Both the position numbers and the translations under genes were made by a program. The notes beneath the pieces are model-generated. The model was not told the DNA's origin, ran no database searches, and saw nothing but the letters and a program-made list of their open reading frames with translations. This document shows, in pieces, positions 1 through 64,000 of a stretch of DNA of 64,000 nucleotides. Source of the stretch: Escherichia phage vB_vPM_PD06. Within the stretch, counting starts at the first letter, position 1, and the number at the start of each line of letters is the position of its first letter. The DNA lies in the sequence record NC_052653.1. One strand, 5' to 3'.

Positions 1-9777: not shown

Positions 9778-9854
9778 ATAATAAGTACACCACTGTAAGA
9801 AGCCTCAATGTGCTATTGACAGTTAACCAAGTCTACTCCTTGGATGGTGTTATT

Positions 9855-9929
9855 TGGTGCAGAGAGATGGTAACGATCCATCCTTTCTACCTTTTCAGGG
9901 TAGCACTAATCCGTCTCAGCTATCTCTGC
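9855..9929 (-). tRNA. tRNA-Phe (anticodon GAA)
   Basis: Acceptor GCAGAGA/TCTCTGC, anticodon arm CTACC-CTGAAAA-GGTAG, non-canonical T-loop ATCGTTA, CCA encoded. Confidence 0.65.
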
Positions 9930-9934
9930 AAATT

Positions 9935-10010
9935 TGGTCAGTGCGGCAGGACTCGAACCTGCGACCTGAAGCGTCCAAGGCTCCCACGCTACCAACTGCG
10001 CTACGCACTG
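9935..10010 (-). tRNA. tRNA-Pro (anticodon TGG)
   Basis: Acceptor CAGTGCG/CGCACTG, anticodon loop CTTGGAC, T-arm GCAGG-TTCGAGT-CCTGC, CCA encoded. Confidence 0.8.
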
Positions 10011-10017
10011 TAAATCT

Positions 10018-10092
10018 TGGCTGGAGATCTAGGAATCGAACCTAGTCATCACGACTTCAAAGGCCGTTGCCTTCCCACTAGGCTAATCTCCA
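10018..10092 (-). tRNA. tRNA-Gln (anticodon TTG)
   Basis: Acceptor TGGAGAT/ATCTCCA, anticodon arm ACGGC-CTTTGAA-GTCGT, T-arm CTAGG-TTCGATT-CCTAG, CCA encoded. Confidence 0.8.
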
Positions 10093-10523
10093 ATAAATTA
10101 CTTCAGTGTTACCACAAAGTGACGAACTGCTTTTCGTGCAGCAGAAGCCAGAGGCTTAGCATACTTAAGTTCATCTTTTTCCATTATAAATTCTCTTTTA
10201 AATGAAAATGCAGGACTTATTGGCATTGCCTGCGCAAGCCCTCAAGGGGAACATAGGTTTTTGGATATTTAACGACCAGGATAACCATAAACCCGTCATC
10301 ATTCACATTCAAGAGGTACACCATAAAACTGCCGGGGTCTTAAAACTATAATGATTCGCAAATCATTAATCAGACAGTTCGATGGCTCCTCGATTTTAGC
10401 TCACACTAAGGCAGTGAATCTCCAATAAACTAAAAAATCACTTAAAAAGAACCGCTAGAGTTTGAAGGAGAAAACCATGAGCGAAAAGAGAAATTTTCTC
10501 TAGCGATTCCATTTAAATAATCT

Positions 10524-10598
10524 TGGAGCGAGTAACAGGACTTGAACCTGCACCTGGAGGGTGGAAACCTCATATGCTACCATTAACACTATACCCGC
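10524..10598 (-). tRNA. tRNA-Gly (anticodon TCC)
   Basis: Acceptor GCGGGTA/TACTCGC, anticodon loop TTTCCAC, T-arm GCAGG-TTCAAGT-CCTGT, CCA encoded. Confidence 0.75.
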
Positions 10599-10653
10599 TT
10601 AACAATATTACTCTAACATACTATTAGCCCCTTTGTCAAGAGGCTTTTGATAC

Positions 10654-10983
10654 TTATTTTAAAATAGTAGATGCACCACGTCTGTTTAGATATGCAATAG
10701 TAAAGTCCAAATCACCTATTTCTTCAGGTTCCCACTGACCTTCTAAGCCATAACAAGAACAATGATATGCGTGTACTTCATAAAACAAAGATGTTTTCAT
10801 ATCATAAAAATAAACGTGAGATTCACCTTCATAATATGCACAATCATAAGTGGCAGAAAGAATTACAATGTTATCCTTATCTAACTCTACTTCATAATAT
10901 CTTTCAACATCTTCAATATCATCAAAACCATCGAAAACATTGATATTAAAATATTTCTCTAACTCTTTTTCTGTCACATACAC
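10654..10983 (-). CDS. Hypothetical protein embedded in tRNA array
   Basis: 109-aa ORF between tRNA-Gly and tRNA-Thr; Cys/Tyr-rich; no motif recognised. Confidence 0.5.
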   Translation of the reverse strand: MYVTEKELEKYFNINVFDGFDDIEDVERYYEVELDKDNIVILSATYDCAYYEGESHVYFYDMKTSLFYEVHAYHCSCYGLEGQWEPEEIGDLDFTIAYLNRRGASTILK

Positions 10984-10990
10984 TCCTTTA

Positions 10991-11065
10991 GAGTTAAAAT
11001 TGGTGCTCCCACAAGGACTCGAACCCTGATAAGTTGCTTACAAGGCAACCGTAATAGCCGTTATA
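10991..11065 (-). tRNA. tRNA-Thr (anticodon TGT)
   Basis: Acceptor GCTCCTA/TGGGAGC, anticodon arm GTTGC-CTTGTAA-GCAAC, T-loop TTCGAGT, CCA encoded. Confidence 0.8.
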
Positions 11066-11071
11066 CGATAG

Positions 11072-11148
11072 GAGCAATACTTGGACTCGGCAGGATTCGA
11101 TACCTGCAATTCCAGAAGCCTCTTGGCGACTGGGGGTTTACCTTAACT
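11072..11148 (-). tRNA. tRNA-like element, identity undetermined
   Basis: Acceptor GGACTTG/CGAGTCC pairs well; T-arm-like GCAGG-TATCGAAT-CCTGC with 8-nt loop; no canonical anticodon arm found by hand; CCA not encoded. Confidence 0.3.
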
Positions 11149-11155
11149 CTACAAG

Positions 11156-11240
11156 TCCATAATTCTGGCGATGGATCAAGGATTTGAACCTTGCTAGAAC
11201 TTTCGTTCACGGATTAACAGTCCGTCGCCCAACCACTAGG
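11156..11240 (-). tRNA. tRNA with anticodon GTT (Asn-type) and long extra arm
   Basis: Acceptor GATGGAT/ATCCATC, anticodon arm ACGGA-CTGTTAA-TCCGT, 15-nt variable region containing hairpin GAAC-GAAA-GTTC, T-loop TTCAAAT, CCA encoded. Confidence 0.55.
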
Positions 11241-11247
11241 CCAATCC

Positions 11248-11334
11248 ATCTTTAATTTGGTGCAGGTAGTTGGACTCGAACCAACGAAGCCCCGAAGGGC
11301 AAGAGATTTACAGTCTCCAGCAATTGCCGCTATG
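11248..11334 (-). tRNA. tRNA-Tyr (anticodon GTA)
   Basis: Acceptor GTAGGTA/TACCTGC, anticodon arm GGAGA-CTGTAAA-TCTCT, long variable arm, T-loop TTCGAGT, CCA encoded. Confidence 0.8.
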
Positions 11335-11339
11335 CGATA

Positions 11340-11415
11340 CCTACGTGTTTGGTACATCGTGAAGGATTCGAACCTTCGACCTTGGAGTTAAAAGCACCTT
11401 GCTCTACCAACTAAG
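11340..11415 (-). tRNA. tRNA-Lys (anticodon TTT)
   Basis: Perfect acceptor ACATCGT/ACGATGT, D-arm GCTT-AGTTGGTA-GAGC, anticodon loop CTTTTAA (stem has two mismatches), T-arm GAAGG-TTCGAAT-CCTTC, CCA encoded. Confidence 0.6.
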
Positions 11416-11559
11416 CTAACGATGTATAAATTATCTTTAAAATAGCCAGTGTTTGCGGCACTTAGCTATGAAGTATTGGGGTATCGGTAAAGTGGTTACC
11501 GCCACTTGCCGAAAGTTTACTCTGCTAAAGTAAGATTACAAGCTACATTAAAGATAACT

Positions 11560-11645
11560 TGGCGGTAGATGTAGGACTTGAACCTACACGCCGTTTCCGA
11601 CGACAGTTTAGCAAACTGTTGTGGCTACCATTTCACCAATCTACC
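11560..11645 (-). tRNA. tRNA-Ser (anticodon GCT)
   Basis: Acceptor GGTAGAT/ATCTACC, anticodon arm ACAGT-TTGCTAA-ACTGT, long variable arm, T-loop TTCAAGT, CCA encoded. Confidence 0.8.
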
Positions 11646-11653
11646 GTTCTTAA

Positions 11654-11806
11654 TTATTCAAAACAACCGGAATCTTTTTGTTCTGCTTTTACCATACGAA
11701 TATTTTTACCATCTTCAGATTGTTGAAGATTAGAATACTCATAAACAACTTTATTATCTACAATCTTAACTCCGGTAACAACCTGTCCAATAGTTTTATA
11801 ATTCAT
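11654..11806 (-). CDS. Small hypothetical protein
   Basis: About 50-aa ORF from ATG (MNYKTIG...) with AGGAG upstream; the longer track ORF would overlap tRNA-Ser. Confidence 0.35.
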   Translation of the reverse strand: MNYKTIGQVVTGVKIVDNKVVYEYSNLQQSEDGKNIRMVKAEQKDSGCFE

Positions 11807-11824
11807 AAAGCTCCTAGTTGAATT

Positions 11825-11914
11825 TGGAGGAAGATAATGGAGTCGAACCATCACCGTATCGCTACAATGGGCCAGGGTTCAAACCTGGTTGCGCACCGCT
11901 GCGCCCTACCTTCC
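11825..11914 (-). tRNA. tRNA-Ser (anticodon TGA)
   Basis: Acceptor GGAAGGT/ATCTTCC, anticodon arm CCAGG-TTTGAAC-CCTGG, long variable arm, T-arm GATGG-TTCGACT-CCATT, CCA encoded. Confidence 0.7.
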
Positions 11915-11975
11915 CGTTATCATACTTTAAATCTAACATAAAACTATCTTGCTTGTCAAGTAGTTTTTAAAACTT

Positions 11976-12057
11976 TTTGGTCGGGGTGACAGGATTCGAA
12001 CCTGCATACTCCAATTACTCGGTTAACGCCTGATTAGAAGTCAGGTGAGATACACCC
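11976..12057 (-). tRNA. Atypical tRNA-like gene, possibly Arg (TCT)
   Basis: Perfect acceptor CGGGGTG/CACCCCG, T-arm GCAGG-TTCGAAT-CCTGT, CCA encoded, hairpin CCTGA-CTTCTAA-TCAGG; no room for a normal D-arm. Confidence 0.4.
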
Positions 12058-12239
12058 CGTTTTCACAGTAACTATAACAAAAAACTAAGTGAATGTCAAG
12101 ATATTTTTACTAAAATTATTATTTAAATTGAAGCCTAGTTATGGAATCGAACCATATTTCGTATTTAGTTAGACAAAGCGGTCTAACATATTTTTCAGGC
12201 TTTGATGGCCTCGGAATTACCAAATACCCTACTAGGCGT

Positions 12240-12325
12240 TGGTGCAAGTGGAGGGATTCGAACCCTCAATCATTTAAGCGTTGCGTTTTAAGCACAATGT
12301 GTATCACCAATTCCACCACACTTGC
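12240..12325 (-). tRNA. tRNA-Leu (anticodon TAA)
   Basis: Perfect acceptor GCAAGTG/CACTTGC, anticodon arm TTGTG-CTTAAAA-CGCAA, long variable arm, T-arm GAGGG-TTCGAAT-CCCTC, CCA encoded. Confidence 0.75.
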
Positions 12326-12356
12326 ATATAGGAGATGCATAGCATCTCCTTTTAAA

Positions 12357-12432
12357 TGGTGGTTCCCCAGGGTTACAATCCCTGCCCTCGACACTTATGA
12401 GGTGTGCGCTCTCGTCAGTGAGCTATGGAACC
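12357..12432 (-). tRNA. tRNA with CAT anticodon (Met or Ile2), non-canonical T-loop
   Basis: D-arm GCTC-ACTGACGA-GAGC, anticodon loop CTCATAA, T-arm CAGGG-ATTGTAA-CCCTG, acceptor GGTTCCA/GGGAACC, CCA encoded. Confidence 0.65.
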
Positions 12433-12439
12433 TTGAATA

Positions 12440-12706
12440 TTAAGCATACTGGGTCATTTCACCAGCTTCGCGTTTCTCCAGAAGAACTGTAATCAAAGCA
12501 ATAGCTGCTTCTTCTTCGTGAGGAAGCCCCATTTCATCCAGAAGAGCAAGGAAGTCAATTACCAAACTTTCTGTTTTAAGGCTAACGCTACCATTTTCGT
12601 TTTCAGTAAGAACTGATTCAGGTTCAAAAATAAAGATTGCTCCACCTTTATTATCAATCAATACGTGCTTCTCAATCAGTTCTTTACCATAAGTACGTTC
12701 TGTCAT
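12440..12706 (-). CDS. Hypothetical protein
   Basis: 88-aa ORF directly upstream of tRNA array on same strand. Confidence 0.5.
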   Translation of the reverse strand: MTERTYGKELIEKHVLIDNKGGAIFIFEPESVLTENENGSVSLKTESLVIDFLALLDEMGLPHEEEAAIALITVLLEKREAGEMTQYA

Positions 12707-12886
12707 AGTTTTCTCCTTTTTGTTTAACTTGGGCTTATCTTAGCAAATAACTAGCTATGTTGTCAACTAGTTTTTACAATATTTTTTCTTGATCTGTAAC
12801 CTAGTGTATAACCGCATACAAAGGATACAATAGCAATAAAAACAGATAAGCCAAAAATAATTTCTGTAGACATACTGTTTCCTTAA

Positions 12887-13108
12887 TTATGTGAAATCTA
12901 ATTCCTCCTCTGGTGCTGTGTAATTTAGAAGAAGATCAGTTACACTTTGATGTTGATAAACCCTTTCGGGACTGTCATCGAATGCCAAACTTGTACAAAT
13001 CGAGCATAGATCCGACTCTTGAATATTACCATTCCTGTCTCTACGGGAATGATTAGTCAAGTGTCTGTTACAGGCTCGGCAACGAAAATAAAAATTATGT
13101 TGTTTCAT
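12887..13108 (-). CDS. Small zinc-ribbon-like protein
   Basis: 73 aa with paired CxxC motifs (CRACN ... CSIC). Confidence 0.45.
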   Translation of the reverse strand: MKQHNFYFRCRACNRHLTNHSRRDRNGNIQESDLCSICTSLAFDDSPERVYQHQSVTDLLLNYTAPEEELDFT

Positions 13109-13179
13109 AAATCCTTCGTGAAGCCCATCCAGGGCAGTTGTAGGCTCTCCTTACCTTAATCTTATCACGAAGTTTTTAT

Positions 13180-14913
13180 TTAGTCAACCTGGATGGTTCC
13201 CATAGTACGAAGAACCTCTACATCAACACGGTTGCGGATATCAGTGAATGTTTCATCACGACCTTCTACTTGTGGTGTAATAACCTTACCATTCTTGAAG
13301 ATAACTTGTAACTCATTGTCTTCATCCTGGATATCTTTAAAAGAAAGATTATCTACAAGAGAAAGATTACCATTGGTATCATTAACAACCTTAATAAAAC
13401 CTTTTGCAGAGCGTTTACCAGGATCAGTTTTAGGCTCCTTACTTACCAAAATTTCGTGTTCACCGATGATACTACCTGTTGCTTTAACAGCAAAACCAAA
13501 AGTATCTCGTGTATTGAACTGATAAGTATAACTACCAACACCAAATACAATATTGGAAGCTGCAAAACCTTTCTTCTTCAGTCGGCGTAAGATCTCGTGT
13601 TCTCGTTCAACAGTAATAGAATCACCATAAATCATACCGATATGCTGATCAAGAACCTTGTAGCCTTTTCGGTTGATAGTACCACCAAACACTTCCCAAA
13701 GGATTTGAATAGAACCTACTGCTTCACAATAAGGAATCTCATAAGTTTCATCAATACAGTCAGCAACACTGCAATCCTGAAGAACATTGTAATACTTATT
13801 AACATCAGCCAAATGAACTACTTCAGTGGCTGTCGCAATACCATTATTTAAGAGGTCTTGATAGTTATCAAAAGATTCAACATTGTATCCTGCAACAACT
13901 TTAACCGGATCTCCTGAATCTGGACGAATAACAAGACGACCATTTCGTGACATAATGGAATCTTTCAATTCTACCAGAATGCGAGTCAATACAGCCCAAT
14001 AGTCATAAGAGTCTGCTACATATGAACAAAAACCTTCTGGAACAATTTCTTCGATATAACGACGAAGAAACTCTTTTTCTGCTACATAACGAAGCCCATC
14101 TACATCATCTTTAAGATGTGGGAAATGTTTCTTCAGATCTTCAACAATAGATCCAATGTTAGTCGTTGCTACTGAATGTTCTGTTGCCGGAATCGAACCT
14201 GCAACAAACTGATCATAATCAATACCATAATAGTCATGCACAGTTTCAATAGCCAGAATATTATCTGTTCCTGTGAACGATGCCAAGTGAGCGATACCAC
14301 TCTTATAACCATCTTCGATATTACTTAAACCACGTAGGCTAAAATCATGACACTGGAAGTTAACGTGATCAATATTATCACACGTTGCCATCGCATATGC
14401 CATAGCGATACGCTTATACTGAAAAGCTGCTGTGGCATTAGTCATTGTCTTCCAAGTTTCATCTGACAACAGTGTTTCCACATAGTTAGTTAACCAAAAG
14501 AATTTTTCTAAAGTATTATGCACAGTAAACACAGGAACACCAATAGGACACAAAACACCTTCTGGCAGAGATCGAACTTCCAGCGGAAGATAACCTAAAT
14601 CGTGCAATTCTCCCCAACATTCCGCAGAAGGAGCAGAAGCACCTAACGCATTTTTAGACATACGATAAAATTTATTTACTGCTGCACTACGAGACATTTT
14701 AAAGAAGCTATCCCACATAGTTACAAGAGCATCAGTGACTGCTCGACGAATACCTAAAACAATCACACCACGTGCTTCACGATCTGCATAGTGTGCAAAG
14801 TTTTTATCATTACGAGGAGTTAAATTAGAGAAAATAAGTTTTGTATTTTGGTTGTACATCTGCTTGTGACCAGGTTTGTACCAATCAGTAGCAAAAGGTG
14901 CAAAAATATTCAT
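13180..14913 (-). CDS. nadV: Nicotinamide phosphoribosyltransferase (NAMPT)
   Basis: 577 aa; N-terminal MNIFAPFATDWYKPGHKQMY and overall length typical of NAMPT family. Confidence 0.85.
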   Translation of the reverse strand: MNIFAPFATDWYKPGHKQMYNQNTKLIFSNLTPRNDKNFAHYADREARGVIVLGIRRAVTDALVTMWDSFFKMSRSAAVNKFYRMSKNALGASAPSAECWGELHDLGYLPLEVRSLPEGVLCPIGVPVFTVHNTLEKFFWLTNYVETLLSDETWKTMTNATAAFQYKRIAMAYAMATCDNIDHVNFQCHDFSLRGLSNIEDGYKSGIAHLASFTGTDNILAIETVHDYYGIDYDQFVAGSIPATEHSVATTNIGSIVEDLKKHFPHLKDDVDGLRYVAEKEFLRRYIEEIVPEGFCSYVADSYDYWAVLTRILVELKDSIMSRNGRLVIRPDSGDPVKVVAGYNVESFDNYQDLLNNGIATATEVVHLADVNKYYNVLQDCSVADCIDETYEIPYCEAVGSIQILWEVFGGTINRKGYKVLDQHIGMIYGDSITVEREHEILRRLKKKGFAASNIVFGVGSYTYQFNTRDTFGFAVKATGSIIGEHEILVSKEPKTDPGKRSAKGFIKVVNDTNGNLSLVDNLSFKDIQDEDNELQVIFKNGKVITPQVEGRDETFTDIRNRVDVEVLRTMGTIQVD

Positions 14914-14984
14914 AGTTATGTCTCCTTGTTTGTTAATGTGGGAGTATCTTACTAAGCATACTCCCTATTGTCAACACTTATTAT

Positions 14985-15878
14985 TTAAAAATTCCACACG
15001 TATGGAGATACAATTTGTTGTTGCAAATCTGACTGATTCTTAACAAGAACACCAGAATCTTCTTGGATGTTATCTTCCCACACATTAAGAGAATGAATGC
15101 AGTCAAAGTGCTCACTTAACTCTTTAAGACCTTTAGAAAAGATACCGTGTGTAACATATAGCTCAATCTTACCTGCGTTACGAGCACGTAGCACTTTAGC
15201 CAATTCGATAAAAGTTCTACCACCATCACAGATATCATCTACGATCATCAGGTTACGCTTATTGAAATCCTGTACAGAAATGTCTGTACGAACAATAGCA
15301 CCTGTTGCGGTATCTCTAACCTTCTCTGCACAGAACACATCTAAAGACATTTTCTTAGATAATTTAAATATTTTCTTAAGAGCACCACCATCAGGGCTAA
15401 CAAGAGCAAAATTCTCCATACGTAACTTCCACTTTAAAGTTTCGTAAGCAATCTCTTCTTGAGGCATTACACAGAGTCTGTCAAACACTGCTGGAGTAAC
15501 ATCACTATGCGGATCAGCAACGATAACACGTGAGAAATTTAATGAATTAATTATAGAAGCAAATGCTTTAACTCCGAATGCTTCCCCAGGCTCACACACT
15601 CTGTCTTGTCGTGCATACGGCACATACAACATGAGTAAATCAACACAATATGGTTTATGATATAGCATATTGTCCAATGCATTCTTAGTCATAACCAAAG
15701 TCATCAAGTCTTTAGCAGATCTTACTTCTAAAGTGAGTAAGATTCTGTCTGTAGCATGATTGAAACCTGATAGATTCGTATCTAATTGAACATGTTGTTC
15801 TCCACCAGAGAATGTAAACACTTTAACGTCTACATCAGTAACATAACAGTCAACACCATGCAGAATACTAACTTTCAT
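14985..15878 (-). CDS. prs: Ribose-phosphate pyrophosphokinase (PRPP synthetase)-like
   Basis: YARQDR motif, SPDGG, and PRPP-binding loop MIVDDICDGGRT. Confidence 0.8.
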   Translation of the reverse strand: MKVSILHGVDCYVTDVDVKVFTFSGGEQHVQLDTNLSGFNHATDRILLTLEVRSAKDLMTLVMTKNALDNMLYHKPYCVDLLMLYVPYARQDRVCEPGEAFGVKAFASIINSLNFSRVIVADPHSDVTPAVFDRLCVMPQEEIAYETLKWKLRMENFALVSPDGGALKKIFKLSKKMSLDVFCAEKVRDTATGAIVRTDISVQDFNKRNLMIVDDICDGGRTFIELAKVLRARNAGKIELYVTHGIFSKGLKELSEHFDCIHSLNVWEDNIQEDSGVLVKNQSDLQQQIVSPYVWNF

Positions 15879-15879
15879 T

Positions 15880-16298
15880 CTTTATCTCCTTAGTTGCGTT
15901 AGGACTTTATGTTCTCTACTCTACATACAGATAGATCTAAAGTCAATAGATATTTATTATTTAATTAATAATAAAATTAATAAATAATTAATAAATAATC
16001 TATTGTTAGTATAGAGCATGTATGTTAGTATTATAGATATAACATAGTGCTATATGTAGACTACTCAGTTGTCTGTTAGATCATGTATCACAAGATTAGA
16101 TAACACCCCCTCGCTGCGCTCGGCGTTTTTCGGGGGTTAGGGTAGCATACTTTTTTGCGTTTGTCAACACCTTTTTGGATTATTTTTAAGTACAACCTGA
16201 ACCTCCTAAAAACGATTGTAACGAGTTTTACTGTGAGGTAAGGTGATTGCATATCTTAGAGGCTATTAGCTCGTTACAGAGCCATACAGGAGGGAATA
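15880..16298. promoter_or_regulatory. Divergent intergenic control region
   Basis: 419-bp non-coding gap between diverging gene blocks; 50-bp pure A/T tract with reiterated TAATTAATAA units (15951-16000) and a GC-rich hairpin near 16105-16135. Confidence 0.45.
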
Positions 16299-16667
16299 AT
16301 GAGGGTCACACGTTACGTTAGAAGTGAAACAATAGATGGAGGCATAATGTATGCTTTCTACGATGATAAAACTTTTTGTTCTGCATTCTATGAAGAAGAC
16401 TTGTCTACGGAATGGCAACAAATCATCTTCTTACTTGACATTTTGAAAAGAAGAGATAACTTTGAAGGTATTGAGTGGACAGTGGGAGGCAAAGTTATCG
16501 TTGCAGGTTTAAGCAAACATGAGTTGCTTGACTTAGACTGTAAACTTTGTAATTATCAATTCTCAAAACGTTTACCATTAGAAAGACAGTTAGGAGTTGA
16601 GATTCATGTTGACTTGGGCGATGGAGTATCCTATACTCTCAACAATCATAGTGCTGACGTTAATTAG
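16299..16667 (+). CDS. Hypothetical protein
   Basis: 122-aa ORF, first gene of plus-strand block, GGAGGG upstream. Confidence 0.5.
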   Translation: MRVTRYVRSETIDGGIMYAFYDDKTFCSAFYEEDLSTEWQQIIFLLDILKRRDNFEGIEWTVGGKVIVAGLSKHELLDLDCKLCNYQFSKRLPLERQLGVEIHVDLGDGVSYTLNNHSADVN

Positions 16668-16733
16668 TGGGATCACAAAGTGCGTAACAAGCATTTGCGA
16701 TTGTTTAACACATTTTAAACAAAGGAAAAATAA

Positions 16734-16931
16734 ATGAATCAAACTATGCAAACAATCTATAGAGTAATCCTTGGTGAGTTCCATGTTGTTAAGTCAACAT
16801 TGAATTATGAAGAAGCTAAAGAGAATTTCTTGCTATGGGTTGAAGCATTCTCTGAAGTTGAAAAGGTAAGTTACAATTGTGTAACTTTAACTGCTGATCA
16901 CGTACCTGTATTGGAGTTTATTAAGAAATGA
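16734..16931 (+). CDS. Hypothetical protein
   Basis: 65-aa ORF in compact co-directional array. Confidence 0.45.
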   Translation: MNQTMQTIYRVILGEFHVVKSTLNYEEAKENFLLWVEAFSEVEKVSYNCVTLTADHVPVLEFIKK

Positions 16932-17167
16932 AAAAAGAAATTTTAACTGATGTAACATATTCTTGTATTAGCAAAGGCGGTTTATATCGTGTAGTTGGCT
17001 TTCCTAAACCAGCGGGTGTATCTAAAGTATTTGATCCTGTTGTGATCTACGAAGATGTAAGGACTGGTCAACAGTATTGGCGATTCCAGCAAGATTTCTT
17101 ACACCGCATGGAGGTTGTTGATGGCGAAAACACCGAAGAAGCGATCCGTAACAAAGCGCGCATCTAA
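16928..17167 (+). CDS. Hypothetical protein
   Basis: 79-aa ORF overlapping upstream stop (ATGA). Confidence 0.45.
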   Translation: MKKEILTDVTYSCISKGGLYRVVGFPKPAGVSKVFDPVVIYEDVRTGQQYWRFQQDFLHRMEVVDGENTEEAIRNKARI

Positions 17168-17456
17168 AGATGGGGCGGCAAAAGCCGCTCCTAAGAAACA
17201 AAAATTTGACACAGAGGCTTTTGTCTTTGATACTCCAATAGAAAAGATAGAAGAAGCTCTTGCTAAATTTGAAGAACGGGATGCAGATCCTATGGCAGAT
17301 CCTTTCACAGAAGATGAATTGTACTGGTTTGGCTGGTGGGTTTTGAATCTACCAGAAGCTAAAAAACGAGGAATGAAGTCAGTTCCTATTTGCGCAAAAG
17401 AATCGGCTGTGTTAGGTTTATACGAGAAGCCTAAAAGAAGGAGCAAAAAGAAATGA
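17121..17456 (+). CDS. Highly basic Lys/Ala-rich protein (possible DNA-binding protein)
   Basis: ATG at 17121 with GGAGG 6 nt upstream; N-terminus MAKTPKKRSVTKRASKDGAAKAAPKKQK, C-terminus KPKRRSKKK. Confidence 0.45.
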   Translation: MAKTPKKRSVTKRASKDGAAKAAPKKQKFDTEAFVFDTPIEKIEEALAKFEERDADPMADPFTEDELYWFGWWVLNLPEAKKRGMKSVPICAKESAVLGLYEKPKRRSKKK

Positions 17457-17731
17457 GAAAAACTTATCTGAAGTGTTTGTCTGTTGTGCAAAATGAATGG
17501 TATTCAGGTTTGCTGACAGCAGGTAAGAAATATGAAGTGCTCAATAAACCAGGGGCAAGATTTTCATTAATTAAGAACGACAAAGGCACTGAAATGCTTA
17601 TTTCAGTTGCAGATTCTATGTATGGTACTTTTGAGTTGGTCTATGAATATGTACCAATTATTCTTGAATACAGCGGTACAAACAAACCTTACACAGCTTT
17701 AGATGTGATCAACAACAAAAGGAATAAGTAA
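17453..17731 (+). CDS. Hypothetical protein
   Basis: 92-aa ORF, start overlaps upstream stop. Confidence 0.5.
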   Translation: MRKTYLKCLSVVQNEWYSGLLTAGKKYEVLNKPGARFSLIKNDKGTEMLISVADSMYGTFELVYEYVPIILEYSGTNKPYTALDVINNKRNK

Positions 17732-17922
17732 TGTTCCTTATTTATTCAGGTAAAGCCAAATACATGCAAGGTGTGAAGCGTGTAAAAGTAGTAGATACTG
17801 TAACTATAGGAAAATCCTTTATTCTTTATTTGTTTTATATCAATGGAGAAAGATTTGCTGTTTCTAAGAAGTTGGTAGATAATGGTAAAACTTGGAAAGA
17901 AGAGAAACAGGAAGGGGGTTGA
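17731..17922 (+). CDS. Hypothetical protein
   Basis: 63-aa ORF. Confidence 0.4.
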   Translation: MFLIYSGKAKYMQGVKRVKVVDTVTIGKSFILYLFYINGERFAVSKKLVDNGKTWKEEKQEGG

Positions 17923-17924
17923 TA

Positions 17925-18266
17925 GTGGCTAAAATTCTTTGGTTAGACGATTTAAGAGATCCTAAAGATTATGGTTATGAGGATGCCATTTGGTTAAAAT
18001 CTTTTGAGGATTGGTTATCTTTTGTTTCAGATGAAGATAATTTCAATAATATCTCAGAGATACACTTCGATAATGATCTTGGAGAAGATCAAGAAGGATA
18101 TCATGCGTTCTTAGACGTAGAATGTATGTTGTACGCGGGTGAATGGGATGCTCTTAAAACTATCTATGTTCATACATCAAATCCTTCTGCTGCTGGTAAA
18201 TATATGTTAGCCAAGGAAAATTTTATTTCATCCTATGGTGTTGAAATTAAACGTGTTAACTATTAA
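17925..18266 (+). CDS. Hypothetical protein
   Basis: GTG start preceded by GGAAGGGGG; about 113 aa. Confidence 0.45.
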   Translation: MAKILWLDDLRDPKDYGYEDAIWLKSFEDWLSFVSDEDNFNNISEIHFDNDLGEDQEGYHAFLDVECMLYAGEWDALKTIYVHTSNPSAAGKYMLAKENFISSYGVEIKRVNY

Positions 18267-18421
18267 GGAGGTGTTATGCTTTATGTTATTTGGGTAGATG
18301 AAGGGGATGGGTTTTATATATACAAACACACTAACCATTGGCCCGATGTAGAAAAAGCACTTGCAACTTTTGAAGATTGCTTTTACGATATACATACAGA
18401 CGAAGAGTATGTAGAAAATTG

Positions 18422-18781
18422 ATGTGCGCTACTAATCAACATGATATTTGTTACCAACCTCTTACTTGGATTGGTGAGGATCACTATGCTCAACGTGTTA
18501 TAGTCTGCGCTGCGAATAAGTATATTCTCAACAATGGCGAAGAGTTAATTATTCCTTGTGTTAGGCATGCAAATCCTGTACTATCTGCACAACTTAATGT
18601 TTTAAAAGATGCAGGATTGATCGATAAACTGTTTTGCTTACCTGATAATCAAGGGTTTATTGATCAATATTATAATTGGTGGAGTCGCAAAGATGCTTAT
18701 ATCATTGCAGATAACGCCAAACAAATTAACTATGAAAGAAATGGTCACGACAGTGAACTATTCAGCGAGGGATTATACTAA
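18422..18781 (+). CDS. Hypothetical protein
   Basis: ATG at 18422 (MCATNQHD...), about 119 aa. Confidence 0.45.
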   Translation: MCATNQHDICYQPLTWIGEDHYAQRVIVCAANKYILNNGEELIIPCVRHANPVLSAQLNVLKDAGLIDKLFCLPDNQGFIDQYYNWWSRKDAYIIADNAKQINYERNGHDSELFSEGLY

Positions 18782-19332
18782 TGTTTATTACAAGTGATTT
18801 GCATTTTATGCACAAACGTATTCGAGAGTTTGCTCCTGAATATCGCCCGTGGGAAGATATGGAGCATATGACAGAAGCACTGATTGAAGCATGGAATAAA
18901 TGTGCTACGAGTCCTGGTGTCAAGATGTGGCATTTGGGCGACTTCTGTTTCGGGACTGAAGAAGATACCCGTAAAATTGCTTCACGTCTTCAAGGTGATA
19001 TCACTTACTGTGTTGGGAACCATGATTACAGCAAACACCGAGAAGTGCTTGCAGAATATGGCGAGGTGGTGTATTATGACGAAGTGAAATATCAGAAACT
19101 GTTCTTCGTCTTAAGTCATTACCCTATGGCTGCTTGGAATAAACAAGGGCATGGATCAATCATGCTACACGGGCACTCTCACGGATCATTCCCTGATCAT
19201 TTGTATGGGAAAATGTTGGATGTTGGTTGGGATGCACACGGAAAAATCTTGCATTTTGACGAAATCATCTCTATTATGGATAAGCGTGATATTGTTGTTG
19301 TAGACCATCATAAGATAATCAAAGGAGATTAA
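18781..19332 (+). CDS. Calcineurin-like metallophosphoesterase
   Basis: Motifs SDLHFMH, GDFCFG, GNHD, then His-rich HGHSHG. Confidence 0.7.
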   Translation: MFITSDLHFMHKRIREFAPEYRPWEDMEHMTEALIEAWNKCATSPGVKMWHLGDFCFGTEEDTRKIASRLQGDITYCVGNHDYSKHREVLAEYGEVVYYDEVKYQKLFFVLSHYPMAAWNKQGHGSIMLHGHSHGSFPDHLYGKMLDVGWDAHGKILHFDEIISIMDKRDIVVVDHHKIIKGD

Positions 19333-19333
19333 G

Positions 19334-20266
19334 GTGGCTAAGTTCAATTGTGATGACCTGATTGCAAAAGGTTTAGTGCATAAAAAAGAAGTTAAATCTG
19401 GAGAGTATGCTGGTCTTGCTGTACTTAAATACAAAAACAATGTATTCTGGGATAACTTGTGGAACGTTGACAAACGACTCCTAGATTGTCGTGGGTTGGT
19501 TGTTGACTCAGAAGACAATGTTGTTATCTGGCCTTTTACTAAAATCTTTAATCGTTTTGAGAATGGTACAGATCTTCCAGCAGACCAGCTTGTAGATGCT
19601 GTCCGTAAAGTAAACGGTTTTATGGCATCTGTAGGTGTGTACAAAGGGCAACTTATTGTATCAACAACAGGGAGCCTAGAGTCAGATTTTGCAACTCTTG
19701 CCAAGAACCATATTGTTTCCGAGTGTGATGACATAGAATATTTCATTAAGTGGACAGAAAGTGCAAAAGCAACTTTCCTTTTTGAAATCTGTGATCCTTC
19801 TGATCCACATATTGTCGAAGAAGAACCAGGCGCATACTTAATTGGAGCAAGAATTCAAAATCTTGATGGGACAAGTTTCATGCTACCCGAAGGTGTGCTT
19901 GATGGGATTGCATCTATTACAAAATTTAAACGTCCTGAAGTTTATCCGATGATTAAATTTTCAGATGTTGTTGAAATGTCTAAACATTGTAAGCACGAAG
20001 GGTTTGTTGTTCGGGAAACAAACTATCCGTTTAACTTGCTGTTAAAGATTAAGTCACCATATTATCTTGCTAAGAAATTCCTTATGCGTGGTGGCAATAA
20101 GAAGTGGGATATGATTTGGGACAACCCAAAAAATGCTAAACAAATTGTTGACGAAGAATATTATACTTTGCTAGAATGGCTTCGAAACAACTTTACTAAG
20201 ACTCAATGGGCTGCTTTAGATCCACAAGAGCGACGTAAAGAAATAGAAAACTTCTTTGGAGGCTAA
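19334..20266 (+). CDS. Polynucleotide ligase, RNA-ligase-like
   Basis: Nucleotidyltransferase motifs: I VRKVNGF (KxNG), IV HEGFVVRE, V LLKIKSPYY; GTG start with GGAG upstream. Confidence 0.6.
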   Translation: MAKFNCDDLIAKGLVHKKEVKSGEYAGLAVLKYKNNVFWDNLWNVDKRLLDCRGLVVDSEDNVVIWPFTKIFNRFENGTDLPADQLVDAVRKVNGFMASVGVYKGQLIVSTTGSLESDFATLAKNHIVSECDDIEYFIKWTESAKATFLFEICDPSDPHIVEEEPGAYLIGARIQNLDGTSFMLPEGVLDGIASITKFKRPEVYPMIKFSDVVEMSKHCKHEGFVVRETNYPFNLLLKIKSPYYLAKKFLMRGGNKKWDMIWDNPKNAKQIVDEEYYTLLEWLRNNFTKTQWAALDPQERRKEIENFFGG

Positions 20267-20671
20267 ATGAAACAACTTATCATTTTACGTGGTGTTTCAG
20301 GTGCAGGTAAATCTACAGTAGCAGAAATTATTTCTGAAGGTTATTGGCCTATCTGTGAGGCAGATCAATATCATTACACAGAAAGTGGTGTTTACGATTG
20401 GAAGCCAGAGAATGTAGGTAAAGCACACGCATGGTGTCAGAGTATTGTTCGTGATGCTATGGTATCTAATATTAAAAAGATTATTGTCTCTAACACTTCA
20501 ACCACAGAGAAAGAACTTAAACCTTATTTAACTCTTGCTGAAGAGTTTGGTTATCAAGTTATCTCCTTAGTTGTTGAAAATAGGCACGGTAACGACTCAA
20601 TTCATGAGGTTCCACAACATACTCGTGATCAGCAAGAGAAACGTCTTCGCAGTTCACTTAAGCTACAATAA
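20267..20671 (+). CDS. P-loop kinase, polynucleotide-kinase-like
   Basis: Walker A GVSGAGKST near N-terminus; 134 aa; start abuts ligase stop. Confidence 0.6.
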   Translation: MKQLIILRGVSGAGKSTVAEIISEGYWPICEADQYHYTESGVYDWKPENVGKAHAWCQSIVRDAMVSNIKKIIVSNTSTTEKELKPYLTLAEEFGYQVISLVVENRHGNDSIHEVPQHTRDQQEKRLRSSLKLQ

Positions 20672-20680
20672 GGAGAGTGT

Positions 20681-21001
20681 ATGGAAATTTATTCTGGTGA
20701 AGGTAAGTATTTTACAGTAGTCGATAATGGTGAAATTATTATTTATCGCTACGGAAGTGAGTGGAGGAACGAGACAGGAGACGGTTATATCTTATCTTTG
20801 CTCCGTTTGATTAATGATCTTACGGAAGAACTTGAAGAAACAAAACGTTCATATGATGATCAAGTAGATTCATTAGAAAACATTATTTCAGATCTAAATG
20901 AAGAAGTTTGTTATTTGAGTGGACAAGTTTCAGAGTTAACACTGGAATGTGAAGATTTAGGTGATGTTATTGCAGATTTAAATGAACGTCTTAAGGATTA
21001 A
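20681..21001 (+). CDS. Hypothetical protein
   Basis: 106-aa ORF, acidic C-terminal half. Confidence 0.45.
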   Translation: MEIYSGEGKYFTVVDNGEIIIYRYGSEWRNETGDGYILSLLRLINDLTEELEETKRSYDDQVDSLENIISDLNEEVCYLSGQVSELTLECEDLGDVIADLNERLKD

Positions 21002-21004
21002 TAT

Positions 21005-21229
21005 ATGAGTACAGCTATCTATGTTAAAGGTGTAAGCGAAGATCAACAAATGTTATTCTCATTTGGTGAGAATACTGAAATGGAAGATATGTTTAATGAT
21101 ATCCTTGATGCCCTTTCTTCGGAAGGGTTCACAATGATTACATACTTTATGGCAACATCTTCTGAATACGTTGATACAGATCTTGAAGACTTGATGGAAG
21201 AGATTCAAACTCTTGTGTATAATTGGTAA
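21005..21229 (+). CDS. Hypothetical acidic protein
   Basis: 74-aa ORF. Confidence 0.45.
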   Translation: MSTAIYVKGVSEDQQMLFSFGENTEMEDMFNDILDALSSEGFTMITYFMATSSEYVDTDLEDLMEEIQTLVYNW

Positions 21230-21426
21230 GGGTAACTATGACATTTATTGAAGAACTAACGAGAATTGCAAACGCACCTAACAGTAGCGAAGATCCTTAC
21301 TTTATGGTGGATGATTACACTGGTGGTAATATTGATGATGCCTATGAACTAGGCAGACTACACGGTGAAATTGAAATGGCTAAATGGGTTCTTTCGCAAC
21401 TGGAGGTTAAAGATGAAACAAACTAA
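21223..21426 (+). CDS. Hypothetical protein
   Basis: 67-aa ORF. Confidence 0.4.
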   Translation: MVRVTMTFIEELTRIANAPNSSEDPYFMVDDYTGGNIDDAYELGRLHGEIEMAKWVLSQLEVKDETN

Positions 21427-22528
21427 TCCTACACTATATGGTAAAACTTCTACAGGTAAAATTAAACAGTGGTCAGTCTATACCGAAGGTAGTGTTGTAA
21501 CTGTTGCTCATGGTCAATTAGGTGGAAAGATTACTAGCAAATCTTATACAGCAGAACCTAAAAATATTGGTCGCTCAAATGAAACAACAGCAGAAGAACA
21601 AGCTGAAATAGAAGCTCTTGCCAAATGGACAAAGCAACTTAAGAATGGGTATTATAAAACAAAAGAGGAAGCTGAAAACCATGTTCCTTCCACACCCATG
21701 AAATGTCAGGATTATAAAGATTATGCTGATCGTGTTTTGTTCCCAGGTTATGCACAGTATAAATTGAATGGTCTACGTTCAATGATTAACATGCAAGGTG
21801 AATGTTTATCTAAAGCTGGGGAAGTATATAAACTTCCACCTCACTGGAAAGAAATTCCAACCTTCATTAAAGAAGTAGTTGGTCATCCTCTTGATGGTGA
21901 AGTTTTTGCTGGTTTGGGTGTTCTTAGCCTTCAGCAAATTAATAGTGCGTGGAAAAAGCATAATGCTAACACTCCGCTTCTTAAATACTATGTATATGAT
22001 GTTCCTGTGCCATCTGTACCATTTGAGAAGAGGGTTGAAGTTTTGGCTGCTCTAAAAGAAGTTGTTGAAGATAAAGGTTTAGATGAACTTATTTGTGTAG
22101 TGCATACAGAGTACATTGAAAACCAAGAGCAGTTTGATGAATTCTATGCAAAAGCTCTGCGTGAGAAAGCGGAAGGTGTGGTGTATCGTAATGCACAAGG
22201 TGTTTACGAGTTTGATAAACGTTCTTATGATGTTATTAAACGTAAACCACGGCAGACGCTTGAAGTTAAGGTGGTAAGTGCAAAACGTGATAAAAATGGT
22301 GACGGGGTATTGACAGGCGAGATGGAAAATGGTAAAGTAGTCGAATTCCTGATGCGTAAGGATTCAGATGAAACCATTAACTATCGTAAAGCAGAAAATG
22401 CCGAAATGTTAATTGGTAAATTTGTTGAGATTGAGTATGAAGAGTTTTCCGATGGTGGAATACCTACTAAACCAACAGGTGTACGTGTACGTAAGATGAT
22501 TCCAGGTACTTGGGAACCAGCAGAATAA
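21413..22528 (+). CDS. ATP-dependent polynucleotide ligase (DNA or RNA ligase)
   Basis: ATG at 21413 with GGAGG upstream; motifs I YKLNGLR, III HPLDGEVF, IV AEGVVYRN, V VIKRKP, then OB-like tail. Confidence 0.6.
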   Translation: MKQTNPTLYGKTSTGKIKQWSVYTEGSVVTVAHGQLGGKITSKSYTAEPKNIGRSNETTAEEQAEIEALAKWTKQLKNGYYKTKEEAENHVPSTPMKCQDYKDYADRVLFPGYAQYKLNGLRSMINMQGECLSKAGEVYKLPPHWKEIPTFIKEVVGHPLDGEVFAGLGVLSLQQINSAWKKHNANTPLLKYYVYDVPVPSVPFEKRVEVLAALKEVVEDKGLDELICVVHTEYIENQEQFDEFYAKALREKAEGVVYRNAQGVYEFDKRSYDVIKRKPRQTLEVKVVSAKRDKNGDGVLTGEMENGKVVEFLMRKDSDETINYRKAENAEMLIGKFVEIEYEEFSDGGIPTKPTGVRVRKMIPGTWEPAE

Positions 22529-22537
22529 GAGGTAAAT

Positions 22538-22716
22538 ATGGTATTAGCAACAGTTCTTATGATGTTAATTGCTATTGCAATTATAATGTTAGCCTCGTTT
22601 CCAGTGAACAAATGGTACTGCAATTTTTGTAGATTTGTTGTTTTCCTCTGTGCTGGGGCGTATATGGGCGAATCGGTAGTTCGCATTAGTGTTTTGTTAG
22701 AACAATATTTTAAATA
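22538..22716 (+). CDS. Small membrane protein
   Basis: 59-aa ORF with GAGG upstream; hydrophobic MVLATVLMMLIAIAIIMLASF. Confidence 0.35.
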
Positions 22717-22726
22717 AGGAGAAACA

Positions 22727-23449
22727 ATGATCGAGAATTTTTTCAAACAAGTAAAAGTGGACAATAGCTTCTTTATCAAAGCTGCCGATCAAATTGTTGC
22801 TTGGAATGCTAAGGCACGTGGTGGCGTAACTCCAGAGTTTACTCAAGAGATGTTTGAAGCTCAACTTTCTTTTGTACGAGAAGAACTAAAAGAGTTCCAA
22901 GCAGCAGCACAGGAAAATGATCACGTTGAATTACTTGATGCAGCAGCAGATATTTTTGTGGTAGCATCCTATCTGGCGTTTATGTTCTTTGGTAAAGAAG
23001 GTGTTGATAAAGCTCTGGAAATGCCGACAGGAGATGTTCTGGCAGAAAACATCTACGATGTTATCATTGAATTTGATAAAATGGTAGAAAATGACTTGCA
23101 ATTTGCCCTAATGTCTCTTACACTTACACGTATGGCACGAGATACTTTGGTGCGTTCTGTTTATAACGAGAAGAAGGTTATGCGTGAAGTGTTGAATAGC
23201 AATGAGTCCAAGTATCCTACCAAGAAGCAACTCCTGGCTATTTGGGAAACTAAGGATATTGTTGAAGCTCTTGAAAAAGAGTGTGATGCTATCGAGATGA
23301 GAAGCAAAGATCGTGCAGAAGGTTCTTATACTGGAGTACATGCTGTATATAACGAAGTTCAAAAGGTATACGTATTCTTTGATGACAAAGGTAAAATTAT
23401 GAAGCCATCTACCTTTGTTAAACCTAATATCGCAGCAATCATTGCTTAA
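22727..23449 (+). CDS. MazG-like all-alpha NTP pyrophosphohydrolase (tentative)
   Basis: Acidic helix pattern EELKEFQAAAQENDHVELLDAAADIF. Confidence 0.4.
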   Translation: MIENFFKQVKVDNSFFIKAADQIVAWNAKARGGVTPEFTQEMFEAQLSFVREELKEFQAAAQENDHVELLDAAADIFVVASYLAFMFFGKEGVDKALEMPTGDVLAENIYDVIIEFDKMVENDLQFALMSLTLTRMARDTLVRSVYNEKKVMREVLNSNESKYPTKKQLLAIWETKDIVEALEKECDAIEMRSKDRAEGSYTGVHAVYNEVQKVYVFFDDKGKIMKPSTFVKPNIAAIIA

Positions 23450-23455
23450 GAAATA

Positions 23456-23478
23456 AAGCCCCTTCGGGGGCTTATTGG
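23456..23478 (+). terminator. Rho-independent terminator (weak U-tract)
   Basis: AAGCCCC-TTCG-GGGGCTT hairpin right after stop. Confidence 0.5.
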
Positions 23479-23485
23479 AGGTATT

Positions 23486-23764
23486 ATGTTAACAGCAGAA
23501 GATATCTTTAAACACGGTTTGCGTCAGGTAATCAAATCCTTGAAGAATGCAGGTATTGAAGATATCACACAGGAAATTGTTGGTTTAGAAAAAGAAGGTA
23601 AGAGAACAGAATTTAAGTTTTACACAGAAGAACAGTGGTTGAGTAATCCGCAAAACAAAGCTAATGAGGCTGTTAGTCTGTTTGGTAAATCTTATAAAGG
23701 ATTTAAATATCCTGATCATATTGTCGAATATGATGGTGTAAAATATTTTGTAGTTGTTATTTGA
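23486..23764 (+). CDS. Hypothetical protein
   Basis: 92-aa ORF with GGAGG upstream. Confidence 0.45.
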   Translation: MLTAEDIFKHGLRQVIKSLKNAGIEDITQEIVGLEKEGKRTEFKFYTEEQWLSNPQNKANEAVSLFGKSYKGFKYPDHIVEYDGVKYFVVVI

Positions 23765-23774
23765 GGAGAAAATT

Positions 23775-24659
23775 ATGTTTGCTAAAAATTTCAAATCTTG
23801 CGTAACCCTGATTTCTGGTGATGGTCTGTCTATTTCAGCACTGAACACAGTAACAGACAAACCGCTGGATTTTGTTGTGGCACAGGGGCAACAAGCACAT
23901 ACCATTGGTCTTGTTCGTTTTGAAGATGATGGTTCCTATGTAAAAGTGTTCTCTGGTTTAGAGGTTATTAAAGTAGGGCAGTCTGTTAAGAAAGTTAACA
24001 AGAAGAAAGTTAAACGCATTCTTAATGAAAAACTCCAGGAGATGGAACAAGAGTTTATTACTGCAAATCCTACTAAAGAGTTCTTCTTGGACAAAGAAAG
24101 CAAAAAAGCAATTGAGGCTGATATTGTGTTTTCTCTGCTCCCAGAAACAGAGGCAGATGATTTCTATAACTATGTTGTTGTAGACACTGAAAACAGTATT
24201 ACCTATGTTCTTAATGGTACTAAGAAAATTAGTGAAGATATTGCTGTATTTCTTCGTGAGGTGTTGGGTACTTTCCCAGTTCTGCCGTTTAGTGTACACG
24301 AAGAAGCCATTATTAAAGGTTTTGATACCATCTTAGAAGAACATGAAGCTGAACGACTGACCCTGGGTAATTATATTAAACTTGAAGATTCGGAAGGTGT
24401 GGTTGTATGGAGTAAAGAGTCCCTTTATGAATCTCGTGCAGTAGAACTTATGGAAGATGGTAAGCACGTTGTTGCCATTGGCCTGGAATATGACGGCTTC
24501 GTTAACTTTATTGTTGATAAAGAATTTAAGTTGAGTGGTATTAAATTCCCTAAATACTTTAATGATGAAGAAGGATCTTTTGAAGCATCTGTCCTTCTGT
24601 GCTTTAACGAAATCCGTGGTATTATGCAAGACCTTATCAAGTCAACTATTCAAAAATAA
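23775..24659 (+). CDS. Hypothetical protein
   Basis: ATG at 23775 (MFAKNF...) with GAGGAG upstream; about 294 aa. Confidence 0.5.
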   Translation: MFAKNFKSCVTLISGDGLSISALNTVTDKPLDFVVAQGQQAHTIGLVRFEDDGSYVKVFSGLEVIKVGQSVKKVNKKKVKRILNEKLQEMEQEFITANPTKEFFLDKESKKAIEADIVFSLLPETEADDFYNYVVVDTENSITYVLNGTKKISEDIAVFLREVLGTFPVLPFSVHEEAIIKGFDTILEEHEAERLTLGNYIKLEDSEGVVVWSKESLYESRAVELMEDGKHVVAIGLEYDGFVNFIVDKEFKLSGIKFPKYFNDEEGSFEASVLLCFNEIRGIMQDLIKSTIQK

Positions 24660-24662
24660 TAC

Positions 24663-24692
24663 TTGACTTACTAATTTAATATGTGTTAATAT
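24663..24692 (+). promoter_or_regulatory. Sigma70-like promoter candidate
   Basis: TTGACT, 17-nt spacer, TTAATA/TAATAT. Confidence 0.4.
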
Positions 24693-24719
24693 GCCTACCT
24701 ACTTAGTTAGGTGGGCTTT
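24693..24719 (+). terminator. Hairpin plus U-tract (terminator or attenuator)
   Basis: CCTACCTA-CTTAGT-TAGGTGGG followed by CTTTT. Confidence 0.5.
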
Positions 24720-24733
24720 TAAGGAGACACACC

Positions 24734-24946
24734 ATGAAAAAACTTCTTGTCGGTTTACTTCTAGTAATCAGTTCTTATTCTTATGCTGGTCAAATAACTT
24801 TAATTAATTCTGGAGAACAAGTTTCTGGAAGTACAAAATACTGTTTTTACTCTAACGGTATGTACGACAAGGTTATAGAGGTTTCTGCAAGTCGTCAGTG
24901 TCCCTACACACGAACATTCTCAACAGAGAGTTCAGATGATGAATAG
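24734..24946 (+). CDS. Small secreted protein
   Basis: N-terminal signal peptide MKKLLVGLLLVISSYSYAG; 70 aa; two Cys; acidic C-terminus. Confidence 0.5.
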   Translation: MKKLLVGLLLVISSYSYAGQITLINSGEQVSGSTKYCFYSNGMYDKVIEVSASRQCPYTRTFSTESSDDE

Positions 24947-25038
24947 GAGGTAATATTAGCGGTTACATTTTAATCCAACCGGAAGACCTGCACAAATATG
25001 TTGACGAGAACACAATTCTTGCAATAGACTACGATCAA

Positions 25039-26073
25039 GTGGCGTTCCAAGCATCTTCGGCTTTAGAACAAAGAAAAATCCACGCTGTACACAAGGCTTC
25101 CGGTAATGTAAAAGAGTTTGAAACAAGAACAGATTTTTGGGGTAAATCTTCAAAAAATATTGGAGGATGGTTAGGAGCACTTAACGCGCAACGCGAAGCT
25201 GCTGGTAAGAAGTTGTTCTCTAGAGAAGATTTTGAAATAAAAGATGTTCAAATAGTCCCAGATAATATTTCTTTTACGTTTCAAGCTGCAAAGACAAAAA
25301 TAACCCAGATGATGGATCACCTAAAACTTCAAAAGTATTGCGGTGTCATCGGGGTAGGAAAAACCTTCCGGCATTCTTTCAAAATGCCAAAAGAATATAA
25401 ATCAGAACGATCAGATTTAAGACCAATCCATTTATCAGATACTAAAGATTATCTAGTTGAAAAACATAACGGTGACGTTGTTACTGGTATTGAGGCAGAT
25501 GATGCTTTAGAAATCTATGGATATGCAGGGTATAAAGCCTACAAGGAAACTGGTAAGTTTTCTCATATTGTAGCATCTATCGACAAAGATAGCTTGCACA
25601 CACCAAGTTTACTCTTTAACTTTTATAAAGAGGATGGTGTTTATAAAAATCCTTGTATTATTCTGATTGATGAATCTATTGGTGATATCTGGATCGTAGA
25701 AAAAGGTAAGAAAAAAGAAATTAAGGGTTGGGGTAGTTACTGGTTAGCTTATCAAATGCTAATGGGTGATAAGACAGATAGTATTCGACCTTACCAAGAT
25801 TTCGATGTTAAGTTTGGAGATATTACTTGCTTTAATCTTATTTCCAAATGTAAAACACAGGCTGAACTTTTTCAGACAGTTAAAGATCAGTATTATGAAT
25901 GGTTCCCAGATGGCGTTAAATTTACTTCTTGGGATGGTGAAGAAGTAGAGATGACAACTGACGAATGGATAGAGACAATTTTTCAGTTGGTATATATGAA
26001 ACGTTGGGCGAATGATGAAACAACTTTTGAAAGTATGCTACAAGCATATATTTCAGAGCAGGAGGAACATTGA
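25039..26073 (+). CDS. 5'-3' exonuclease / flap endonuclease
   Basis: Motifs GIEADDALEIYG and SIDKD; upstream frame stays open back to 24943 with no ATG, so true start is probably a non-ATG codon near 24955 just after AGGAGG. Confidence 0.6.
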   Translation: MAFQASSALEQRKIHAVHKASGNVKEFETRTDFWGKSSKNIGGWLGALNAQREAAGKKLFSREDFEIKDVQIVPDNISFTFQAAKTKITQMMDHLKLQKYCGVIGVGKTFRHSFKMPKEYKSERSDLRPIHLSDTKDYLVEKHNGDVVTGIEADDALEIYGYAGYKAYKETGKFSHIVASIDKDSLHTPSLLFNFYKEDGVYKNPCIILIDESIGDIWIVEKGKKKEIKGWGSYWLAYQMLMGDKTDSIRPYQDFDVKFGDITCFNLISKCKTQAELFQTVKDQYYEWFPDGVKFTSWDGEEVEMTTDEWIETIFQLVYMKRWANDETTFESMLQAYISEQEEH

Positions 26074-27032
26074 GTAAATTAACAGACGAACAGAAAGCCT
26101 TGATTGTATCTATGAAAGCACAAGGTTATTCTTCGCGTAAGATTGCACAAGAGGTGTTGGGAAGTTCTACTAAGAAGAGCACAGTAAATGATTACTTAGC
26201 TCGTGTAAATTCACCACATCGCGGTGCTCCGCAAGATAAAGGTGGGCCAGTAATTAAAATTATTGACGTAGAGACAGCACCTGAGATTGTGTATAGCTTC
26301 TCACGTTTCAAAGCCTTTATTGCACCTGAACAAGTTATTCGTCGAGGTTACTTGCTTTCCTATTCATCTGCTGATTTAGAAACAGGAGAAGTAGAAGGTA
26401 AGAACCTTAGCAATTACCCTCTGTTTGACATAGATCATACAGATGATTGGGAATTATGTCAAGATCTGTGGCACTTGCTTGACGATGCAGATATTGTGAT
26501 CGCGCACAACGGTATTAAGTTTGATAAGGCTTATATTAACCAACGTTTTGCTTTTCACGGTATGGAGCCACCATCACACTATGTTGTAATTGATACACTC
26601 AAGGTAGCTAAGAAGCAGTTTGCACTACCTTCTAATGCGCTTAAAGAAATGTGTTTGTATTTTGATACAGAAAACTTTAAACTTGATAATGAAGGTTTTC
26701 CTTTGTGGAAAGCATGTTGTGAAGGAGACAGACACGCCTTCTTCCGTATGCAAACATACAACGATGGTGATGTTGTTTCTCTCAGAGATCTTTACATCAA
26801 ACTTCGTGCGTGGATTCCACAACATCCTAACGTATCTGCATTCTATGACGATGAAAAACTTCGTTGTCCTCGTTGCGGTAAAGAGCACCTTGAAGTTGTT
26901 CCTGGTAAGGTTTACACAACAGCGGTTAGTACATTCCAAGTGCTAAGATGCACATCATGTAATAGCCTGTCTCGTGGACGTGTTAATTTGCGTAGCAAAG
27001 AGAAGCGTGTAAACACTGTTATTGGAATTTAA
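26070..27032 (+). CDS. HTH domain fused to DnaQ-like 3'-5' exonuclease with C-terminal zinc ribbon
   Basis: N-terminal HTH-like SSRKIAQEV; exonuclease motifs IDVETAPE and IAHNGIKFD; C-terminal CPRCG...CTSCN. Confidence 0.5.
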   Translation: MSKLTDEQKALIVSMKAQGYSSRKIAQEVLGSSTKKSTVNDYLARVNSPHRGAPQDKGGPVIKIIDVETAPEIVYSFSRFKAFIAPEQVIRRGYLLSYSSADLETGEVEGKNLSNYPLFDIDHTDDWELCQDLWHLLDDADIVIAHNGIKFDKAYINQRFAFHGMEPPSHYVVIDTLKVAKKQFALPSNALKEMCLYFDTENFKLDNEGFPLWKACCEGDRHAFFRMQTYNDGDVVSLRDLYIKLRAWIPQHPNVSAFYDDEKLRCPRCGKEHLEVVPGKVYTTAVSTFQVLRCTSCNSLSRGRVNLRSKEKRVNTVIGI

Positions 27033-27035
27033 TAA

Positions 27036-27062
27036 AAAGGGGCGAAAGCCCCTTTATTTTTG
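27036..27062 (+). terminator. Rho-independent terminator
   Basis: AAAGGGGC-GAAA-GCCCCTTT followed by ATTTTT. Confidence 0.7.
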
Positions 27063-27070
27063 GAGGATTT

Positions 27071-27472
27071 ATGACTACAGCACTGGATATTCAAATTGAT
27101 GGTGATCACTACAAACGTATGCGTATGCAACCTTTGGAACTTGCATATCTAATTGGTGCAACTCCTTGTTTCACTAAGTTAGCTAAGTATGCTTGTCGAA
27201 ACAAAGGTGATCGTGTGATCAACCTAAACAAAGCGATTCACGTTATTCATATTGAAAAAGAATTGAGTGATAAATATTACAATATGTTGTATGAAGCCTA
27301 CCCTAACTTAAAAAATCCTGTAAAAATTGAGTTAGCTAATCAGCTAATTGATTTATACACAGACGATGATCTTGTTCGTAAGGCTTTAAAAGCAATGTAT
27401 AAAGGTAAGTATATTGAAGCAGCAGATGCTATTGAACAATTGAAGGAGAGTGTAGATGGCTTCTCACGGTAA
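27071..27472 (+). CDS. Hypothetical protein
   Basis: 133-aa ORF. Confidence 0.5.
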   Translation: MTTALDIQIDGDHYKRMRMQPLELAYLIGATPCFTKLAKYACRNKGDRVINLNKAIHVIHIEKELSDKYYNMLYEAYPNLKNPVKIELANQLIDLYTDDDLVRKALKAMYKGKYIEAADAIEQLKESVDGFSR

Positions 27473-27650
27473 ACAATACGGAGAGGGTGAAGTATATAAA
27501 ATATACAATAAACGTGGAGATAAACTCCTATATACAATCACAATCCCAGAAAACATGTGTAAGGCTGGTTTAGACCGTATGCTTTTCTTTAAATATAACA
27601 TTCCACCTGGAGATTATGTAGCTAAAAAGGTGAGCACTATTGGAAAATAA
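27456..27650 (+). CDS. Hypothetical protein
   Basis: 64-aa ORF. Confidence 0.4.
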   Translation: MASHGKQYGEGEVYKIYNKRGDKLLYTITIPENMCKAGLDRMLFFKYNIPPGDYVAKKVSTIGK

Positions 27651-28215
27651 AGAACCTAAAGTTATTTGGGGAGATGGAACACCTTGGAAAACTCAAGCAG
27701 CCTTTTATACATATTTAAGGGGTTGCTTAAGGAAAGCATGGGTGAGACACCCGAATAAGATAAAAAAGATCCAATCTGTACGATTTAAAGCCGATAGATT
27801 GGATAAAGACGGCAATGTAGTTTTAGATAAGAAAACAGGCAAACCGAAACAGGTTTGGAATTGTCAATGTGAATTGTGTGGACATACAGGAGGTATGAAA
27901 GACTTTCAAGTAGACCATATTAATGCAGCAGGTACATTAACCTGTTATGAAGATATCCCAAGTTTTGTTTTACGCCTATTGTATGTAACAGAAGACGACC
28001 TGCGTGTAGTTTGTAAGCAGTGTAACGCTATCCTAGCTTATGCTGACAAGCACGATATGACATTCAGGGAAGCAAAAGCGGAGAAGGAAGCGATAGCTTT
28101 ATGCCAGTCTAAAAAGGATAAAAATTGGCTAACGAAGCGCGGAATTTCACCAGAAAGTACAGTAAGTAAGCGAAGAAAACAAATAGTAAAAATTCTTCTT
28201 GACGAAGAGAAATAA
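27640..28215 (+). CDS. HNH endonuclease-like protein
   Basis: CQCELCGH ... DHINAAG ... CKQCN arrangement. Confidence 0.5.
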   Translation: MENKEPKVIWGDGTPWKTQAAFYTYLRGCLRKAWVRHPNKIKKIQSVRFKADRLDKDGNVVLDKKTGKPKQVWNCQCELCGHTGGMKDFQVDHINAAGTLTCYEDIPSFVLRLLYVTEDDLRVVCKQCNAILAYADKHDMTFREAKAEKEAIALCQSKKDKNWLTKRGISPESTVSKRRKQIVKILLDEEK

Positions 28216-28260
28216 TAAAATATTATCGCTCCCACAAACGGGAGCGTTAGAGGAGAAAAT

Positions 28261-28824
28261 ATGGCTAAACTTTATTTCCGATATAGTCCGATGAACAGTG
28301 GTAAAAGCACACATCTTCTACAAACAGCTTGGAACTATAAAGAAAGAAATATGAAAGTTCTTCTTTTAACTTCAGCTTTAGATACCAGATCTGGTGGTGC
28401 TATTGCTTCTAGGATAGGTATTAAAGAGGAAGCAAAACCAGTTAAAACAAAAGAAGATATGCTGGAAATTTATACACAACTTAAAGAGAATCCAGTAGAT
28501 GCAGTATTTGTGGATGAATCACAATTCCTAACTAAAGATATGGTTGACATTCTTGGAGATGTGGTAGACAATTACGATATTCCTGTATTCTGCTATGGAC
28601 TTAAAACAGATTTTGCTACAGAATTGTTTGAAGGTTCTGAACGGTTATTAGCCATAGCAGATTCAATTACAGAATTGAAAAGCATTTGTAAATGTGGAAG
28701 AAAAGCTATTTTCAATGCTAGACTTATCGACTCTAAAGAACAGATTGTTATTGGAGGAGAAGACATTTACGAAACAATGTGTAGAAAATGTTATAACAGG
28801 AGAAATAATGCGTCTAGTATGTGA
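28261..28824 (+). CDS. tdk: Thymidine kinase
   Basis: P-loop YSPMNSGKSTHLLQTA, VFVDESQFL, C-terminal zinc site CKCGRKA ... CRKCY. Confidence 0.9.
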   Translation: MAKLYFRYSPMNSGKSTHLLQTAWNYKERNMKVLLLTSALDTRSGGAIASRIGIKEEAKPVKTKEDMLEIYTQLKENPVDAVFVDESQFLTKDMVDILGDVVDNYDIPVFCYGLKTDFATELFEGSERLLAIADSITELKSICKCGRKAIFNARLIDSKEQIVIGGEDIYETMCRKCYNRRNNASSM

Positions 28825-29398
28825 TTGGGATTTAGTAATAGCTCCAGCGGATATAGAATGGTTAAATTGGTTAAATGCGGTAAGTAGATCTAATATCAAA
28901 TTTGATAAGACACATAAAACTGTGCACTATGATATTACGAAATATTTCCCTGATTTTAAAAAGCAATTTGGTGTAGATCCTTACTCTTTTTGGGATAACC
29001 AACATCTATATGATACTATGGGAGTAGTACCTAATAGTACAGATGTTGTTCATCGTATAATTGCAAATGGATCTAATATATCTATAGCGAGCCACACTAA
29101 AGGTGGACACCTTAGTTCTAAATATAGACACGTAACACGATCTTTAGATAAAGTGGATTTTAGTAGAACATCTGGTAATGGTTTTTTCGCAACAAAAGAA
29201 AAATACTTATTACCTTGCGATGTAACTATTGACGATAGGGCTGAAAATCTTGTCCTGTTTCCAGATGAAACGTTGAAAATATATTTCAACACTATTTACG
29301 AAGATCCATATTTGGAAGAGTTAAAGAAACTTCCTAATGTAATTATCACTGGTTTAGACAATCAGTGGGAAGAAATTGAAAGTATTTTACTACCTTAA
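28808..29398 (+). CDS. HAD-like phosphatase, possible deoxyribonucleotidase
   Basis: ATG at 28808 with AGGAG upstream; N-terminal DxD-type motif VCDWDLVI; sits between tdk and thyX. Confidence 0.4.
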   Translation: MRLVCDWDLVIAPADIEWLNWLNAVSRSNIKFDKTHKTVHYDITKYFPDFKKQFGVDPYSFWDNQHLYDTMGVVPNSTDVVHRIIANGSNISIASHTKGGHLSSKYRHVTRSLDKVDFSRTSGNGFFATKEKYLLPCDVTIDDRAENLVLFPDETLKIYFNTIYEDPYLEELKKLPNVIITGLDNQWEEIESILLP

Positions 29399-29407
29399 GG
29401 AGAAATA

Positions 29408-30379
29408 ATGACAAATTCTATTTCAGCAAAAATTATTGCACACTCTCAAACATCCGAAGGTAAGGATATTGTTACCTTTGAACTTGAATATCCTCGAATC
29501 ATTCACTCTGAATTGATGACGCATCGTTTGTTTTCTCGTAATGCAGCATCAAGTCGAGCTATCCCTGTTAAAACTCTAATTGAAATGGTACGGCAATCTC
29601 CAGCACGTCCTTATCGTTTTGGTGCTAACCAACCAGGTATGCAAGATAAAGGCACAGATCACGATGCCCTGATTGATGCAGGTTACACTGCAAAAGAATG
29701 GTGGGACTTGGCTGCTCTAAGTGCTGCACGTTTTGCAGAAGAGTTTGCCCTTGCTGGTTATCATAAACAGGTTGCAAACCGCCTACTAGAACCATTTCAG
29801 CGTATGAAGACTGTAGTAACCACTACAGAACTAGAAAACTTCTTGTGGTTGCGCGTAGATGCTGATGCAGATCCTACTATTGAGGCTCTTGCTAAAGAAA
29901 TTAAAAAACTGTATGAATCTTCTGAACCATATCTTCTTTTCCCAGGAGAATGGCATACACCTTACGTTAATCGTGATCGAGATCCAGAAACTGGTATGAT
30001 CCGTTATTTCTTGGGTGAAACCTTCTCCAACGAGAAAATGTTGACAGAAGACGAAGCAAAAGCTATTTCAGCTTCTTGTTGCGCTCAGGTAAGTTATCGT
30101 AAGTTGAATGATACTAAAGATAAAGCATTGGATATCTATTCTCGTTTGCTGTCTGGACAAAAGGTACATGCATCTCCGTTTGAACACCAGGCAACGCCAA
30201 TGAAAGAAATGGATTTGTCAGGATTAAAACAACAGAAAGGTGGTATTAATATTCCTCCGTTCCCTTCCTCTTGGGAAGAAGGTATTACACACATGGATCG
30301 TAAACATCGTTTGTGGAGTGGAAACTTCTGTGGTTGGATTCAACATCGTCAACTTTTGACAAACCATACAAAATGGTGA
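29408..30379 (+). CDS. thyX: Flavin-dependent thymidylate synthase ThyX
   Basis: ThyX signature RHRLFSRNAASSRA; 323 aa. Confidence 0.9.
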   Translation: MTNSISAKIIAHSQTSEGKDIVTFELEYPRIIHSELMTHRLFSRNAASSRAIPVKTLIEMVRQSPARPYRFGANQPGMQDKGTDHDALIDAGYTAKEWWDLAALSAARFAEEFALAGYHKQVANRLLEPFQRMKTVVTTTELENFLWLRVDADADPTIEALAKEIKKLYESSEPYLLFPGEWHTPYVNRDRDPETGMIRYFLGETFSNEKMLTEDEAKAISASCCAQVSYRKLNDTKDKALDIYSRLLSGQKVHASPFEHQATPMKEMDLSGLKQQKGGINIPPFPSSWEEGITHMDRKHRLWSGNFCGWIQHRQLLTNHTKW

Positions 30380-30396
30380 TCAACTTAAAATTATAG

Positions 30397-30425
30397 TTGA
30401 CTTTTAATTGAGATTCGTGTAGTAT
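30397..30425 (+). promoter_or_regulatory. Sigma70-like promoter candidate
   Basis: TTGACT, 17-nt spacer, TAGTAT; followed by hairpin GGAGAGC-TAT-GCTCTCC in leader. Confidence 0.4.
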
Positions 30426-30476
30426 AGGCTAACGTTAGGAGAGCTATGCTCTCCTTAAAAGAGAGAAGGAGAATTT

Positions 30477-30887
30477 ATGTCACTAATTAATACAACCATT
30501 TGGGCGACCGTAAGTATGTCTACCATTAAGGCTACACCGATCTGGAAAGAAATGGCTAAAAAGCACGGAGGAAAAATTCCTCACGAGTATCATAACACTA
30601 CATTGCGAGCAGCATTAGTAATGCTTGGTATGTCTACCGATGGACATTATACAGTAGAACGTGGTGTTAATATTCGTAGTAACAACAATCGACGTGTGGT
30701 GTTTGCAAATACTACATTGTATACTTTCCCAGTTCGACAAGACTATAAATATAAGCGAATCTATCAAGGTGTAGATATTTTGCACTTTGGAGAAGAAGAT
30801 TTTACAGGTTGGGGTAGCTCTCATATCAAAATGGAAGACTTCGGAAATGAACATGATCCATCACGAGATGATGATTCTGAATTCTAA
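30477..30887 (+). CDS. Hypothetical protein
   Basis: 136-aa ORF with AAGGAG upstream. Confidence 0.5.
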   Translation: MSLINTTIWATVSMSTIKATPIWKEMAKKHGGKIPHEYHNTTLRAALVMLGMSTDGHYTVERGVNIRSNNNRRVVFANTTLYTFPVRQDYKYKRIYQGVDILHFGEEDFTGWGSSHIKMEDFGNEHDPSRDDDSEF

Positions 30888-30899
30888 TTGAGAGGCTAA

Positions 30900-31148
30900 A
30901 TGACAGAAAGTAATAAATATGAAGGCTGTGAAATTGAAGTCTATTTTGATGAAACATTAGGTTGCAATGTAACAGTTATCCTTGATACATCTAAAAGATT
31001 ATCCCCAAAAAGACAAGAAGCAGACCGCAAAGCAAAGGCAAAAGGTTTTGAAGGTATAGATCATTTTGAAGGTTTTCTATACGCAAATGGCTTATATAAT
31101 GAGATGCGTGGCGGTTATGATGTAGATGTTCTAAACATGCACAATTAA
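30900..31148 (+). CDS. Hypothetical protein
   Basis: 82-aa ORF. Confidence 0.45.
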   Translation: MTESNKYEGCEIEVYFDETLGCNVTVILDTSKRLSPKRQEADRKAKAKGFEGIDHFEGFLYANGLYNEMRGGYDVDVLNMHN

Positions 31149-31159
31149 TAGGAGAGGAA

Positions 31160-33421
31160 GTGACTCAGTATCTAAGCAAATCTATCCGTTATGTAACAAA
31201 AACAAACGGCAAGAAAGAAGAATTTAATCCAGAAAAACTTCGTAAATGGTCAGAGTTTGCTGCTGGTAAATTAAATTGGTCTGAAATTGAACTTGAAGCT
31301 GTTAAACGTTGTTACGACGGTGTGCCTACTCGTGATTTACATAAAGCTATGATAGCAGCATGTATTGATAAGAAAGATCAGGCATACAGTGATATGGCAG
31401 GTCGGTTACTTCTTGGTATGATTTATAAACAGGCTCATGGGGGATATCACAATATCCCCTCCCTCCTGGATTTCTACAATATGTCTGTAAGTAAAGGCTA
31501 TTGGGGAAAAATGGATTATACAGAAGAAGAAATTATTGAGATTGGTAAGATTGTCAATCACGATAAAAACCTAACTTATGGTTATTCCGTACTGCGCCAG
31601 ATGGTTGATAAGTATCTTGTGAAAGATGCGATCAATGATGTTGTTTTTGAATCACCACAGTTTTTATTTATTGGTGTAGCAATGAAGGTAATGGAAATCC
31701 AACCAAAAGATCGCAGAGTAGAAGACATTAAACGTCTATATACCTACGTAAGTGATCTTAAGATTAATTTACCATCGCCTTATTTAACAACTTTGCGTAC
31801 TAAGATTAAAGGTAGTGCTTCTTGTTGTCTGTTTAGAGCAGATGATACAGCAGAATCTTTAGCAATTGCTAACTATCTTGCGCATGAATATACATTGAAT
31901 AATGCAGGTATTGGTGTTAACCTTCAAACCCGTGCCACAGGACAAGGTGTTAAGAACAACCGTATCGTTCACGGTGGTCTTTTACCATATCTGAAATGGA
32001 TGGAGACAAGTGTTGGAGCATCAAAACAAGCAAGTCGTGGTGGAAGTGCAACAGTAACGTTTACAATACTAGAACCTGATTTTGAAGATCTGGTACGTTT
32101 GAAAAACCCAACTACTGTTAGTGAAAAACGAGTAGATAAACTTGATTACTCTATCGTAGTAAACAATGCTTTCCTGCGCCGTGCAGCAAAAGGTAAAGAT
32201 TGGATGCTAGTTAGTTATGACGAAGCACCAGAACTCTATGAGGCGCTTTATAAAAGCGAGGAAGAGTTTGAAGAAGTATATGAAAAAGTTAGTCGCAAAC
32301 GTATTAAGAAGAAGTTTGTAAAAGCACGAGATCTTCTGGCAGAAATTATTACACAAAGAGCAGAGACAGGACGTATTTATATGTTCTTTGCGGATAATGC
32401 TAATAGGCATACTCCGTTTAAGGATGTTATTTATCAGTCAAACTTGTGCCAAGAAATTTTCTTACCTACGAAAGCATTTCACAATATGACTGATCTTTTC
32501 ACAGGTGAGAATACAGAAGATCAAGAATTGGCATTATGCTTCCTGTCTTCTATTGTAGCTGGTCGTGTTACACCAGAAGAATATGAAGATGTTGCATATT
32601 ATACAGTTCTAACTATTGATAATGTTATTGAAACAATGCAGTATCCGTTTAAACATAACGAAATCACTGCTAAAGCACGTAGGTCTATCGGTGTAGGTAT
32701 TACAAACCTTGCACATTATCTGGCAAGTAATTTTGTTACTTATTCAGATCCTTACGGCAAAAAACTAATTCACGAATTAGCAGAAAGGCATTATTACTGG
32801 TTAGCAAGAGCTTCTCTTCGTTTGGCAAAAGAGAAGGGTAATGCACAATGGATGCATAAAACCAAATGGCCTGAAGGATGGTTGCCTATTGACACCTACG
32901 CTAAAGCTGTAGACGATATTGGCAATTTTAAACTTAAAATGGATTGGGAAGGTTTACGACAAGATATCATTGCACAAGGTGGTATCCGAAATAGTGTATT
33001 AGCAGCTATTGCTCCAAATGAGTCCAGTAGTCTTGTAAGTAATACGACTAACTCTGTGTATCCTGTACGTGATACTATAGTTTATAAACAAAGCCAAAAA
33101 GGTAATGTTCTGTTTATTGTGCCAGATTACGATAAACTAAAAGATATTTACCAATCGGCTTGGGATACACCAGATAAAGATATGGCTGAAGCATATGGAC
33201 TGTTGACTAAATTCTTAGATCAAGGTGCATCATGTGATAAGTGGATTGACTATTCTAAGATGGAAGGTGGTCGTTTATCCATTAAATCAGAAATGCAATA
33301 TATTCTTCAGTTTGCAAAACTTGGTGGTAAATCTTTGTACTATCTAAATAGCAGAACAAAATCGGCAACCTCACTCGCTCAAGAGGATGAAGAATCCGGT
33401 TGTGAGTCTTGTAAGATGTAA
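31160..33421 (+). CDS. nrdA: Ribonucleotide reductase large subunit (class I, NrdA-type)
   Basis: Active-site NLCQEI, C-terminal CESCKM redox pair, 753 aa; GTG start with GGAGAGG upstream. Confidence 0.9.
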   Translation: MTQYLSKSIRYVTKTNGKKEEFNPEKLRKWSEFAAGKLNWSEIELEAVKRCYDGVPTRDLHKAMIAACIDKKDQAYSDMAGRLLLGMIYKQAHGGYHNIPSLLDFYNMSVSKGYWGKMDYTEEEIIEIGKIVNHDKNLTYGYSVLRQMVDKYLVKDAINDVVFESPQFLFIGVAMKVMEIQPKDRRVEDIKRLYTYVSDLKINLPSPYLTTLRTKIKGSASCCLFRADDTAESLAIANYLAHEYTLNNAGIGVNLQTRATGQGVKNNRIVHGGLLPYLKWMETSVGASKQASRGGSATVTFTILEPDFEDLVRLKNPTTVSEKRVDKLDYSIVVNNAFLRRAAKGKDWMLVSYDEAPELYEALYKSEEEFEEVYEKVSRKRIKKKFVKARDLLAEIITQRAETGRIYMFFADNANRHTPFKDVIYQSNLCQEIFLPTKAFHNMTDLFTGENTEDQELALCFLSSIVAGRVTPEEYEDVAYYTVLTIDNVIETMQYPFKHNEITAKARRSIGVGITNLAHYLASNFVTYSDPYGKKLIHELAERHYYWLARASLRLAKEKGNAQWMHKTKWPEGWLPIDTYAKAVDDIGNFKLKMDWEGLRQDIIAQGGIRNSVLAAIAPNESSSLVSNTTNSVYPVRDTIVYKQSQKGNVLFIVPDYDKLKDIYQSAWDTPDKDMAEAYGLLTKFLDQGASCDKWIDYSKMEGGRLSIKSEMQYILQFAKLGGKSLYYLNSRTKSATSLAQEDEESGCESCKM

Positions 33422-33429
33422 TGAAACTA

Positions 33430-33450
33430 GGGGGCTTTGTCCCCCTTTCT
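33430..33450 (+). terminator. Rho-independent terminator
   Basis: GGGGG-CTTTGT-CCCCC followed by TTTCTT. Confidence 0.65.
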
Positions 33451-33461
33451 TAAGGAGGAAT

Positions 33462-33797
33462 ATGCCTACATTAGTTGTATTACCTGGGGCAACACCACAA
33501 AGACGCTGGGGAAATTATACACTGGTAGATAGTAAAGATTTTACATTCGATTGGTGTTGTCATTATATTGCAGGTTTTCAATTTTCCAGTGTTGAAATAT
33601 GGGCTTCCAATGATCCCATAGCTACCTGGTATGCTTTAACCAGAGCAAGGTATGAGGGAGAGGTTACTATACTACTCACAAAGAGTGTATGGGACGCATT
33701 AGAGAAGGCTTACATAGAGAATGGTATGGAGAGAAAACACATTGATACAATAAAAGCAATGTGTGATATCGTGGAGGATTTAAATGGCAGCGATTAA
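33462..33797 (+). CDS. Hypothetical protein
   Basis: ATG at 33462 with AGGAGG upstream; about 111 aa. Confidence 0.4.
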   Translation: MPTLVVLPGATPQRRWGNYTLVDSKDFTFDWCCHYIAGFQFSSVEIWASNDPIATWYALTRARYEGEVTILLTKSVWDALEKAYIENGMERKHIDTIKAMCDIVEDLNGSD

Positions 33798-34869
33798 TTT
33801 ATACAACGACACTTACAAAGAAGGTTTCTACCCTGTATTTTTGGGAGAACAGTTAGGTATTTTTGATTCTATTAATGTAACATACCCAGAAATGCATCGT
33901 CTGTACAAACTACAAAAACAGCAAGATTGGGATGAAAACGAAGTAAACTTAGATCAGACACGAAAAGATTTCGTAGCTTGTTCTAAAAGCAACTACGATG
34001 TTATGATCAAAAACCTATCCTTCCAATGGGAAAATGATTCACTTGCTAAATCAATCATCACTTTGTTTGCACCATTTTTAAGCAACAACGAAGCATGTGC
34101 AATGATGATGAAGCAATCAGAAATGGAAGTTCTACACGCTTTGACATATTCTGAAATTATTCGTCAGTGTATCCCTAATCCAAATGAAGTTATCGATCAG
34201 ATTATGGAGAACGAAAGAATCTTCCAGAGGATGGGTATAGTTGAAGAGGTAATGAGTGATCTGGCAGAGGCAGGACATAAATATGCTCTAGGTCTGATTG
34301 AGAAGGATGATAACCTTCGTCTACTGATCCTGAAAGGAATGATTGCACTTATCGGTCTGGAAGGCATTCAATTCATATCCTCTTTTGCTGCAACATTTGC
34401 CTTAGCAGAGCAGCAACTGTTTGTAGGTGCAGCTAAACTCATTCAAAAAATTATGTTGGATGAACTATTGCACGTTAAAATGGATTATGCTATTATTGAT
34501 GCACTGCTGAAAGATCCTGTTTGGAGAAAAGTATACGAAGATAATATCGACGTTCTGACAGAAATTCTTGACACGGTAGTTGGACAAGAGGAAGATTGGT
34601 GTGACTATCTGTTTAGTGAAGGAAGGGTTATCGTTGGTGGTAACGCAGAGTTGTTCAAACTTTGGGTTTACTTCAATGCTGCGCCTATCTATCGCAGACT
34701 GAAAATGAAACACAAATTCCGTGCACCGAAGAAAAGTCCACTGCCTTGGATGGATGTTTGGTTAAATCCAGATCAAATTCAAGCAGCAGCACAGGAGATC
34801 CAAATTACAGCTTACAAACTGAATTCAGCAAATAAAGATGTAAGTGATGACGAGGAGTTAGACTTCTAA
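33784..34869 (+). CDS. nrdB: Ribonucleotide reductase small subunit (NrdB-type)
   Basis: Di-iron ligand segments EMEVLHALTYSE and GLEGIQFISSFA; acidic C-terminal tail DDEELDF. Confidence 0.85.
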   Translation: MAAINLYNDTYKEGFYPVFLGEQLGIFDSINVTYPEMHRLYKLQKQQDWDENEVNLDQTRKDFVACSKSNYDVMIKNLSFQWENDSLAKSIITLFAPFLSNNEACAMMMKQSEMEVLHALTYSEIIRQCIPNPNEVIDQIMENERIFQRMGIVEEVMSDLAEAGHKYALGLIEKDDNLRLLILKGMIALIGLEGIQFISSFAATFALAEQQLFVGAAKLIQKIMLDELLHVKMDYAIIDALLKDPVWRKVYEDNIDVLTEILDTVVGQEEDWCDYLFSEGRVIVGGNAELFKLWVYFNAAPIYRRLKMKHKFRAPKKSPLPWMDVWLNPDQIQAAAQEIQITAYKLNSANKDVSDDEELDF

Positions 34870-35087
34870 TGAAACTACTTTGTGTTGGATTAATTTCTGA
34901 CTTCAAAGACGTTTTCGAAAAGGGAGCCTCTTACGAGGCTTCCGAATTACAGAATGGTTTCTGTGATGTTTACGGCAAACGTTTAAAAAAGAATGGTGAT
35001 CATTGGCTAGGAGTTATGTCTTGCGGTCATATTATAGTTAATGGTGTAGCCAAGTTTGAAATTATCAAAGGAGAAAAAGATGATTGA
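34869..35087 (+). CDS. Hypothetical protein
   Basis: 72-aa ORF abutting nrdB stop. Confidence 0.4.
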   Translation: MKLLCVGLISDFKDVFEKGASYEASELQNGFCDVYGKRLKKNGDHWLGVMSCGHIIVNGVAKFEIIKGEKDD

Positions 35088-35262
35088 TTTTGTTGATGTA
35101 GATATTAATTCTGACTTAACAGAAGATGAAGGTGGTGCTTTTGTATGTTCAGATGGAGAGAAATGTTTTACTCTGATGGTAGAGACTTATGATGGTATCA
35201 CAGAAATTCTATTAACAGAGAATGAGTTAAAACAGATGTTAGAAAAGATTGAGGAGCTTTAA
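35080..35262 (+). CDS. Hypothetical acidic protein
   Basis: ATG at 35080 with AAAGGAG upstream. Confidence 0.4.
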   Translation: MIDFVDVDINSDLTEDEGGAFVCSDGEKCFTLMVETYDGITEILLTENELKQMLEKIEEL

Positions 35263-35265
35263 TAA

Positions 35266-35409
35266 TGGACGATGTAAGTATTTGTCCTATCTGCGGTGGT
35301 ACTGGGAATTTTATTGTTAGTATGGAACAATTTATTCCTTGTTGGAATTGTAACGGCTTAGGTTTCGTTCATACAGAAGAAAAAGAAGAGGAGGAAGATA
35401 GTGGGGGTT
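35266..35409 (+). CDS. Small zinc-finger protein
   Basis: 47 aa with CPICGGTG and CWNCNGLG repeats. Confidence 0.35.
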
Positions 35410-35727
35410 GATATTGCATGGCGTATGTTACAGGGTGCACCTTTTAATAAATGGGAAGAGGCTGTAGGAGAAGATCCTAGAATTGAAGAAGAATTTGATG
35501 GAGATTTTAATTGGTTCTTACAAGAAGGTCTTGATTTAAGCCGTATCTCTCCTTTCTATGATGCTGATGAATCTTATTGCATATATGGCATTTATTTAGA
35601 AGGTGGCGAAGGAAGTGTAGCTGTAGATCTTGAGCAACTAAATAAGAATGCAAAAGAAGCCTATGCACAACTTCTTGAAAAATATAACATTGAAACGGAA
35701 ACTATTATTTCTCAACACGTTTGGTAA
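35401..35727 (+). CDS. Hypothetical protein
   Basis: GTG start after GAGGAGGAAG; 108 aa. Confidence 0.45.
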   Translation: MGVDIAWRMLQGAPFNKWEEAVGEDPRIEEEFDGDFNWFLQEGLDLSRISPFYDADESYCIYGIYLEGGEGSVAVDLEQLNKNAKEAYAQLLEKYNIETETIISQHVW

Positions 35728-35740
35728 GGAGGATAGTAGA

Positions 35741-35938
35741 ATGATGCTAGATCAACTGATCAATGCTCCTCGCGTAACAGTAAGTCCAAAAACATTTGCA
35801 TCACTTTTAGAAGATGCTAGAGAGGTTTATAACTTTACTGAAGAAGAGCTTCCTGTTCCTGTTGAAAAAGGTTCCAGATGGTTGTTTTATGAAGGTATTA
35901 TTTTTACTGAAGGGAATAATTGGAAGGAGACTAAATGA
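35741..35938 (+). CDS. Hypothetical protein
   Basis: ATG at 35741 with GGAGGA upstream; 65 aa. Confidence 0.4.
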   Translation: MMLDQLINAPRVTVSPKTFASLLEDAREVYNFTEEELPVPVEKGSRWLFYEGIIFTEGNNWKETK

Positions 35939-36924
35939 AATACTTAGTAACAGGTGGTTTAGGCTTTATTGGAAGTGCGGTAGTTCGTTTCCTAGCTAAA
36001 AATACTAAGAATGATATTTACGTTATAGATAAATGGGGTTACGCTTCAGACCCTAGAAATTTATCAGAAACACCTAATGTAAAGTTTTGTCGTGTTGACT
36101 TGACAAATGCTCAGTTAACTGCTAAGATTGTGGCAGATGTTAACCCAGATTATATAATGCATCTTGCAGCAGAAAGTCACGTAGATAATTCAATAGCATC
36201 ACCGAGTGTTTTTATAAATTCAAATATTGTTGGAACATTTAATCTTCTAGAAGCTGTTCGTTTAATGGGAGATAAATCAAATCTTAAAATGTTTCATCAT
36301 ATTTCAACAGATGAAGTGTATGGTGATATGGAAGAAGGGGATTATCCGTTTACAGAACAGAATCCTTATAAACCAAGTAGTCCATATGCTGCATCTAAAG
36401 CTGCAAGCGATCATTTGGTAAGAGCGTGGCATCGTACTTATGGTATTCCGACAGTTATAACAAATTGTTCAAATAATTTTGGAGCGTATCATCATCCAGA
36501 AAAACTAATACCTAAAACGATAACAAATATCTTGATGCATAAACCAATCCCTGTTTATGGCAATGGTCTTCAAGTAAGAGACTGGCTATACGTTGACGAT
36601 CACGCAGAAGCATTACACCTAGTAGTAACTAAAGGCAAATCTGGAGAAACATATAATATTGGGAGCAGAAACCCTAGAACTAATATTGATGTAATCTATA
36701 TGATTTGTGATTATATGGATGCGGTATATCCATCTGAAACAGATGCTTGTAGCCTCATTGAGATGGTTACAGATAGGCCTGGGCATGATCTAAGATATGA
36801 AGTGAATCCTTATAAGATTGAAAAGGAATTAGGGTGGAAAGCTAAAGGCACATTTGAAGAAAAACTTTATTCAACCATTGATTGGTATGTAGATAACAAA
36901 GAGTGGTGGGAAAATAAAGTTTAA
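35935..36924 (+). CDS. rmlB: dTDP-glucose 4,6-dehydratase
   Basis: N-terminal TGGLGFIGS Rossmann motif, catalytic YAASK, STDEVYG. Confidence 0.85.
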
Positions 36925-36932
36925 GGAGGAGT

Positions 36933-37802
36933 ATGAAAGGTATTATCTTAGCAGGTGGTAGTGGAACAAGACTTTACCCAGTTACTAAAGGGGTTAGTAA
37001 ACAACTATTACCAATTTATGATAAGCCTATGATTTATTATCCACTCTCTGTCCTAATGCTTTCTGGAATTAGGGAAATACTAATAATTACAACACCAGAA
37101 GATCAAATTAATTTTGTAAATCTTCTAGGTGATGGTTCTTCTTTTGGTATTTCCCTACAGTATGCAATACAGGATAGTCCAAGAGGTTTAGCAGAAGCGT
37201 TTATTATTGGTGAGAACTTTATTGGTGAAGATTCTGTAGCACTTGTGCTAGGTGATAATTTATTCTTTGGTCAGAGTTTTGGTAGCATTTTAGATTCTGC
37301 TAAAGAACATATTGAAAAGAATGGTGGAGCTAATATTTTTGGGTATCACGTAAATGATCCTGAAAGATTTGGTGTTGTTGAGTTTGATTCTGAAGGTACA
37401 GTGGTAAGTATTGAAGAAAAACCAAAAGCACCAAAAAGCAACTATGCAATTACAGGCTTGTACTTTTACGATAATTCTGTTATACAGAAAGCTAAAAGCG
37501 TTAAGCCTTCTGCTAGAGGGGAGTTAGAGATTACAGATATAAATGAGATGTACTGGAAAGAAAAGGCTTTACGTGTCTGTAAGCTAGGAAGAGGTTTCAC
37601 TTGGCTGGATACAGGAACACATGAAAGTCTTATGGAAGCATCTCAATTTGTTCATGCAATAGAAAAGCAACAAGGTATGAAGGTTGCATGCCTAGAAGAG
37701 ATTGCTTTTAAAAATGAATGGATTACTTTAGATTCTGTAAAAAGTTCTGGAGAGGTTTTAAGTAAAACAGACTACGGCAAGTATTTACTTAAATTAAAAT
37801 AA
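36933..37802 (+). CDS. rmlA: Glucose-1-phosphate thymidylyltransferase
   Basis: N-terminal [16 protein letters not shown] and [18 protein letters not shown]. Confidence 0.9.
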
Positions 37803-37814
37803 GGGGGAGATTAA

Positions 37815-38369
37815 ATGATTCAAGCAACAAAAATCGAAGATTTGTTGATCATTCAACCTGACGTTTACGGGGATGAACGTGGTTTTTTCTTAGAAAGTTT
37901 TAATCAGGCTTTATATGATCAATACATAGGTAAACAAAACTTTGTCCAAGATAACCATTCACGTTCTATTCGAGGAGTTCTACGTGGGCTTCATTTTCAA
38001 AAGAAAAACCCACAAGGGAAGTTAGTACGTTGTGTTCGTGGTGAAGTTTATGATGTTGCTGTAGATATTAGGGTTGGTAGTCCAACATTTGGAGAATGGG
38101 TAGGTGTTCTTTTATCTGAAAAGAATAAAACACAATTTTGGATTCCTCCTGGTTTCGCTCATGGCTTTGTTGTGATTAGCGACATTGCTGATTTTGAATA
38201 TAAATGTACAGAATATTACGATCCGACTTCAGAGTGTAGTCTTGCGTGGAATGATCCAGATATCAATATAGATTGGGGTTTTGATTTAATCTTTAATGAT
38301 ATTAATTTTAAACCTATCTTGTCACAAAAAGATCAGGAAGCCAAAACACTAAAGGAGATCATATTTTGA
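37815..38369 (+). CDS. rmlC: dTDP-4-dehydrorhamnose 3,5-epimerase
   Basis: DERGFFLESF, RGLHFQ, WIPPGFAHGF cupin motifs; 184 aa. Confidence 0.85.
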   Translation: MIQATKIEDLLIIQPDVYGDERGFFLESFNQALYDQYIGKQNFVQDNHSRSIRGVLRGLHFQKKNPQGKLVRCVRGEVYDVAVDIRVGSPTFGEWVGVLLSEKNKTQFWIPPGFAHGFVVISDIADFEYKCTEYYDPTSECSLAWNDPDINIDWGFDLIFNDINFKPILSQKDQEAKTLKEIIF

Positions 38370-39196
38370 CAAAATTTTTAATCTTTGGTTCAAAAGGTCA
38401 ATTAGGACAATCTTTGGCAAAAGTTGCACCAGAAGATGTTATTTTGATTGAAGCAAGTGATATAGACATTACCAACTTTAAAGATGTTATGAATAGTCTT
38501 GTACAGCACGTGCCTGATGTTGTTGTGAATTGTGCGGCTTACACGGCAGTAGATAAAGCTGAAGAAGATGTTAACACCTGTATAAATGTTAATGCATACG
38601 GTGCAACAAACATTGCCAAAGCATGTAATGATTTACTGATACAGTTTGTACATATTTCAACAGACTATGTTTTTGATGGACATGTTGCTGGCACAGAAGA
38701 GAGTAAAACAAACCCCTTGAACACCTACGGTTACAGTAAACAATTAGGTGAAACTTTAGTACAAGCAGTTTGTCCTACAGCACTTATTATCAGAACAGCT
38801 TCTGTTTATAGTGAATTTGGACATAACTTTTTGAAAACTATGTTGGAACGCTACAACGGTGGTCAAAAAGAATTTAATGTAGTATGTGATCATTTATCAT
38901 GTCCTACTTATGCACCTGATCTTGCAGAAACAATTTTTAAACTTGTAAAAGATGGTGTAAATAGTAAAATTGTACACTATGCAGGTGCAGATTATATTTC
39001 TTGGTATGATTTTGCACGTAAGATATTTCTTGTTATAGATTTGTCTGTTACAGTTAATCCTGTATCTGCTTCAACCTATAATTCTAAAGCAGTCAGACCA
39101 GCAACATCTTATTTAAAAACAGATCCTACTTTAAATCCGCGAAGTGTTGATAGCGGTATTGTAAGAACTTTAACTATACTTTTAAACAAGGAGTGA
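38366..39196 (+). CDS. rmlD: dTDP-4-dehydrorhamnose reductase
   Basis: N-terminal LIFGSKGQLGQ, NCAAYTAVDKAE, STDYVFDG; TTG start overlapping rmlC stop. Confidence 0.8.
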   Translation: MTKFLIFGSKGQLGQSLAKVAPEDVILIEASDIDITNFKDVMNSLVQHVPDVVVNCAAYTAVDKAEEDVNTCINVNAYGATNIAKACNDLLIQFVHISTDYVFDGHVAGTEESKTNPLNTYGYSKQLGETLVQAVCPTALIIRTASVYSEFGHNFLKTMLERYNGGQKEFNVVCDHLSCPTYAPDLAETIFKLVKDGVNSKIVHYAGADYISWYDFARKIFLVIDLSVTVNPVSASTYNSKAVRPATSYLKTDPTLNPRSVDSGIVRTLTILLNKE

Positions 39197-39198
39197 AA

Positions 39199-39459
39199 AT
39201 GAATTTTATTATCTACGGTAAACCAAATTGTCCTTTCTGCACTAACGCTAAGACTCTACTGGAACAGCGTGAACAGGATTTTAAATATCTTACCTTAGAT
39301 GAAGACTATTCTTTAGATCAGATTCAGAATCTGGTTTTAGAGAAAACAGGTGTTCTGCCACGTACCTTTCCTCAAATTTTTGTGGAAGATGGTGAACATC
39401 TAACCCACGTAGGAGGTTTTTCTGAACTACGTGAATTCATGGCTCAGATTGCGGAGTAA
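39199..39459 (+). CDS. Glutaredoxin-like protein (NrdH/Grx-type)
   Basis: CPFC active site in MNFIIYGKPNCPFCTNAK; AAGGAG 5 nt upstream. Confidence 0.75.
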   Translation: MNFIIYGKPNCPFCTNAKTLLEQREQDFKYLTLDEDYSLDQIQNLVLEKTGVLPRTFPQIFVEDGEHLTHVGGFSELREFMAQIAE

Positions 39460-39473
39460 CAATATGAAAGGTA

Positions 39474-39608
39474 AACAGAAACGTAAGATCTTTTCTCGTG
39501 CTTTGGCAACAGAGCTTAAGTCCCAAACTAAAAAGACGAAGCCTAAACGTGAAATGTCTCCTGAACACCTACTGTTTCAAGAGCTAGATCATGGGGAGGG
39601 CGACTAAT
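39474..39608 (+). CDS. Small basic protein
   Basis: 45-aa Lys/Arg-rich ORF; weak RBS. Confidence 0.3.
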
Positions 39609-39619
39609 ATAAGGAAAAC

Positions 39620-40120
39620 ATGGCTAAAGTAGTTGATGTGTTTGATATGTTACGTTTTGATGAAGGACTAAAGCTAACTGTATATACTGATACCGAAGGG
39701 TATTGGACAGTTGGTATTGGACACCTTCTGACAAAACTCAAAGATAAAGCAGAAGCTATACGCATTCTTGATAACTTAGTAGGTAGAAAAACCAATGGGG
39801 TTATTACTGAAGCGGAAGCTAGAAGAATCTTTGAGAGTGACGTAAAGAAAGCGATACAACAAATCCATTCAAGCACCATATTATCTCCTATTTACGATAA
39901 AGTAAGCCCTAATCGTAAAATGGCTATTATTAATATGGTATTTCAAATGGGATTGAAAGGTGCAGAATCTTTCAAAAATAGCTTAACTTTAGTGAGTAAT
40001 TCATATTATACTCAAGCCTCTATAAATTTACGTAAAAGTAAATGGTATCGCCAAACGCCTAATCGCGCAGAGCGTGTAATTCAGGTGCTTAAAACTGGAA
40101 CATTAGACGCTTATAACTAA
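39620..40120 (+). CDS. Endolysin, T4 lysozyme (e)-type
   Basis: MLRFDEGLKLTVYTDTEGYWTVGIGHLLT matches T4 lysozyme catalytic Glu/Asp/Thr region; C-terminal SKWYRQTPNRAERVI. Confidence 0.9.
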   Translation: MAKVVDVFDMLRFDEGLKLTVYTDTEGYWTVGIGHLLTKLKDKAEAIRILDNLVGRKTNGVITEAEARRIFESDVKKAIQQIHSSTILSPIYDKVSPNRKMAIINMVFQMGLKGAESFKNSLTLVSNSYYTQASINLRKSKWYRQTPNRAERVIQVLKTGTLDAYN

Positions 40121-40122
40121 AC

Positions 40123-40146
40123 AAAGGGGCGAAAGCCCCTTTTATA
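40123..40146 (+). terminator. Rho-independent terminator
   Basis: AAAGGGGC-GAAA-GCCCCTTT followed by TA-rich U tract. Confidence 0.7.
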
Positions 40147-40158
40147 AGGAGTGCAAAC

Positions 40159-40911
40159 ATGGGAAATAAAACCGCAAAGGCTCGTCGTCAATCAGCAGCC
40201 AATGATGACAAACGTGCCAGTCGTTATGCGGCTAAAGCAGTAGGAAATGATGATTACCGTCTTGATGAATTTACCCCTGTTGGGAATCAAGAAGCTATTG
40301 TAAGAAGCATGGTTTGGAATGATTTAACCATTGTTAATGCCCCAGCAGGAACAGGAAAAACGACAACAGCACTATGGAAAGCATTGCAAATGCTTAAAGC
40401 TGGTGACTTCAGAAAGTTGATTTTCCTTAAAAACCCGACAGAAGTAGGTGATGACCAAATTGGTTTCTTATCTGGAGATAAGACTGATAAACTAGCAGCA
40501 CACTACGAGTCAACTAAAAGAATTTTCCAACAGTTTATGACTGCAAATAAATTGGAAAACGATATTGCAAGTGGCAAAATTGAACTTAATATTCCGAACT
40601 ATGCACTAGGTGCTACGTGGGATAACAGCATTATTCTTATTGATGAAGTTCAACTTATGTCACCAAACACAGTAAAACTTCTCCTTGAGCGAGCAGGTCT
40701 TAATACACGTATTGTCATTATGGGCGATGTTAATCAAACATATGCAATTAAACGAAGAGCTAACGGGTTAGGTGATTTGTTAGATCGTGTTGTTCCTATT
40801 AACGAAGAAGGAGAAAGGGAAGCTATTGTAGATTTTATTGGTTATGTTGAAATGACAACTGCTGATAACCAACGTTCCCGTTTGTCTCAGTTCATCACGG
40901 AAGTATATTAA
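40159..40911 (+). CDS. phoH: PhoH-like ATPase
   Basis: Walker A NAPAGTGKTTTAL; 250 aa. Confidence 0.85.
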   Translation: MGNKTAKARRQSAANDDKRASRYAAKAVGNDDYRLDEFTPVGNQEAIVRSMVWNDLTIVNAPAGTGKTTTALWKALQMLKAGDFRKLIFLKNPTEVGDDQIGFLSGDKTDKLAAHYESTKRIFQQFMTANKLENDIASGKIELNIPNYALGATWDNSIILIDEVQLMSPNTVKLLLERAGLNTRIVIMGDVNQTYAIKRRANGLGDLLDRVVPINEEGEREAIVDFIGYVEMTTADNQRSRLSQFITEVY

Positions 40912-40947
40912 TAATTACAAGGCAAGGATGCCTATTATGGAGGTTAA

Positions 40948-41442
40948 ATGACGCTAATTGAGATTGATCGCAATGGTATTGATGAATGCTATCAAGCTGG
41001 CTTAGTTAAGCCGAATGAGTTTAGACAGATTTATATTGACAAGATTGAAAAAGAAATATCTCTTCGTTTAGAGAACATGACAACTTTGCAAAAAGTTCAG
41101 ATGTTTTTTAGTTGGTTAAAAGGAGAGGATTGGCTAACTAAATATTACCAGGAATTATCTGATAGTCAAGAAGGCTTGTTTGAGTGTATAATAAATGTAG
41201 CTGGGTCTAATTCAGAATTACTCCTGATTGATGAAGAAGATTCTAAACTTCTTTTTCTTAGCAGTATCTTTCACAAGAAATCTATGTTAGTAAGAAATTG
41301 CAGTGATTTACTAAATCATCCACTAACAAGAACCAATAAAATTCTTGTGGATAAAGAAACACTAAGAGCTATTGATTACCTACGTAAGTATGTAAGCGGT
41401 GGTAAAGCAGTCCTTAAAACACTACAGGAGGAAGTACAATGA
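40948..41442 (+). CDS. Hypothetical protein, translationally coupled to HslV-like gene
   Basis: 164-aa ORF; stop overlaps downstream start (ATGA). Confidence 0.5.
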   Translation: MTLIEIDRNGIDECYQAGLVKPNEFRQIYIDKIEKEISLRLENMTTLQKVQMFFSWLKGEDWLTKYYQELSDSQEGLFECIINVAGSNSELLLIDEEDSKLLFLSSIFHKKSMLVRNCSDLLNHPLTRTNKILVDKETLRAIDYLRKYVSGGKAVLKTLQEEVQ

Positions 41443-42092
41443 CAACAATTATTGCAACACATAACAAAATTCTATCTGACGGTAAAGTAACAGTAGGTAA
41501 TCGAGTAGACACTTTAAATTTCAAGAAAGTGCGTAAAATTGGGGATTACCTTGTTGGTGGTGCAGGACGTCTGTCTTCTATCCTGACTTTCTTTTCTTGG
41601 TTTGAACAAAACTTACAGTGCCAGGCAGCACAAGAGACAATCCCAGGTTTGGTGATCCAATCAGACCCTGATAAAGAAGATGAAGAGTTTGTGGCATTGG
41701 TTGTTCACCCAGACGGTAAAATTTATATGCACGAGGGTAATAATCCAACGCGAGCATATCCTTTAACTGAAGATTACTATGCTGTTGGTAGTGGGGCAGA
41801 TTTTGCTTTAGCAGCTTTAGACGCTGGGGCAACCCCAGAAGAAGCGATGGAAGTTGCAAAACTACGAGATGCTTTTTCAGGCGGTGAAACTTTTGTTGAA
41901 GAGATCGAAGAACAACTGGAGCTAACAGCGGAAGATATTCTGAACTTCAGCAAGGAGCAACTAATTAGTATGCTGTTGACTGGTGATCCTGATAGTGATG
42001 AAGCTGAAAGTATTTTAGCAGAAATGAAAGAATCACAAGAAAAAGTATTGACAGTCTCTGAAAAACTTGATAAAGTATCCTCTGATAATTAA
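41439..42092 (+). CDS. HslV / proteasome beta-subunit-like Ntn peptidase
   Basis: N-terminus MTTIIATHN with Thr at position 2; GGAGRLS; GSGADFALAALDAG matches HslV GSG motif; acidic C-terminal extension. Confidence 0.65.
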   Translation: MTTIIATHNKILSDGKVTVGNRVDTLNFKKVRKIGDYLVGGAGRLSSILTFFSWFEQNLQCQAAQETIPGLVIQSDPDKEDEEFVALVVHPDGKIYMHEGNNPTRAYPLTEDYYAVGSGADFALAALDAGATPEEAMEVAKLRDAFSGGETFVEEIEEQLELTAEDILNFSKEQLISMLLTGDPDSDEAESILAEMKESQEKVLTVSEKLDKVSSDN

Positions 42093-42102
42093 TCTAACAT
42101 AA

Positions 42103-42123
42103 ACCCCCTCACGGGGGTTATTA
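42103..42123 (+). terminator. Rho-independent terminator (weak U-tract)
   Basis: AACCCCC-TCAC-GGGGGTT hairpin. Confidence 0.5.
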
Positions 42124-42132
42124 GGAGGAGAT

Positions 42133-42564
42133 ATGTTACCAGTACCTGTAATCTTTGTAGAAAAAGCCTACTACTACTCTTTAGAACAAAACTGTAAAAG
42201 GGCTAAAAATTTTATTGAAAGTTTAGCAGAACAGCGTTACACTGTATCTAAAAAGGGATGGTTCAGAACTTCAAAATATCTAGTCAACCCTTTCGGAGAA
42301 GTTCGTGTGTTGTACGGCAACACAGAAAATATCTTAGAAAGAATGTTAGAACTAGATAGGATCTCCTCCTGTGATTATCAACTGTTGAAATTTTACGATG
42401 TGTCAGAAAGCGTTAAAAACTTTCTTGACGACTTATGTAAACGAAAAACAGAAGAAGATACAATACCAGTATCTATGGAAGAATTAACGTTCTTAAGAGA
42501 TATTATGGTTTTTGAAGAAAACCCTGAAATCACAAAAGAGGAGATTTTAAGTAGTGGCAAATAA
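42133..42564 (+). CDS. Hypothetical protein
   Basis: 143-aa ORF. Confidence 0.5.
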   Translation: MLPVPVIFVEKAYYYSLEQNCKRAKNFIESLAEQRYTVSKKGWFRTSKYLVNPFGEVRVLYGNTENILERMLELDRISSCDYQLLKFYDVSESVKNFLDDLCKRKTEEDTIPVSMEELTFLRDIMVFEENPEITKEEILSSGK

Positions 42565-43063
42565 GTATGATCGTCCACCAACTGATTACTATCCTACTCC
42601 ACAAAAATGTATAAATGCATTATTTAGTGTAATAGATTTTAATAACCTTAAAGAAGAAGGTTTTATTTTTGCAGAACCGTGTAAAGGCGCTGCTGCTGCA
42701 ATTTATCAACACTTTCCAGAAGGATCAGAATATTGTGAGTTAGAAGAAGGGAAGGATTATTTTAACCACGAATGGCATACTAAGCCGGATATTATAATCA
42801 CAAATCCACCATTCAGACTTGCACTTGAGTTCTTGCAAAAGAGCTTAAAAGAAGCAGACGTTTGCATATACTTGTTGCGTCTTGGGTTCCTAGAGTCTAT
42901 TAAACGAAGGGAATTCCATAAACAGAATCCACCAACAAATTTGATTGTTCTTTCTGAACGACCATCTTTTGTTGCAGGTGGTACTGATAAGACAGCATAT
43001 GCTTGGTACGTCTACGACCCAAAAAACAGGCTGGGTTTAACTCAACCTTTCTATTTTGTTTAA
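42554..43063 (+). CDS. Minimal N6-adenine methyltransferase-like protein
   Basis: Motif order YYPTP, FAEPCKGAAAA, IIITNPPF; only 169 aa so no target-recognition domain. Confidence 0.45.
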   Translation: MANKYDRPPTDYYPTPQKCINALFSVIDFNNLKEEGFIFAEPCKGAAAAIYQHFPEGSEYCELEEGKDYFNHEWHTKPDIIITNPPFRLALEFLQKSLKEADVCIYLLRLGFLESIKRREFHKQNPPTNLIVLSERPSFVAGGTDKTAYAWYVYDPKNRLGLTQPFYFV

Positions 43064-43076
43064 GAGGAGCATTTTT

Positions 43077-43307
43077 ATGACCGAGAAATTTATTGTTACT
43101 ATGGAACTCACCTTTGATGAAGAAGATTTTGATCTTCACGTATCAACTAAAGCAGATAACATTCACACGACACAGAGTGTTGCAATCGCTATGTTCTTTA
43201 AGCAAGCAATTGCAAAACAAGCTGAAGTGTGTGCTGGTTTAGCTGTAGAGTACGCAGAAGTTGTCAAGGTTCTTGAAAGTGCTCGCAACAACGATTGGGA
43301 TGAATAA
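43077..43307 (+). CDS. Hypothetical protein
   Basis: ATG at 43077 with GAGGAG upstream. Confidence 0.4.
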   Translation: MTEKFIVTMELTFDEEDFDLHVSTKADNIHTTQSVAIAMFFKQAIAKQAEVCAGLAVEYAEVVKVLESARNNDWDE

Positions 43308-43510
43308 TGGCATACAATTACTATCTGGTATATTTTAACGAAACTAAGAAAAAAGACACAGGAACTAATGTTTATGCGGAATCCGAAGAACACGCAAAAG
43401 CTATTGGTTCAGTGCTTCTTTCTAGAATAGCAGGTGAAGAAATTCCTGTAGAGGCTATCTTTGCAGAAGTTGACCCTGGTATTCAAGAAGATGATATTAC
43501 CACTACTTAA
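43307..43510 (+). CDS. Hypothetical protein
   Basis: 67-aa ORF. Confidence 0.4.
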   Translation: MAYNYYLVYFNETKKKDTGTNVYAESEEHAKAIGSVLLSRIAGEEIPVEAIFAEVDPGIQEDDITTT

Positions 43511-43567
43511 CTGTTGACTTTAACATTAAGGTAGTGCATACTTCCTGCAACAGAACAGGAGGGTATT

Positions 43568-44230
43568 ATGAAGTTTGTACTGTATCATCGACTTTCTAAG
43601 AAGAAACAACAAGGCAACCAGTATGGTATAGAATCACAGGAAGCAGATATCCAACGCTTCCTGGATTCACAAGAAAACTATACTATTGTAGGTAGCTTTG
43701 CAGAGTTTTATTCTGGTAAAGGCGATTGGAAGCAACGTAGAGAGCTTGTAAAAGCTGTTAATCTTTGCAAAGAAACAGGTGCTACACTTGTTGTTGCTAA
43801 GGTTGACCGTCTTGGACGTAACACAGCTTCTGTTGCAACCTTGTTAGAGATGATTAATGTACGGATAGCAACTATGCCCTCCGCTGAAAATATGATAATA
43901 AATATTTTAGCAGTTCTGGCAGAAGAAGAGGCTCGTGCAATATCTGATCGTGTTAAGAAGAGCCTTAAGGTAGCAAAAGCGAAGGGAACGCTTCTTGGTG
44001 CAGCAAACCCTAAATACAAAAGAACAGATTATACGAAAACGGAAGAAGCAAAACGCTCAAAAGAGTTTGCGCTTTCTTTAAAAGATTCTTTAGTTGCATA
44101 CAGAGCTTGTAAAACGCCATATATGACGATTGCAAAGCATCTGAATGAATCAGGAAAGAGAACTATTCGTGGGAGTTTGTTCGATGCCAAAGCGGTACAA
44201 CGTCTTTGTGCAAAATTGAATATTAAATAA
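43568..44230 (+). CDS. Serine recombinase (resolvase/invertase family)
   Basis: Catalytic region YHRLSKKKQQGNQYGIESQ, LVVAKVDRLGRN, C-terminal HTH-like tail; 220 aa. Confidence 0.75.
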   Translation: MKFVLYHRLSKKKQQGNQYGIESQEADIQRFLDSQENYTIVGSFAEFYSGKGDWKQRRELVKAVNLCKETGATLVVAKVDRLGRNTASVATLLEMINVRIATMPSAENMIINILAVLAEEEARAISDRVKKSLKVAKAKGTLLGAANPKYKRTDYTKTEEAKRSKEFALSLKDSLVAYRACKTPYMTIAKHLNESGKRTIRGSLFDAKAVQRLCAKLNIK

Positions 44231-44239
44231 GGAGGAAAC

Positions 44240-44443
44240 ATGGCAGTTCAATCTTTTGAGGAGACTGTTAAAAAACAATTCCTATCGAAGCGAGCGATGG
44301 TTGAATTTTTGCATTTTCTCGAAGTAGATAGGGTACTTATTGAGACTACACCAGATGGTAACTGGCAAGTCTCGTATATTGCCACCAGGCATATCGTAGA
44401 CAGTACGAAAGAAGAAAGTTCGGAAGTTACGGTTGCTAGTTAA
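44240..44443 (+). CDS. Hypothetical protein
   Basis: 67-aa ORF with GGAGGA upstream. Confidence 0.4.
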   Translation: MAVQSFEETVKKQFLSKRAMVEFLHFLEVDRVLIETTPDGNWQVSYIATRHIVDSTKEESSEVTVAS

Positions 44444-44454
44444 AGGAGTTAAAT

Positions 44455-45027
44455 ATGCGTTTAGCTTTTAACGGGAAGATAAGCACAGCAAACATATTGT
44501 CAGCAGTAGGATTATTAGGTAAAAAATTTACACCTTTCAGTTTACCAGTTTGTGTAGATTTTGATCATGTGTTCGATATTAATAATCCTTCACGTTGTAT
44601 CGCCAGAAGTAATATTGATAACCCAAGTGAAAATCTGTTTTATATTACTAAACCATCCCAGGCAATTTTGAATCAATGGGAAGCAGGTCTGATTAAACCA
44701 GGTAAATATTTTGCATTACTACCTTGTAAATCATTGGCTATAGAGGACAGTCTAAACTATGCAAACAATCTTGTTGTTACAGCATTCATTGTCTCAGAAA
44801 AAGAAGAAACTGCGGCACTTGCAAATACTGTTAAATCTTTGTATGATGCTTTGGGTGTTACTTACACTACATTCGTTTGTGAAGATATTCCACATTGCGT
44901 TGAATTTGTAGTAAATGGTGTAACTGTATGTCGTGTAGAAACAACGCAAGATGAGGACGTTTTTATTACTGTAGCCGATGTAATATCTGAACCTGTGTTT
45001 AGTTACGCAGTTTCATTAACACATTAA
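44455..45027 (+). CDS. Hypothetical protein
   Basis: 190-aa ORF. Confidence 0.5.
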   Translation: MRLAFNGKISTANILSAVGLLGKKFTPFSLPVCVDFDHVFDINNPSRCIARSNIDNPSENLFYITKPSQAILNQWEAGLIKPGKYFALLPCKSLAIEDSLNYANNLVVTAFIVSEKEETAALANTVKSLYDALGVTYTTFVCEDIPHCVEFVVNGVTVCRVETTQDEDVFITVADVISEPVFSYAVSLTH

Positions 45028-45037
45028 GGAGAAGGGG

Positions 45038-45364
45038 ATGAAAATAACGACAGAACAGGCTTTAATAGACAAAGGAAGGGAAATCTTAGAAAGTCATTTG
45101 GAGGATATTCAAAGGACTCCAGGGTATCTCGGCTGGCGTATACAAGAAGCCGTCGATTTTCTACCCCGCAAAAATAAAGAGATTGAGGTAAGATCTCTAT
45201 TCCTCCTTGTTAAAGTAGATGGTGACGCTATATATAAAGATGTAGCGTCTCACATTGAACAAATAGAAGAAAAAGCCTACAAAGAATTTGCAGATCTTGT
45301 TGTAGAACATAATATAGAAGGTAAAGTTAATATCTTTATACTTATGGATTTTGAGGAGATTTGA
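45038..45364 (+). CDS. Hypothetical protein
   Basis: 108-aa ORF. Confidence 0.45.
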   Translation: MKITTEQALIDKGREILESHLEDIQRTPGYLGWRIQEAVDFLPRKNKEIEVRSLFLLVKVDGDAIYKDVASHIEQIEEKAYKEFADLVVEHNIEGKVNIFILMDFEEI

Positions 45365-46107
45365 TGCTAGTATATCAAGAAATTAGTGTAAAAGATGATC
45401 AAGACCTGTTTATTATTGGTGATTTACATGGTTGCTTTGATTTATACCAGAAAGGTGTTAATACTTTAGGTATCCGAGATCAAGATGTTGTTGTATCTTT
45501 AGGAGATCTTACAGATCGCGGCAAGCAGAATTTTCGTTGTACCGTTGAATTCACCAGAAAACTAAATCGCTATGCTATTCGTGGAAATCACGAAGATATG
45601 ATGATTAAAGGGTTGCTAGAAGGTGATAGGCGATATTACGAATGTTGGTTTCAGAACGGAGGCCATACAGTTCTAAACGAGTGTGGAGAAGAAGGTGCAA
45701 CTGCTCTTGCTTTGATGCTAGAAGACTTACCTGTTGTACTTGTTGTCAATTATCGTAATATGAAACTAGGCTTTATTCACGGTGGATATCCTTCAGTTTT
45801 GGAACATTTACCAGTGACAGAAGTTTTGCCATTTTGTTTGAATATGGATAAAGAGCAAGTTTCTCGATTCACAGAATCTTTAATGTGGGATCGTGATATG
45901 ATAGATTGCGCACTTGAAGGGATTCTTCTTCCTAGAGTTTCAGGAGTAGATTATGTATTTCACGGGCATTCTTATGTTCCTAAACCTGTAATTAGCAGTA
46001 ATAGGGTATATATGGATACTGGGTCTGTGTTCAATGGTAATTTAACCTTTGCATATTTTGATGATTCAAATACGTTACAATTTTATTCTACTTTAGAGGA
46101 GGACTAA
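45364..46107 (+). CDS. Ser/Thr protein phosphatase-type metallophosphatase
   Basis: GDLHGCFD, GDLTDRG, RGNHE motifs. Confidence 0.7.
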   Translation: MLVYQEISVKDDQDLFIIGDLHGCFDLYQKGVNTLGIRDQDVVVSLGDLTDRGKQNFRCTVEFTRKLNRYAIRGNHEDMMIKGLLEGDRRYYECWFQNGGHTVLNECGEEGATALALMLEDLPVVLVVNYRNMKLGFIHGGYPSVLEHLPVTEVLPFCLNMDKEQVSRFTESLMWDRDMIDCALEGILLPRVSGVDYVFHGHSYVPKPVISSNRVYMDTGSVFNGNLTFAYFDDSNTLQFYSTLEED

Positions 46108-46415
46108 TGTATAAAGTCACAATTAAAGAGACGGTAGGGAATATTACGAAAGAAACTACTATTGAAACGGAAGACGTTGAGTTAGTCAAAGAGCTTTTAT
46201 TTCCAAAATCAGAAATAAAAGATAATGACGAACAGTTGGATGAAGATAACGATACAGCAAGGGATAAATGGAAGAAACAACTAGCGGAGATTTGGAAAAA
46301 GCCTCAAGTAACGCCTCCATTTGATCCTCGTACACCTTATAACCCTTGGGAAATTGGAAGCCCTTGGTATACGTATCCTATTAATCCAATTGTTACTCCC
46401 AGTATTACTTGTTAA
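46107..46415 (+). CDS. Hypothetical protein
   Basis: 102-aa ORF. Confidence 0.4.
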   Translation: MYKVTIKETVGNITKETTIETEDVELVKELLFPKSEIKDNDEQLDEDNDTARDKWKKQLAEIWKKPQVTPPFDPRTPYNPWEIGSPWYTYPINPIVTPSITC

Positions 46416-46425
46416 GGAGAAAACC

Positions 46426-47004
46426 ATGAGCGATTTATTCTACACAGGTGTTGGTAGCAGAGATATTACAGACGAAGAATGGGACACTATGGTAGCTGTT
46501 GCAAAATGGTTATCTACATGGTTCATTTTGCGATCTGGTAAAGCAGAAGGTGCAGATTCCGCATTTGAATGCGGGGTATATGATAGTGGAAATAATACAA
46601 AGAAAGAAATATACATTCCTTGGCCTTCGTTTAAAGGTAATGAGATAGAGGGAGAGGTTATTGTTCTTGACAGACCAGATAGTGTAAACTATGCTCTAAC
46701 CTTGCAATATGCAAAAGAATTGCATCCGGCTTGGGACAGATTATCTCAAGGTGCTAAAAAATTACATCAAAGGAATATCCACCAAGTTCTTGGCAAAGAT
46801 CTTGAGAATCCAAAACCGTCTTGTTTTCTTTTAGCTTGTGCAAATACAGATAAAAATGGAGATCCTTTGGGTGGTACAAGAACAGCTTGGATGTTGGCTA
46901 AAAAGTTTAATGTTCCTTGTTTTAATATTCGAGGTAAAAGTAAAAAACAAATCTTTGAATTTATTAAACCTATTTTAGAGGAGAATGGTCTTGTCCAGAA
47001 ATAA
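46426..47004 (+). CDS. DprA/Smf-like (SLOG superfamily) protein, tentative
   Basis: ATG at 46426 with AAGGAG upstream; YTGVGSRD and RSGKAEGADSAFECG resemble DprA/LOG nucleotide-binding motifs. Confidence 0.4.
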   Translation: MSDLFYTGVGSRDITDEEWDTMVAVAKWLSTWFILRSGKAEGADSAFECGVYDSGNNTKKEIYIPWPSFKGNEIEGEVIVLDRPDSVNYALTLQYAKELHPAWDRLSQGAKKLHQRNIHQVLGKDLENPKPSCFLLACANTDKNGDPLGGTRTAWMLAKKFNVPCFNIRGKSKKQIFEFIKPILEENGLVQK

Positions 47005-47509
47005 TATAAGCGTCATCAAAGATAGCTTTATTGATGTAACAAACGATATTGTACCTACAATACAATATATAGTGGAGGCACAAGGTTTAAACTTCATACG
47101 TGATAAAGTTAAGATTGTTTTTCATAACACTCCAGGTTTTGTAACAGTAGGTTCAACAAAAACGCCGTGCACTACAGATCTGATTACTTTAGACAAAAAC
47201 TTAACACAAGAAGAAGTAGAAATTCTTAACCTCTATTGGTTAGGTTTTAAAAGATACGAGGATACAGCTTTATCCCGAATGTCAACTATTTTAGCTAATA
47301 TTCTGGTTCGGAAAATTTCTAAAATATGGGATGAAGAAAACCCAGATGAAATAGTTTTACACTTTGCTAAACCGGAAGATGGGGCATACGATATAGACAC
47401 ATCTGAAATGGCTTATGGGTTTATTATTTCTGGTAATGTCTTACAGATGGAATCTTTATTGTATGTTGAGACAGTAAAACACAATAACAATTACGAGGAG
47501 GTTGTATGA
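46985..47509 (+). CDS. Hypothetical protein
   Basis: 174-aa ORF. Confidence 0.45.
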   Translation: MVLSRNNISVIKDSFIDVTNDIVPTIQYIVEAQGLNFIRDKVKIVFHNTPGFVTVGSTKTPCTTDLITLDKNLTQEEVEILNLYWLGFKRYEDTALSRMSTILANILVRKISKIWDEENPDEIVLHFAKPEDGAYDIDTSEMAYGFIISGNVLQMESLLYVETVKHNNNYEEVV

Positions 47510-47763
47510 AAGGTTTAGAGTTTAACTTTGTAGATGCGTGGGAAGGATGGGATGAACTAGGAGTAGGGGATTTATGTTTTTATGATGTTACCTTGAAGGA
47601 AGAATACAAACATCTGGCTCCTAGTGAAGATTGCGATGTGATTCTATCTATTCTATTAAGTCAGTCTATAGTGCAATTCGATTTCTTAAAAGGTAGTGAA
47701 TGTATTGAAAGTAAAGCATTCCGTTTGGAAGTTTCTCTTGGTGAAGAAATTCCTGTAGAATAA
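47506..47763 (+). CDS. Hypothetical protein
   Basis: 85-aa ORF. Confidence 0.4.
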   Translation: MKGLEFNFVDAWEGWDELGVGDLCFYDVTLKEEYKHLAPSEDCDVILSILLSQSIVQFDFLKGSECIESKAFRLEVSLGEEIPVE

Positions 47764-47767
47764 TATA

Positions 47768-47790
47768 AACCCGCTTCGGCGGGTTTTTTG
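47768..47790 (+). terminator. Rho-independent terminator
   Basis: AAACCCGC-TTCG-GCGGGTTT followed by TTTTG. Confidence 0.8.
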
Positions 47791-47846
47791 TTGACAACAC
47801 CAGTTTTTTTCGAATAAACTACACAAAAACAGAAGAGGAGATTAGC

Positions 47847-48260
47847 ATGTATTATAGTGACTATTTTGTAAACCCAACAAAAGAACAACTTCAATCAGCA
47901 GTGGATAAGATGCAGATTGTAGTTAAAGAATGTGAGAAAATAAAAAAACAACTACAAGAAGAGACTGTTGTTGTTAGTAAATGGTTTGGTCTTAGAAAGA
48001 AGGTTGTTAGTAAACACAATATCATCCTGGAAAAAGCAAAAACGACAGGAACTAGTTACGCCTTACAAGGTTGGTTGCTAAATTACATTGATATAGAACA
48101 ACATTCTCTTCTGCACTGTTGGCTTCACAGTCCTAGTATTGAGGATCTCTTGTTCTGGTTATCGTGTGAATCTGTACTTTTAAATGAAAATGAGGCTTAC
48201 CGTTTAAACTTCTGCCTCAAGGCAGAATTACCAGCTAGTGTTAAGGAGAAGAAGCAATAA
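47847..48260 (+). CDS. Hypothetical protein
   Basis: 137-aa ORF with GGAG upstream. Confidence 0.45.
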   Translation: MYYSDYFVNPTKEQLQSAVDKMQIVVKECEKIKKQLQEETVVVSKWFGLRKKVVSKHNIILEKAKTTGTSYALQGWLLNYIDIEQHSLLHCWLHSPSIEDLLFWLSCESVLLNENEAYRLNFCLKAELPASVKEKKQ

Positions 48261-49249
48261 TGAAAGTTTTAAGTCTTTTTGATGGTATGTCAGGAGGAAT
48301 GCTTGCGCTAAAAAGTGCAGGTATTGAAGTAGATACATATTATGCTTCAGAATTAGACAAATTCGCCATAGCTGAAAGCCAAGCAAATTTTCCAGATATT
48401 ATTCAGTTAGGTGATGTTACAAAATGGAGAGAATGGGATATTCCGTGGGGAGAAATTGATCTTTTGTTAGGTGGTAGTCCGTGTCAAGGCTTCTCTTCTT
48501 CTGGTAAGGGTTTGAACTTTCAAGATCCGCGATCTAAACTGTTCTTTGAATATGTTGAAATTCTTGAACATATTAAAAAGTTTAACCCTAATGTTAAGTT
48601 CATGCTTGAAAACGTTAAGATGAAGGTGGAGTGGGAAAACGTGATCACAAGTTACTTAGGTGTTGATCCCGTATTCATTAACTCCGCAGATTTCACGGCA
48701 CAGAATAGACAACGTTTATACTGGTGCAATTGGGAAATAAAACCCTGGGCTATTACCAATGAAGTATTGCAAGATATTATCGAAGATGATAGTATTGTAG
48801 ACAGAGATAAGGCGTATTGCATAGATGCAAATTATGCTAAAGGTGGTAATATAGAACAGTATTTTGAAAAGAGTCGTAGACAACTAGCTTTTTATCCGGC
48901 AGCAATATATGGGCGTAGAATTAATGAAAATGGCAAACGTAGTACATCTAAAGCTGATCGTTTGGTACATTGCTTGGAAGTTCAGGACAGTGAAAAAACT
49001 CGTTGCCTCACGACTGTGCCGAAAGACGTACTATTAGCTTACATTCCACCTGGAAGATATCTGGATGCCTTTGAAAAATTGAGTGAAGGTGTGCATTATA
49101 GAAAGTTAACGGTTAAAGAGTGTTGCCGCTTACAAGGTGTTCCAGATGATTACTTTAAAGTGAGTAGTAACACACAAGCCTATAAGATGTTAGGTAATGG
49201 TTGGACTATACCTGTCATTGCACATATTCTTAAGTGTATGGAGGAATGA
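48260..49249 (+). CDS. dcm: DNA cytosine-5 methyltransferase
   Basis: Motif I LFDGMSGG, motif IV GGSPCQGFS, motif VI ENV; 329 aa. Confidence 0.8.
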   Translation: MKVLSLFDGMSGGMLALKSAGIEVDTYYASELDKFAIAESQANFPDIIQLGDVTKWREWDIPWGEIDLLLGGSPCQGFSSSGKGLNFQDPRSKLFFEYVEILEHIKKFNPNVKFMLENVKMKVEWENVITSYLGVDPVFINSADFTAQNRQRLYWCNWEIKPWAITNEVLQDIIEDDSIVDRDKAYCIDANYAKGGNIEQYFEKSRRQLAFYPAAIYGRRINENGKRSTSKADRLVHCLEVQDSEKTRCLTTVPKDVLLAYIPPGRYLDAFEKLSEGVHYRKLTVKECCRLQGVPDDYFKVSSNTQAYKMLGNGWTIPVIAHILKCMEE

Positions 49250-49372
49250 TGGAAACATTGTGGAAAGGCTGGAAGACTGCTCTGATAGCTTTTATAATTC
49301 CATTAACTTTTCTTGGTTGGTGTTTTTGGGAATTTATCTTTTGGTTAATTTCCCATATACATTGGGGGTAAT
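49247..49372 (+). CDS. Small membrane protein
   Basis: 41-aa hydrophobic ORF with GGAGGAA upstream. Confidence 0.35.
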
Positions 49373-49984
49373 ATGACTCAAAAAGTTGCATATCAAGTAG
49401 ATCGTGAAGATGGTGAAGGTAGTGTTGTAGTTTTTGATACACATGGTCTTGCAGCAAGACGCAAAGGCGCTTGTATGCTGGACATTGGTGGTGAAGATGA
49501 ATACTGCACTGTACGTAGAGTAAAAGAATTTGATCAATACGCTGAAAAAGGTTTTGTACCTGCGAAAGCACTATTAGAAGCTGGATGGTGGATACCTAGC
49601 GCACATGATTATGATATTTTGGAATCAGATACAGACGATTTTAACAGTGAGAATTTTGTTTTTTCTCTGGATGAAAAATGCGTTTGGAAAGATTGGGATG
49701 AAATGGAACGCCATGCTTATTTTATAAACGAAGCATTAGATCGTAAAACTTGGTTTGAGAATACAGTTAAAGCAGCGTATCCTCAATTTACTTTTACAGA
49801 ATTTTGGGGTGGCCCACACCATATTACTCATGTGGCATACTTCGAGTTCCCAGGCTCACGCTATAAAGGTACTGTCTATTGGGATTGGGACGAGGACAAA
49901 GAACCTTCTGCTCAAGACTTCCGTTGCTATGTTTGTCAAGGTGATCAAGAAGCCCTTGACAAGTACCTTAAAAGTCTGGTATAA
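49373..49984 (+). CDS. Hypothetical protein
   Basis: 203-aa ORF. Confidence 0.5.
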   Translation: MTQKVAYQVDREDGEGSVVVFDTHGLAARRKGACMLDIGGEDEYCTVRRVKEFDQYAEKGFVPAKALLEAGWWIPSAHDYDILESDTDDFNSENFVFSLDEKCVWKDWDEMERHAYFINEALDRKTWFENTVKAAYPQFTFTEFWGGPHHITHVAYFEFPGSRYKGTVYWDWDEDKEPSAQDFRCYVCQGDQEALDKYLKSLV

Positions 49985-50001
49985 TCCGTAAAACTTAACC
50001 A

Positions 50002-50026
50002 AAGCCCCAAGCAGGGGCTTTATTTG
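50002..50026 (+). terminator. Rho-independent terminator
   Basis: AAGCCCC-AAGC-AGGGGCTT followed by TATTTG. Confidence 0.65.
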
Positions 50027-50038
50027 TCTGGAGGATAT

Positions 50039-50569
50039 ATGGGTTTTGATGACATGTTATTATATGAGGAGGCTTGTGTGAAAGAAGCTATGGCTTTACC
50101 AGTTTTATCTATTGATATTACAACAGTAGACACTTTTTCAGATTGTGAAACGTGTGGATCGTATTCGTCTATTGTACATGAAGTTAGTGGGGATTTAGGC
50201 ACTTACGAAGATGGAGATTATGCAAGTTGTTTAGGTGATAATCGAGATGGTGAAGTGGCGAATGTTGCAAACTGGATTGCTTCTAAGTTAAAAGAAAGAA
50301 ATCGTCCGTTCCCTAATCTTCTTACACCAGAAGCTATGCTTAAAGCTGAACAAGAGATGTATGATTATGGTCATAAAGTAGATTATGACTATAATGATCC
50401 TAAATATAAAAAATTGAGTGACAAGTATTGGGAACTAGCTAATGCTTATGATAAATACTACTCTACAGAAAACATTGTTAAATTGTTTTTAGATTTTGGA
50501 GTAGAAATTAATTGGGATTTCGAAGAGGAAGAGCGTTACGACGCATCTTCTTGGGATGATGATTACTAA
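50039..50569 (+). CDS. Hypothetical acidic protein
   Basis: ATG at 50039 with GGAGGA upstream; Asp/Glu/Tyr-rich. Confidence 0.45.
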   Translation: MGFDDMLLYEEACVKEAMALPVLSIDITTVDTFSDCETCGSYSSIVHEVSGDLGTYEDGDYASCLGDNRDGEVANVANWIASKLKERNRPFPNLLTPEAMLKAEQEMYDYGHKVDYDYNDPKYKKLSDKYWELANAYDKYYSTENIVKLFLDFGVEINWDFEEEERYDASSWDDDY

Positions 50570-50580
50570 GAGGATATTGA

Positions 50581-51393
50581 ATGCGAAGAGTAATTTTTGT
50601 TAGTGGCGCAGGTTTAAGTGCAGACAGTGGGATTCGAACGTTCCGAACAGACACAGATAGTGGTCGTGCCTTATGGGAAGAATATGACTTAGAAGAGGTC
50701 TGCGATATTGGAGCTTTCCAAGCAGGTTATCGTGTGAGAACATCTCCAGATCTTCCAGTGGTCGGTGGTGTAGACGAGAACGGTATGGACTTATATGCCA
50801 AAACACACGAATTTTATAACAAAAGACGTGTTGAGCTTAAAGATGTACAACCTAATGCTGCACATATTCAAATAGCAAAGTGGTTTAAGGAATATCCTAA
50901 CCAAGTAGTAAACTTGACAACAAACGTCGATGATCTACTAGAGCGAGCAGGTGTGGACAGGGATTCTGTTATTCACGTGCACGGGTATCTCCCTGAAGTA
51001 GTTTACCGTATGCATCCTGGAGATTACAAAACACTGGTAGACATTGGTTACAATAGTATAAACATAGATGATTATAACTGGGTGAAGCCTAATGTTGTAT
51101 TTTTTGGTGAGGCTGCACCTTTGTATGCAGATATGGCTCACTTGTTTGATACTTTGACCATGCAAGATTTGGTTGTTGTAGTAGGATGTTCAAACCAAGT
51201 TATCAATTTTAATTGGGAATTATTCCCTGCACTTACTATGGGTACAAAAATGATTGTTGTTAACCCAGGAATTAATTACGAAGAAACTCTTCTTTACGAA
51301 GATAGAGGAGTCTTTGTTTATAGAGAAAAGGCAGCAGATGCTTTTAGCAATCCTGCTTTCATAAAAATGATAGAAGATCATTTGACTAAGTAA
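50581..51393 (+). CDS. Sir2 (sirtuin) family NAD+-dependent enzyme
   Basis: VIFVSGAGLSADSGIRTFR, TTNVDDLLERAG, HVHG, VVFFGE, VVVVGCS; no CxxC zinc module seen. Confidence 0.8.
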   Translation: MRRVIFVSGAGLSADSGIRTFRTDTDSGRALWEEYDLEEVCDIGAFQAGYRVRTSPDLPVVGGVDENGMDLYAKTHEFYNKRRVELKDVQPNAAHIQIAKWFKEYPNQVVNLTTNVDDLLERAGVDRDSVIHVHGYLPEVVYRMHPGDYKTLVDIGYNSINIDDYNWVKPNVVFFGEAAPLYADMAHLFDTLTMQDLVVVVGCSNQVINFNWELFPALTMGTKMIVVNPGINYEETLLYEDRGVFVYREKAADAFSNPAFIKMIEDHLTK

Positions 51394-51400
51394 CTTGACC

Positions 51401-51423
51401 AAGGGGCGAAAGCCCCTTTTCTT
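51401..51423 (+). terminator. Rho-independent terminator
   Basis: AAGGGGC-GAAA-GCCCCTTTT. Confidence 0.7.
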
Positions 51424-51436
51424 ATAGGAGAATATT

Positions 51437-51694
51437 ATGACCACAGAACAAATCGTTAAAGACCATTTTATGATGCACTACGTTTATTACTTCAATAATA
51501 ATCAACAGAAAGGTGAGGGATTTTGTTATCTATCCGCACAACAAGGTTTTGGTATCCGTCAAGCAGATATTAACGGAGCAGTGGCTGGAATTACAAAAGG
51601 CTTGGTTGCAAACCTTAAAGATAATGTTGTTGTTGTCCCAACGTGCATCTCTTATCTCTCAACCTGCCCTGAAGAAGATTTTATGCATTCCTAA
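51437..51694 (+). CDS. Hypothetical protein
   Basis: 85-aa ORF, last gene of plus-strand block. Confidence 0.4.
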   Translation: MTTEQIVKDHFMMHYVYYFNNNQQKGEGFCYLSAQQGFGIRQADINGAVAGITKGLVANLKDNVVVVPTCISYLSTCPEEDFMHS

Positions 51695-51760
51695 AACCTC
51701 CTGTAACGCATTCTAACGCACTTTTTATTTTAGTAATACGTTTCCCTATCTAATGCAAAC

Positions 51761-51797
51761 AAAAGCCCCTAGAAGTGATTCTAGGGGCTTTATTTTA
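51761..51797. terminator. Bidirectional rho-independent terminator between convergent blocks
   Basis: AGCCCCTAG-AAGTGATT-CTAGGGGCT flanked by A-run upstream and T-run downstream. Confidence 0.7.
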
Positions 51798-51869
51798 GTC
51801 TTCTGTAAAATATCCTATGACAACAATGATAAAGATGATTAACACTACGATACTCTCTAGTAAAGTCAT

Positions 51870-52091
51870 CTATAGATCTCGTTCATATAGTTCAATTATC
51901 AATTCATCCTCTGCTGTTATCGTACCAATTTGCCAAGTGTGAAGATAAACCTCTGTATAAGAGTGTATCTTACTATCTAACAAACACAGCCACGTATTGT
52001 TGCTTACCTTTTCTTGAATATGAACCTTAACCACGAAAGGGTGAGGGTTATCTACTAAGAAACCAATACTACCTTCTACAACTACAGACAT
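51870..52091 (-). CDS. Hypothetical protein
   Basis: 73-aa ORF, last gene of minus-strand early array. Confidence 0.4.
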   Translation of the reverse strand: MSVVVEGSIGFLVDNPHPFVVKVHIQEKVSNNTWLCLLDSKIHSYTEVYLHTWQIGTITAEDELIIELYERDL

Positions 52092-52144
52092 AATACCTCC
52101 TATTGTTTATGGTAAAAGTGTTTATAACAGATAAAGAGCGTATA

Positions 52145-52171
52145 TACAAGAAAACCCGCCGAAGCGGGTTT
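52145..52171 (-). terminator. Rho-independent terminator
   Basis: AAACCCGC-CGAA-GCGGGTTT hairpin with T-run following in minus sense. Confidence 0.65.
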
Positions 52172-52176
52172 ATGTG

Positions 52177-52500
52177 TTACACAATGTGTTTTGTTTTAAC
52201 GTGCGAAGATTTAAAAATCTTATTATGTGATGAAATACAACTATCACGGAACACATAATAGTTAACAACATCGGGCTTATCAACACAGAGTGTAACCACA
52301 ACTTTCATAGGTATAGATACATTCTCACGAAGAGTAACACTACCTTTCAAACGTTCAGATGAAATGTGAATCAAACCTTCTTTTTCATCAATGATAACTT
52401 CTTTAACATTTTTGAAATTATAACAAGAGTTATCAACATAAGATACCCTTGCTTTTGTTTGCTTCTGTTTAGGACGAGAACCAGTATTTATTTTTTGCAT
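52177..52500 (-). CDS. Hypothetical protein
   Basis: 107-aa ORF. Confidence 0.45.
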   Translation of the reverse strand: MQKINTGSRPKQKQTKARVSYVDNSCYNFKNVKEVIIDEKEGLIHISSERLKGSVTLRENVSIPMKVVVTLCVDKPDVVNYYVFRDSCISSHNKIFKSSHVKTKHIV

Positions 52501-52508
52501 AGTTTTCC

Positions 52509-52796
52509 TTATTTGCTTTCACGAGCAAAATAATAATTTTCATATTCATTACGTGTAACGATTTCTGGATGATCAGGTTCACCGTAACTAAGTTTAACTT
52601 CAGGATACACTTTGGTGTTGAACAGACACGTAACACCTCTCATATAATATCCTGTAGGACTTAAAACAACATCGTCTTCACTTACACTTGAGAATTTTAT
52701 TTCACCATTAGTATCTTTGACGACAATAAGAGCATGTTCAGGCCAATCAAGATTCTCTTCTTTTAGTTTTTCATAAACTTCTTGTACTAGTTCCAT
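52509..52796 (-). CDS. Hypothetical protein
   Basis: 95-aa ORF. Confidence 0.45.
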   Translation of the reverse strand: MELVQEVYEKLKEENLDWPEHALIVVKDTNGEIKFSSVSEDDVVLSPTGYYMRGVTCLFNTKVYPEVKLSYGEPDHPEIVTRNEYENYYFARESK

Positions 52797-52805
52797 ATTG
52801 CCTCC

Positions 52806-52979
52806 TCAGATTACAAATTTTTCTTCTTCTGGTTTCTCGTAGTTGGGAGAATAAACGTGGGATGGATTAAAACCTTTAAAGCTACCTCGCCCTTTTCGTG
52901 GACAATTGAACGTCTTAGCTTGGTGATCACCAAAAGATTTACCACAATGTACACATTTATAATTGGTATCTTTGAACAT
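52806..52979 (-). CDS. Small zinc-ribbon protein
   Basis: 57-aa ORF MFKDTNYKCVHCGKSF...FNCPRKGRG with GGAGAG upstream; chosen over the track ORF 52811-53008, which lies in another frame. Confidence 0.4.
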   Translation of the reverse strand: MFKDTNYKCVHCGKSFGDHQAKTFNCPRKGRGSFKGFNPSHVYSPNYEKPEEEKFVI

Positions 52980-53135
52980 TTTACTCTCCTTTGAAAGATA
53001 GGCTGCACAATAGTACAGCCTTTTAGAAAATTAGTGTTTAAATTTTTCGATTACTTCGTCAACTTTAGCGATGATAACATCCTGATACTTGTGACCAAAA
53101 TAACCAACAACAACACCAACAATAAACGTCATCAT

Positions 53136-53735
53136 TTACTTCTCCTTTTTAACTATAATGGCTTCTTCATTCAGAGTAAACAGCAAGGAAGATGTATCAC
53201 CAACACACCTTGCACCTGGAATGAGTTCTAAAATTTTAGAGGATATAGCAATAGTATCTTCATCCAGTACGTATTCCCCAGGTAACAATCTTAATGTTAT
53301 TGGAAAATCTACAGATGCCAAACCAGAGAACATCCCATCATTCAGAAGAATAACTTCTAAACTGCTATCTTCTTGTTGTGCATTATGCACTTTTTCAGGT
53401 AAGAAGTCAATACATTGATTTAAAATTTCTACATCTAATTCTACACCAGTCCTAGCCTTATAAACTCTAGCCAAATCTATGATCCGAGAATCAATGCTGG
53501 CGTAAGGAGATTCCAAGTGTTTTGGGTCAATAGGAGCAACGCGCAATTTACTATCGAGAGATATCCACGTTACAATCCACATTTCACCAACCCCAGGTTG
53601 ATCTCGCGCAGTAAGGAATTCTACTAATGCTCCAGGATTAGGCATTATGTAATCTTGTGTGATCAACATGTTCTTTACTCGCAAAAGCATTCCTGGCTTT
53701 AGCAAGCCCTTCTCACCACTCCAATATTCTTTCAT
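53136..53735 (-). CDS. Hypothetical protein
   Basis: 199-aa ORF. Confidence 0.5.
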   Translation of the reverse strand: MKEYWSGEKGLLKPGMLLRVKNMLITQDYIMPNPGALVEFLTARDQPGVGEMWIVTWISLDSKLRVAPIDPKHLESPYASIDSRIIDLARVYKARTGVELDVEILNQCIDFLPEKVHNAQQEDSSLEVILLNDGMFSGLASVDFPITLRLLPGEYVLDEDTIAISSKILELIPGARCVGDTSSLLFTLNEEAIIVKKEK

Positions 53736-53749
53736 TTTTACTCCTGATT

Positions 53750-54022
53750 TTAATGTCGTAGTTCACTAAACTTACAAACAAAGTGAACGTTAAGAAAAGT
53801 TAGTTTTCGATCTGGTGTAAACTCTGTTACTGTTTTATACACCTGGGCAATACCGAACCTGTTGACAGCAGGTACTGACAATTGGCTTATACATTTCATA
53901 GCTGATAGTTTTGCCTCTTCTTCAGATGCAAAATAAGTAAACATACCTTCTTCGTCAACTATAATTTCTTGTGTAACACAATCTACAAAACAAAAGAAAA
54001 CATTAGGTAAGTTTTCCGACAT
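53750..54022 (-). CDS. Hypothetical protein
   Basis: 90-aa ORF. Confidence 0.45.
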   Translation of the reverse strand: MSENLPNVFFCFVDCVTQEIIVDEEGMFTYFASEEEAKLSAMKCISQLSVPAVNRFGIAQVYKTVTEFTPDRKLTFLNVHFVCKFSELRH

Positions 54023-54023
54023 A

Positions 54024-54236
54024 TTAGTTGTTCCTGTACTTAGAGAACAAAGTATTGATTAACCAATCAGCAAACAATAGTCCAAGTGTACCAATACCGT
54101 AACCGATAAGCATAATGTAAGGCACTGCCTTATTTTCATTACCTGTCATCACTTCAGGAAAAATCAAAAATACAATACCGTTACCAACGATAATCCAGAA
54201 CATAAGAAACACAAAAACACGAAGCAACATTCCCAT
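54024..54236 (-). CDS. Small membrane protein
   Basis: 70 aa with two hydrophobic segments. Confidence 0.45.
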   Translation of the reverse strand: MGMLLRVFVFLMFWIIVGNGIVFLIFPEVMTGNENKAVPYIMLIGYGIGTLGLLFADWLINTLFSKYRNN

Positions 54237-54237
54237 A

Positions 54238-54420
54238 TTATTCTTCCTCCTTCACTTCTTCAACTTTACGAAGCATACGTTTATCAAATGTAGCTTTCTG
54301 TAGTTGCTCATTAACATCAAACCACACCACTTCGCAAGTATCGTAAGTAGATACCATTACAGTCATTAACATTTCTTCGCTGGCAAGACGTACAATATCA
54401 CCTGTTTTAATATTTACCAT
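54238..54420 (-). CDS. Hypothetical protein
   Basis: 60-aa ORF. Confidence 0.4.
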   Translation of the reverse strand: MVNIKTGDIVRLASEEMLMTVMVSTYDTCEVVWFDVNEQLQKATFDKRMLRKVEEVKEEE

Positions 54421-54824
54421 AACTCCTCCAGAAGTTTACCAAGTTTAGTTTTAAATTCATTATCCCACGCTATGCTAACTATGTCAAGATCACCTTGTGA
54501 ATTACGTTTTGTCTCTAAATAGTAGCCACCACGCTCATATCGGTGTTTTATATGCTCGATCAGACGTTCTTTATCACTCTTAGATAAATAATCATCAAAC
54601 TCCCCATTGAAAAGATCTAAGATTGTTTGTCTATTATCTCCTAATTGAGTGATTCTAAAGCTAATCAGACACCCCTGTAAACCTATATCTGTTTGTTTAA
54701 GAGAAAACCCATGACCAAAGCCGCCTGTGACTATAACAAGCGGTTTTCCTGTGATAGAGCTTTTAATAACATCTTGCTTAGGTTCTGCCAAAGATGTTAG
54801 AAACCCTTTTAACCATTTGAACAT
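54414..54824 (-). CDS. Hypothetical protein
   Basis: 136-aa ORF. Confidence 0.5.
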   Translation of the reverse strand: MFKWLKGFLTSLAEPKQDVIKSSITGKPLVIVTGGFGHGFSLKQTDIGLQGCLISFRITQLGDNRQTILDLFNGEFDDYLSKSDKERLIEHIKHRYERGGYYLETKRNSQGDLDIVSIAWDNEFKTKLGKLLEELW

Positions 54825-54929
54825 AAACCCTCCTGTGTGGCGTGGCTTTGCCTAAGCGCCGAAGGCGCGGATCAAATATAAGCTGAATTTATTACGCCCA
54901 GGTAGCCAGGGCGCATAAATATCAGAAAT

Positions 54930-55178
54930 TTACCATCGAATAACTATTCGAGTAAAGTTTTCATCGTAATGAGATGTTTCTGTATCAATAAAAGTTGAAA
55001 AACCTTCAGCATCCAAGTTAACTTTTACAAAAGTTGGATAAAGCGTGTATATAGCAACTTCTCTGTCTCCATCTTTAGCTGCTCTCTCAATATACGAGTA
55101 GATATTTTGTAGACTATCCTTTGCTTTGTTAAGTTCTGCGTTTTCTGCCAGTTCTCTCATTTTATCTGCTACAGTCAT
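54930..55178 (-). CDS. Hypothetical protein
   Basis: 82-aa ORF. Confidence 0.45.
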   Translation of the reverse strand: MTVADKMRELAENAELNKAKDSLQNIYSYIERAAKDGDREVAIYTLYPTFVKVNLDAEGFSTFIDTETSHYDENFTRIVIRW

Positions 55179-55447
55179 TTGTCAGTATCCTTTTCAATAA
55201 ATCCTGTGGTTTTACAAGGCACACATTCGTACATTTGCCCAACATCTGCAACCACCCAACCCATTCCACTGCAATAAGGGCAGATTGTTTTGTTCTCTTT
55301 AGCATACACAGCCAGAAGTCTTTCTTCTAGCTTATTGTAATCAGCAAGAAGAACATAATCCCCTTCTGGATCTGGTACAATATCACATTGACCAGCAGCA
55401 CCTTGGCTGTACACCTCTAAGTCATATCGTGTAACCATTATTCCCAC
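55175..55447 (-). CDS. Small zinc-ribbon-like protein
   Basis: CPYCSGMG ... CVPCKTTG paired CxxC motifs. Confidence 0.45.
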   Translation of the reverse strand: MGIMVTRYDLEVYSQGAAGQCDIVPDPEGDYVLLADYNKLEERLLAVYAKENKTICPYCSGMGWVVADVGQMYECVPCKTTGFIEKDTDK

Positions 55448-55656
55448 TCCGCAATCAGTTTTGGATTTTCTGCACGAGAATAGAATGTTGTAATGTCACC
55501 GTAAGTGTACTCTTGTTCCGACAGTTTTACAAGAGAGATCATTTCACGATCTGGAGTACCGGAGATCCAATCGAACACAGCAACACCACGAGGTGTTACA
55601 TAGAAACCAGATGTATTACCAGTAAACTTATCTTTTGCTTTATATAATTTGTACAC
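55438..55656 (-). CDS. Hypothetical protein
   Basis: 72-aa ORF. Confidence 0.4.
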   Translation of the reverse strand: MYKLYKAKDKFTGNTSGFYVTPRGVAVFDWISGTPDREMISLVKLSEQEYTYGDITTFYSRAENPKLIAEWE

Positions 55657-55863
55657 TTTCTACTCCTCATAGATAAAATCTATTAAAAACCTGCTATCAA
55701 TCGGTACAAACAGTTTTACTTTTCGTAAAAAACATGCTACCCTAATCTTATATACCGAGCGATAGCGAGGTAGAGAATATTCCATGTTATACATGGAAAG
55801 AGTATATGTAATGTTACTAACTCTATAACTAACTATATACTCTTTATATCTTACTTACTACTC

Positions 55864-56127
55864 TTATTGAAGTTCAAAGATATCTCCATCTCCATCATAT
55901 CCATACTCTAACTCTCCTGTATCATATAATACAATAAAGTCTGTATCATCTTCAATAAAAGATTTAGCATAATCTGCTAACTCTTCATTATCTTCATAAC
56001 CTTCCAGGTACTCAATACGACCATTGATACACTTAGCTGCAACAACTCCTGGGCCATTGCTTGGAGTCCACTCACTGTATACTCGCATGCCTAATTCTTT
56101 AATCATTGTTTGTCTCCTCATAATCAA
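55864..56127 (-). CDS. Hypothetical acidic protein
   Basis: 87-aa ORF. Confidence 0.45.
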   Translation of the reverse strand: MIMRRQTMIKELGMRVYSEWTPSNGPGVVAAKCINGRIEYLEGYEDNEELADYAKSFIEDDTDFIVLYDTGELEYGYDGDGDIFELQ

Positions 56128-56323
56128 TGTAGTTGTAACATTTATTCTTTAAGAAATCTTCTGCTTGTTTATTGTGTTTTAGAATGGTGCACTTCTCTAT
56201 ATTATGTTCTACATTGTTGTGTAGATTGTATAAATTAGATGCACCATACAGGATACCAATTAACAAAAGCAAAAAGATTGCTGTTGATAACAAAAATTGT
56301 TGCAACTTGTTTACAGACTTCAT
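56099..56323 (-). CDS. Small membrane protein, paralog of 61109-61348
   Basis: N-terminal TM segment; shares C..KH...AE.FL...C..Y..Y pattern with 61109-61348. Confidence 0.45.
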   Translation of the reverse strand: MKSVNKLQQFLLSTAIFLLLLIGILYGASNLYNLHNNVEHNIEKCTILKHNKQAEDFLKNKCYNYIDYEETNND

Positions 56324-56376
56324 AAACCCTCCTTATCGTTAGTACACATTGATACTAACAAGAAGTTAAGATCGTG

Positions 56377-56550
56377 TCAACATCTTTGTGTTAATTTTAT
56401 CCACTGTTCACATTCTTCTTTTGTGTCATACTCTACAGGCTTTCCTGTATCATTTCCACAACCATCTCCGAATGTAGCCCACCAGGAGAATAGAAAACAA
56501 GTTTCTCTTACTCTCCACTTATTGGCATAAGGTACAACATAATAACTCAT
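56377..56550 (-). CDS. Small Cys/Trp-rich protein
   Basis: 57-aa ORF not in track; fills gap in gene array. Confidence 0.3.
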   Translation of the reverse strand: MSYYVVPYANKWRVRETCFLFSWWATFGDGCGNDTGKPVEYDTKEECEQWIKLTQRC

Positions 56551-56798
56551 AGGATTGTGATCCTTAGTTCATTTTCTAAAGTATGTCTCACACATTCTTT
56601 GAAATTGTTATCAATATAAACCACACGTACCCCATGAGGTGTTTCTTTACATTCAAACACATTATATACAGTGTCAGATAAGACATGTTGTACGTTTACT
56701 TGTCCAATACCATTTTTAACCACAACCATTACTTTCAGTAAACTTGTATGGTTTTTAACTTCATCTTCTACGTATGCGACAACATCTTTGATATTCAT
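56547..56798 (-). CDS. Hypothetical protein, paralog of N-terminal domain of 62832-63293
   Basis: VKNHTSLLKV...GIGQVNVQHVLSDTVYNVFECK aligns with VKEHSSLLDV...VGIVCVRHILSETRYEVFRAK. Confidence 0.5.
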   Translation of the reverse strand: MNIKDVVAYVEDEVKNHTSLLKVMVVVKNGIGQVNVQHVLSDTVYNVFECKETPHGVRVVYIDNNFKECVRHTLENELRITIL

Positions 56799-57094
56799 CG
56801 TTTCTCCTGTTTAAGTACGATATAAGATTGACGAGATTTCCATCTCCCTATCTTAACAAGGCAAATAATGCCCCTCTTTAACAGATATTTCATATCTTCG
56901 TCATAAGCTGTTTGCAATTGCCACTTACTGTTAACAGGAAGCGAACCATGTACCCTTAAATGAGCTAACAAATACTTTCTTCGCTCCTTTCCATAAGGCA
57001 GGTATTGCCATTCTTTCTTTGATACAGGTTCATGTACTTTACGATGCCAGTAAGTAAGGTGTCTTCTTTTATGTAAACCCCTGTTCCTTACCAT
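56795..57094 (-). CDS. Hypothetical basic protein
   Basis: 99-aa ORF, Arg/Lys-rich. Confidence 0.45.
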   Translation of the reverse strand: MVRNRGLHKRRHLTYWHRKVHEPVSKKEWQYLPYGKERRKYLLAHLRVHGSLPVNSKWQLQTAYDEDMKYLLKRGIICLVKIGRWKSRQSYIVLKQEKR

Positions 57095-57333
57095 TGTACC
57101 TCTACCTCCGTTACCCCAGGATCTCTAGTCCAGGTGTAGTAGAGCACACCATCTTCTTTCAGTGCAATGCGATCACTTTCGTCTCGAAGATATAGGTCAC
57201 ATACTACGCGCAGTTGCGGATCTGATCCTAGTAGTTCTGAAACAATAAAGTCATCATCACTCATACGAGCAACAATCACTGCATATTGACCAGTATCTTC
57301 ATCAAAAATTGGTTGTCCGATGTTTAATTGCAT
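57088..57333 (-). CDS. Hypothetical protein
   Basis: 81-aa ORF. Confidence 0.45.
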   Translation of the reverse strand: MQLNIGQPIFDEDTGQYAVIVARMSDDDFIVSELLGSDPQLRVVCDLYLRDESDRIALKEDGVLYYTWTRDPGVTEVEVQW

Positions 57334-57518
57334 TGTGTTGTCTCCTTATTCAGTACGTTGTTTTGTGCTGCGCACCAGCACTCATAAAAACCTTGGGTTA
57401 ATGGCATAGTGTAGTTTCCAGAAGGATCTCTTTCGAGATCCCCGTCTGCATAACAACCACTACCTAAGAACCATTTTTCAAAATCGGATAAATCATCCCA
57501 GTATACGCTATTTTTCAT
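57324..57518 (-). CDS. Hypothetical protein
   Basis: ATG at 57518 two nt after upstream stop; about 64 aa. Confidence 0.4.
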   Translation of the reverse strand: MKNSVYWDDLSDFEKWFLGSGCYADGDLERDPSGNYTMPLTQGFYECWCAAQNNVLNKETTQCN

Positions 57519-57519
57519 A

Positions 57520-58011
57520 TTATACCGTCTTATACCCGACAATAGCAACCTGATTCGTAGGCTTCCAACGACCAATAATCTCACCAGAAATCTCTGTGCT
57601 ACTGTTTATGTATTGGTAATGGGTATCATCATGATTAACCCACGCCATAACGTCAAGGGTAGGGGTTTTGACGTGTACCAGTAGTGTAGCCCATTCTGGA
57701 GCTTCTTTAATATCCACAGAATCTTGCCAATCTTCTTCGATGTGCCAAGTAGGTTCACCATCAACATCTGTAACGAAGAAACGAGCTTTCATACGTTTAA
57801 AGAACATTGGTGTATACCCATGATCGCACTCTGGGATAAAATCATCCATCGTTTCGTCATAGGTGAAATATTGTCCATCTTTATAATGAAAAGATGCACA
57901 AAACAGTTCATTACGAGCAGGAACATGCCATACAGCTACAAAACTACGACCATGTGGATAATGTTTAACCTCTTGCATAGTTTTCTCCTTATTTTTCTTC
58001 AAAAGAATCAA
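57520..58011 (-). CDS. Hypothetical protein
   Basis: 163-aa ORF. Confidence 0.5.
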   Translation of the reverse strand: MILLKKNKEKTMQEVKHYPHGRSFVAVWHVPARNELFCASFHYKDGQYFTYDETMDDFIPECDHGYTPMFFKRMKARFFVTDVDGEPTWHIEEDWQDSVDIKEAPEWATLLVHVKTPTLDVMAWVNHDDTHYQYINSSTEISGEIIGRWKPTNQVAIVGYKTV

Positions 58012-58341
58012 TTCTGTTTTGTTCTATGTCAATTGCAGCATCTAGAATAAGTTTTAATGCTTCCAATTGCAAGTCTTCTTCTAAAGAGAAGACATATAAA
58101 ACAACGGACTCCAAGTAAGACAGCACCCCAAGACTAAGAGTTGCAATCTCTACTCCTGCATCGGAGAAGCCTGTTTGCAAAACTTCTTTGAAGAAACGTT
58201 GTTTATCAACAATAGCAGATAAAATAAGCGTTTTACGCTCCTCTGCTGATCGCACTGTGCAGTATATGTTGCTAAAAGAATCCAGCCACATCTTGATCAT
58301 ACCTTGTCGGTACATAAGGATTTCAATATCAGCCAACATAT
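57989..58341 (-). CDS. Hypothetical protein
   Basis: ATG at 58339-58341 (MLADIEIL...) with GAGGAG upstream. Confidence 0.45.
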
Positions 58342-58507
58342 TATTTCTCCTCTGGAGAGAGATTTGGATTAATTTGATAGTAAAAATCAAAATCCTTGTG
58401 TTGATCGCACCATTCTTGAGCCTCTTTAAATGACGCAAATTGCATAGTGAATGTTGCCATCCACGTGTTCATATTTTTGTTGAACTTGTCGATAAAAAAT
58501 GTTTGCA
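58341..58507 (-). CDS. Small hypothetical protein
   Basis: ATG (MQTFFIDKF...) with GGGAGGAG upstream; about 55 aa. Confidence 0.35.
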
Positions 58508-58741
58508 TTACTCCTCCCATTTTATCCAAAGGCAGTATTCTGGAACATAAACCTCCTTCCCTTTGTTATTCACAAAGGTGTACTCCACAAATTCTGCTTT
58601 ATATGTTTTGTTATATTCCTGTGCTGCTGGCACAGGACATTTTGTAATGCGCGTTTCAGTCCAACGGCGGTGTATAACCGCCTTGTTCTTTGGATCAAAC
58701 GGATGTATAAAGTGCGTTTTACTCATGTGCCATTTCCACAA
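58508..58741 (-). CDS. Hypothetical protein
   Basis: 77-aa ORF. Confidence 0.4.
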   Translation of the reverse strand: MWKWHMSKTHFIHPFDPKNKAVIHRRWTETRITKCPVPAAQEYNKTYKAEFVEYTFVNNKGKEVYVPEYCLWIKWEE

Positions 58742-59123
58742 GATTTTTAATCATAGTTTCTCGACAGAGATTCCACATATCTGAAGCAACCATAGAAGCA
58801 TATTCATCGGGGTTGGATTCTGGTAAAATCTCTTTAACTGCTTCTGGTGTCGGGTTGCACATAGCAGGTAGTGCTTTAAGTGCATCTTCAATAGAGAGCT
58901 TCTTACCTTCACTGTAAATAACTTCGTAACCATAGTCATTTACATCTTCTGGAATATCCCGATCCAGGAAACGCACAGTAGAATTATGCATTTTGTTCAT
59001 AGCTTCACTAACACCAGCGCCACAAAGCTGTGCAACTTCTTTAGAGATACAGTCACAAATAACAACTTCGTAAGGTTTTCCACCATAATACTGCGCATTA
59101 TATTTGATTTTAACAGACCACAT
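58719..59123 (-). CDS. Hypothetical protein
   Basis: 134-aa ORF. Confidence 0.5.
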   Translation of the reverse strand: MWSVKIKYNAQYYGGKPYEVVICDCISKEVAQLCGAGVSEAMNKMHNSTVRFLDRDIPEDVNDYGYEVIYSEGKKLSIEDALKALPAMCNPTPEAVKEILPESNPDEYASMVASDMWNLCRETMIKNLVEMAHE

Positions 59124-59133
59124 CTTACTCTCC

Positions 59134-59817
59134 TTATTTAACGTGTTTTAGCAATTCAATGTTAGCAGAATAGTTTTCACCACAATTAGTAACGCTCAAC
59201 AGTGACCATTTGCAAGAGAATACACCTTTTAGATGATCTGGAACACACATTAGCGGAACATAAACTGTTTCTGAATCTTCTGTTTGCTCTGTTTTGTTAA
59301 CATTGCAACAGAATGGCAATACATCATCATGAATCATTTTACATTCACTCAAATTATCTAACATATGTGAAACTTGCTCTGAAGTTTCAAACATTTGTGC
59401 TTCACAAGCCAGTGCACCAACCACTTGATAAGCCTCTCCACACAAATCTTCTAGTTCTAAAATACGTTCAGACATAGCTTCAATGATTGCTGATCGTGCT
59501 TTCACCTTAGTTTCTGCTTCTTTAATTTTCTTCTCAAGTTCTGCAATGTACTTCAGTAGTGCACTAACAACATCTGGAGTATTTTCTTCATTATCTTGGG
59601 AAATTTTTACCAAAGAAGAAGCTGCTCTGCAACGGACTTTAGGTTCTACGTAGCCAAAAGTCATATTTTCAGAAGAAGATTGTTGTGAAAACCAATGTTT
59701 GTTCGAAAACACAGGTTCATCTTCAAACCAGAACACATCTCCAGTGATGTCACGAGCCATAAAATTTGCATTGTCTGGAACTTCGTAACGATGACCTTCA
59801 AACATAGTCTCTTTCAT
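59134..59817 (-). CDS. Hypothetical protein
   Basis: 227-aa ORF with central coiled-coil-like segment. Confidence 0.5.
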   Translation of the reverse strand: MKETMFEGHRYEVPDNANFMARDITGDVFWFEDEPVFSNKHWFSQQSSSENMTFGYVEPKVRCRAASSLVKISQDNEENTPDVVSALLKYIAELEKKIKEAETKVKARSAIIEAMSERILELEDLCGEAYQVVGALACEAQMFETSEQVSHMLDNLSECKMIHDDVLPFCCNVNKTEQTEDSETVYVPLMCVPDHLKGVFSCKWSLLSVTNCGENYSANIELLKHVK

Positions 59818-60401
59818 TACACATCCTCCATTTGGAACATCTCTTTGTGGTTAGAATAGATCTGTTTGAAAATCTTGTCAAGACGTTCATATGATTCTTT
59901 ATGCTCTTGTTTCCATCCTTGATTTCGGATTTTATCTGCCAGATCATAAACCTCGCATAAAACTTTGGCAAAGTTGGTATTATCTATAGCACAAGCCTCA
60001 AAACCTTGAACTAAACCCTCTACATCGTACCACGTATAGTCAGAGTCACTAGGAGTCTTTCCTGCATCGGCTAAACGTTGCCTTACCCATTCAATACGTT
60101 TTTCATTCAAATGGCACTTACCTTCTCTACACTCTTGTTCTAATTCTTCTTTAGATTCGTTGAATGGGTGAAGGACAGGAAGTTCTGCTTTTTGCAATTG
60201 CTCCAGGTATTCACCTACAATGCGCATAGCTTCACTGTGTGTACACTTTCTGCCTGTGTGCCAATAACGGAAGATACTTTCCGTTAAACAGATGCTTTTA
60301 CTAAACATCGCATTGTCTTTAACATTCGATCTAGTAACCCAGTCTAAGTAATATACATAAAACTGCAATAATTCATAACTGCTTGGTATAATTTTACTCA
60401 T
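59817..60401 (-). CDS. Hypothetical protein, paralog of 61311-61679
   Basis: Shares LLQFY, LHPFN and HLN(E/K)(K/E)R..WV..R blocks with 61311-61679. Confidence 0.5.
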   Translation of the reverse strand: MSKIIPSSYELLQFYVYYLDWVTRSNVKDNAMFSKSICLTESIFRYWHTGRKCTHSEAMRIVGEYLEQLQKAELPVLHPFNESKEELEQECREGKCHLNEKRIEWVRQRLADAGKTPSDSDYTWYDVEGLVQGFEACAIDNTNFAKVLCEVYDLADKIRNQGWKQEHKESYERLDKIFKQIYSNHKEMFQMEDV

Positions 60402-60579
60402 AACCTCTCCTTAATTGTGAAAAATGTTATCAATCAATATGACTAATAATACAAGGATAGAAGGGAGTAGGAACAGAAATCTTAACATTATGTGATGCGT
60501 GTGAGAAGCGGCTTTAGCGCCAGCCGCCAATAAGCCTACTAGTCCTACAATAAAGAGCAGTTGTTCAGGGACACCCATA

Positions 60580-60804
60580 TTATGGAACACTTGGATACTC
60601 CGTAAGTTCGGCTAACAATTGAATATGTGGACACGTGAATTGTTGTCCTGGATAGCGTGAGCTAATATCCTCCAGCAAAGCAATCACAGCATTATGCAAT
60701 GCTTCGTAATCTTCATAATACACCATTTCTCCATTAGGATCTTCCACAATATCGCAGTGGCAAGCGTGAGCAGTACACGCATCCCATTCCAGACGTTTTA
60801 CCAT
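60580..60804 (-). CDS. Hypothetical protein
   Basis: 74-aa ORF, Cys/His-rich. Confidence 0.45.
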   Translation of the reverse strand: MVKRLEWDACTAHACHCDIVEDPNGEMVYYEDYEALHNAVIALLEDISSRYPGQQFTCPHIQLLAELTEYPSVP

Positions 60805-60850
60805 AAACCCTCCTATTTATATATCAAGAAACACAAAAGAATAACATCTA

Positions 60851-61099
60851 TCACCAAACCGTTACTACTCCGGTACGTAGCGTCTCTTCATGTCCCCAAA
60901 TATCCGCTTCAATTGTAATTACAACCCACTCCGTGCTCCACTGAATACCAGTGATCTCTGTGAGATGTGCAGCTTCACGTTGTAGTGAGGCTGTGTCTGT
61001 AAGAGACGCACGTAAAGCATCCAATTCTTGTTCAATTTTGGTACGTTCTTCTTCGGTAATCGGTGTACCAACACGATCAAAGGTAAAAATATCTAACAT
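60851..61099 (-). CDS. Hypothetical protein
   Basis: 82-aa ORF. Confidence 0.45.
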   Translation of the reverse strand: MLDIFTFDRVGTPITEEERTKIEQELDALRASLTDTASLQREAAHLTEITGIQWSTEWVVITIEADIWGHEETLRTGVVTVW

Positions 61100-61108
61100 A
61101 CTTCCCTC

Positions 61109-61348
61109 CTAATTATAATTCACATAGCGCCCACAATCCTGTTCAAGAAATTTTTCAGCATCCCTTTGATGCTTGAACACAATACACTGTTCTTTTTTAG
61201 CTTCACTTTCACGAGCTTCTCTTGCCATATAATCACCTAAACGAATGATACCAGAGAATAACACGTATGCAAGAATAAGACAAACAGAGATTGCACAGAA
61301 AGTTTTAAACTTAACCATTGTATTCCTCCATATCACGAATACGATCAA
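61109..61348 (-). CDS. Small membrane protein, paralog of 56099-56323
   Basis: TM segment plus conserved C-terminal Cys/His pattern shared with 56099-56323. Confidence 0.4.
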   Translation of the reverse strand: MIVFVIWRNTMVKFKTFCAISVCLILAYVLFSGIIRLGDYMAREARESEAKKEQCIVFKHQRDAEKFLEQDCGRYVNYN

Positions 61349-61679
61349 TCACCCATTGTACACGTTCTTTGTTAAGGTGTGCAATGCCTAACTCTGTCTC
61401 CGTAAAGTAGTGTGAGAAATCTGTATTAAATGGATGTAAATGGTTCAAACCCGCTTTCTTAAACTGTTCCTTCATTTCCTCTCGTACAGAGGCTTGAAGG
61501 TTTGCTACATTCTCAACGTCTTTTATCCAAGCAATATTGTATAAGAAGTCTACAAGACACGTGCAAAGACCATAATGCTTTTTGCTAAAGTTTGTATCTT
61601 CTTGTTCTAACCACCACTCATAAAATTGTAGCAAATAGGGGCTGCTTTTCATGTTACACACTTTATTATTCTCTTGCAT
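61311..61679 (-). CDS. Hypothetical protein, paralog of 59817-60401
   Basis: Shared sequence blocks with 59817-60401. Confidence 0.45.
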   Translation of the reverse strand: MQENNKVCNMKSSPYLLQFYEWWLEQEDTNFSKKHYGLCTCLVDFLYNIAWIKDVENVANLQASVREEMKEQFKKAGLNHLHPFNTDFSHYFTETELGIAHLNKERVQWVIDRIRDMEEYNG

Positions 61680-61688
61680 GATCTATCC

Positions 61689-61988
61689 TTAATGCCAGTC
61701 TACGATCACTGAATCTACAAAACCCTCTTTGGTATTTAAAGCATACACCTTACTAAGACCACGCTCTCGCAGTGCTTCCATAGCAAGATCAATCAAATCC
61801 ACTTGGCGTTTCCTTGCTTGTTCATTTGTCGGATAGTCATCCAAACCGAAAACAGATGGTTTAAATGCTTTGGAGTATTTGCCAGTTTTTGCCTGATCAT
61901 AACAGTCCTGAATAACTTCATCAATAGGAAACCACAAGCCTTCTCCACTTTGCTTTGCAATACAGCGCAGTTTTTCTGTAACAGTCAT
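61689..61988 (-). CDS. Hypothetical protein
   Basis: 99-aa ORF. Confidence 0.45.
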   Translation of the reverse strand: MTVTEKLRCIAKQSGEGLWFPIDEVIQDCYDQAKTGKYSKAFKPSVFGLDDYPTNEQARKRQVDLIDLAMEALRERGLSKVYALNTKEGFVDSVIVDWH

Positions 61989-62206
61989 TCTTCCTCTCCT
62001 TTCAATTTACACTCAAAGATACCATTCTTAATGTTATCTGTCAAATAAAGACTATCTTCTATCTCTTCTTTTGTATACACATAAGCCTCCTTTTCCACGT
62101 CTGTCAGACCTTGCATCGGAGCTAGTAGCCACCAGCCCCGCCAGTCAAACATTGGAGACTTATCAGATACACGAAGAATGTATCTATCATTACACATATT
62201 ATACAA
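61985..62206 (-). CDS. Hypothetical protein
   Basis: 73-aa ORF. Confidence 0.4.
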   Translation of the reverse strand: MYNMCNDRYILRVSDKSPMFDWRGWWLLAPMQGLTDVEKEAYVYTKEEIEDSLYLTDNIKNGIFECKLKGEEE

Positions 62207-62651
62207 TGTTCACATGAATATCTGCAACACCAATAAGAGAATATACTTCAACTACACTCTGTGTACGATCCAGTTTGTAACGTTTTGCCTCTTTTTCAAC
62301 TTCCTCACGGTAGATGGTTTCCACGATTGGAACTCCGTCCACTACTAGCAGGTATTTCTCTTCACGTTTACTTTTTGGTGCTTCCTCTAATACTTCTACA
62401 AAGTATTCAAACTCACTTTTTGCAAGCAACGTGTAACACTGAAGAAAGTCTCCTTCATTTTGAGCGATAATTTCTTGTTCTCCTGCTAAGGATTGCAAAG
62501 CAGTGACACCATACCAGTCATCCACATCTAATACACGAAAATAGGAATCACCTAAGAAAGAAGCAATCTTGCTATTGCACTCAGACACATTAGCAAACTT
62601 ACGGATATAAGATGCGTTCTTAAAACGATATACTTTACCAATTTCAAACAT
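62199..62651 (-). CDS. Hypothetical protein
   Basis: 150-aa ORF. Confidence 0.5.
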   Translation of the reverse strand: MFEIGKVYRFKNASYIRKFANVSECNSKIASFLGDSYFRVLDVDDWYGVTALQSLAGEQEIIAQNEGDFLQCYTLLAKSEFEYFVEVLEEAPKSKREEKYLLVVDGVPIVETIYREEVEKEAKRYKLDRTQSVVEVYSLIGVADIHVNIV

Positions 62652-62659
62652 TACACAAC

Positions 62660-62839
62660 TCCTTATTGTTCAAGAGTAAAAGGAATGATCTCACCATAGC
62701 TGTATTGCATGGCATTCACTTCTGCTTCTGCACGTTGTGCTAGTTCTAATGTTGCACAGATCTTATAAGGAACAGTGCTGCATTGGCTCCAGCCTGGGGT
62801 ATTCTTTGTTACTAAGTACACAGTAGTTTCTTTATTCAT
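62660..62839 (-). CDS. Small hypothetical protein
   Basis: 59-aa ORF from ATG with GGAGAGG upstream; not in track. Confidence 0.3.
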
Positions 62840-63293
62840 AACTTTCCTCTCCTAGTTCATCATACCATTTCAAAGCATCTTTTGGAAGCATACCAAAATC
62901 TTCTTTCAGTTCTTTTTCAATCTCTTCTTTCAGTTCATTCAACACTTGCAGTTGGCGTATTTTCTTCCGTAACAAAGTTTCCCGCTCATTGTTGCTTGGT
63001 GTTACTTCATTTGCTGCTATCATCACATATCCGGTCGGAGAGCAAGGAAGATAATCATCAATATTTTCTAAAGCATAACGAAAATTGGAATCCAAGAAGT
63101 TTACATGCACTTGATCACATCCAAACAACTTGGCACGAAATACTTCATAACGAGTTTCAGATAAGATATGTCGCACACAGACAATACCTACATCATTTTG
63201 CACTGCACAGGTTACATCTAACAAACTTGAGTGTTCTTTGACATAATCTGCAACACATTGCACATGTGCTTCCAGTATAGATAGTTGTCTCAT
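62832..63293 (-). CDS. Hypothetical protein, first gene of minus-strand early array
   Basis: 153-aa ORF; N-terminal domain paralogous to 56547-56798; acidic coiled-coil-like C-terminus. Confidence 0.5.
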   Translation of the reverse strand: MRQLSILEAHVQCVADYVKEHSSLLDVTCAVQNDVGIVCVRHILSETRYEVFRAKLFGCDQVHVNFLDSNFRYALENIDDYLPCSPTGYVMIAANEVTPSNNERETLLRKKIRQLQVLNELKEEIEKELKEDFGMLPKDALKWYDELGEESYE

Positions 63294-63360
63294 TTTCTAC
63301 CTCCTCATAATGCTAACATTTTATTGAAAATGGAAACGCGTCGTGCGCGGTATGCAAACC

Positions 63361-63388
63361 ACTATACAGACATTTTTATTCAATGCAA
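63361..63388 (-). promoter_or_regulatory. Sigma70-like promoter candidate for minus-strand early array
   Basis: In minus sense TTGCAT, 16-nt spacer, TATAGT, about 70 nt upstream of ATG at 63293. Confidence 0.4.
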
Positions 63389-63720
63389 GCATTATTTGCA
63401 TCTTCGATTCTGTCTTTCACCCGCTGCAATAATGAAGGATTTAGTATAGGAATTAGTATAGGTATTCCCTATCAATTATTCTATATATACCTATTATTTT
63501 TAACACACCCTTTGTACATAATATAGACAAATAAATATCTATGCCACAAAAATTTTCCGGTATACCCGATTTATTTCGACACACCCCGTTTTCATAAGCG
63601 TAAAGTCAATAATATCAATAACTTGCCGCAAAATACTGCTCGCTTGCGAGAGGTGCTTAACGCGATTTTCAGCGCCCCCCGATTTCTGCCGACCGTCCCC
63701 CTCAAATATCAATGAGAATT

Positions 63721-63734
63721 ATTATCATTTGCAT
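63721..63734. repeat. 14-mer ATTATCATTTGCAT, copy 1
   Basis: Exact 14-nt match to 63916-63929; related ATTATTTGCAT at 63391-63401. Confidence 0.6.
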
Positions 63735-63915
63735 TATCATTCAATGACTTATAAGATTTTTGATTATTTTCTGAGCAAGAAAGGCATTACTCACAACAAA
63801 ACAGATAAATTCTAAGTAAATCAATGGCTTGGCATTTCTAAACATCTATATACACCTTGCCAAATGAAATGATCCTGCGTGAAATAGTGCCACCCGTGGA
63901 AGATAGCTGATAATG

Positions 63916-63929
63916 ATTATCATTTGCAT
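63916..63929. repeat. 14-mer ATTATCATTTGCAT, copy 2
   Basis: Exact 14-nt match to 63721-63734. Confidence 0.6.
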
Positions 63930-64000
63930 ATTTTCTATACTATAAAACGCCCTAAAAATCAAGATAATTCTGATTTATTGCGCTTTTAAGAAAGTAGGCT

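What the first reader, a model, noticed from the sequence alone, without database searches (positions are those of the whole stretch)
15880..16298. Divergent control region with a 50-bp pure A/T reiterated tract and a GC-rich hairpin
This gap separates the two main transcription directions. It contains reiterated TAATTAATAA units (15951-16000) and, about 100 bp further on, an isolated GC-rich palindromic patch (16105-16135). These are candidates for divergent early promoters, a DNA-unwinding element or an origin.
Basis: seen in the sequence. Interest (0 to 1): 0.4.

Follow-up and report, generated by a model that had tools for sequence, protein, structure and literature searches.

The report
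Three-promoter control region in phi92-like phage
The gap is the main divergent promoter region of a phi92-like E. coli phage: the A/T tract lies between two back-to-back promoters, and the "GC hairpin" is part of a third, strongly conserved promoter cassette that recurs three times per genome and also occurs in satellite-like islands of other enterobacteria.

Summary
Both observed features are real. The pure A/T run (15950-15999, 50 bp) is the longest in the window and its least stable duplex (z about 5). The GC patch (16104-16137) ties for the most GC-rich 31-mer. The window is a phi92-like Justusliebigvirus, and the gap separates the PRPP-synthetase/NAMPT/tRNA leftward operon from the rightward gp106 operon.

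The A/T tract fills the space between the -35 hexamers of two back-to-back sigma70-type promoters: P_L1 (TTGACT-17-TAGAGT) and P_R1 (TTGTTA-17-TGtTAGTAT). This geometry is kept in 13 diverse relatives. The tract length jumps by 11-12 bp (45, 56 or 57 bp between the hexamers); the window carries an expanded allele.

The GC "hairpin" is not conserved and folds no better than shuffled sequence. What is conserved, and invariant at 16110-16171, is a leftward promoter cassette: TTGACA-17-TGcTACCCT followed by a transcribed box, CGAGCGnAGCGAG. It occurs three times per genome, throughout Stephanstirmvirinae, and in integrase/primase islands of Citrobacter, Buttiauxella and Scandinavium. It is always followed by unusually easily melted DNA.

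Divergent promoters: supported by sequence and comparison only. Unwinding-prone DNA: confirmed as a physical property. Origin: untested, but the layout resembles T4 oriF/oriG. No transcription starts have been mapped.

The parts
15918..15923 (-). P_L1 -10 hexamer, TAGAGT. The predicted start is near 15911, about 33 nt upstream of the PRPP-synthetase ATG at 15878.
   Evidence: Tool scan and PWM score 12.0, among the top 22 raw hits in 64 kb. One substitution in 13 close relatives. A positional equivalent is present in 13 diverse loci.
15941..15946 (-). P_L1 -35 hexamer, TTGACT.
   Evidence: Invariant in 13 close relatives. Relatives carry TTGACC, TTGATC or TTGACT.
15950..15999 (.). 50-bp pure A/T tract filling the UP-element positions of both P_L1 and P_R1. 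It is the least stable duplex in the window.
   Evidence: There are 56 bp between the two -35 hexamers here, against 45 or 57 bp in close relatives and 32-46 bp in more distant ones.
15975..15985 (.). Window-specific 11-bp duplication (AATTAATAAAT) that lengthens the tract from the 45-bp allele to the 56-bp allele.
   Evidence: Alignment of 13 close relatives; the insertion is present only in the window.
16003..16008 (+). P_R1 -35 hexamer, TTGTTA.
   Evidence: PWM score 8.9-9.0. Invariant in 13 close relatives. It is TTGACT or TTGACG in many relatives.
16023..16031 (+). P_R1 extended -10, TGtTAGTAT. The predicted start is near 16038.
   Evidence: The hexamer is invariant in close relatives. 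Its distance from the cassette box is fixed at 77-83 nt in 12 of 13 diverse loci.
16039..16092 (.). 54-nt block that is invariant among close relatives. It lies in the overlap between the convergent P_R1 and P_L2 transcripts and contains the inverted repeat AGAC-N9-GTCT (plus strand AGACTACTCAGTTGTCT).
   Evidence: no variable column. A 20-mer from it is conserved in Tr1 and in metagenomic relatives. Its role was not tested.
16104..16137 (.).
   Evidence: The outer stem is missing in copies 2 and 3 and in Tr1 and the Klebsiella relatives. There are indels at 16105 and 16109 in close relatives.
16110..16123 (-). Conserved transcribed box, CCGAGCGCAGCGAG on the minus strand (family consensus CGAGCG-n(1-2)-AGCGAG), about 8-22 nt downstream of the predicted P_L2 start.
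   Evidence: Kept in synteny-derived orthologues and in paralogues. 57 unique instances in public collections. Its distance to the -10 varies.
16139..16147 (-). P_L2 extended -10, TGcTACCCT. The predicted start is near 16131.
   Evidence: PWM score 14.0. The 11-mer TGCTACCCTAA is invariant in all paralogues and in orthologues found by synteny.
16162..16167 (-). P_L2 -35 hexamer, TTGACA.
   Evidence: GTCAAY lies exactly 15 nt after TAGGGTAGCA in nearly all 57 instances, although it was not part of the search pattern.
55715..55770 (+). Second copy of the cassette in the window: TTTACT-17-TGcTACCCT, then the box at 55755-55770. It is antisense to the gp023-homologue gene and is followed by the second least stable DNA in the window.

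Best explanation
The gap is a conserved compound control region read by the host sigma70 RNA polymerase. It contains three promoters.

(1) P_L1 (TTGACT-17-TAGAGT, start near 15911) drives the leftward PRPP-synthetase/NAMPT/tRNA operon.

(2) P_R1 (TTGTTA-17-TGtTAGTAT, start near 16038) fires rightward toward gp106A. The two -35 hexamers sit back to back. The A/T tract fills the DNA between them, that is, positions -38 to about -90 of each promoter, where alpha-CTD/UP-element contacts are made. The tract is best read as a shared UP-like, easily deformed spacer. It expands and contracts by 11-12 bp (about one helical turn) through slippage, and the 50-bp run in this window is one expanded allele.

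(3) The GC-rich patch is not a functional hairpin. It is the G+C-rich discriminator and initial transcribed 'box' of a third promoter, P_L2 (TTGACA-17-TGcTACCCT, start near 16131). P_L2 fires leftward and converges on P_R1, with predicted starts about 94 bp apart.

The P_L2 cassette (-35, 17-bp spacer, TGCTACCCTAA, then CGAGCGnAGCGAG) is a specialised module. It is present three times per genome, across Stephanstirmvirinae, and in satellite-like islands.

Shown here: the sequence elements, their spacing, their conservation and their distribution.

Inferred: that they are active promoters; that the tract acts through alpha-CTD contacts; that P_L2 and P_R1 interfere with each other; and that the box is the recognition site of a trans-acting factor, or an RNA 5' module, that sets this promoter class apart.
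For: Identity and context: 97.9-99% identical to phi92-like phages, and phi92 annotates nothing in the gap.

Promoter scores: P_L2 14.0 and P_L1 12.0, where only 22 raw hits in 64 kb (both strands) reach 12 or more; P_R1 8.9 with an extended -10.

The phage clearly uses sigma70-type promoters. Of the top 40 sites, 19 are intergenic (13% of the DNA) and 35 are co-directional with genes. The rV5 paper reports the same for a related group (PMC3606486).

All three of the longest A/T runs in the window lie directly upstream of strong -35 hexamers.

The back-to-back pair and the facing cassette are found in 13 diverse loci, with 32-57 bp of 68-96% A/T between the hexamers. The distance from the box to the P_R1 -10 is 77-83 nt in 12 of the 13.

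Among 13 close relatives, substitutions avoid the hexamers and the whole cassette at 16110-16171. The tract shows two independent duplications, of 11 and 12 bp.

Cassette: three copies per genome. There are 57 unique instances, with GTCAAY at a fixed 15 nt although it was not in the search pattern. In copy 3 the cassette is co-directional with a conserved small gene and lies about 100 nt upstream of it.

Islands share only the roughly 45 nt from the -10 through the box.
Against: No transcription start has been mapped in any phage of this group; the literature searches found no transcriptome.

P_R1 is only a moderate match in this window, and 12 of 13 relatives have an alternative rightward site that is weaker here.

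The tract matches the UP-element consensus only partially (my own comparison, not a tool result). Many relatives manage with about 33 bp of only 68-80% A/T.

The -10 TACCCT matches the sigma70 consensus at only 3 of 6 positions. Its invariance goes beyond what sigma70 recognition needs, so something else constrains it.

Copy 2 points against the local gene flow.

The invariance of the -10 and box among collection hits is partly forced by the search pattern.

The specific link between the cassette and very unstable downstream DNA is not explained by a plain promoter model.
Confidence: 0.62

Rival explanations
1. Transcription-primed replication origin. The cassette promoter fires into the easily melted A/T DNA. 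The G-rich 5' RNA (GAGCGnAGCGAGGGG) starts a persistent RNA-DNA hybrid that primes leading-strand synthesis, as at T4 oriF/oriG. The three cassettes would then be three origins, with the A/T tract as the unwinding element of this one. This is compatible with the promoters also serving gene expression.
For: The tract is the least stable duplex in the window, and the second least stable segment starts exactly at the end of cassette copy 2.

In the whole genome, three of the five least stable 200-bp windows lie within 300 nt downstream of the three cassettes. The cassettes outrank all 41 other strong intergenic promoters on this measure: 4.39, 3.25 and 3.19 against a median of 1.26 and a next-best value of 2.70.

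The pattern holds in 33 distinct instances: 88% reach the 99th percentile locally, and downstream exceeds upstream with p about 2e-10.

T4 oriF/oriG are described as a promoter plus a downstream DUE with an R-loop primer (PMC4412123).

The islands that carry the cassette encode a DUF5906 primase/helicase.
Against: There are no replication data. The GC-skew minimum coincides with the transcription switch, and the rV5 authors reached the same conclusion for that phage.

In copy 3 the unstable DNA is largely the start of an A/T-rich small gene. In many copy-1 relatives the tract is short and only moderately A/T-rich.

The instances are not phylogenetically independent, and island loci are compared with GC-richer host flanks.

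By precedent, satellites copy helper promoters (P4 and P2 late promoters; from my own knowledge), not helper origins. No island protein has a homologue in the phage.
Confidence: 0.17
2. The GC-rich patch acts as an RNA or DNA stem-loop, for example as an intrinsic terminator or attenuator of rightward transcripts from P_R1, or as a stabilising 5' hairpin.
For: The scan tool flags one terminator-like site (16112-16125 plus a T-run) against 0.2 expected. The patch can fold at -15.8 kcal/mol.
Against: The fold is no better than shuffles. The T-run and the outer stem are absent in Tr1, the Klebsiella relatives and the paralogous copies. The C-run arm has indels within the genus. With the predicted P_L2 start near 16131, one arm would not be transcribed on the minus strand. 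Rfam gives no significant match.
Confidence: 0.05
3. The A/T tract has no specific function. It is a slippage-prone, low-complexity spacer tolerated in non-coding DNA, and the neighbouring promoter-like hexamers work without it.
For: The tract shows copy-number polymorphism from two independent duplications. One public record is broken or truncated inside it. Relatives have much shorter and less pure versions. Predicted curvature is ordinary.
Against: An A/T-rich spacer between back-to-back -35 hexamers is kept in all 13 diverse loci. Its length classes differ by about one helical turn (32-34, 43-46 and 56-57 bp). The other long A/T runs in the window also sit at UP-element positions.
Confidence: 0.12

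Closest known systems
Back-to-back divergent sigma70 promoters with A/T-rich UP-element-type upstream DNA (E. coli rrnB P1 type UP elements; the bidirectional promoters predicted at the strand-switch junctions of phage rV5)
   Same: Two promoters with near-consensus -35 hexamers, 17-bp spacers and TAnnnT -10 hexamers fire in opposite directions from a strand-switch gap. A/T-only DNA occupies positions -38 to -60 and beyond of both. The rV5 genome paper predicts bidirectional promoters at such junctions and notes many extended -10 promoters.
   Different: One tract serves both promoters and reaches 50 bp of pure A/T. It is length-polymorphic in steps of 11-12 bp. It matches the UP consensus only partially. 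No alpha-CTD dependence or start site has been measured.
T4 replication origins oriF (uvsY) and oriG (gene 34): a promoter plus a downstream DNA-unwinding element, primed by an R-loop
   Same: A promoter followed within 300 nt by the most easily melted DNA of the genome. Several copies per genome. The promoter can also serve gene expression. The architecture is as summarised in PMC4412123.
   Different: The T4 origin promoters are MotA-dependent middle promoters, whereas this one looks like a host sigma70 extended -10 promoter with an invariant TACCCT and a conserved transcribed box. No hybrid formation or initiation has been shown, and the distance to the unstable DNA varies from 0 to about 170 nt.
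T4-type PeSL cassettes (promoter-early stem-loop mobile regulatory cassettes; recalled from my own knowledge, not checked here)
   Same: A short repeated cassette containing an early-type sigma70 promoter next to a G+C-rich element. It lies in gaps between small genes and is shared between related phage genomes.
   Different: There are only three copies per genome. The stem-loop is not conserved. The G+C-rich element lies downstream of the promoter and is transcribed, rather than acting as an upstream terminator. The cassette is also found in non-phage integrative islands.
Satellite and helper promoter sharing (P4 Psid and PLL versus the P2 late promoters; from my own knowledge)
   Same: A small integrative element with an integrase and a primase/helicase-type protein carries a promoter nearly identical to one in a family of large virulent phages. 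This suggests control by the same factor.
   Different: No helper relationship has been shown. The islands are in Citrobacter, Buttiauxella and Scandinavium, not in E. coli. The conserved element lies downstream of the -10, not at an upstream activator site.

Membership tests
sigma70-dependent promoter (P_L1, P_R1, P_L2) | -35 and -10 hexamers resembling TTGACA and TATAAT, separated by 16-18 bp | tested here: met
   TTGACT-17-TAGAGT (12.0), TTGTTA-17-TGtTAGTAT (8.9) and TTGACA-17-TGcTACCCT (14.0), against a 64-kb background with only 22 raw hits at 12 or more. The PWM frequencies were recalled from textbooks and are approximate.
sigma70-dependent promoter (P_L1, P_R1, P_L2) | Elements and spacing conserved in relatives while the flanking non-coding DNA diverges | tested here: met
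   The hexamers are invariant or nearly so in 13 close relatives. Positional equivalents occur in 13 diverse loci. The 17-bp spacing is fixed in nearly all of the 57 cassette instances.
sigma70-dependent promoter (P_L1, P_R1, P_L2) | A transcription start 6-8 nt downstream of the -10, and dependence on the sigma70 holoenzyme | not testable with these tools
   No transcriptome or 5'-end data for this phage group were found in the searched literature.
UP element | A/T-rich DNA at about -40 to -60, immediately upstream of the -35 hexamer | tested here: met
   The tract at 15950-15999 starts 3-4 bp from each -35 hexamer. The same placement holds for the two other longest A/T runs.
UP element | Match to the UP consensus, and stimulation that depends on the alpha-CTD | tested here: inconclusive
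   My own comparison with the consensus NNAAAWWTWTTTTNNNAAANNN (recalled) gives only a partial match. Alpha-CTD dependence cannot be tested here.
Intrinsic (rho-independent) terminator | A stable G+C-rich stem-loop immediately followed by a U-run, conserved among relatives | tested here: not met
   There is one weak tool hit (5-bp stem). The fold is no better than shuffles. The T-run and stem are absent in Tr1, the Klebsiella relatives and the paralogues.
Promoter-plus-DUE origin (T4 oriF/oriG type) | A promoter with an unusually easily unwound region just downstream | tested here: met
   All three cassettes outrank every other strong intergenic promoter in the genome for downstream duplex instability.
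Promoter-plus-DUE origin (T4 oriF/oriG type) | A persistent RNA-DNA hybrid and initiation of DNA synthesis at the site | not testable with these tools
   This needs marker-frequency, 2D-gel or R-loop mapping. GC skew is confounded by transcription direction.
Initiator/iteron or DnaA-type origin | Clustered initiator-binding repeats (iterons or DnaA boxes) next to the A/T-rich element, often with IHF sites | tested here: not met
   There is no DnaA box (up to 1 mismatch) between 15157 and 16703, and no IHF consensus in the gap. The only repeats are the A/T units themselves, whose number varies between strains.
Known RNA families (Rfam) | A score at or above the family's gathering threshold | tested here: not met
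   The best hit is GA-cis at 21.1 bits against a threshold of 34.7, E 0.12. There are no hits in the island loci.

The most novel reading that the evidence does not exclude
The cassette (TTGACA-17-TGCTACCCTAA plus the transcribed box CGAGCGnAGCGAG) together with the easily melted DNA downstream of it is a transcription-primed replication origin used three times per genome by phi92-like phages. On this reading the A/T tract is the unwinding element of this origin. The integrase/primase islands of Citrobacter, Buttiauxella and Scandinavium would have copied the cassette so that they are fired, by replication or induction, by a helper phage of this family. That would make them a previously undescribed satellite family for large virulent myoviruses.
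Probability: 0.15. Interest if true: 0.8.

Novelty: new variant of a known kind. Interest (0 to 1): 0.45.

Why it matters
No transcription map or replication origin is known for phi92-like phages (Stephanstirmvirinae), although they are widely isolated for therapy and biocontrol. This analysis gives three precise, testable promoter positions at the main strand-switch junction. It explains the striking A/T tract as a length-polymorphic shared upstream element. It replaces a supposed hairpin with a sharply defined 60-bp cassette. The cassette is invariant within the genus, recurs three times per genome, is tied to the most easily melted DNA of the genome, and is copied by small integrative islands in other enterobacteria. 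If the cassette proves to be the target of a phage regulator or an origin, it would give a handle on the temporal programme or the replication of this group. It would also point to a possible new helper-satellite relationship.

Tried and rejected
(1) RNA or DNA hairpin at the GC patch. The fold z-scores are only -0.65 to -1.6 and the stem is not conserved.

(2) Known RNA families. There is nothing significant in the gap or in the island loci, and no tRNA in the gap.

(3) Intrinsic terminator. The single hit is weak and not conserved.

(4) Reading the motif on the plus strand as a two-box promoter (CTCGCTnCGCTCGG as a '-35' and TAGGGT or TAGCAT as a '-10'). I rejected this because the distance between the boxes varies by 5-6 bp, whereas the opposite-strand TTGACA/TACCCT spacing is fixed at 17 bp. 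The plus-strand PWM hit TCGGCG-17-TAGCAT scores 7.2, with no real -35.

(5) A facing (convergent) promoter as a general property of the cassette. This holds only for the copy-1 class. For copies 2 and 3 and the islands, the opposing sites are no better than shuffles.

(6) The 54-aa minus-strand ORF at 16088-16252 that some records annotate. It overlaps the cassette and is absent in a 98%-identical genome.

(7) Genome terminus. phi92 and BME3 have direct terminal repeats of about 343 bp elsewhere in the genome. The ALITA record that ends in the tract is simply linearised or truncated there.

(8) Intrinsic curvature. The tract gives about 22 degrees per 30 bp, against a window mean of 17 and a 99th percentile of 43 (wedge parameters recalled from memory).

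(9) DnaA and IHF sites. None occur in the gap.

(10) A protein shared between the islands and the phage that might recognise the cassette. Only generic DNA methyltransferases on one contig are shared.

(11) Island counterparts in complete E. coli genomes. None were found.

(12) Tandem repeats or iterons in the islands' ORF-free region. None were found by TRF.

(13) Resemblance of GGGTAGCAT to the RfaH ops element GGCGGTAGnnTG (recalled from memory). It matches at 8-9 of 12 positions but lacks the C that pairs in the ops hairpin, and its orientation is inconsistent among the copies. I did not pursue it.

(14) Resemblance of GCTACCCTAA to sigmaS-type -10 regions (-13C, TATACT). This is noted as a lead only.

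Full report
**What the window is**

The 2.6 kb around the finding is 97.9-99% identical to 53 phage records of the genus Justusliebigvirus (phi92-like myoviruses, about 147 kb). The gap at 15879-16298 lies between the PRPP-synthetase gene (phi92 gp107 homologue, 14985-15878, minus strand) and the gp106A homologue (16299-16667, plus strand). To the left lie NAMPT and 15 tRNA genes on the minus strand. GC skew flips from about -0.17 to +0.20 exactly here and flips back near 51 kb. The richly annotated phi92 record places nothing in the gap except the two ribosome-binding sites.

**Check of the observation**

- The pure A/T run is 15950-15999 (50 bp). It is the longest in the window, the next being 34 and 19 bp. 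About 2e-6 such runs are expected by chance.
- Tandem Repeats Finder reports an 11-nt unit, TAATTAATAAA, at 3.4 copies.
- The GC patch is also real: 74% G+C over 31 nt, tied for the highest in the window.
- Its predicted fold (-15.8 kcal/mol) is no better than that of dinucleotide shuffles, with z from -0.65 to -1.6.
- Rfam gives nothing significant.

**The A/T tract sits between two back-to-back promoters**

A position-weight scan finds TTGACT-17-TAGAGT on the minus strand (-35 at 15946..15941, -10 at 15923..15918, score 12.0). It finds TTGTTA-17-TGtTAGTAT on the plus strand (-35 at 16003-16008, -10 at 16026-16031, score 8.9). The textbook base frequencies used for the scan were recalled from memory and are approximate.

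The tract fills the 56 bp between the two -35 hexamers, which is the UP-element zone of both promoters.

The phage clearly has a sigma70-type promoter repertoire (TTGACA-17/18-TGnTAnnnT). Of the 40 best sites in the window, 19 are intergenic, although intergenic DNA is only 13% of the sequence, and 35 are co-directional with genes. The other two longest A/T runs (4083-4116 and 12111-12129) also lie directly upstream of strong -35 hexamers. The rV5 genome paper reports the same kind of host-type promoters, many with extended -10 regions. It expects bidirectional promoters at strand-switch junctions (PMC3606486).

**Comparative support**

I recovered the gap from several sets of relatives:

- 12 further close relatives;
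- Citrobacter phage Tr1, 70% identical over the centre of the gap;
- Klebsiella phages with 57-64% PRPP-synthetase identity;
- metagenomic and IMG/VR contigs.

All 13 diverse loci of this class show a leftward promoter and a rightward promoter back to back. The hexamers are separated by 32-57 bp of 68-96% A/T DNA.

Among close relatives the distance between the hexamers is 45 bp in phi92 and six others. It is 57 bp in four relatives, through a 12-bp duplication on the left side. It is 56 bp in this window only, through an independent 11-bp duplication at 15975-15985. In the Klebsiella clade the distance is 32 or 43 bp.

So the conserved feature is the promoter geometry. The extreme 50-bp run is one expanded allele of a tract that changes by about one helical turn at a time. 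Phage 'inny' annotates a repeat_region inside it. The ALITA record is linearised and truncated inside it.

**The GC 'hairpin' is part of a conserved promoter cassette on the other strand**

Tr1, the Klebsiella relatives and the paralogous copies lack the CCCCC/GGGGG stem. They keep CTCGCT-n-CGCTCGG, then 9-14 nt, then TTAGGGTAGCA, then 15 nt, then GTCAAY.

On the minus strand this reads TTGACA (16167..16162), a 17-bp spacer, TGc-TACCCT (16147..16139), and then the transcribed box CCGAGCGCAGCGAG (16123..16110). It scores 14.0, the best site in the gap.

Among 13 close relatives, 16110-16171 is invariant, whereas the C-run arm of the supposed stem carries indels.

The complete genome of a 98%-identical phage has three copies:

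- Copy 1 is the one in this gap.
- Copy 2 is in the window at 55715-55770. It reads on the plus strand and is antisense to the gp023 homologue.
- Copy 3 lies outside the window. It is co-directional with a conserved small hydrophobic ORF and about 100 nt upstream of it.

A pattern scan of public collections returned 10 viral, 10 genomic and 43 metagenomic stretches, giving 57 unique instances with up to three per contig of about 150 kb. GTCAAY was not part of the search pattern, yet it lies exactly 15 nt after GCA in nearly all of them. The distance from the box to the -10, by contrast, varies. The fixed 17-bp spacing is the reason for reading the element as a promoter on that strand.

Among named isolates the cassette is confined to Stephanstirmvirinae lineages.

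In the copy-1 class the cassette faces the rightward promoter at a fixed distance: 77-83 nt from the box to the -10 in 12 of 13 loci. P_L2 and P_R1 are therefore convergent, with predicted starts about 94 bp apart. The overlap (16039-16092) is invariant among close relatives. A facing promoter is not a general feature of the other copies.

**An unexpected regularity that bears on the origin idea**

Nearest-neighbour duplex stability was computed with parameters recalled from memory. It shows the tract region as the least stable DNA in the window at 50, 100 and 200 bp (z 5.3, 5.4 and 4.6). The second least stable segment at 100-200 bp begins exactly where cassette copy 2 ends.

In the whole genome, three of the five least stable 200-bp windows lie within 300 nt downstream of the three cassettes. 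Against 41 other strong intergenic sigma70-like sites, with a median z of 1.26 and a best value of 2.70, the cassettes score 4.39, 3.25 and 3.19.

Across 33 distinct instances, 88% have a window at or above the 99th percentile downstream, and the upstream flanks do not (paired Wilcoxon p about 2e-10). These instances are not phylogenetically independent.

This is the layout of the T4 origins oriF and oriG: a promoter, a downstream unwinding element, and an R-loop primer (PMC4412123).

There are no replication data, however. GC skew is confounded by transcription direction. The gap has no DnaA or IHF sites. Predicted curvature of the tract is ordinary.

**Islands**

Five of the genomic hits and several metagenomic ones lie in small integrative elements of Citrobacter, Buttiauxella and Scandinavium. 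In each, a tyrosine integrase gene ends just upstream of the cassette. About 860 nt of ORF-free DNA follows; it is conserved among the islands and contains hairpins that show compensatory changes. Then come small ORFs, an endonuclease VII-like protein and a DUF5906 primase/helicase-type protein.

Similarity to the phages is confined to the roughly 45 nt from the -10 through the box. No core island protein has a homologue in the phage. No such island occurs in complete E. coli genomes.

By analogy with P4 and P2 (from my own knowledge), a satellite that shares a helper's promoter suggests control by a common factor. This is a lead and has not been demonstrated.

**Conclusion**

The finding is real. 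Its interpretation is partly right. The gap is a conserved three-promoter control region. The A/T tract is a shared, length-polymorphic upstream element that is also the most easily melted DNA of the window. The GC patch belongs to a specialised promoter cassette and is not a hairpin. Whether the cassette and its downstream A/T DNA also act as a replication origin, and what recognises the box, remain open. The experiments that would decide are listed under next steps.

Noticed in passing
L041 (Citrobacter sp. OP27 chromosome, CP191518.1) 238-5332; also L040, L046, L048, L035, L085, L060, L089, L090: Small integrative elements with this layout: a tyrosine integrase; the same promoter cassette; about 860 nt of ORF-free DNA that is conserved among the islands and has hairpins showing compensatory changes; small ORFs; an endonuclease VII-like protein; and a DUF5906 primase/helicase-type protein. 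They look like phage satellites and share only the roughly 45-nt cassette with the phages. None is present in complete E. coli genomes, and there is no Rfam match.
   Followed up: partly
window 55715-55798: Second cassette copy (TTTACT-17-TGcTACCCT, box at 55755-55770). It points against the local gene flow and is followed by a hairpin at 55780-55798 (TTCCATG...CATGGAA). In relatives and in the islands the stem reads TTTCATG...CATGAAA, a compensatory change. It may mark a small antisense RNA.
   Followed up: partly
MG065639.1 (A150) about 60510-60915, outside the window: Third cassette copy. It lies about 100 nt upstream of a small hydrophobic ORF (MDVMTMRF...) that is conserved in many metagenomic relatives. 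In this genome, the leader just after the box is complementary to the Shine-Dalgarno region of that ORF.
   Followed up: partly
window 4083-4116 and 12111-12129: The second and third longest pure A/T runs of the window each lie directly upstream of a strong minus-strand TTGACA promoter (last base of the -10 at 4050 and 12071). This suggests that UP-like tracts are a regular feature of this phage's strongest promoters.
   Followed up: partly
window 16088-16252 (minus strand): A 54-aa ORF that overlaps the cassette is annotated as a hypothetical protein in some relatives (cardinal, KMB37, VEcB). It is absent in a 98%-identical genome, so it is probably a spurious gene call.
   Followed up: partly
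window 16038 and 16034-16062: Twelve of 13 close relatives have C at 16038, which creates an additional rightward site, TAGACA-17-TAGACT. This window has T, which weakens that site.
   Followed up: no
L001 772-922 (phi92 record, inside the NAMPT gene; equivalent to about window 14270-14420): The phi92 record annotates a 151-nt 'hypothetical tRNA' inside the NAMPT coding sequence. ARAGORN finds no tRNA at the equivalent place in the window, so the annotation is doubtful.
   Followed up: no
PP359570.1 (phage ALITA) record ends; L011 and L024: The linear record starts and ends inside the A/T tract and lacks about 30 nt of it. This is most likely an assembly or linearisation artefact at low-complexity DNA, not a physical terminus, because phi92 and BME3 have direct terminal repeats of about 343 bp elsewhere.
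   Followed up: yes
window 63673-63703 and 63442-63541: The other most G+C-rich 31-mer of the window lies close to one of its least stable 100-bp segments. Both are near the position that corresponds to the phi92 left terminal repeat. The least stable DNA of the whole genome also lies just beyond this end of the window.
   Followed up: no
L044, L047, L087 (Chloroflexota MAGs): These pattern hits belong to an unrelated repeat, GATTCCTCGCTKCGCTCGGAATGACAGG, which occurs in inverted pairs. They lack the TTGACA element and are chance overlaps with the search pattern.
   Followed up: no

What the first reader, a model, noticed from the sequence alone, without database searches (positions are those of the whole stretch)
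18781..22528. Split Pnkp-like RNA-repair cassette (metallophosphoesterase, ligase, P-loop kinase) plus a second ligase
Three abutting genes encode a calcineurin-type phosphoesterase (18781-19332), a ligase with KxNG, EGFVV and KIK motifs (19334-20266) and a small P-loop kinase (20267-20671). These are the three activities needed to heal and seal 2',3'-cyclic-phosphate/5'-OH RNA breaks, here as separate polypeptides rather than one fused enzyme. A second ligase follows at 21413-22528. With the large tRNA array, this suggests a counter-defence against host anticodon nucleases or other RNA-cleaving toxins.
Basis: partly seen in the sequence, partly recalled or inferred. Interest (0 to 1): 0.75.

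Follow-up and report, generated by a model that had tools for sequence, protein, structure and literature searches.

The report
Phage tRNA/RNA heal-and-seal gene cassette
A known E. coli phage carries three adjacent genes (phosphoesterase, T4-type RNA ligase, small polynucleotide kinase) that most likely mend RNAs cut by host defence nucleases; the module is real, but it is already annotated and has been described computationally, though never tested biochemically.

Summary
The window is a Justusliebigvirus (phAPEC8/phi92-like E. coli myophage), 99.5% identical to vB_EcoM_PHB05. All four ORFs exist exactly as described.

- **18781-19332:** a complete calcineurin-type metallophosphoesterase of the aq_1665 (PDB 1XM7) clade. 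It is not in the lambda-phosphatase/CthPnkp clade.
- **19334-20266:** a short Rnl1-family RNA ligase. It passes the Pfam PF09511 threshold, all catalytic motifs align to T4 Rnl1, and its closest folds are T4 Rnl1 and fungal Trl1.
- **20267-20671:** a minimal P-loop kinase whose closest solved relatives are the RNA-repair polynucleotide kinases Pnkp1, CthPnkp and T4 Pnk.
- **21413-22528:** an ordinary ATP-dependent DNA ligase of the replication block.

Ligase and kinase occur together in about 600 phage genomes. The trio stays linked through rearrangements in several lineages. The phosphoesterase family is also found fused to an Rnl2-like ligase and to an RNA-repair HAD domain.

The same gene set was described for rV5-type phages by Iyer et al. 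2022.

RNA heal-and-seal counter-defence is therefore well supported in silico. 'Split Pnkp' is an analogy, not a statement of ancestry. Novelty is low and no activity has been demonstrated.

The parts
17925..18266 (+). cREC (cyclic-phosphate-processing receiver-like) protein; predicted metal-independent 2',3'-cyclic phosphodiesterase
   Evidence: Pfam PF20274 cREC_REC, E = 3e-14, 53.9 bits against a cut-off of 27. It has the acidic WLDD and FDNDLG motifs. Start as annotated in NC_052652. It is 47% identical to the gene next to the RNA ligase in Vequintavirus 'nomo'.
18276..18422 (+). 48-aa acidic ORF of unknown function
   Evidence: Annotated as a CDS in relatives. No family hit. pI 4.1.
18422..18781 (+). 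conserved phage protein (phrog_839 / PF26092) of unknown function, start/stop-overlapped with the phosphoesterase gene
18781..19332 (+). metallophosphoesterase of the aq_1665 clade; inferred RNA 3'-end healing enzyme (2',3'-cyclic phosphate / 3'-phosphate removal)
   Evidence: phrog_547, E = 4.6e-55. The family profile hits PDB 1XM7 at 1.2e-23 and gives no lambda-phosphatase or CthPnkp hit. D6, H8, D54, N80, H81, H113, H132 and H134 are invariant. Relatives are fused to an RNA ligase domain or to a HAD_SAK_2 domain.
19334..20266 (+). short (310 aa) Rnl1-family ATP-dependent RNA ligase
   Evidence: PF09511, 52.9 bits against a cut-off of 28.3. The profile hits T4 Rnl1 2C5U at 5.5e-10 with motifs I, III, IV and V and R54/K75/F77 aligned. 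AlphaFold2 pLDDT 90.9. Foldseek top hits are T4 Rnl1 (1.8e-13) and fungal Trl1 ligase domains.
20267..20671 (+). minimal (134 aa) P-loop kinase; inferred polynucleotide 5'-OH kinase
   Evidence: AAA_33, E = 2.5e-9. phrog_2071 at 6e-58 and phrog_505 'polynucleotide kinase' at 1e-8. The profile's best PDB hits are Pnkp1 4XRP (2.4e-6), CthPnkp kinase 4GP7 (9e-5) and T4 Pnk 1LY1 (3.8e-4). K15, D33, R106 and other residues are invariant.
20681..21426 (+). three small, very acidic ORFs (106, 74 and 62 aa) of unknown function between the kinase and the DNA ligase
   Evidence: phrog_18076, phrog_16431 and phrog_24346. pI 4.0-4.2. No informative Pfam hit.
21413..22528 (+). ATP-dependent DNA ligase (the 'second ligase'); a neighbour, part of the replication/recombination block
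   Evidence: PF01068, E = 4e-11. phrog_114, E = 1e-75. NCBIfam PRK09125 DNA ligase, E = 1.5e-18. PDB hits are ASFV DNA ligase 6IMJ and LigE-type 4D05 at 2e-7.
22727..23449 (+). MazG-type nucleotide pyrophosphohydrolase; a recurrent neighbour of the cassette
   Evidence: PF01503, E = 3e-7. phrog_671, E = 6e-28. A MazG gene also follows the cassette in L004 and in rV5-type 'nomo'. It is named as part of the rV5 neighbourhood in PMC9503650.
9377..12432 (-). array of 15 tRNA genes (context)
   Evidence: ARAGORN.
13180..15878 (-). Prs-like + Nampt-like two-gene operon with NARP1-like (Adps + Namat) architecture, divergent from the repair block (context)
   Evidence: PF14572/PF00156 and PF04095. The architecture is as described for NARP1. 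The same pair lies next to the ligase-kinase pair in PAK_P1.
50581..51393 (+). Sir2-family protein, homologue of the sirtuin that is linked to Rnl1/cREC in rV5-type phages; unlinked here (context)
   Evidence: PF02146, E = 1.3e-22. 48% identity to the 'nomo' Sir2.

Best explanation
The block 17925-20671 is a phage-encoded RNA (most likely tRNA) break-repair module made of separate small enzymes. It is functionally analogous to the T4 Pnkp + Rnl1 pathway.

All mechanistic steps below are inferred. [quoted passage not shown] The cREC protein, the aq_1665-type metallophosphoesterase, or both open the cyclic phosphate and remove the resulting phosphate to give a 3'-OH. The 134-aa P-loop kinase phosphorylates the 5'-OH. 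The short Rnl1-type ligase is adenylylated on K92 and seals 3'-OH to 5'-PO4.

The module lies in an early-gene block beside other likely counter-defence functions, namely the 15-tRNA array and an NARP1-like NAD+ reconstitution pair. The downstream ATP-dependent DNA ligase belongs to the replication/recombination genes and is not part of the repair module.

What is shown here: family membership, catalytic-residue conservation, fold, linkage and co-occurrence. What is inferred: substrates, the order of steps, and which host nuclease is countered.
For: - **Ligase.** PF09511 is above threshold. The profile hits T4 Rnl1 at 5.5e-10 with R53, K70, F72, K92, G95, E151, E222, G223, K238 and K240 aligned to T4 R54, K75, F77, K99, G102, E159, E227, G228, K240 and K242. 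The model is confident, and its best structural matches are T4 Rnl1 and Trl1 ligase domains, ahead of Rnl3, Rnl2 and DNA ligases.
- **Kinase.** The best solved relatives are polynucleotide kinases from RNA-repair systems. The P-loop, the candidate general-base Asp33 and Arg106 are invariant.
- **Phosphoesterase.** The metal-ligand motif set is complete and invariant. Relatives are fused to an Rnl2-like ligase (P0262) or carry an inserted 'Swiss-army-knife' RNA-repair HAD domain (P0286, P0295).
- **cREC.** A cREC gene lies upstream.
- **Linkage.** The phosphoesterase-ligase-kinase trio is retained at 37-56% identity in a 130-kb metagenomic phage (with a Thg1-like gene nearby), in phiK7A1-like contigs, in PAK_P1, and in rearranged, divergent orientation in rV5-type 'nomo'.
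- **Co-occurrence.** Ligase and kinase have almost identical distributions over 50,697 phage records: 663 against 618 records, with matching counts per genus.
- **Operon-like packing.** Genes overlap or lie 0-9 nt apart from cREC through MazG.
- **Literature.** The same neighbourhood was predicted to be an RNA-repair system in rV5-type phages (PMC9503650) and in Pakpunavirus (PMC12846349).
Against: - No biochemical or genetic data exist for any member of these three protein clades. Literature searches found none.
- The kinase-to-Pnk similarity is modest (E = 1e-4 to 1e-6). T4 Pnk Arg38 and Asp85 appear to be replaced by His36 and Asn76. This rests on my reading of the alignment and on T4 residue numbers recalled from memory.
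- The phosphoesterase is not in the clade with demonstrated RNA 2',3'-phosphoesterase activity. Its family also occurs in many phages that lack this ligase.
- The ligase has only about 65 residues after motif V, against about 120 in T4 Rnl1, so tRNA specificity cannot be assumed. T4 Lys119 aligns with an invariant Thr112.
- Several of the phage lineages that share the synteny are evolutionarily related, so part of the linkage may be inherited rather than selected.
Confidence: 0.75

Rival explanations
1. NAD+/nucleotide-signal processing island. cREC and the metallophosphoesterase mainly hydrolyse small molecules (ADP-ribose cyclic phosphates, cyclic nucleotide immune signals), and the kinase is a nucleotide or ADP-ribose kinase. 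They would act with the neighbouring NARP1-like genes. Only the ligase would touch RNA, if anything does.
For: The cassette repeatedly lies next to Prs-like and Nampt-like genes, Macro genes and NadR/PnuC-type genes. cREC is predicted to act on either RNA cyclic ends or ADPr>p. The phosphoesterase family is much wider than the ligase family (1321 against 663 records). Its nearest characterised structural relatives beyond aq_1665 are the diesterases GpdQ and ApaH.
Against: Kinase and RNA ligase co-occur almost one-to-one. The kinase's closest solved relatives are polynucleotide kinases. The phosphoesterase is fused to RNA ligase and to RNA-repair HAD domains.
Confidence: 0.1
2. DNA-end processing. 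The kinase and phosphoesterase would clean 5'-OH and 3'-phosphate DNA ends for the adjacent ATP-dependent DNA ligase during replication, recombination or repair of restriction damage.
For: The cassette lies immediately upstream of a DNA ligase, an RdgC-like protein, a 5'-exonuclease and polymerase genes. A DNA ligase is also nearby in L004-L007. T4 Pnkp also acts on DNA (established knowledge).
Against: An Rnl1-type RNA ligase sits between the two healing enzymes and travels with the kinase across lineages. In PAK_P1 the DNA ligase is about 4 kb away, with unrelated genes in between. The cREC gene and the RNA-repair fusions point to RNA.
Confidence: 0.07
3. Housekeeping RNA processing or a structural moonlighting role. 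The ligase would serve maturation or splicing of the phage's own tRNAs or mRNAs. Alternatively, like T4 gp63, it would promote tail-fibre attachment, as the PHROG label suggests.
For: The PHROG and GenBank label reads 'RNA ligase and tail fiber protein attachment catalyst'. The phage encodes 15 tRNAs.
Against: The label is inherited from T4 gp63 and has not been tested. The gene lies in an early, non-structural block far from tail genes. Nothing suggests split or intron-containing tRNA genes in the ARAGORN output.
Confidence: 0.05

Closest known systems
Phage T4 tRNA repair pathway (Pnkp + Rnl1) that counters the PrrC anticodon nuclease
   Same: Same ligase family, with all nucleotidyltransferase motifs and the Rnl1-specific R54/K75/F77 equivalents and the same fold. 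A related P-loop 5'-kinase domain (T4 Pnk 1LY1, E = 3.8e-4). The same logic of healing both ends and then sealing.
   Different: The kinase is a stand-alone 134-aa protein with no fused HAD (DxDxT) 3'-phosphatase. 3'-healing is assigned instead to a metallophosphoesterase plus a cREC protein. The ligase is 310 aa, with about half of T4 Rnl1's C-terminal domain. No activity or target nuclease is known.
rV5/Mydo-type cREC + T4-like tRNA ligase + nucleotide kinase + MazG (+ calcineurin-like phosphoesterase) + sirtuin neighbourhood, predicted by Iyer et al. 2022 (PMC9503650, section 3.7.3)
   Same: Homologues of cREC (47%), phosphoesterase (37%), ligase (47%), kinase (43%), MazG and DNA ligase are all present. 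This is the same predicted function.
   Different: Here the genes are collinear in the order cREC, PF26092, phosphoesterase, ligase, kinase. In 'nomo' the kinase and phosphoesterase are divergent from the ligase and cREC. The sirtuin that defines the published system is not in the neighbourhood here. Its homologue lies 30 kb away at 50581-51393. A PF26092 gene is inserted.
Bacterial Pnkp/Hen1 (Clostridium thermocellum) and Pnkp1-Rnl-Hen1 (Capnocytophaga) RNA repair systems
   Same: The same three chemistries: a P-loop kinase, a binuclear metallophosphoesterase and an ATP-dependent ligase. The kinase's best PDB matches are Pnkp1 and CthPnkp.
   Different: The genes are not fused. The phosphoesterase is in a different clade. 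The ligase is Rnl1-type rather than the Pnkp ligase domain. No Hen1-like methyltransferase was seen among the ORFs scanned.
Aquifex aeolicus aq_1665 (PDB 1XM7), a structural-genomics metallophosphoesterase of unknown function
   Same: It is the closest solved relative of the cassette phosphoesterase: E = 1.2e-23 with the family profile and 1.9e-6 with the single sequence.
   Different: aq_1665 has no assigned substrate, so it gives no functional information.
Pakpunavirus (PAK_P1/Adele) polynucleotide kinase + RNA ligase next to NARP1
   Same: Homologous phosphoesterase (37%), ligase (39%) and kinase (48%). It has been interpreted in print as tRNA repair in which the kinase lacks a 3'-phosphatase domain.
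   Different: In PAK_P1 three genes, including one for an HTH protein, separate the phosphoesterase from the ligase. The Prs-like/Nampt-like pair follows directly downstream instead of lying divergently upstream. No cREC was detected by BLAST.

Membership tests
Rnl1 family of ATP-dependent RNA ligases (T4 Rnl1 / Trl1 ligase domain; Pfam PF09511) | Sequence match to the family model above the curated threshold | tested here: met
   PF09511, 52.9 bits against a gathering score of 28.3, E = 5.7e-14. The profile of 26 homologues hits T4 Rnl1 2C5U at E = 5.5e-10.
Rnl1 family of ATP-dependent RNA ligases (T4 Rnl1 / Trl1 ligase domain; Pfam PF09511) | Covalent nucleotidyltransferase motifs I (KxxG lysine nucleophile), III, IV and V, plus the Rnl1-specific upstream Arg/Lys/Phe | tested here: met
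   K92/G95, E151, E222/G223 and K238/K240, together with R53, K70 and F72, are invariant in the family. They align to T4 K99/G102, E159, E227/G228, K240/K242, R54, K75 and F77. T4 K119 aligns to an invariant T112, which is a difference.
Rnl1 family of ATP-dependent RNA ligases (T4 Rnl1 / Trl1 ligase domain; Pfam PF09511) | Rnl1-type fold | tested here: met
   AlphaFold2 model with pLDDT 90.9. Foldseek top hits are T4 Rnl1 5TT6, 2C5U and 9DO4 (about 1e-13; TM normalised to the query 0.60-0.66), followed by Trl1 ligase domains.
Rnl1 family of ATP-dependent RNA ligases (T4 Rnl1 / Trl1 ligase domain; Pfam PF09511) | T4-type C-terminal all-helical domain (about 120 aa) that confers tRNA specificity | tested here: inconclusive
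   Only about 65 helical residues follow motif V. Sequence alignment to T4 Rnl1 stops at motif V.
Rnl1 family of ATP-dependent RNA ligases (T4 Rnl1 / Trl1 ligase domain; Pfam PF09511) | ATP-dependent sealing of 3'-OH/5'-PO4 RNA ends | not testable with these tools
   Requires biochemistry.
Polynucleotide 5'-kinase (T4 Pnk / CthPnkp / Pnkp1 kinase domains) | P-loop kinase fold with a Walker A GxxGxGK(S/T) motif, a general-base Asp after strand 2, and a lid Arg | tested here: met
   G9-VSGAGKS16, D33 and R106 are invariant in 26 homologues. The profile hits 4XRP at 2.4e-6, 4GP7 at 9e-5 and 1LY1 at 3.8e-4, ahead of gluconate and adenylate kinases.
Polynucleotide 5'-kinase (T4 Pnk / CthPnkp / Pnkp1 kinase domains) | Phosphorylation of 5'-OH polynucleotide ends rather than mononucleotides | not testable with these tools
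   Sequence similarity is modest. His36 and Asn76 occupy positions that I recall as Arg38 and Asp85 in T4 Pnk.
T4-type bifunctional Pnkp | Kinase fused to a HAD (DxDxT) 3'-phosphatase domain | tested here: not met
   The protein is 134 aa and contains a kinase domain only.
Bacterial Pnkp (C. thermocellum type) / Pnkp-Hen1 system | Single polypeptide with kinase, metallophosphoesterase and ligase domains | tested here: not met
   Three separate ORFs, each with its own start and stop.
Bacterial Pnkp (C. thermocellum type) / Pnkp-Hen1 system | Phosphatase domain of the lambda-phosphatase clade | tested here: not met
   The phosphoesterase profile gives no hit to 4J6O or 1G5B at E <= 1. A different gene in the window (45361-46107) hits 1G5B at 3e-30 and 4J6O at 8e-4.
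Bacterial Pnkp (C. thermocellum type) / Pnkp-Hen1 system | Adjacent Hen1 RNA 2'-O-methyltransferase partner | tested here: not met
   No Hen1 or other methyltransferase domain was found in the 18 ORFs scanned between 16299 and 24659. The 59-aa ORF at 22538-22717 was not scanned.
cREC-centred phage RNA-repair neighbourhood of rV5 type (Iyer et al. 2022) | cREC gene linked to a T4-like RNA ligase, a nucleotide kinase and MazG, with an optional calcineurin-like phosphoesterase | tested here: met
   PF20274, PF09511, AAA_33, PF01503 and the metallophosphoesterase all lie within 17925-23449. They are homologous to the 'nomo' genes.
cREC-centred phage RNA-repair neighbourhood of rV5 type (Iyer et al. 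2022) | A sirtuin gene in the same neighbourhood (the published system is 'centred on' it) | tested here: not met
   No Sir2 domain lies between 16299 and 24659. The homologue is at 50581-51393, about 30 kb away.
Calcineurin-like metallophosphoesterase superfamily, aq_1665 clade | DxH...GD...GNH(D/E)...H...GHxH metal-ligand motifs and a match to 1XM7 | tested here: met
   D6, H8, G53, D54, G79, N80, H81, D82, H113, G131, H132 and H134 are invariant. 1XM7 is hit at E = 1.2e-23. Note that Pfam Metallophos_2 scores only 22.7 bits, below its cut-off of 27.

The most novel reading that the evidence does not exclude
The module may run a fungal/plant-type, NAD+-dependent repair route rather than the T4 route. 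In this reading, cREC opens the 2',3'-cyclic phosphate to give a 3'-OH and a 2'-PO4. The minimal Rnl1/Trl1-like ligase seals the break and leaves a 2'-PO4 at the junction. The phage sirtuin (50581-51393) removes that phosphate with NAD+, acting as a Tpt1/KptA analogue. The aq_1665-type phosphoesterase clears the ADP-ribose cyclic phosphate by-product, and the NARP1-like pair keeps NAD+ available. This would be a new bacterial-virus RNA repair chemistry and a new enzymatic role for both a sirtuin and a receiver-fold domain. It is essentially the untested proposal of Iyer et al. 2022. Here it is weakened because the sirtuin is unlinked from the cassette.
Probability: 0.12. Interest if true: 0.65.

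Novelty: new member of a known kind. Interest (0 to 1): 0.3.

Why it matters
If the module works as inferred, it is one of the commonest RNA-repair arrangements in large virulent phages of Enterobacteria, Pseudomonas, Vibrio and Acinetobacter. It occurs in about 600 of about 50,700 sequenced phage genomes. It uses healing enzymes (an aq_1665-type metallophosphoesterase, cREC and a 134-aa kinase) that have never been characterised.

The module sits beside a tRNA array and an NARP1-like NAD+ pathway. Together these would form a counter-defence island aimed at translation-targeting and NAD+-depleting immunity, which bears on host range in phage therapy candidates. Tractable relatives exist in the BASEL collection (Bas62), so the prediction can be tested directly.

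As a genome-scan finding it is not new. The genes are already annotated as RNA ligase/RNA repair, phosphoesterase and polynucleotide kinase, and the neighbourhood has been described computationally.

Tried and rejected
- **Single-sequence PDB searches.** The ligase gave nothing at E <= 1, and the kinase gave only P-loop noise. Family profiles were needed to get informative hits.
- **Promoter and terminator scan, 15800-25200.** Counts were no higher than in shuffled sequence, so operon boundaries could not be defined that way.
- **NCBIfam.** No useful names for the cassette proteins.
- **Sirtuin inside the cassette.** I looked for one, as in the published rV5 system, and found none. The homologue is 30 kb away.
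- **'Split Pnkp' by descent.** Rejected because the phosphoesterase and ligase clades differ from those of CthPnkp.
- **The second ligase as an RNA-repair component.** Rejected. It is a DNA ligase by Pfam, PHROG, NCBIfam and PDB similarity.
- **Literature.** Searches for experimental work on this cassette in phAPEC8, Bas63-type or Stephanstirmvirinae phages found nothing. Burroughs & Aravind 2016 (NAR) could not be retrieved.
- **The Herelleviridae link.** A phosphoesterase lies within 1 kb of an 'RNA ligase' in Listeria phage LMSP-25, but not within 3.5 kb in Staphylococcus phage ESa1. The phosphoesterase-ligase linkage is therefore not universal.

Full report
**Origin of the window.** A megablast of 17800-22600 finds 135 phage records. 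The best is Escherichia phage vB_EcoM_PHB05 at 99.5% identity over 100% of the query (NC_052652; Stephanstirmvirinae, Justusliebigvirus). The window is therefore a phAPEC8/phi92-like E. coli myophage. In public records the genes of the finding are already named 'phosphoesterase', 'RNA ligase' or 'putative RNA ligase/RNA repair', 'ATPase' or 'polynucleotide kinase', and 'ATP-dependent DNA ligase'.

**Check of the observation.** The ORF list confirms 18781-19332 (183 aa), 19334-20266 (310 aa, GTG start), 20267-20671 (134 aa) and the DNA ligase ORF, whose annotated start is 21413 (371 aa). The first three genes are separated by 1 and 0 nt. From 17925 to 23449 every junction is an overlap or a gap of at most 9 nt. 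The 15-tRNA array lies at 9377-12432 on the minus strand.

**The ligase.**
- Pfam RNA_lig_T4_1 (PF09511) is matched at 52.9 bits against a threshold of 28.3.
- A single-sequence PDB search found nothing. A profile of 26 homologues at 48-87% identity hits T4 Rnl1 (2C5U) at E = 5.5e-10.
- The alignment puts R53, K70, F72, K92, G95, E151, E222, G223, K238 and K240 opposite T4 R54, K75, F77, K99 (the adenylylation site, from established knowledge), G102, E159, E227, G228, K240 and K242. All of these are invariant in the family. T4 K119 aligns with an invariant Thr112.
- The AlphaFold2 model is confident (pLDDT 90.9). Its best Foldseek matches are T4 Rnl1 (1.8e-13) and fungal tRNA ligase Trl1 ligase domains. 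Archaeal Rnl3, Rnl2, NgrRnl and DNA ligases follow at progressively weaker scores.
- It is therefore an Rnl1-family RNA ligase. It is a short one, with only about 65 helical residues after motif V where T4 Rnl1 has about 120. T4-like tRNA specificity cannot be assumed.

**The kinase.**
- Pfam gives AAA_33 (2.5e-9). PHROG gives phrog_2071 'ATPase' (6e-58) and, weakly, phrog_505 'polynucleotide kinase'.
- A profile of 26 homologues ranks its PDB hits as follows: Capnocytophaga Pnkp1 (4XRP, 2.4e-6), two fungal P-loop kinases, C. thermocellum Pnkp kinase domain (4GP7, 9e-5) and T4 Pnk (1LY1, 3.8e-4). Gluconate, adenylate and nucleoside kinases come lower.
- The P-loop, Asp33 (in the position of the general base) and Arg106 are invariant.
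- This favours a polynucleotide 5'-kinase over a nucleotide kinase. The E-values are modest, and substrate specificity cannot be read from sequence.

**The phosphoesterase.**
- It has the full binuclear metallophosphoesterase motif set, which is invariant across 30 diverse relatives. It belongs to phrog_547.
- Its family profile hits only Aquifex aq_1665 (1XM7, 1.2e-23) strongly. GpdQ and ApaH come far behind, and neither lambda phosphatase nor the CthPnkp phosphatase domain appears at E <= 1.
- A different gene in the window (45361-46107) is the lambda-phosphatase homologue (1G5B, 3e-30; CthPnkp phosphatase 4J6O, 8e-4). The cassette enzyme is therefore not 'Pnkp-like' by descent.
- Its link to RNA repair comes from context. 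Among 11,121 representatives, one close relative (P0262, 55% identity) is fused to an Rnl2-like ligase domain with motif KIHGTNG. That domain is unrelated to the cassette's ligase.
- Two others (P0286, P0295) carry a 'Swiss-army-knife' RNA-repair HAD domain (PF18143).

- The ORF at 17925-18266 is a cREC_REC domain protein (PF20274, 3e-14). The authors who defined this family predict that it resolves 2',3'-cyclic phosphates in RNA-repair contexts (PMC7824862 and PMC9503650).
- Between it and the phosphoesterase lie a 48-aa ORF and a conserved 119-aa PF26092/phrog_839 protein of unknown fold.
- Downstream lie three very acidic small ORFs, the DNA ligase and a MazG pyrophosphohydrolase.

**Linkage and distribution.**
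- The phosphoesterase-ligase-kinase order recurs at 45-49% identity in a 130-kb metagenomic phage contig. That contig also has a Thg1-like gene upstream and DNA ligase plus MazG downstream.
- It recurs at 37-56% identity in phiK7A1-like contigs, where an HD-domain gene precedes the phosphoesterase and Prs-like, NAPRTase and Macro genes follow.
- In PAK_P1 the three genes are again present, followed by the Prs-like/Nampt-like pair.
- In rV5-type 'nomo' the kinase and phosphoesterase are divergent from ligase, cREC, Sir2 and MazG.
- Across 50,697 phage records the ligase is found in 663 and the kinase in 618, with nearly identical genus counts: Escherichia 196/195, Pseudomonas 175/173, Klebsiella 36/36, Acinetobacter 24/24.
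- The phosphoesterase family is broader, at 1321 records including Herelleviridae. It lies 1 kb from an RNA ligase in Listeria phage LMSP-25, but not near one in Staphylococcus phage ESa1.
- Some of these lineages are related to one another. Part of the synteny is therefore inherited, but linkage persists through rearrangement.

**The second ligase.** The gene at 21413-22528 matches DNA_ligase_A_M, phrog_114, NCBIfam PRK09125, ASFV DNA ligase and a LigE-type ligase. It precedes the RdgC-like, exonuclease and polymerase genes. It is the phage's DNA ligase, not a second RNA-repair ligase.

**Mechanism.** The best-supported reading (confidence about 0.75) is a heal-and-seal RNA repair module. cREC and/or the phosphoesterase convert 2',3'-cyclic-phosphate ends to 3'-OH, the kinase phosphorylates 5'-OH, and the Rnl1-type ligase seals. 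It would be deployed against host RNA-cleaving defences together with the tRNA array. Family membership, catalytic residues, fold, linkage and fusions are shown here. Substrates, the order of steps and the target nucleases are inferred. The rivals are small-molecule NAD+ or signal processing, DNA-end processing and housekeeping roles. They are less consistent with the near one-to-one kinase-ligase co-occurrence and with the RNA-repair fusions.

**Comparison with what is known.**
- Functionally this is the T4 Pnkp + Rnl1 pathway with the HAD phosphatase replaced.
- Compositionally it is the neighbourhood that Iyer et al. [quoted passage not shown]
- Here the sirtuin homologue (48% identity) is 30 kb away, at 50581-51393. 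That weakens the published NAD+-dependent model for this genus, though it does not exclude it.
- A 2025 Pakpunavirus paper also interprets the kinase-ligase pair as tRNA repair next to NARP1.
- I found no biochemical or genetic test of any of these proteins.

**Verdict.** The 'split Pnkp' framing is only an analogy, the cassette boundaries were too narrow, and the second ligase is unrelated to RNA repair. The module is a new member of an already recognised, still untested kind. Interest is modest (0.3). Its main value is as a directly testable counter-defence candidate in tractable BASEL-collection relatives.

Noticed in passing
window 13180-15878 (- strand): A Prs-like gene (14985-15878; PF14572/PF00156) followed by a Nampt-like gene (13180-14913; PF04095). 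This is the two-gene architecture of the NAD+ reconstitution pathway NARP1 (Adps + Namat). It is transcribed divergently from the repair block, and the same pair lies next to the ligase-kinase genes in PAK_P1. Clade membership (Adps versus a true Prs) was not tested.
   Followed up: partly
window 50581-51393 (+): A Sir2-family protein (PF02146, 1.3e-22), 48% identical to the sirtuin that lies directly beside Rnl1/cREC in rV5-type phages. Here it is about 30 kb from the cassette, at the end of the plus-strand gene block.
   Followed up: partly
window 45361-46107 (+): A second calcineurin-like phosphoesterase. It is a clear lambda Ser/Thr phosphatase homologue (1G5B, 3e-30) and matches the CthPnkp phosphatase domain weakly (4J6O, 8e-4). 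This is the clade with known 2',3'-cyclic phosphodiesterase activity, yet the gene lies outside the cassette.
   Followed up: partly
window 18422-18781 (+): A highly conserved 119-aa protein (phrog_839, precomputed PF26092; invariant CAANKY, PCVRH, QGFIDQY..WW.R.DA and LFSEGLY motifs) wedged between cREC and the phosphoesterase with overlapping stop and start codons. The model is confident, but there is no PDB fold match and only uncharacterised phage relatives. One GenBank record calls it 'putative anti-restriction nuclease', without visible support.
   Followed up: yes
window 20681-21426 (+) and 18276-18422 (+): Four small, strongly acidic ORFs (pI 4.0-4.2; one has 16 acidic and 1 basic residue in 74 aa) are interleaved with the repair genes. 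They are conserved as PHROGs of unknown function and could be protein inhibitors or DNA mimics.
   Followed up: no
L004 3854-4561; L005 3601-4119; L006 3441-3884 and 10607-11062: In distant relatives the same cassette is accompanied by a Thg1-like 3'-5' polymerase gene (tRNA 5'-end repair family), by an HD-domain gene directly upstream of the phosphoesterase, and by a Macro-domain gene. The Pfam HD matches are weak and below the curated thresholds. These look like variable accessory RNA- or ADP-ribose-processing parts.
   Followed up: partly
GenBank MG065639, MG065645, MG065656, MG065689 (hits H13-H16): Unannotated records named 'Campylobacter phage' (host C. jejuni) are 96.6% identical to this E. 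coli phage over the whole 4.8-kb query. This suggests a mislabelled host or contamination in those records.
   Followed up: no
window 23754-24659 (+) and 48260-49249 (+): An RdgC-like protein (PF04381, 2.4e-19) lies just downstream of MazG. A C5 cytosine DNA methyltransferase (PF00145, 1.3e-43) lies near the sirtuin.
   Followed up: no

What the first reader, a model, noticed from the sequence alone, without database searches (positions are those of the whole stretch)
22727..23449. Possible MazG-like nucleotide pyrophosphohydrolase
The acidic helical segment EELKEFQAAAQENDHVELLDAAADIF fits the metal-binding pattern of all-alpha NTP pyrophosphatases. Phage MazG homologs are proposed to clear alarmone or non-canonical nucleotides, but the call is tentative.
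Basis: inference. Interest (0 to 1): 0.35.

Follow-up and report, generated by a model that had tools for sequence, protein, structure and literature searches.

The report
Phage DR2231-like nucleotide pyrophosphatase, probable dUTPase

Summary
The ORF at 22727-23449 (+, 240 aa) exists exactly as described. It lies in a phAPEC8/PHB05-type E. coli myovirus.

- **Superfamily.** Profile searches confirm an all-alpha NTP pyrophosphohydrolase: Pfam PRA-PH scores 31.1 bits against a cut-off of 21.3, and PHROG 671 matches at 6e-28.
- **Branch.** The protein is not an E. coli-type MazG, not HisE, and not the phage anti-defence enzyme Atd1. It belongs to the DR2231-like branch, marked by SNxSK and a C-terminal GKxxKP lysine hairpin. 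Natural 120-140 aa viral short forms link it to Deinococcus DR2231. The window protein is that core plus two insertions.
- **Function.** DR2231 is a dUTP-specific enzyme. Three phage lineages carrying this family encode ThyX and ribonucleotide reductase but have no detectable dUTPase or dCMP deaminase. The best reading is dUTP -> dUMP + PPi. This is inferred, not shown.
- **Novelty.** The gene is already annotated "nucleotide pyrophosphohydrolase" in several genomes, so this is a new member of a known kind with modest interest.

The parts
22716..22721 (+). Shine-Dalgarno AAGGAG, 5 nt upstream of the ATG. It overlaps the stop codon (22715-22717) of the small upstream ORF.
   Evidence: Read directly from the sequence.
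22727..23449 (+). CDS, 240 aa: DR2231-like all-alpha nucleoside triphosphate pyrophosphohydrolase (long form).
22763..22813 (+). N-terminal helix (aa 13-29) carrying W26 and N27, conserved in at least 90% of members. Inferred to be part of the base pocket. The aromatic position is also kept in the short forms and in DR2231 (Phe).
   Evidence: The role is inferred.
22880..22894 (+). EExxE motif (E52, E53, E56), proposed Mg2+ ligands. It aligns with the DEESAE segment of DR2231 and the EExxE of HisE and MazG.
22928..22951 (+). Second acidic motif E68-x2-D71-x3-D75. D75 is invariant and aligns with the Asp of the canonical ExxD. The canonical Glu position is Ala72, and D71 one residue earlier is the conserved acid instead.
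22985..23167 (+). Insertion 1 (about aa 87-147, helices 109-119 and 123-143). It is absent from the short forms and from DR2231. Its position matches the variable 'motif VI' region of staphylococcal phage dimeric dUTPases.
   Evidence: The comparison with motif VI uses PMC5608427.
23198..23218 (+). SNxSKYP motif (S158, N159, K162, P164). N159 and K162 are invariant. It aligns with ANLSK of DR2231 and resembles motif V of dimeric dUTPases, where an Asn anchors the deoxyribose and a basic residue at +3 binds phosphate.
   Evidence: PMC5608427. Roles are inferred.
23219..23371 (+). Insertion 2 (about aa 165-215: helices 166-173 and 178-192, strand 205-209). It is absent from the short forms and from DR2231.
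23390..23425 (+). C-terminal hairpin signature GKIMKPSTFVKP (K223 and K226 invariant, P227 in 65/66). It aligns with GKQLKPEGWRP of DR2231. Inferred to be a phosphate-binding lid.
   Evidence: The role is inferred.
23456..23473 (.). GC-rich hairpin AAGCCCC-TTCG-GGGGCTT just after the stop codon. It has no T-tract on the + strand.
29408..30379 (+). Context, not part of the gene: flavin-dependent thymidylate synthase ThyX, the proposed consumer of the dUMP product.
   Evidence: Pfam Thy1 37 bits against a cut-off of 24.8. The pathway link is inferred.

Best explanation
The gene encodes a catalytically competent, Mg2+-dependent nucleoside triphosphate pyrophosphohydrolase of the DR2231-like branch of the all-alpha (MazG/HisE/dimeric dUTPase) superfamily. 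In the proposed mechanism, the acidic cluster E52/E53/E56 plus E68/D71/D75 on a helical hairpin holds the metal ions that activate water for attack at the alpha-beta phosphoanhydride. N159 holds the sugar. K162 and the two invariant lysines of the C-terminal hairpin (K223, K226) hold the beta and gamma phosphates. W26, N27 and Q46 line the base pocket. The products are a nucleoside monophosphate and pyrophosphate. The most likely physiological substrate is dUTP. Hydrolysing it keeps uracil out of phage DNA and supplies dUMP to the phage ThyX, in a genome that also carries thymidine kinase, ribonucleotide reductases and a dTTP-consuming dTDP-rhamnose pathway. What is shown: the gene, superfamily membership, the conserved motifs, the two-insertion architecture, the homology chain to DR2231, and the absence of any other dUTPase. 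What is inferred: the residue roles, catalysis itself and the substrate.
For: - Superfamily: Pfam PRA-PH is above cut-off. PHROG 671 'nucleotide pyrophosphohydrolase' matches at 6e-28. Of 66 diverse relatives, 48 hit PRA-PH and 10 hit MazG. PDB profile hits are HisE and MazG.
- Conserved catalytic set: E53, D75, N159, K162, K223 and K226 are invariant in 66 diverse members.
- Structure: the model is confident and helical (pLDDT 92.6). The best PDB fold match is a phage dimeric dUTPase, 5mil_B.
- DR2231 link: long form versus natural short forms gives hhalign probability 99.7%, E=3e-26. The short-form profile versus DR2231 2yeu_A gives E=1.4e-14 over residues 20-146, and versus 3nl9 gives 1.4e-12. 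A single short form versus DR2231 gives 5e-6.
- DR2231 activity: it is reported to act on dUTP (titles and citing text seen).
- Genomic logic: PHB05, FV3 and Barba19A each carry the family plus ThyX and RNR. None has a trimeric dUTPase, dimeric dUTPase or deaminase motif. The Dut query was verified against the real gene.
- Neighbourhoods elsewhere: ThyX, RNR, glutaredoxin, dNMP kinase, DNA ligase and DNA polymerase.
- Window context: TK, an NT5C-like protein, ThyX, NrdAB and RmlBACD lie downstream on the same strand.
Against: - The direct match of the long form to DR2231 is weak: hhalign probability 24.6% and E about 0.1-0.2 with the insertion-excised core. The branch assignment therefore rests on a two-step chain.
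- The short forms were collected with a pattern for the C-terminal motif, so they share that motif by construction.
- DR2231 is not among the 50 Foldseek PDB hits listed, and the dimeric dUTPase match is weak (E 0.69).
- The canonical Glu of ExxD is Ala72 in this protein.
- By an alignment made by eye, the His-Phe couple that gives dimeric dUTPases their dU specificity is replaced by V78-V79.
- Two insertions could reshape the base pocket, and substrate specificity varies widely within this superfamily.
- PcCB7V, a related phage without this family, also lacks any dUTPase, and the host has its own Dut, so the gene is not strictly needed as a dUTPase.
- I could not read the primary DR2231 papers.
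Confidence: 0.55

Rival explanations
1. The protein is an NTP pyrophosphohydrolase with another specificity. It could be a broad house-cleaning enzyme for damaged or non-canonical dNTPs (dITP, 8-oxo-dGTP, 5-OH-dCTP). Alternatively it could trim canonical dNTPs, for example dCTP or dGTP, as reported for a cyanophage MazG.
For: - The same superfamily evidence applies.
- Specificity in this superfamily is diverse: the cyanophage MazG paper title, M. tuberculosis MazG, and the dCTPase/dITPase activity of some phage dimeric Duts.
- The dU-specifying His-Phe couple is absent.
- The insertions and Ala72 distinguish it from DR2231.
Against: - The closest characterised relative is reported as exclusive for dUTP (reference list).
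- The association with ThyX and RNR, together with the lack of any dUTPase in three lineages, fits dUTP better than damaged nucleotides.
Confidence: 0.27
2. The protein is an anti-defence or host-takeover enzyme. It would destroy a signalling nucleotide, such as (p)ppGpp or an immune messenger, as phage Atd1 and E. coli MazG do.
For: - Atd1, a phage MazG-like protein, hydrolyses ppGpp and protects against TIR effectors.
- In rV5-like and Mydovirus genomes the gene lies beside or near a Sir2-like gene.
- NAD-salvage genes lie nearby in the window.
Against: - Atd1's source phage has no member of this family. Only an 86-aa minimal protein there matches, at E=0.012 and over the EExxE hairpin alone.
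- The family's recurrent neighbours are replication and dNTP-synthesis genes.
- The invariant Asn-x-x-Lys resembles the deoxyribose/phosphate motif of dUTPases.
- A cyanophage MazG was reported unable to hydrolyse magic spot nucleotides (title).
Confidence: 0.1
3. The protein has a mainly non-catalytic role, acting as a nucleotide-binding regulator or protein-interaction module. Staphylococcal phage dUTPases moonlight in this way as derepressors through their variable region.
For: - Insertion 1 sits at the position of the variable 'motif VI' of staphylococcal dimeric Duts, which mediates binding of the Stl repressor.
- The canonical ExxD Glu is missing.
Against: Six residues with predicted catalytic or ligand-binding roles are invariant across a family averaging 22% column identity. 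That pattern is expected for an active enzyme.
Confidence: 0.05

Closest known systems
DR2231 of Deinococcus radiodurans (PDB 2YEU, 2YF3, 2YFC, 2YFD and the 5HVA series), a MazG-like NTP pyrophosphohydrolase active on dUTP. Its uncharacterised structural-genomics relative is 3NL9.
   Same: - EExxE motif and the Asp of the second acidic motif.
- The helix ending in (S/A)NxSK, followed by the C-terminal GKxxKP hairpin.
- These two structures are the only PDB entries whose alignments run through that hairpin.
- Homology is established through natural short viral forms.
   Different: - The window protein is 240 aa, against 154 in the DR2231 PDB chain 2yeu_A, because of two insertions of about 60 and 50 residues.
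- The Glu of ELAD is Ala72, with Asp71 conserved one position earlier.
- N27 and Q46 are specific to the long form.
- The family appears restricted to viruses.
- Direct sequence similarity is marginal, and the activity is untested.
Dimeric dUTPases (Pfam dUTPase_2; Campylobacter and trypanosomatid enzymes; staphylococcal phage phiDI, phiNM1 and phiO11 Duts, PDB 5MIL/5MYD)
   Same: - All-helical fold, and the best PDB fold hit (5mil_B).
- The same order of elements: a first helix with polar or aromatic residues, an ExxE helix, an ExxD helix, a variable insertion, then a helix with Asn-x-x-(Lys/Arg).
   Different: - No sequence-level relation: hhalign probability 2.6% and 4.6%.
- No Pfam dUTPase_2 hit in 66 members.
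- No His-Phe couple.
- Dimeric Duts lack the beta hairpin with GKxxKP.
HisE / PRA-PH (phosphoribosyl-ATP pyrophosphatase) and E. coli-type MazG
   Same: The metal-binding helical hairpin. This is what the Pfam PRA-PH hit and the PDB hits 1yvw and 3cra detect.
   Different: - The matches cover only the helices.
- The NCBIfam HisE equivalog scores 14.1 against a cut-off of 42.7.
- There is no histidine-biosynthesis context, no tandem MazG domains, and the window protein itself has no Pfam MazG hit.
Atd1, the phage PcCB7V MazG-like ppGpp hydrolase (bioRxiv 10.1101/2022.06.09.495361)
   Same: A phage-encoded member of the same superfamily, from a related subfamily of phages (Vequintavirinae).
   Different: It most probably corresponds to an 86-aa minimal protein (QQG33500.1) two genes from the NTase. 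It matches our profile only at E=0.012 over the EExxE hairpin. PcCB7V lacks the 240-aa family.

Membership tests
All-alpha NTP pyrophosphohydrolase superfamily (MazG/HisE/dimeric dUTPase) | Significant match to a curated profile of the clan | tested here: met
   Pfam PRA-PH 31.1 bits against a cut-off of 21.3. Of 66 relatives, 48 hit PRA-PH and 10 hit MazG. PDB profile hits are HisE at 0.0038 and MazG at 0.0042.
All-alpha NTP pyrophosphohydrolase superfamily (MazG/HisE/dimeric dUTPase) | EExxE ... ExxD acidic metal-binding motifs on a helical hairpin | tested here: met
   E52, E53, E56 and D75 are conserved and lie on helices 40-62 and 66-98. One variation: the Glu of ExxD is Ala72, with D71 and E68 as the conserved acids.
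All-alpha NTP pyrophosphohydrolase superfamily (MazG/HisE/dimeric dUTPase) | All-helical core fold | tested here: met
   The AF2 model has pLDDT 92.6 and eight helices before the C-terminal hairpin. Foldseek PDB matches are weak, with 5mil_B on top at E 0.69.
All-alpha NTP pyrophosphohydrolase superfamily (MazG/HisE/dimeric dUTPase) | Metal-dependent cleavage of NTP to NMP + PPi | not testable with these tools
   Needs an enzyme assay.
DR2231-like branch | (S/A)NxSK helix end followed by a C-terminal GKxxKP hairpin | tested here: met
   S158, N159, K162, K223, K226 and P227 are invariant or nearly so. They align with ANLSK...GKQLKP of DR2231.
DR2231-like branch | Significant sequence similarity to DR2231 | tested here: inconclusive
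   The direct comparison is weak: hhalign probability 24.6% and E 0.11-0.27 with the excised core. The transitive link is strong: long form to short form E=3e-26, short form to DR2231 E=1.4e-14.
DR2231-like branch | Compact single module of about 125-170 aa | tested here: not met
   The protein is 240 aa, with two insertions (about aa 87-147 and 165-215).
DR2231-like branch | Specific dUTPase activity | not testable with these tools
   Only indirect support: no other dUTPase in three genomes that carry ThyX.
Dimeric dUTPase (Pfam dUTPase_2) | Profile or sequence similarity to dimeric Duts | tested here: not met
   No dUTPase_2 hit. hhalign against the phiNM1 Dut gives probability 2.6% and 4.6%.
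Dimeric dUTPase (Pfam dUTPase_2) | His-Phe couple after ExxD (deoxyribose sandwich and uracil specificity) | tested here: not met
   The positions after D75 are I-F-V78-V79. The correspondence was made by eye from the description in PMC5608427. Staphylococcal phage Duts also lack the His.
Dimeric dUTPase (Pfam dUTPase_2) | Motif V Asn anchoring the deoxyribose, with a basic residue at +3 | tested here: met
   N159 and K162 are invariant. Compare N158 and R161 of the phiDI Dut.
HisE (phosphoribosyl-ATP diphosphatase) | NCBIfam equivalog score and histidine-pathway context | tested here: not met
   TIGR03188 scores 14.1 bits against a cut-off of 42.7. The neighbours are replication and dNTP genes.
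Atd1-type phage ppGpp hydrolase | Orthology to the PcCB7V protein | tested here: not met
   PcCB7V has no family member. Its 86-aa MazG-like protein matches only at E=0.012.

The most novel reading that the evidence does not exclude
A virus-restricted, insertion-expanded DR2231-type enzyme is the 'missing' dUTPase of ThyX-encoding rV5-, phAPEC8- and Barbavirus-like phages. It would be a third structural solution to dUTP control in phages, alongside trimeric and dimeric Duts. Its variable insertion would play the role of motif VI of staphylococcal Duts, as a regulatory or protein-interaction surface.
Probability: 0.3. Interest if true: 0.45.

Novelty: new member of a known kind. Interest (0 to 1): 0.27.

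Why it matters
If the dUTPase reading holds, it explains how a large group of therapeutic-candidate E. coli and Klebsiella myoviruses, along with many marine phages, supply dUMP to ThyX and keep uracil out of their DNA without a canonical Dut. It would also allow hundreds of 'hypothetical protein' or generic 'nucleotide pyrophosphohydrolase' annotations to be replaced by a specific, testable one. The series of short, single-insertion and double-insertion forms shows how a minimal MazG-like module is elaborated towards a dimeric-dUTPase-like architecture. Otherwise this is an ordinary auxiliary nucleotide-metabolism gene.

Tried and rejected
- **E. coli-type MazG or HisE orthology: rejected.** Only the helical hairpin matches, the NCBIfam HisE score is far below its cut-off, and there are no tandem domains.
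- **Orthology with Atd1: rejected.** I fetched the whole PcCB7V genome and it has no family member.
- **Membership of the dimeric dUTPase family: rejected at sequence level.** I confirmed phiNM1 gp31 as a dimeric Dut, and hhalign against it was negative.
- **C-terminal third as a separately fused domain: rejected.** A hit to residues 152-237 only (H55) suggested this. The same record holds a fragmented full-length copy (H59), and the family is full-length almost everywhere.
- **The search for related loci with A2** failed because the alignment was too diverse. I replaced it with a degenerate DNA pattern.
- **Cellular homologs:** all 6 genome hits were chance matches that fail the family HMM.
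- **Direct profile match of the long form to DR2231** was only marginal.
- **The primary DR2231 papers** are not held in the library.
- **Literature search for 'DR2231-like' in phages** found nothing.
- **Longer fused members** (P0106, P0110, P0190) have C-terminal extensions with no Pfam match.

Full report
**1. The observation**

The window has an ORF from ATG 22727 to the stop at 23447-23449 on the + strand, encoding 240 aa. AAGGAG lies at 22716-22721, and a GC-rich UUCG hairpin lies at 23456-23473. The region is 99% identical to Escherichia phages ECGD1 and PHB05 (Stephanstirmvirinae, Justusliebigvirus). The protein is identical or nearly identical in dozens of phage genomes, and 338 phage records hold a homolog. 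Several of those records already name it 'nucleotide pyrophosphohydrolase'.

**2. Superfamily**

- Pfam PRA-PH matches residues 38-93 at 31.1 bits, against a gathering score of 21.3.
- PHROG 671 'nucleotide pyrophosphohydrolase' matches residues 10-239 at 6.4e-28.
- An exhaustive profile search of 1.84 billion representatives finds 1,246 clusters at E<=1e-3. Nearly all are 200-260 aa and match over the full length.
- In an alignment of 66 diverse members with mean column identity 22%, the invariant residues are E53, D75, N159, K162, K223 and K226. Residues conserved in at least 90% are W26, N27, Q46, E52, E56, V78, V155, S158 and P227.
- Of those 66 members, 48 hit Pfam PRA-PH and 10 hit MazG. 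None hits dUTPase_2.
- The family profile finds HisE (0.0038) and E. coli MazG (0.0042) among PDB sequences, and 7 of 9 hits are all-alpha NTP pyrophosphatases. D75 aligns with the Asp of their ExxD motif.
- AlphaFold2 gives a confident model (pLDDT 92.6, pTM 0.89). It has eight helices followed by a small beta hairpin.

**3. Which branch**

Foldseek against the PDB is weak. It puts a staphylococcal phage dimeric dUTPase (5mil_B, E 0.69, TM 0.55 on the target) on top. Against viral models it finds a full-length family of 200-290 aa phage proteins.

A degenerate DNA pattern for the signature G-K-I-M-K-P-x-T-F gave 58 viral contigs. The family HMM hit 52 of these at E<=1e-3, and 50 at E<1e-8. 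The same pattern gave 6 hits in 596 Gb of cellular genomes, all of which fail the HMM. With this signature, the family appears restricted to viruses.

About 30 of the viral hits are short proteins of 120-140 aa. They consist only of the EExxE helix, the Asp-motif helix, a helix ending in SNxSKF, and about ten residues later the GKIMKPxTFxEP hairpin. These short forms are clear PRA-PH members, with scores up to 52 bits. They also match Deinococcus radiodurans DR2231: 5e-6 for a single sequence, and 1.4e-14 for a nine-sequence profile over residues 20-146 of 2yeu_A. They match 3NL9 at 1.4e-12 and HisE only at 2.7e-6.

Long form and short form align with hhalign probability 99.7%, E=3e-26. That alignment skips two blocks of the long form, about aa 87-147 and 165-215. 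Natural intermediates exist: a 193-aa form with only insertion 1 and a 179-aa form with only insertion 2.

The direct link from long form to DR2231 is marginal. hhalign gives probability 24.6%. With the insertions excised in silico from long-form sequences alone, DR2231 scores E 0.11-0.27 and 3NL9 scores 0.09. Even so, these two are the only PDB entries whose alignments extend through the C-terminal hairpin.

I conclude that the window protein is a two-insertion variant of the DR2231-like branch. Superfamily membership is firm. The branch assignment is well supported but transitive.

**4. What it is not**

- **Not HisE.** The NCBIfam equivalog scores 14.1 against 42.7, and there is no histidine-pathway context.
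- **Not a sequence-level dimeric dUTPase.** I confirmed phiNM1 gp31 as one (6.8e-75 to 5mil), and hhalign against it gives probability 2.6% and 4.6%.
- **Not Atd1.** The ppGpp-hydrolysing, anti-TIR MazG-like protein of phage PcCB7V (bioRxiv 10.1101/2022.06.09.495361) most probably corresponds to the 86-aa QQG33500.1, two genes from the NTase. The whole PcCB7V genome has no member of the 240-aa family. That 86-aa protein matches only at E=0.012 over the EExxE hairpin.

**5. Function**

DR2231 is described as a MazG-like enzyme that cleaves dUTP (Goncalves et al. 2011). [quoted passage not shown] 2016). I saw these only as citations, because the papers themselves are not held.

In the phiDI dimeric Dut, the motif V Asn anchors the deoxyribose and a basic residue three positions later binds phosphate (PMC5608427). 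The invariant N159 and K162 fit that pattern. In the C. jejuni dUTPase, basic residues bind the phosphates (PMC10014863). By analogy, K162, K223 and K226 are the candidates here.

Genomic logic:
- The window's thymidylate synthase is ThyX (Thy1, 37 bits).
- On the same strand, the gene is followed by RdgC, a FEN-type exonuclease, a DnaQ-like exonuclease, thymidine kinase, an NT5C-like protein, ThyX, NrdA, NrdB and a complete dTDP-rhamnose pathway, RmlB, A, C and D. dTTP demand is therefore high.
- Six-frame searches covered the complete genomes of PHB05, the rV5-like FV3 and the Barbavirus Barba19A. Each carries the family, ThyX and RNR. None has a trimeric dUTPase, a dimeric dUTPase or a dCMP-deaminase zinc motif. 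The Dut query is identical to E. coli b3640.
- Elsewhere the gene sits next to ThyX, RNR, glutaredoxin, dNMP kinase, DNA ligase or DNA polymerase.

Caveats:
- PcCB7V lacks both the family and any Dut.
- The host supplies Dut.
- The canonical ExxD Glu is Ala72.
- The His-Phe couple of dimeric Duts is V78-V79.
- The insertions may alter the base pocket.

I put about 0.85 on 'active NTP pyrophosphohydrolase', about 0.45 on dUTP as the main substrate, and 0.55 on the combined statement as worded.

**6. Novelty and verdict**

The call is correct and already present in database annotation. No characterised member of the long form exists, and I found no literature on it. The refinements are:
- placement in the DR2231-like branch;
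- the two-insertion architecture with natural intermediates;
- restriction to viruses;
- a probable dUTPase role in ThyX phages that lack Dut.

These are useful but unsurprising. The gene is a new member of a known kind, and its interest is low to moderate.

Noticed in passing
window 22538-22717 (+): A 59-aa hydrophobic ORF (MVLATVLMMLIAIAIIMLASFPVNKWYC...) with its own AAGAGG ribosome-binding site. Its stop codon overlaps the SD of the pyrophosphatase gene. It is unannotated in RefSeq PHB05 but intact in 112 phage records down to 64% identity, so it is probably a real small membrane protein gene, possibly translationally coupled.
   Followed up: partly
window 23456-23473: A GC-rich UUCG-loop hairpin immediately after the stop codon. 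It has no T-tract on the + strand. The scan flags it as terminator-like only on the - strand, where no gene is nearby.
   Followed up: no
window 28261-30379 (+): Thymidine kinase (28261-28824), then a protein weakly similar to NT5C deoxyribonucleotidase (28808-29398; 23.4 bits, just under the cut-off of 24.8), then the thymidylate synthase (29408-30379). The synthase is the flavin-dependent ThyX type, although RefSeq PHB05 calls it only 'putative thymidylate synthase'.
   Followed up: partly
window 35935-39196 (+): A complete dTDP-L-rhamnose pathway (RmlB, RmlA, RmlC, RmlD; Pfam E-values 1e-72 to 1e-82) directly downstream of NrdA and NrdB. The closely related PHB05 also has four glycosyltransferases next to its primase/helicase. 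The target of the rhamnose is unknown.
   Followed up: partly
window 13180-15878 (-): A NAPRTase/NAMPT-family protein (577 aa) and a PRPP synthetase, forming an NAD-salvage pair. The same pair occurs in the unrelated-looking Barba19A and in PcCB7V. PHB05 also encodes a Sir2-like protein.
   Followed up: no
window 18781-20671 (+): A trio that looks like RNA repair: a calcineurin-like phosphoesterase, an RNA ligase and an AAA_33 kinase. It is conserved next to the DNA ligase and pyrophosphatase module in rV5-like and Mydovirus genomes.
   Followed up: no
GenBank MG065645, MG065656, MG065689 and about 20 others: Records named 'Campylobacter phage', with host C. jejuni, are 98.6% identical over 7 kb to E. 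coli Stephanstirmvirinae or carry rV5-like copies of the gene. The host labels look doubtful.
   Followed up: no
L071:9478-10068 and L051:4093-4629 (IMG/VR contigs): Natural intermediates of the family: a 193-aa form with insertion 1 only, abutting ThyX and the RNR large subunit, and a 179-aa form with insertion 2 only, 619 nt from a ThyX.
   Followed up: partly
L016:6001-6624 (136-kb metagenomic phage contig): A 207-aa family member sits between sugar-nucleotide enzymes (UDP-glucose dehydrogenase, an epimerase, a TAGT-family protein) and DNA polymerase B, UvsX and DnaB. This phage may modify its DNA with sugars.
   Followed up: no
P0040 (345 aa, on a 1.7-kb contig) and MG969411.1 (H55, H59): P0040 joins cupin/mannose-6-phosphate-isomerase Pfam domains to a 94%-identical half of this protein. 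In Salmonella phage GE_vB_MG the gene is split into four pieces at two places. Both look like assembly artefacts and not real fusions.
   Followed up: no
P0106, P0190, P0110 (333-374 aa): Some family members carry C-terminal extensions of about 110-160 aa with no Pfam match. P0106 lies next to ThyX and RNR.
   Followed up: partly

What the first reader, a model, noticed from the sequence alone, without database searches (positions are those of the whole stretch)
24943..25041. Flap endonuclease gene apparently initiates at a non-ATG codon
The annotated frame starts at GTG 25039, but the frame stays open 96 nt further upstream with no ATG. The extra residues (...ENTILAIDYDQVAFQASSA) look like the conserved N-terminal strand of 5'-3' exonucleases, and a strong AGGAGG sits at 24945-24950. 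Translation probably begins at a rare codon such as ATT near 24955, which may act as a regulatory throttle.
Basis: seen in the sequence. Interest (0 to 1): 0.45.

Follow-up and report, generated by a model that had tools for sequence, protein, structure and literature searches.

The report
Phage exonuclease gene starts at ATT
A DNA-repair-type nuclease gene of phi92-like E. coli phages has no normal start codon and almost certainly starts at a rare ATT codon, which related phages have kept as ATT, ATC, ATA or CTG, so public annotations cut off part of its active site.

Summary
The exonuclease frame opens at 24943, after an in-frame TGA. AGGAGG(T) lies at 24945-24951 and ATT at 24955. The first ATG/GTG/TTG is GTG 25039.

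The window is a Justusliebigvirus (phi92-like) phage. I compared 38 distinct start regions from relatives at 47-100% protein identity. Each has a Shine-Dalgarno sequence, 4-5 nt, then ATT (18), ATC (14), ATA (5) or CTG (1). None has a canonical start there.

In five lineages an in-frame TAA directly abuts the ATC. Codons 2-4 vary synonymously: Ser as AGC/AGT/TCA/TCT, Gly with all four codons. Outgroup homologues carry ATG, GTG or TTG at the homologous Met-Gly/Ser-Tyr N-terminus.

The 28 residues lost by the GTG annotation hold a core beta-strand and two invariant aspartates, D25 and D27, of a FEN-superfamily nuclease (AlphaFold pLDDT 96; Foldseek hits ExoIX and T5 FEN). GTG 25039 is an Ile codon in most relatives examined.

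All 16 annotated GenBank records I examined truncate the gene by 11, 28 or 143 residues. Initiation at ATT is well supported. A role as an expression throttle or IF3 sensor is plausible but only inferred. This is a new, clade-wide phage example of a known mechanism (infC, pcnB).

The parts
24734..24946 (+). Upstream small ORF (phi92 gp086-like, 70 aa, signal-peptide protein of unknown function). Its stop TAG 24944-24946 overlaps the exonuclease Shine-Dalgarno sequence.
   Evidence: SignalP note in the phi92 record; phrog_4641. Its reading frame relative to the exonuclease differs between lineages.
24940..24942 (+). In-frame TGA that closes the exonuclease frame upstream. Translation cannot enter from further 5' in this frame.
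24945..24951 (+). Shine-Dalgarno sequence AGGAGGT, 7 nt complementary to the 3' end of 16S rRNA.
   Evidence: Conserved as GGAGG, GGGGG or GGGAG in all relatives while the flanking spacer varies.
24955..24957 (+). ATT, the proposed initiation codon of the exonuclease gene.
   Evidence: It lies 4 nt after the Shine-Dalgarno sequence, the most common spacing in the window. The homologous codon is ATT, ATC, ATA or CTG in 38 distinct start regions. An in-frame TAA abuts it in L022, L041, L073, L075 and L079. It aligns with the initiator Met/Val/Leu codon of outgroup homologues.
24955..26073 (+). Revised exonuclease CDS (372 codons plus TGA): a FEN-superfamily 5'-3' exonuclease, phi92 gp085 homologue.
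   Evidence: phrog_107; pLDDT 96; ExoIX, T5 FEN, plastid exonuclease.
25027..25035 (+). Codons for D25-Y26-D27. Both aspartates are invariant in 44 homologues, sit at the end of strand beta1, and lie upstream of the annotated start.
25039..25041 (+). GTG, the start used in all Justusliebigvirus GenBank records. Under the revised model it is internal Val29.
   Evidence: It is ATC, ATA or ATT in most relatives. The phi92 record says 'No RBS identified; weak Prodigal statistics'.
26060..26073 (+). Junction with the next gene: AGGAGG 26060-26065, 4 nt, then TTG 26070, which overlaps the exonuclease stop TGA 26071-26073 (TTGA). This is a likely site of translational coupling to the DnaQ-like exonuclease subunit gene (26070-27032).

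Best explanation
The exonuclease gene (phi92 gp085 homologue) is translated from the AUU codon at 24955. Initiation is directed by the strong Shine-Dalgarno sequence AGGAGGU placed 4 nt upstream. The product is a 372-residue FEN-superfamily 5'-3' nuclease whose first 28 residues include strand beta1 and the metal-ligand-type aspartates D25 and D27.

Initiator fMet-tRNA would read AUU with a third-position mismatch. From established knowledge of infC and pcnB, IF3 discriminates against such codons. AUU is therefore expected to lower translation several-fold relative to AUG, and possibly to make it responsive to IF3 or ribosome state.

The upstream ORF terminates at TAG 24944-24946, inside the Shine-Dalgarno sequence and 8 nt before the AUU. 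Terminating ribosomes probably add to initiation by re-initiating there.

Every examined relative in the clade keeps a near-cognate codon (ATT, ATC, ATA or CTG) and none has ATG, GTG or TTG. I read this as selection for a weak start, that is, for limiting the dose of this nuclease. Because the next gene starts at an overlapping TTGA, the dose of the DnaQ-like subunit may be limited too.

Shown here: the reading-frame boundaries, conservation of the Shine-Dalgarno sequence and its spacing, the coding signature that begins at codon 2, and the fold with its invariant acidic residues. Inferred: that AUU is decoded as fMet, that output is reduced, and that this is adaptive.
For: **Frame limits**
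- There is no canonical start between the in-frame TGA and GTG 25039.
- Five lineages have TAA immediately before the ATC (L022, L041, L073, L075, L079).
- L017 and L018 carry an extra G in the Shine-Dalgarno run, which puts a TAG three codons upstream.

**Conserved start architecture**
- Shine-Dalgarno sequence, 4-5 nt, then ATT (18), ATC (14), ATA (5, counting L032 read by eye) or CTG (1). This covers 38 distinct start regions from GenBank, IMG/VR, ENA, JGI and Logan. None is canonical.

**Coding signature from codon 2 onward**
- Ser is encoded by AGC, AGT, TCA and TCT, Gly by all four codons, Tyr/Phe by TAC, TAT, TTC and TTT.
- In the 20 codons before D25, pairwise differences by codon position are 1192, 881 and 2236.

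**Agreement with outgroup homologues**
- Outgroup homologues at 32-42% identity carry ATG, GTG or TTG at the homologous Met-Gly/Ser/Ala-Tyr-Pro N-terminus. Proteus phage Mydo has GTG GGA TAT where the Klebsiella clade has ATC GGC TAC.

**The lost residues matter**
- D25 and D27 are invariant in 44 homologues.
- The AlphaFold model has pLDDT 96, with strand 16-25 and helix 26-37.
- Foldseek gives probability 1.0 to the plastid exonuclease 9l55, E. coli ExoIX and T5 FEN.
- GTG 25039 is an Ile codon in most relatives. The phi92 record itself notes no RBS there.

**Spacing and specificity**
- The 4-nt spacing is the most common one for canonical starts in this window. The feature is unique to this gene in the window.

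**Literature**
- AUU, AUC and AUA are recognised rare bacterial starts. In infC, AUU or AUC is the target of IF3 autoregulation. One reporter gave about 5-7.5% of AUG output (PMC5499595). Another found AUU 6-8 times weaker than AUG, with output roughly doubled when coupled to an upstream cistron (PMC3592434).
Against: - There is no direct protein or ribosome evidence. No N-terminal sequence and no start-site profiling were available.
- The size of any throttle is unknown. In an optimised initiation region, AUA mRNA behaved like AUG mRNA in vitro, and infC is fairly abundant despite AUU (PMC5499595). With a 7-nt Shine-Dalgarno sequence and A/U-rich surroundings, output might not be low.
- The absence of ATG in the clade is based on related, not independent, lineages.
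- Ile-to-Leu (CTG in L052) is also a conservative amino-acid change, so that single case is weak on its own.
Confidence: 0.82

Rival explanations
1. The databases are right. Translation starts at GTG 25039 and gives a 344-residue protein, and the upstream open frame is untranslated leader.
For: GTG is the first canonical start in the frame. All six annotated Justusliebigvirus records examined use it.
Against: - No Shine-Dalgarno sequence precedes it (gactacgatcaa GTG). The phi92 annotators wrote 'No RBS identified; weak Prodigal statistics'.
- GTG is ATC, ATA or ATT in most relatives.
- The 28 upstream codons show protein-level purifying selection.
- Those codons contain invariant D25 and D27 and a core beta-strand.
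Confidence: 0.03
2. Initiation occurs at another near-cognate codon a little downstream (ATT 24967, ATC 24973 or CTG 24988), not at ATT 24955.
For: These codons exist in frame. CTG 24988 is TTG in phiWec181/188, where it is the annotated start.
Against: - They lie 16, 22 and 37 nt from the Shine-Dalgarno sequence, far outside the spacing seen for other genes here.
- None is conserved as a near-cognate codon. The 24967 position is AAA, TTT, ACA or GAA in other lineages, and 24988 is CTT, TTA, CTA or CTC.
- Codons 2-4 show synonymous variation, so they are translated.
Confidence: 0.06
3. The N-terminal segment is reached by recoding from the upstream ORF, through stop-codon readthrough or a programmed frameshift at the gp086-like/exonuclease junction. 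This would make a fusion protein.
For: In the Klebsiella clade and phAPEC8-type phages the two ORFs are in the same frame, separated by a single stop. The database holds a 444-aa 'fusion' protein, P0002.
Against: - The frame relation is not conserved: the window is offset by one base, others are in frame, and L017/L018 are shifted by an extra G.
- In L029 and L031 the upstream gene is a different one; in L031 it is a methyltransferase.
- P0002 is an artefact. Its DNA has TAG and the locus does not translate to the query.
- Fusing a secretion signal to a replication nuclease makes little biological sense.
Confidence: 0.02
4. ATT 24955 is the start, but it is used mainly or only by ribosomes that have just terminated at TAG 24944-24946 (termination-reinitiation). 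Expression would then be slaved to translation of the upstream ORF rather than to independent, Shine-Dalgarno-driven initiation. This is a mechanistic variant of the best explanation, not an exclusive alternative.
For: - In every lineage I checked for this (window, L004, L005, L012, L024, L026, L029, L031), an upstream ORF stops within about 8-17 nt of the ATH codon.
- This holds even where the upstream gene differs: a methyltransferase TAG overlaps the Shine-Dalgarno sequence in L031, and an uncalled 34-aa ORF is present in L026.
- infC itself starts at AUU 3 nt after the thrS stop, and coupling about doubled AUU output in a reporter (PMC3592434).
Against: - The strong, conserved Shine-Dalgarno sequence at the most common spacing suggests de novo initiation is also possible.
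- Tight gene packing is generic in phages, so proximity of the stop alone is weak evidence.
- IF3 overexpression depresses re-initiation too (PMC2268962), so the two routes are hard to separate by sequence.
Confidence: 0.3
5. The missing start reflects a sequencing or assembly error, or a decaying pseudogene.
For: None beyond the absence of a canonical start.
Against: The same architecture appears in 130 GenBank phage records and in independent metagenome assemblies. The full-length frame is intact, with strong purifying selection and a confident fold.
Confidence: 0.01

Closest known systems
E. coli infC (IF3) AUU/AUC start codon
   Same: It has a phylogenetically conserved AUU/AUC-class initiation codon behind a Shine-Dalgarno sequence. 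It sits a few nt after the stop of the upstream cistron (thrS UAA GGU AUU). IF3 discriminates against the weak codon (PMC5499595, PMC3592434).
   Different: In infC the codon closes an autoregulatory loop, because the product is IF3 itself. Here the product is a phage nuclease, so there is no obvious feedback. IF3 dependence has not been tested here.
E. coli pcnB (poly(A) polymerase I) AUU start
   Same: AUU is used to keep a potentially harmful nucleic-acid enzyme at low abundance (Binns & Masters 2002, cited in PMC3592434). This is the closest functional analogy to the proposed throttle.
   Different: It is a chromosomal gene from a single lineage. Here the feature spans a whole phage subfamily and drifts among ATT, ATC, ATA and CTG.
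Homologous exonuclease genes of Vequintavirinae (rV5-like, Mydo, Klebsiella K54_rec1) and other outgroups
   Same: They have the same protein family, the same N-terminal architecture (Met-Gly/Ser-Tyr-Pro ... D-x-D) and the same short spacing from the Shine-Dalgarno sequence. Many use the weaker canonical starts TTG or GTG.
   Different: They use canonical start codons, so gene callers find them. The Stephanstirmvirinae-like clade has moved to non-canonical codons.
FEN / 5'-3' exonuclease superfamily (T5 D15 flap endonuclease, E. coli ExoIX, Pol I 5' nuclease domain, T7 gp6)
   Same: It shares the PIN-like fold (Foldseek probability 1.0). It has the acidic clusters E180/D182/D183, D210/D212 and D272/D275, which line up with Taq YEADD, DKD and GDxSDN. 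It also has a beta1 aspartate (D25).
   Different: Identity is only 11-14%. The protein itself gets no Pfam hit. It has large insertions (372 aa against about 250-290). Its activity and substrates are untested.
Phage T4 gene 26 internal AUU initiation (recalled from memory: Nivinskas et al. 1992; not retrieved here)
   Same: An AUU codon is used for initiation in a coliphage gene.
   Different: In T4 it is an internal, secondary start that makes a shorter product. Here AUU would be the only start of an essential-looking enzyme, and it is conserved across the clade.

Membership tests
Genes initiated at non-canonical AUU-class codons (infC / pcnB type) | No ATG, GTG or TTG is available between the upstream in-frame stop and conserved, essential N-terminal residues. 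| tested here: met
   for the window. In 26 of 38 distinct start regions there is no canonical codon at all before the D-x-D motif. Where one occurs, its position is not conserved.
Genes initiated at non-canonical AUU-class codons (infC / pcnB type) | A Shine-Dalgarno sequence lies at functional spacing in front of the near-cognate codon. | tested here: met
   AGGAGGT plus 4 nt. Four nt is the most common spacing for canonical starts in the window. The Shine-Dalgarno sequence is conserved in all relatives at 4-5 nt.
Genes initiated at non-canonical AUU-class codons (infC / pcnB type) | The near-cognate codon is phylogenetically conserved, with the coding signature beginning immediately after it. 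| tested here: met
   ATT 18, ATC 14, ATA 5, CTG 1, canonical 0. An in-frame TAA abuts the codon in 5 lineages. Codons 2-4 vary synonymously.
Genes initiated at non-canonical AUU-class codons (infC / pcnB type) | The protein N-terminus or the ribosome initiation site maps experimentally to that codon. | not testable with these tools
   No proteomic or ribosome-profiling data were available, and no paper was found.
Genes initiated at non-canonical AUU-class codons (infC / pcnB type) | Expression is reduced relative to AUG and is sensitive to IF3. | not testable with these tools
   Known for infC and reporters (PMC5499595, PMC3592434, PMC2268962). Not measured for this gene.
FEN / 5'-3' exonuclease superfamily (PF02739 + PF01367) | PIN-like alpha/beta nuclease fold. 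| tested here: met
   The AlphaFold model has pLDDT 96. Foldseek top 13 hits: 9l55 plastid exonuclease, 3zdc ExoIX, 5hp4/1exn T5 FEN, 6vde Pol1. Ranks 1-12 have probability 1.0 and E between 1.5e-6 and 3e-4; rank 13 (6vde) has probability 0.96 and E 3e-3.
FEN / 5'-3' exonuclease superfamily (PF02739 + PF01367) | A cluster of conserved carboxylates, including one on strand beta1. | tested here: met
   D25, D27, E180, D182, D210, D212, D272 and D275 are invariant in 44 homologues, and D183 nearly so. They align with the Taq motifs YEADD, DKD and GDESDN (the E-value is weak at 0.17, but the motifs agree).
FEN / 5'-3' exonuclease superfamily (PF02739 + PF01367) | Sequence match to the Pfam models above the gathering score. 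| tested here: not met
   The window protein gets no PF02739 or PF01367 hit at E <= 1 and no NCBIfam hit. The link is only transitive: P0067 matches the query at E 1.8e-8 and reaches PF02739 at 35.5 bits against a cut-off of 34.3.
FEN / 5'-3' exonuclease superfamily (PF02739 + PF01367) | Structure-specific 5' flap endonuclease or 5'-3' exonuclease activity. | not testable with these tools
   This needs biochemistry.
Translationally coupled cistrons (termination-reinitiation) | The upstream ORF stops within a few nt of the downstream start, on the same transcript. | tested here: met
   TAG 24944-24946 lies 8 nt before the ATT. No terminator-like site lies between the two ORFs. In the eight lineages checked the distance is 8-17 nt.
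Translationally coupled cistrons (termination-reinitiation) | Downstream expression depends on translation of the upstream ORF. | not testable with these tools
   This requires reporter constructs with a premature stop in the upstream ORF.

The most novel reading that the evidence does not exclude
The near-cognate start is not just a fixed dimmer. It is a selected regulatory device shared by a whole phage subfamily and its uncultured relatives.

Because IF3 discriminates against AUU, AUC, AUA and CUG, nuclease synthesis would track the IF3-to-ribosome state of the infected cell. Through the TTGA overlap, synthesis of the DnaQ-like subunit would track it too. One consequence could be a rise in output as host translation collapses.

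Alternatively, the device could hold the nuclease below the level that host defence systems sensing phage exonucleases can detect. Such sensing is mentioned for type I-A retrons in PMC12916289.

Either way, this would be the first clade-wide obligate non-canonical start codon described in bacteriophages.
Probability: 0.25. Interest if true: 0.7.

Novelty: new member of a known kind. Interest (0 to 1): 0.55.

Why it matters
**Annotation.** The gene is mis-annotated in every annotated public record I examined (16 of 16). The truncations are 11, 28 or 143 residues. The 28- and 143-residue ones remove active-site aspartates. In some records, spurious minus-strand ORFs were called in the resulting 'gap'. 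Any structure prediction, expression construct or family model built from these entries starts from a truncated enzyme, which for the 28- and 143-residue truncations probably lacks activity.

**Gene calling.** This is a clean, comparative case showing that phage gene callers limited to ATG, GTG and TTG miss real genes or real N-termini.

**Biology.** A near-cognate start kept across lineages down to 47% protein identity, with no canonical start in any of the 38 start regions examined, argues that selection keeps this nuclease's translation weak or conditional. This can be tested directly, because phi92 and the BASEL-collection phages (for example JohannJBalmer/Bas62 and EmilieFrey) infect E. 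coli K-12.

Tried and rejected
- **Upstream-ORF fusion.** P0002 (444 aa) looked like a natural gp086-exonuclease fusion. The DNA has TAG at the junction and the gene caller had read it as Gln. Rejected as an artefact.
- **RNA structure around the start.** The minimum free energy is -15.3 kcal/mol and the z-score is -0.69. Nothing special.
- **Promoter or terminator between the ORFs.** No terminator-like site lies between the gp086-like ORF and the exonuclease gene. Promoter-like matches were no more frequent than in shuffled sequence.
- **A phage-encoded special initiator tRNA for AUH.** The window carries 15 tRNAs, including Ile(GAU) and two CAU tRNAs. None has the GGG:CCC anticodon stem typical of initiators. 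One CAU tRNA (9599-9677) has an unpaired C1/C72. There is no support for an exotic decoding mechanism. I judged this by eye only.
- **Other ATH-started genes in the window.** None found. Every other Shine-Dalgarno-plus-ATH site has a canonical start within 0-14 codons or lies inside a longer ORF.
- **Direct family hits.** Pfam and NCBIfam gave no hit for the protein. A PDB profile search gave only a weak Taq match. The family assignment therefore rests on fold and on transitive homology.
- **Broader locus search.** The search for related loci with the wide alignment A1 failed because no stretch was conserved enough. I repeated it with the narrower alignment A2.
- **Literature.** Searches for an earlier description of this case found none. 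The T4 gene 26 AUU paper that I recall could not be retrieved.
Full report
**1. The observation**

Searches confirm each sequence statement.
- In the exonuclease frame, TGA lies at 24940-24942 and the frame is open from 24943.
- AGGAGG is at 24945-24950 and extends to AGGAGGT at 24951.
- ATT is at 24955-24957.
- No ATG, GTG or TTG occurs before GTG 25039.
- Translated from ATT, the extra residues are ISGYILIQPEDLHKYVDENTILAIDYDQ, followed by VAFQASSA...

**2. What the window is and how the gene is annotated**

The region is 99-99.8% identical to Justusliebigvirus (phi92-like, Stephanstirmvirinae) E. coli phages.
- All six annotated Justusliebigvirus records I opened start the gene at the GTG. 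The original phi92 record comments 'No RBS identified; weak Prodigal statistics'.
- In eight Phapecoctavirus and Klebsiella-clade records the gene is called from a Met 143 residues further in. Sometimes invented minus-strand ORFs fill the gap.
- Two phiWec records use a TTG at codon 12.
- No record uses the ATT.

**3. The upstream residues belong to the protein**

- tblastn homology runs to residue 1-10 of the ATT-started protein in hundreds of phages.
- In a 44-sequence alignment, D25 and D27 are invariant, and both lie upstream of the GTG (residue 29).
- AlphaFold2 with that alignment gives pLDDT 96 and pTM 0.89. Strand 16-25 ends at D25 and helix 26-37 follows.
- Foldseek against the PDB returns only 5'-nuclease/FEN-superfamily structures at the top: plastid exonuclease 9l55, E. 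coli ExoIX 3zdc and relatives, and T5 D15 FEN 5hp4/1exn (ranks 1-12, probability 1.0), then M. smegmatis Pol1 6vde (rank 13, probability 0.96).
- A weak profile match to Taq polymerase lines up IEADD, DKD and GDxTD with the Taq 5'-nuclease motifs.
- The protein itself has no Pfam or NCBIfam hit. It does match phrog_107 'exonuclease'. It is also linked to PF02739 through homologue P0067.

A protein started at the GTG would therefore lack a core strand and two invariant acidic residues.

**4. Where translation can start**

I collected the start region from three sources:
- GenBank relatives;
- metagenome contigs encoding homologues;
- IMG/VR and JGI/ENA loci.

line them up. Within the clade at 47-100% protein identity there are 38 distinct start regions. 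Each has the same layout: GGAGG, GGGGG or GGGAG, then 4-5 nt, then ATT (18), ATC (14), ATA (5, including L032 read by eye) or CTG (1, L052). D25 follows 23-25 codons later. None has ATG, GTG or TTG at this position.

Three observations pin the boundary to this one codon.
- **Upstream limit.** In L022, L041, L073, L075 and L079 an in-frame TAA directly precedes the ATC. In L017 and L018 an extra G in the Shine-Dalgarno run places a TAG three codons upstream. The spacer differs in length by amounts that are not multiples of three. The sequence upstream of the ATH codon is therefore not coding in this frame.
- **Downstream limit.** The very next codons vary synonymously. Ser is encoded by both codon families (AGC, AGT, TCA, TCT), Gly by all four codons, and Tyr/Phe by TAC, TAT, TTC and TTT. 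Over the 20 codons before D25, third-position differences dominate (1192, 881 and 2236 by codon position). These codons are therefore translated.
- **Alignment with outgroups.** Outgroup homologues at 32-42% identity (Vequintavirinae-like and others) have ATG, GTG or TTG at the homologous Met-Gly/Ser/Ala-Tyr-Pro N-terminus. Mydo has GTG GGA TAT where the Klebsiella clade has ATC GGC TAC.

More distant family members (KPP10, PAK_P4, Felix O1-like, KLEP7, PH357) use ATG, and ICP1 uses GTG.

GTG 25039 is ATC, ATA or ATT in most relatives. Canonical codons that occur sporadically in some lineages sit at different positions each time, which explains the scatter of gene-caller N-termini seen.

**5. 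Is the ATT site a credible ribosome-binding site?**

- Among candidate canonical starts in the first half of open frames of at least 100 codons in this window that have a GGAGG within 16 nt upstream, the most common GGAGG-to-start spacing is 4 nt (11 of 30). ATT 24955 has the same spacing.
- The next gene uses an identical layout: AGGAGG, aaca, then TTG at 26070, overlapping the exonuclease stop as TTGA.
- A scan for Shine-Dalgarno-plus-ATH/CTG sites followed by at least 80 open codons finds no other gene in the window that lacks an adjacent canonical start. The feature is specific to this gene.
- There is no notable RNA structure around the start (z-score -0.69).
- There is no terminator between the upstream ORF and the exonuclease gene.

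**6. Mechanism**

The best-supported reading is initiation at AUU by fMet-tRNA, directed by the Shine-Dalgarno sequence.

From the literature:
- AUU, AUC and AUA are recognised rare bacterial start codons.
- The infC AUU/AUC start is the target of IF3 autoregulation.
- AUA gave about 7.5% and AUU/AUC about 5% of AUG output in one system (PMC5499595).
- AUU was 6-8 times weaker than AUG in another reporter, with output roughly doubled when coupled to an upstream cistron. That work also cites pcnB as a second AUU gene whose expression is translationally limited (PMC3592434).

The upstream ORF stops at TAG 24944-24946, inside the Shine-Dalgarno sequence. In each of the eight lineages I checked for this, an upstream ORF ends 8-17 nt before the ATH codon. 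This holds even where the upstream gene is a different one: a methyltransferase in L031 and an uncalled 34-aa ORF in L026. Re-initiation by terminating ribosomes probably contributes.

The codon drifts among T, C and A at its third position, and once to CTG, but I found no case of ATG, GTG or TTG in a clade that has diverged to 47% identity. This suggests selection for a weak start. The lineages are related rather than independent, so this remains an inference and not a statistical test. Whether output is really low is unknown. The 7-nt Shine-Dalgarno sequence and A/U-rich context could compensate, and PMC5499595 cautions that context matters.

**7. Rivals**

- **GTG start as annotated.** Contradicted by the lack of an RBS, the lack of conservation of the GTG, and the loss of invariant residues.
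- **Downstream near-cognate codons (24967, 24973, 24988).** They are too far from the Shine-Dalgarno sequence and are not conserved.
- **Readthrough or frameshift from the upstream ORF.** The frame relation is not conserved, and the one apparent fusion, P0002, is a gene-caller artefact.
- **Sequencing error or pseudogene.** Excluded by 130 concordant GenBank records and independent metagenome assemblies.
- **A phage-encoded special initiator tRNA.** The window's tRNA cluster has Ile(GAU) and two CAU tRNAs, none with an initiator-type anticodon stem.

**8. Comparison with what is known, and novelty**

In mechanism this belongs with infC and pcnB. In enzyme type it is a divergent FEN-superfamily 5'-3' exonuclease.

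I found no paper describing this start. From memory, an internal AUU start is known in T4 gene 26, but I could not retrieve that paper.

The finding is therefore a new member of a known kind. Its unusual aspects are the clade-wide conservation of the non-canonical start and its consistent mis-annotation in the public records I examined.

**9. Verdict**

- Initiation at ATT 24955 has confidence of about 0.8.
- The throttle or IF3-sensing role is plausible but untested.
- Interest is moderate (0.55).

Noticed in passing
window 26060-26073: The DnaQ-like 'DNA polymerase exonuclease subunit' gene starts at TTG 26070. AGGAGG lies 4 nt upstream, and the TTG overlaps the exonuclease stop as TTGA. The weakly started exonuclease gene is therefore probably translationally coupled to another weakly started replication gene.
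   Followed up: partly
window 9377-12432 (minus strand): A cluster of 15 tRNA genes includes Ile(GAU) and two CAU-anticodon tRNAs. The one at 9599-9677 appears to have an unpaired C1/C72 but no GGG:CCC anticodon stem. Its identity (elongator Met, Ile2 or initiator-like) was judged by eye only.
   Followed up: partly
window 24734-24946: A small conserved ORF (phi92 gp086-like, 70 aa) has a predicted signal peptide and conserved cysteines. It matches phrog_4641, of unknown function. It sits between the RdgC-like gene and the exonuclease gene in most relatives.
   Followed up: no
L021 801-2135 (protein P0002): A 444-aa database protein, representing 48 member sequences, looks like a fusion of the signal-peptide ORF and the exonuclease. 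It is an artefact: the gene caller read the TAG stop as Gln, while the DNA has TAG.
   Followed up: yes
L005 675-1040, L015 1353-1718, L016 1497-1619: Phapecoctavirus and Klebsiella-clade GenBank records annotate small 'hypothetical protein' ORFs, mostly on the minus strand, inside the unannotated 5' third of the exonuclease gene. These are almost certainly spurious.
   Followed up: partly
L026 597-701: An uncalled 34-codon ORF encoding a hydrophobic, membrane-helix-like peptide lies between the gp086-like ORF and the exonuclease gene. It ends 15 nt before the ATT.
   Followed up: no
window 23754-23777: GenBank records disagree on the start of the RdgC-like gene: TTG 23754 against ATG 23775, which has an AGGAG-type motif just upstream.
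   Followed up: no
window 23456-23481 and 27036-27055: Terminator-like hairpins bracket the module made of a small ORF, the RdgC-like gene, the gp086-like ORF, the exonuclease gene and the DnaQ-like gene. The first hairpin scores on both strands. The five genes may therefore form one transcription unit.
   Followed up: no
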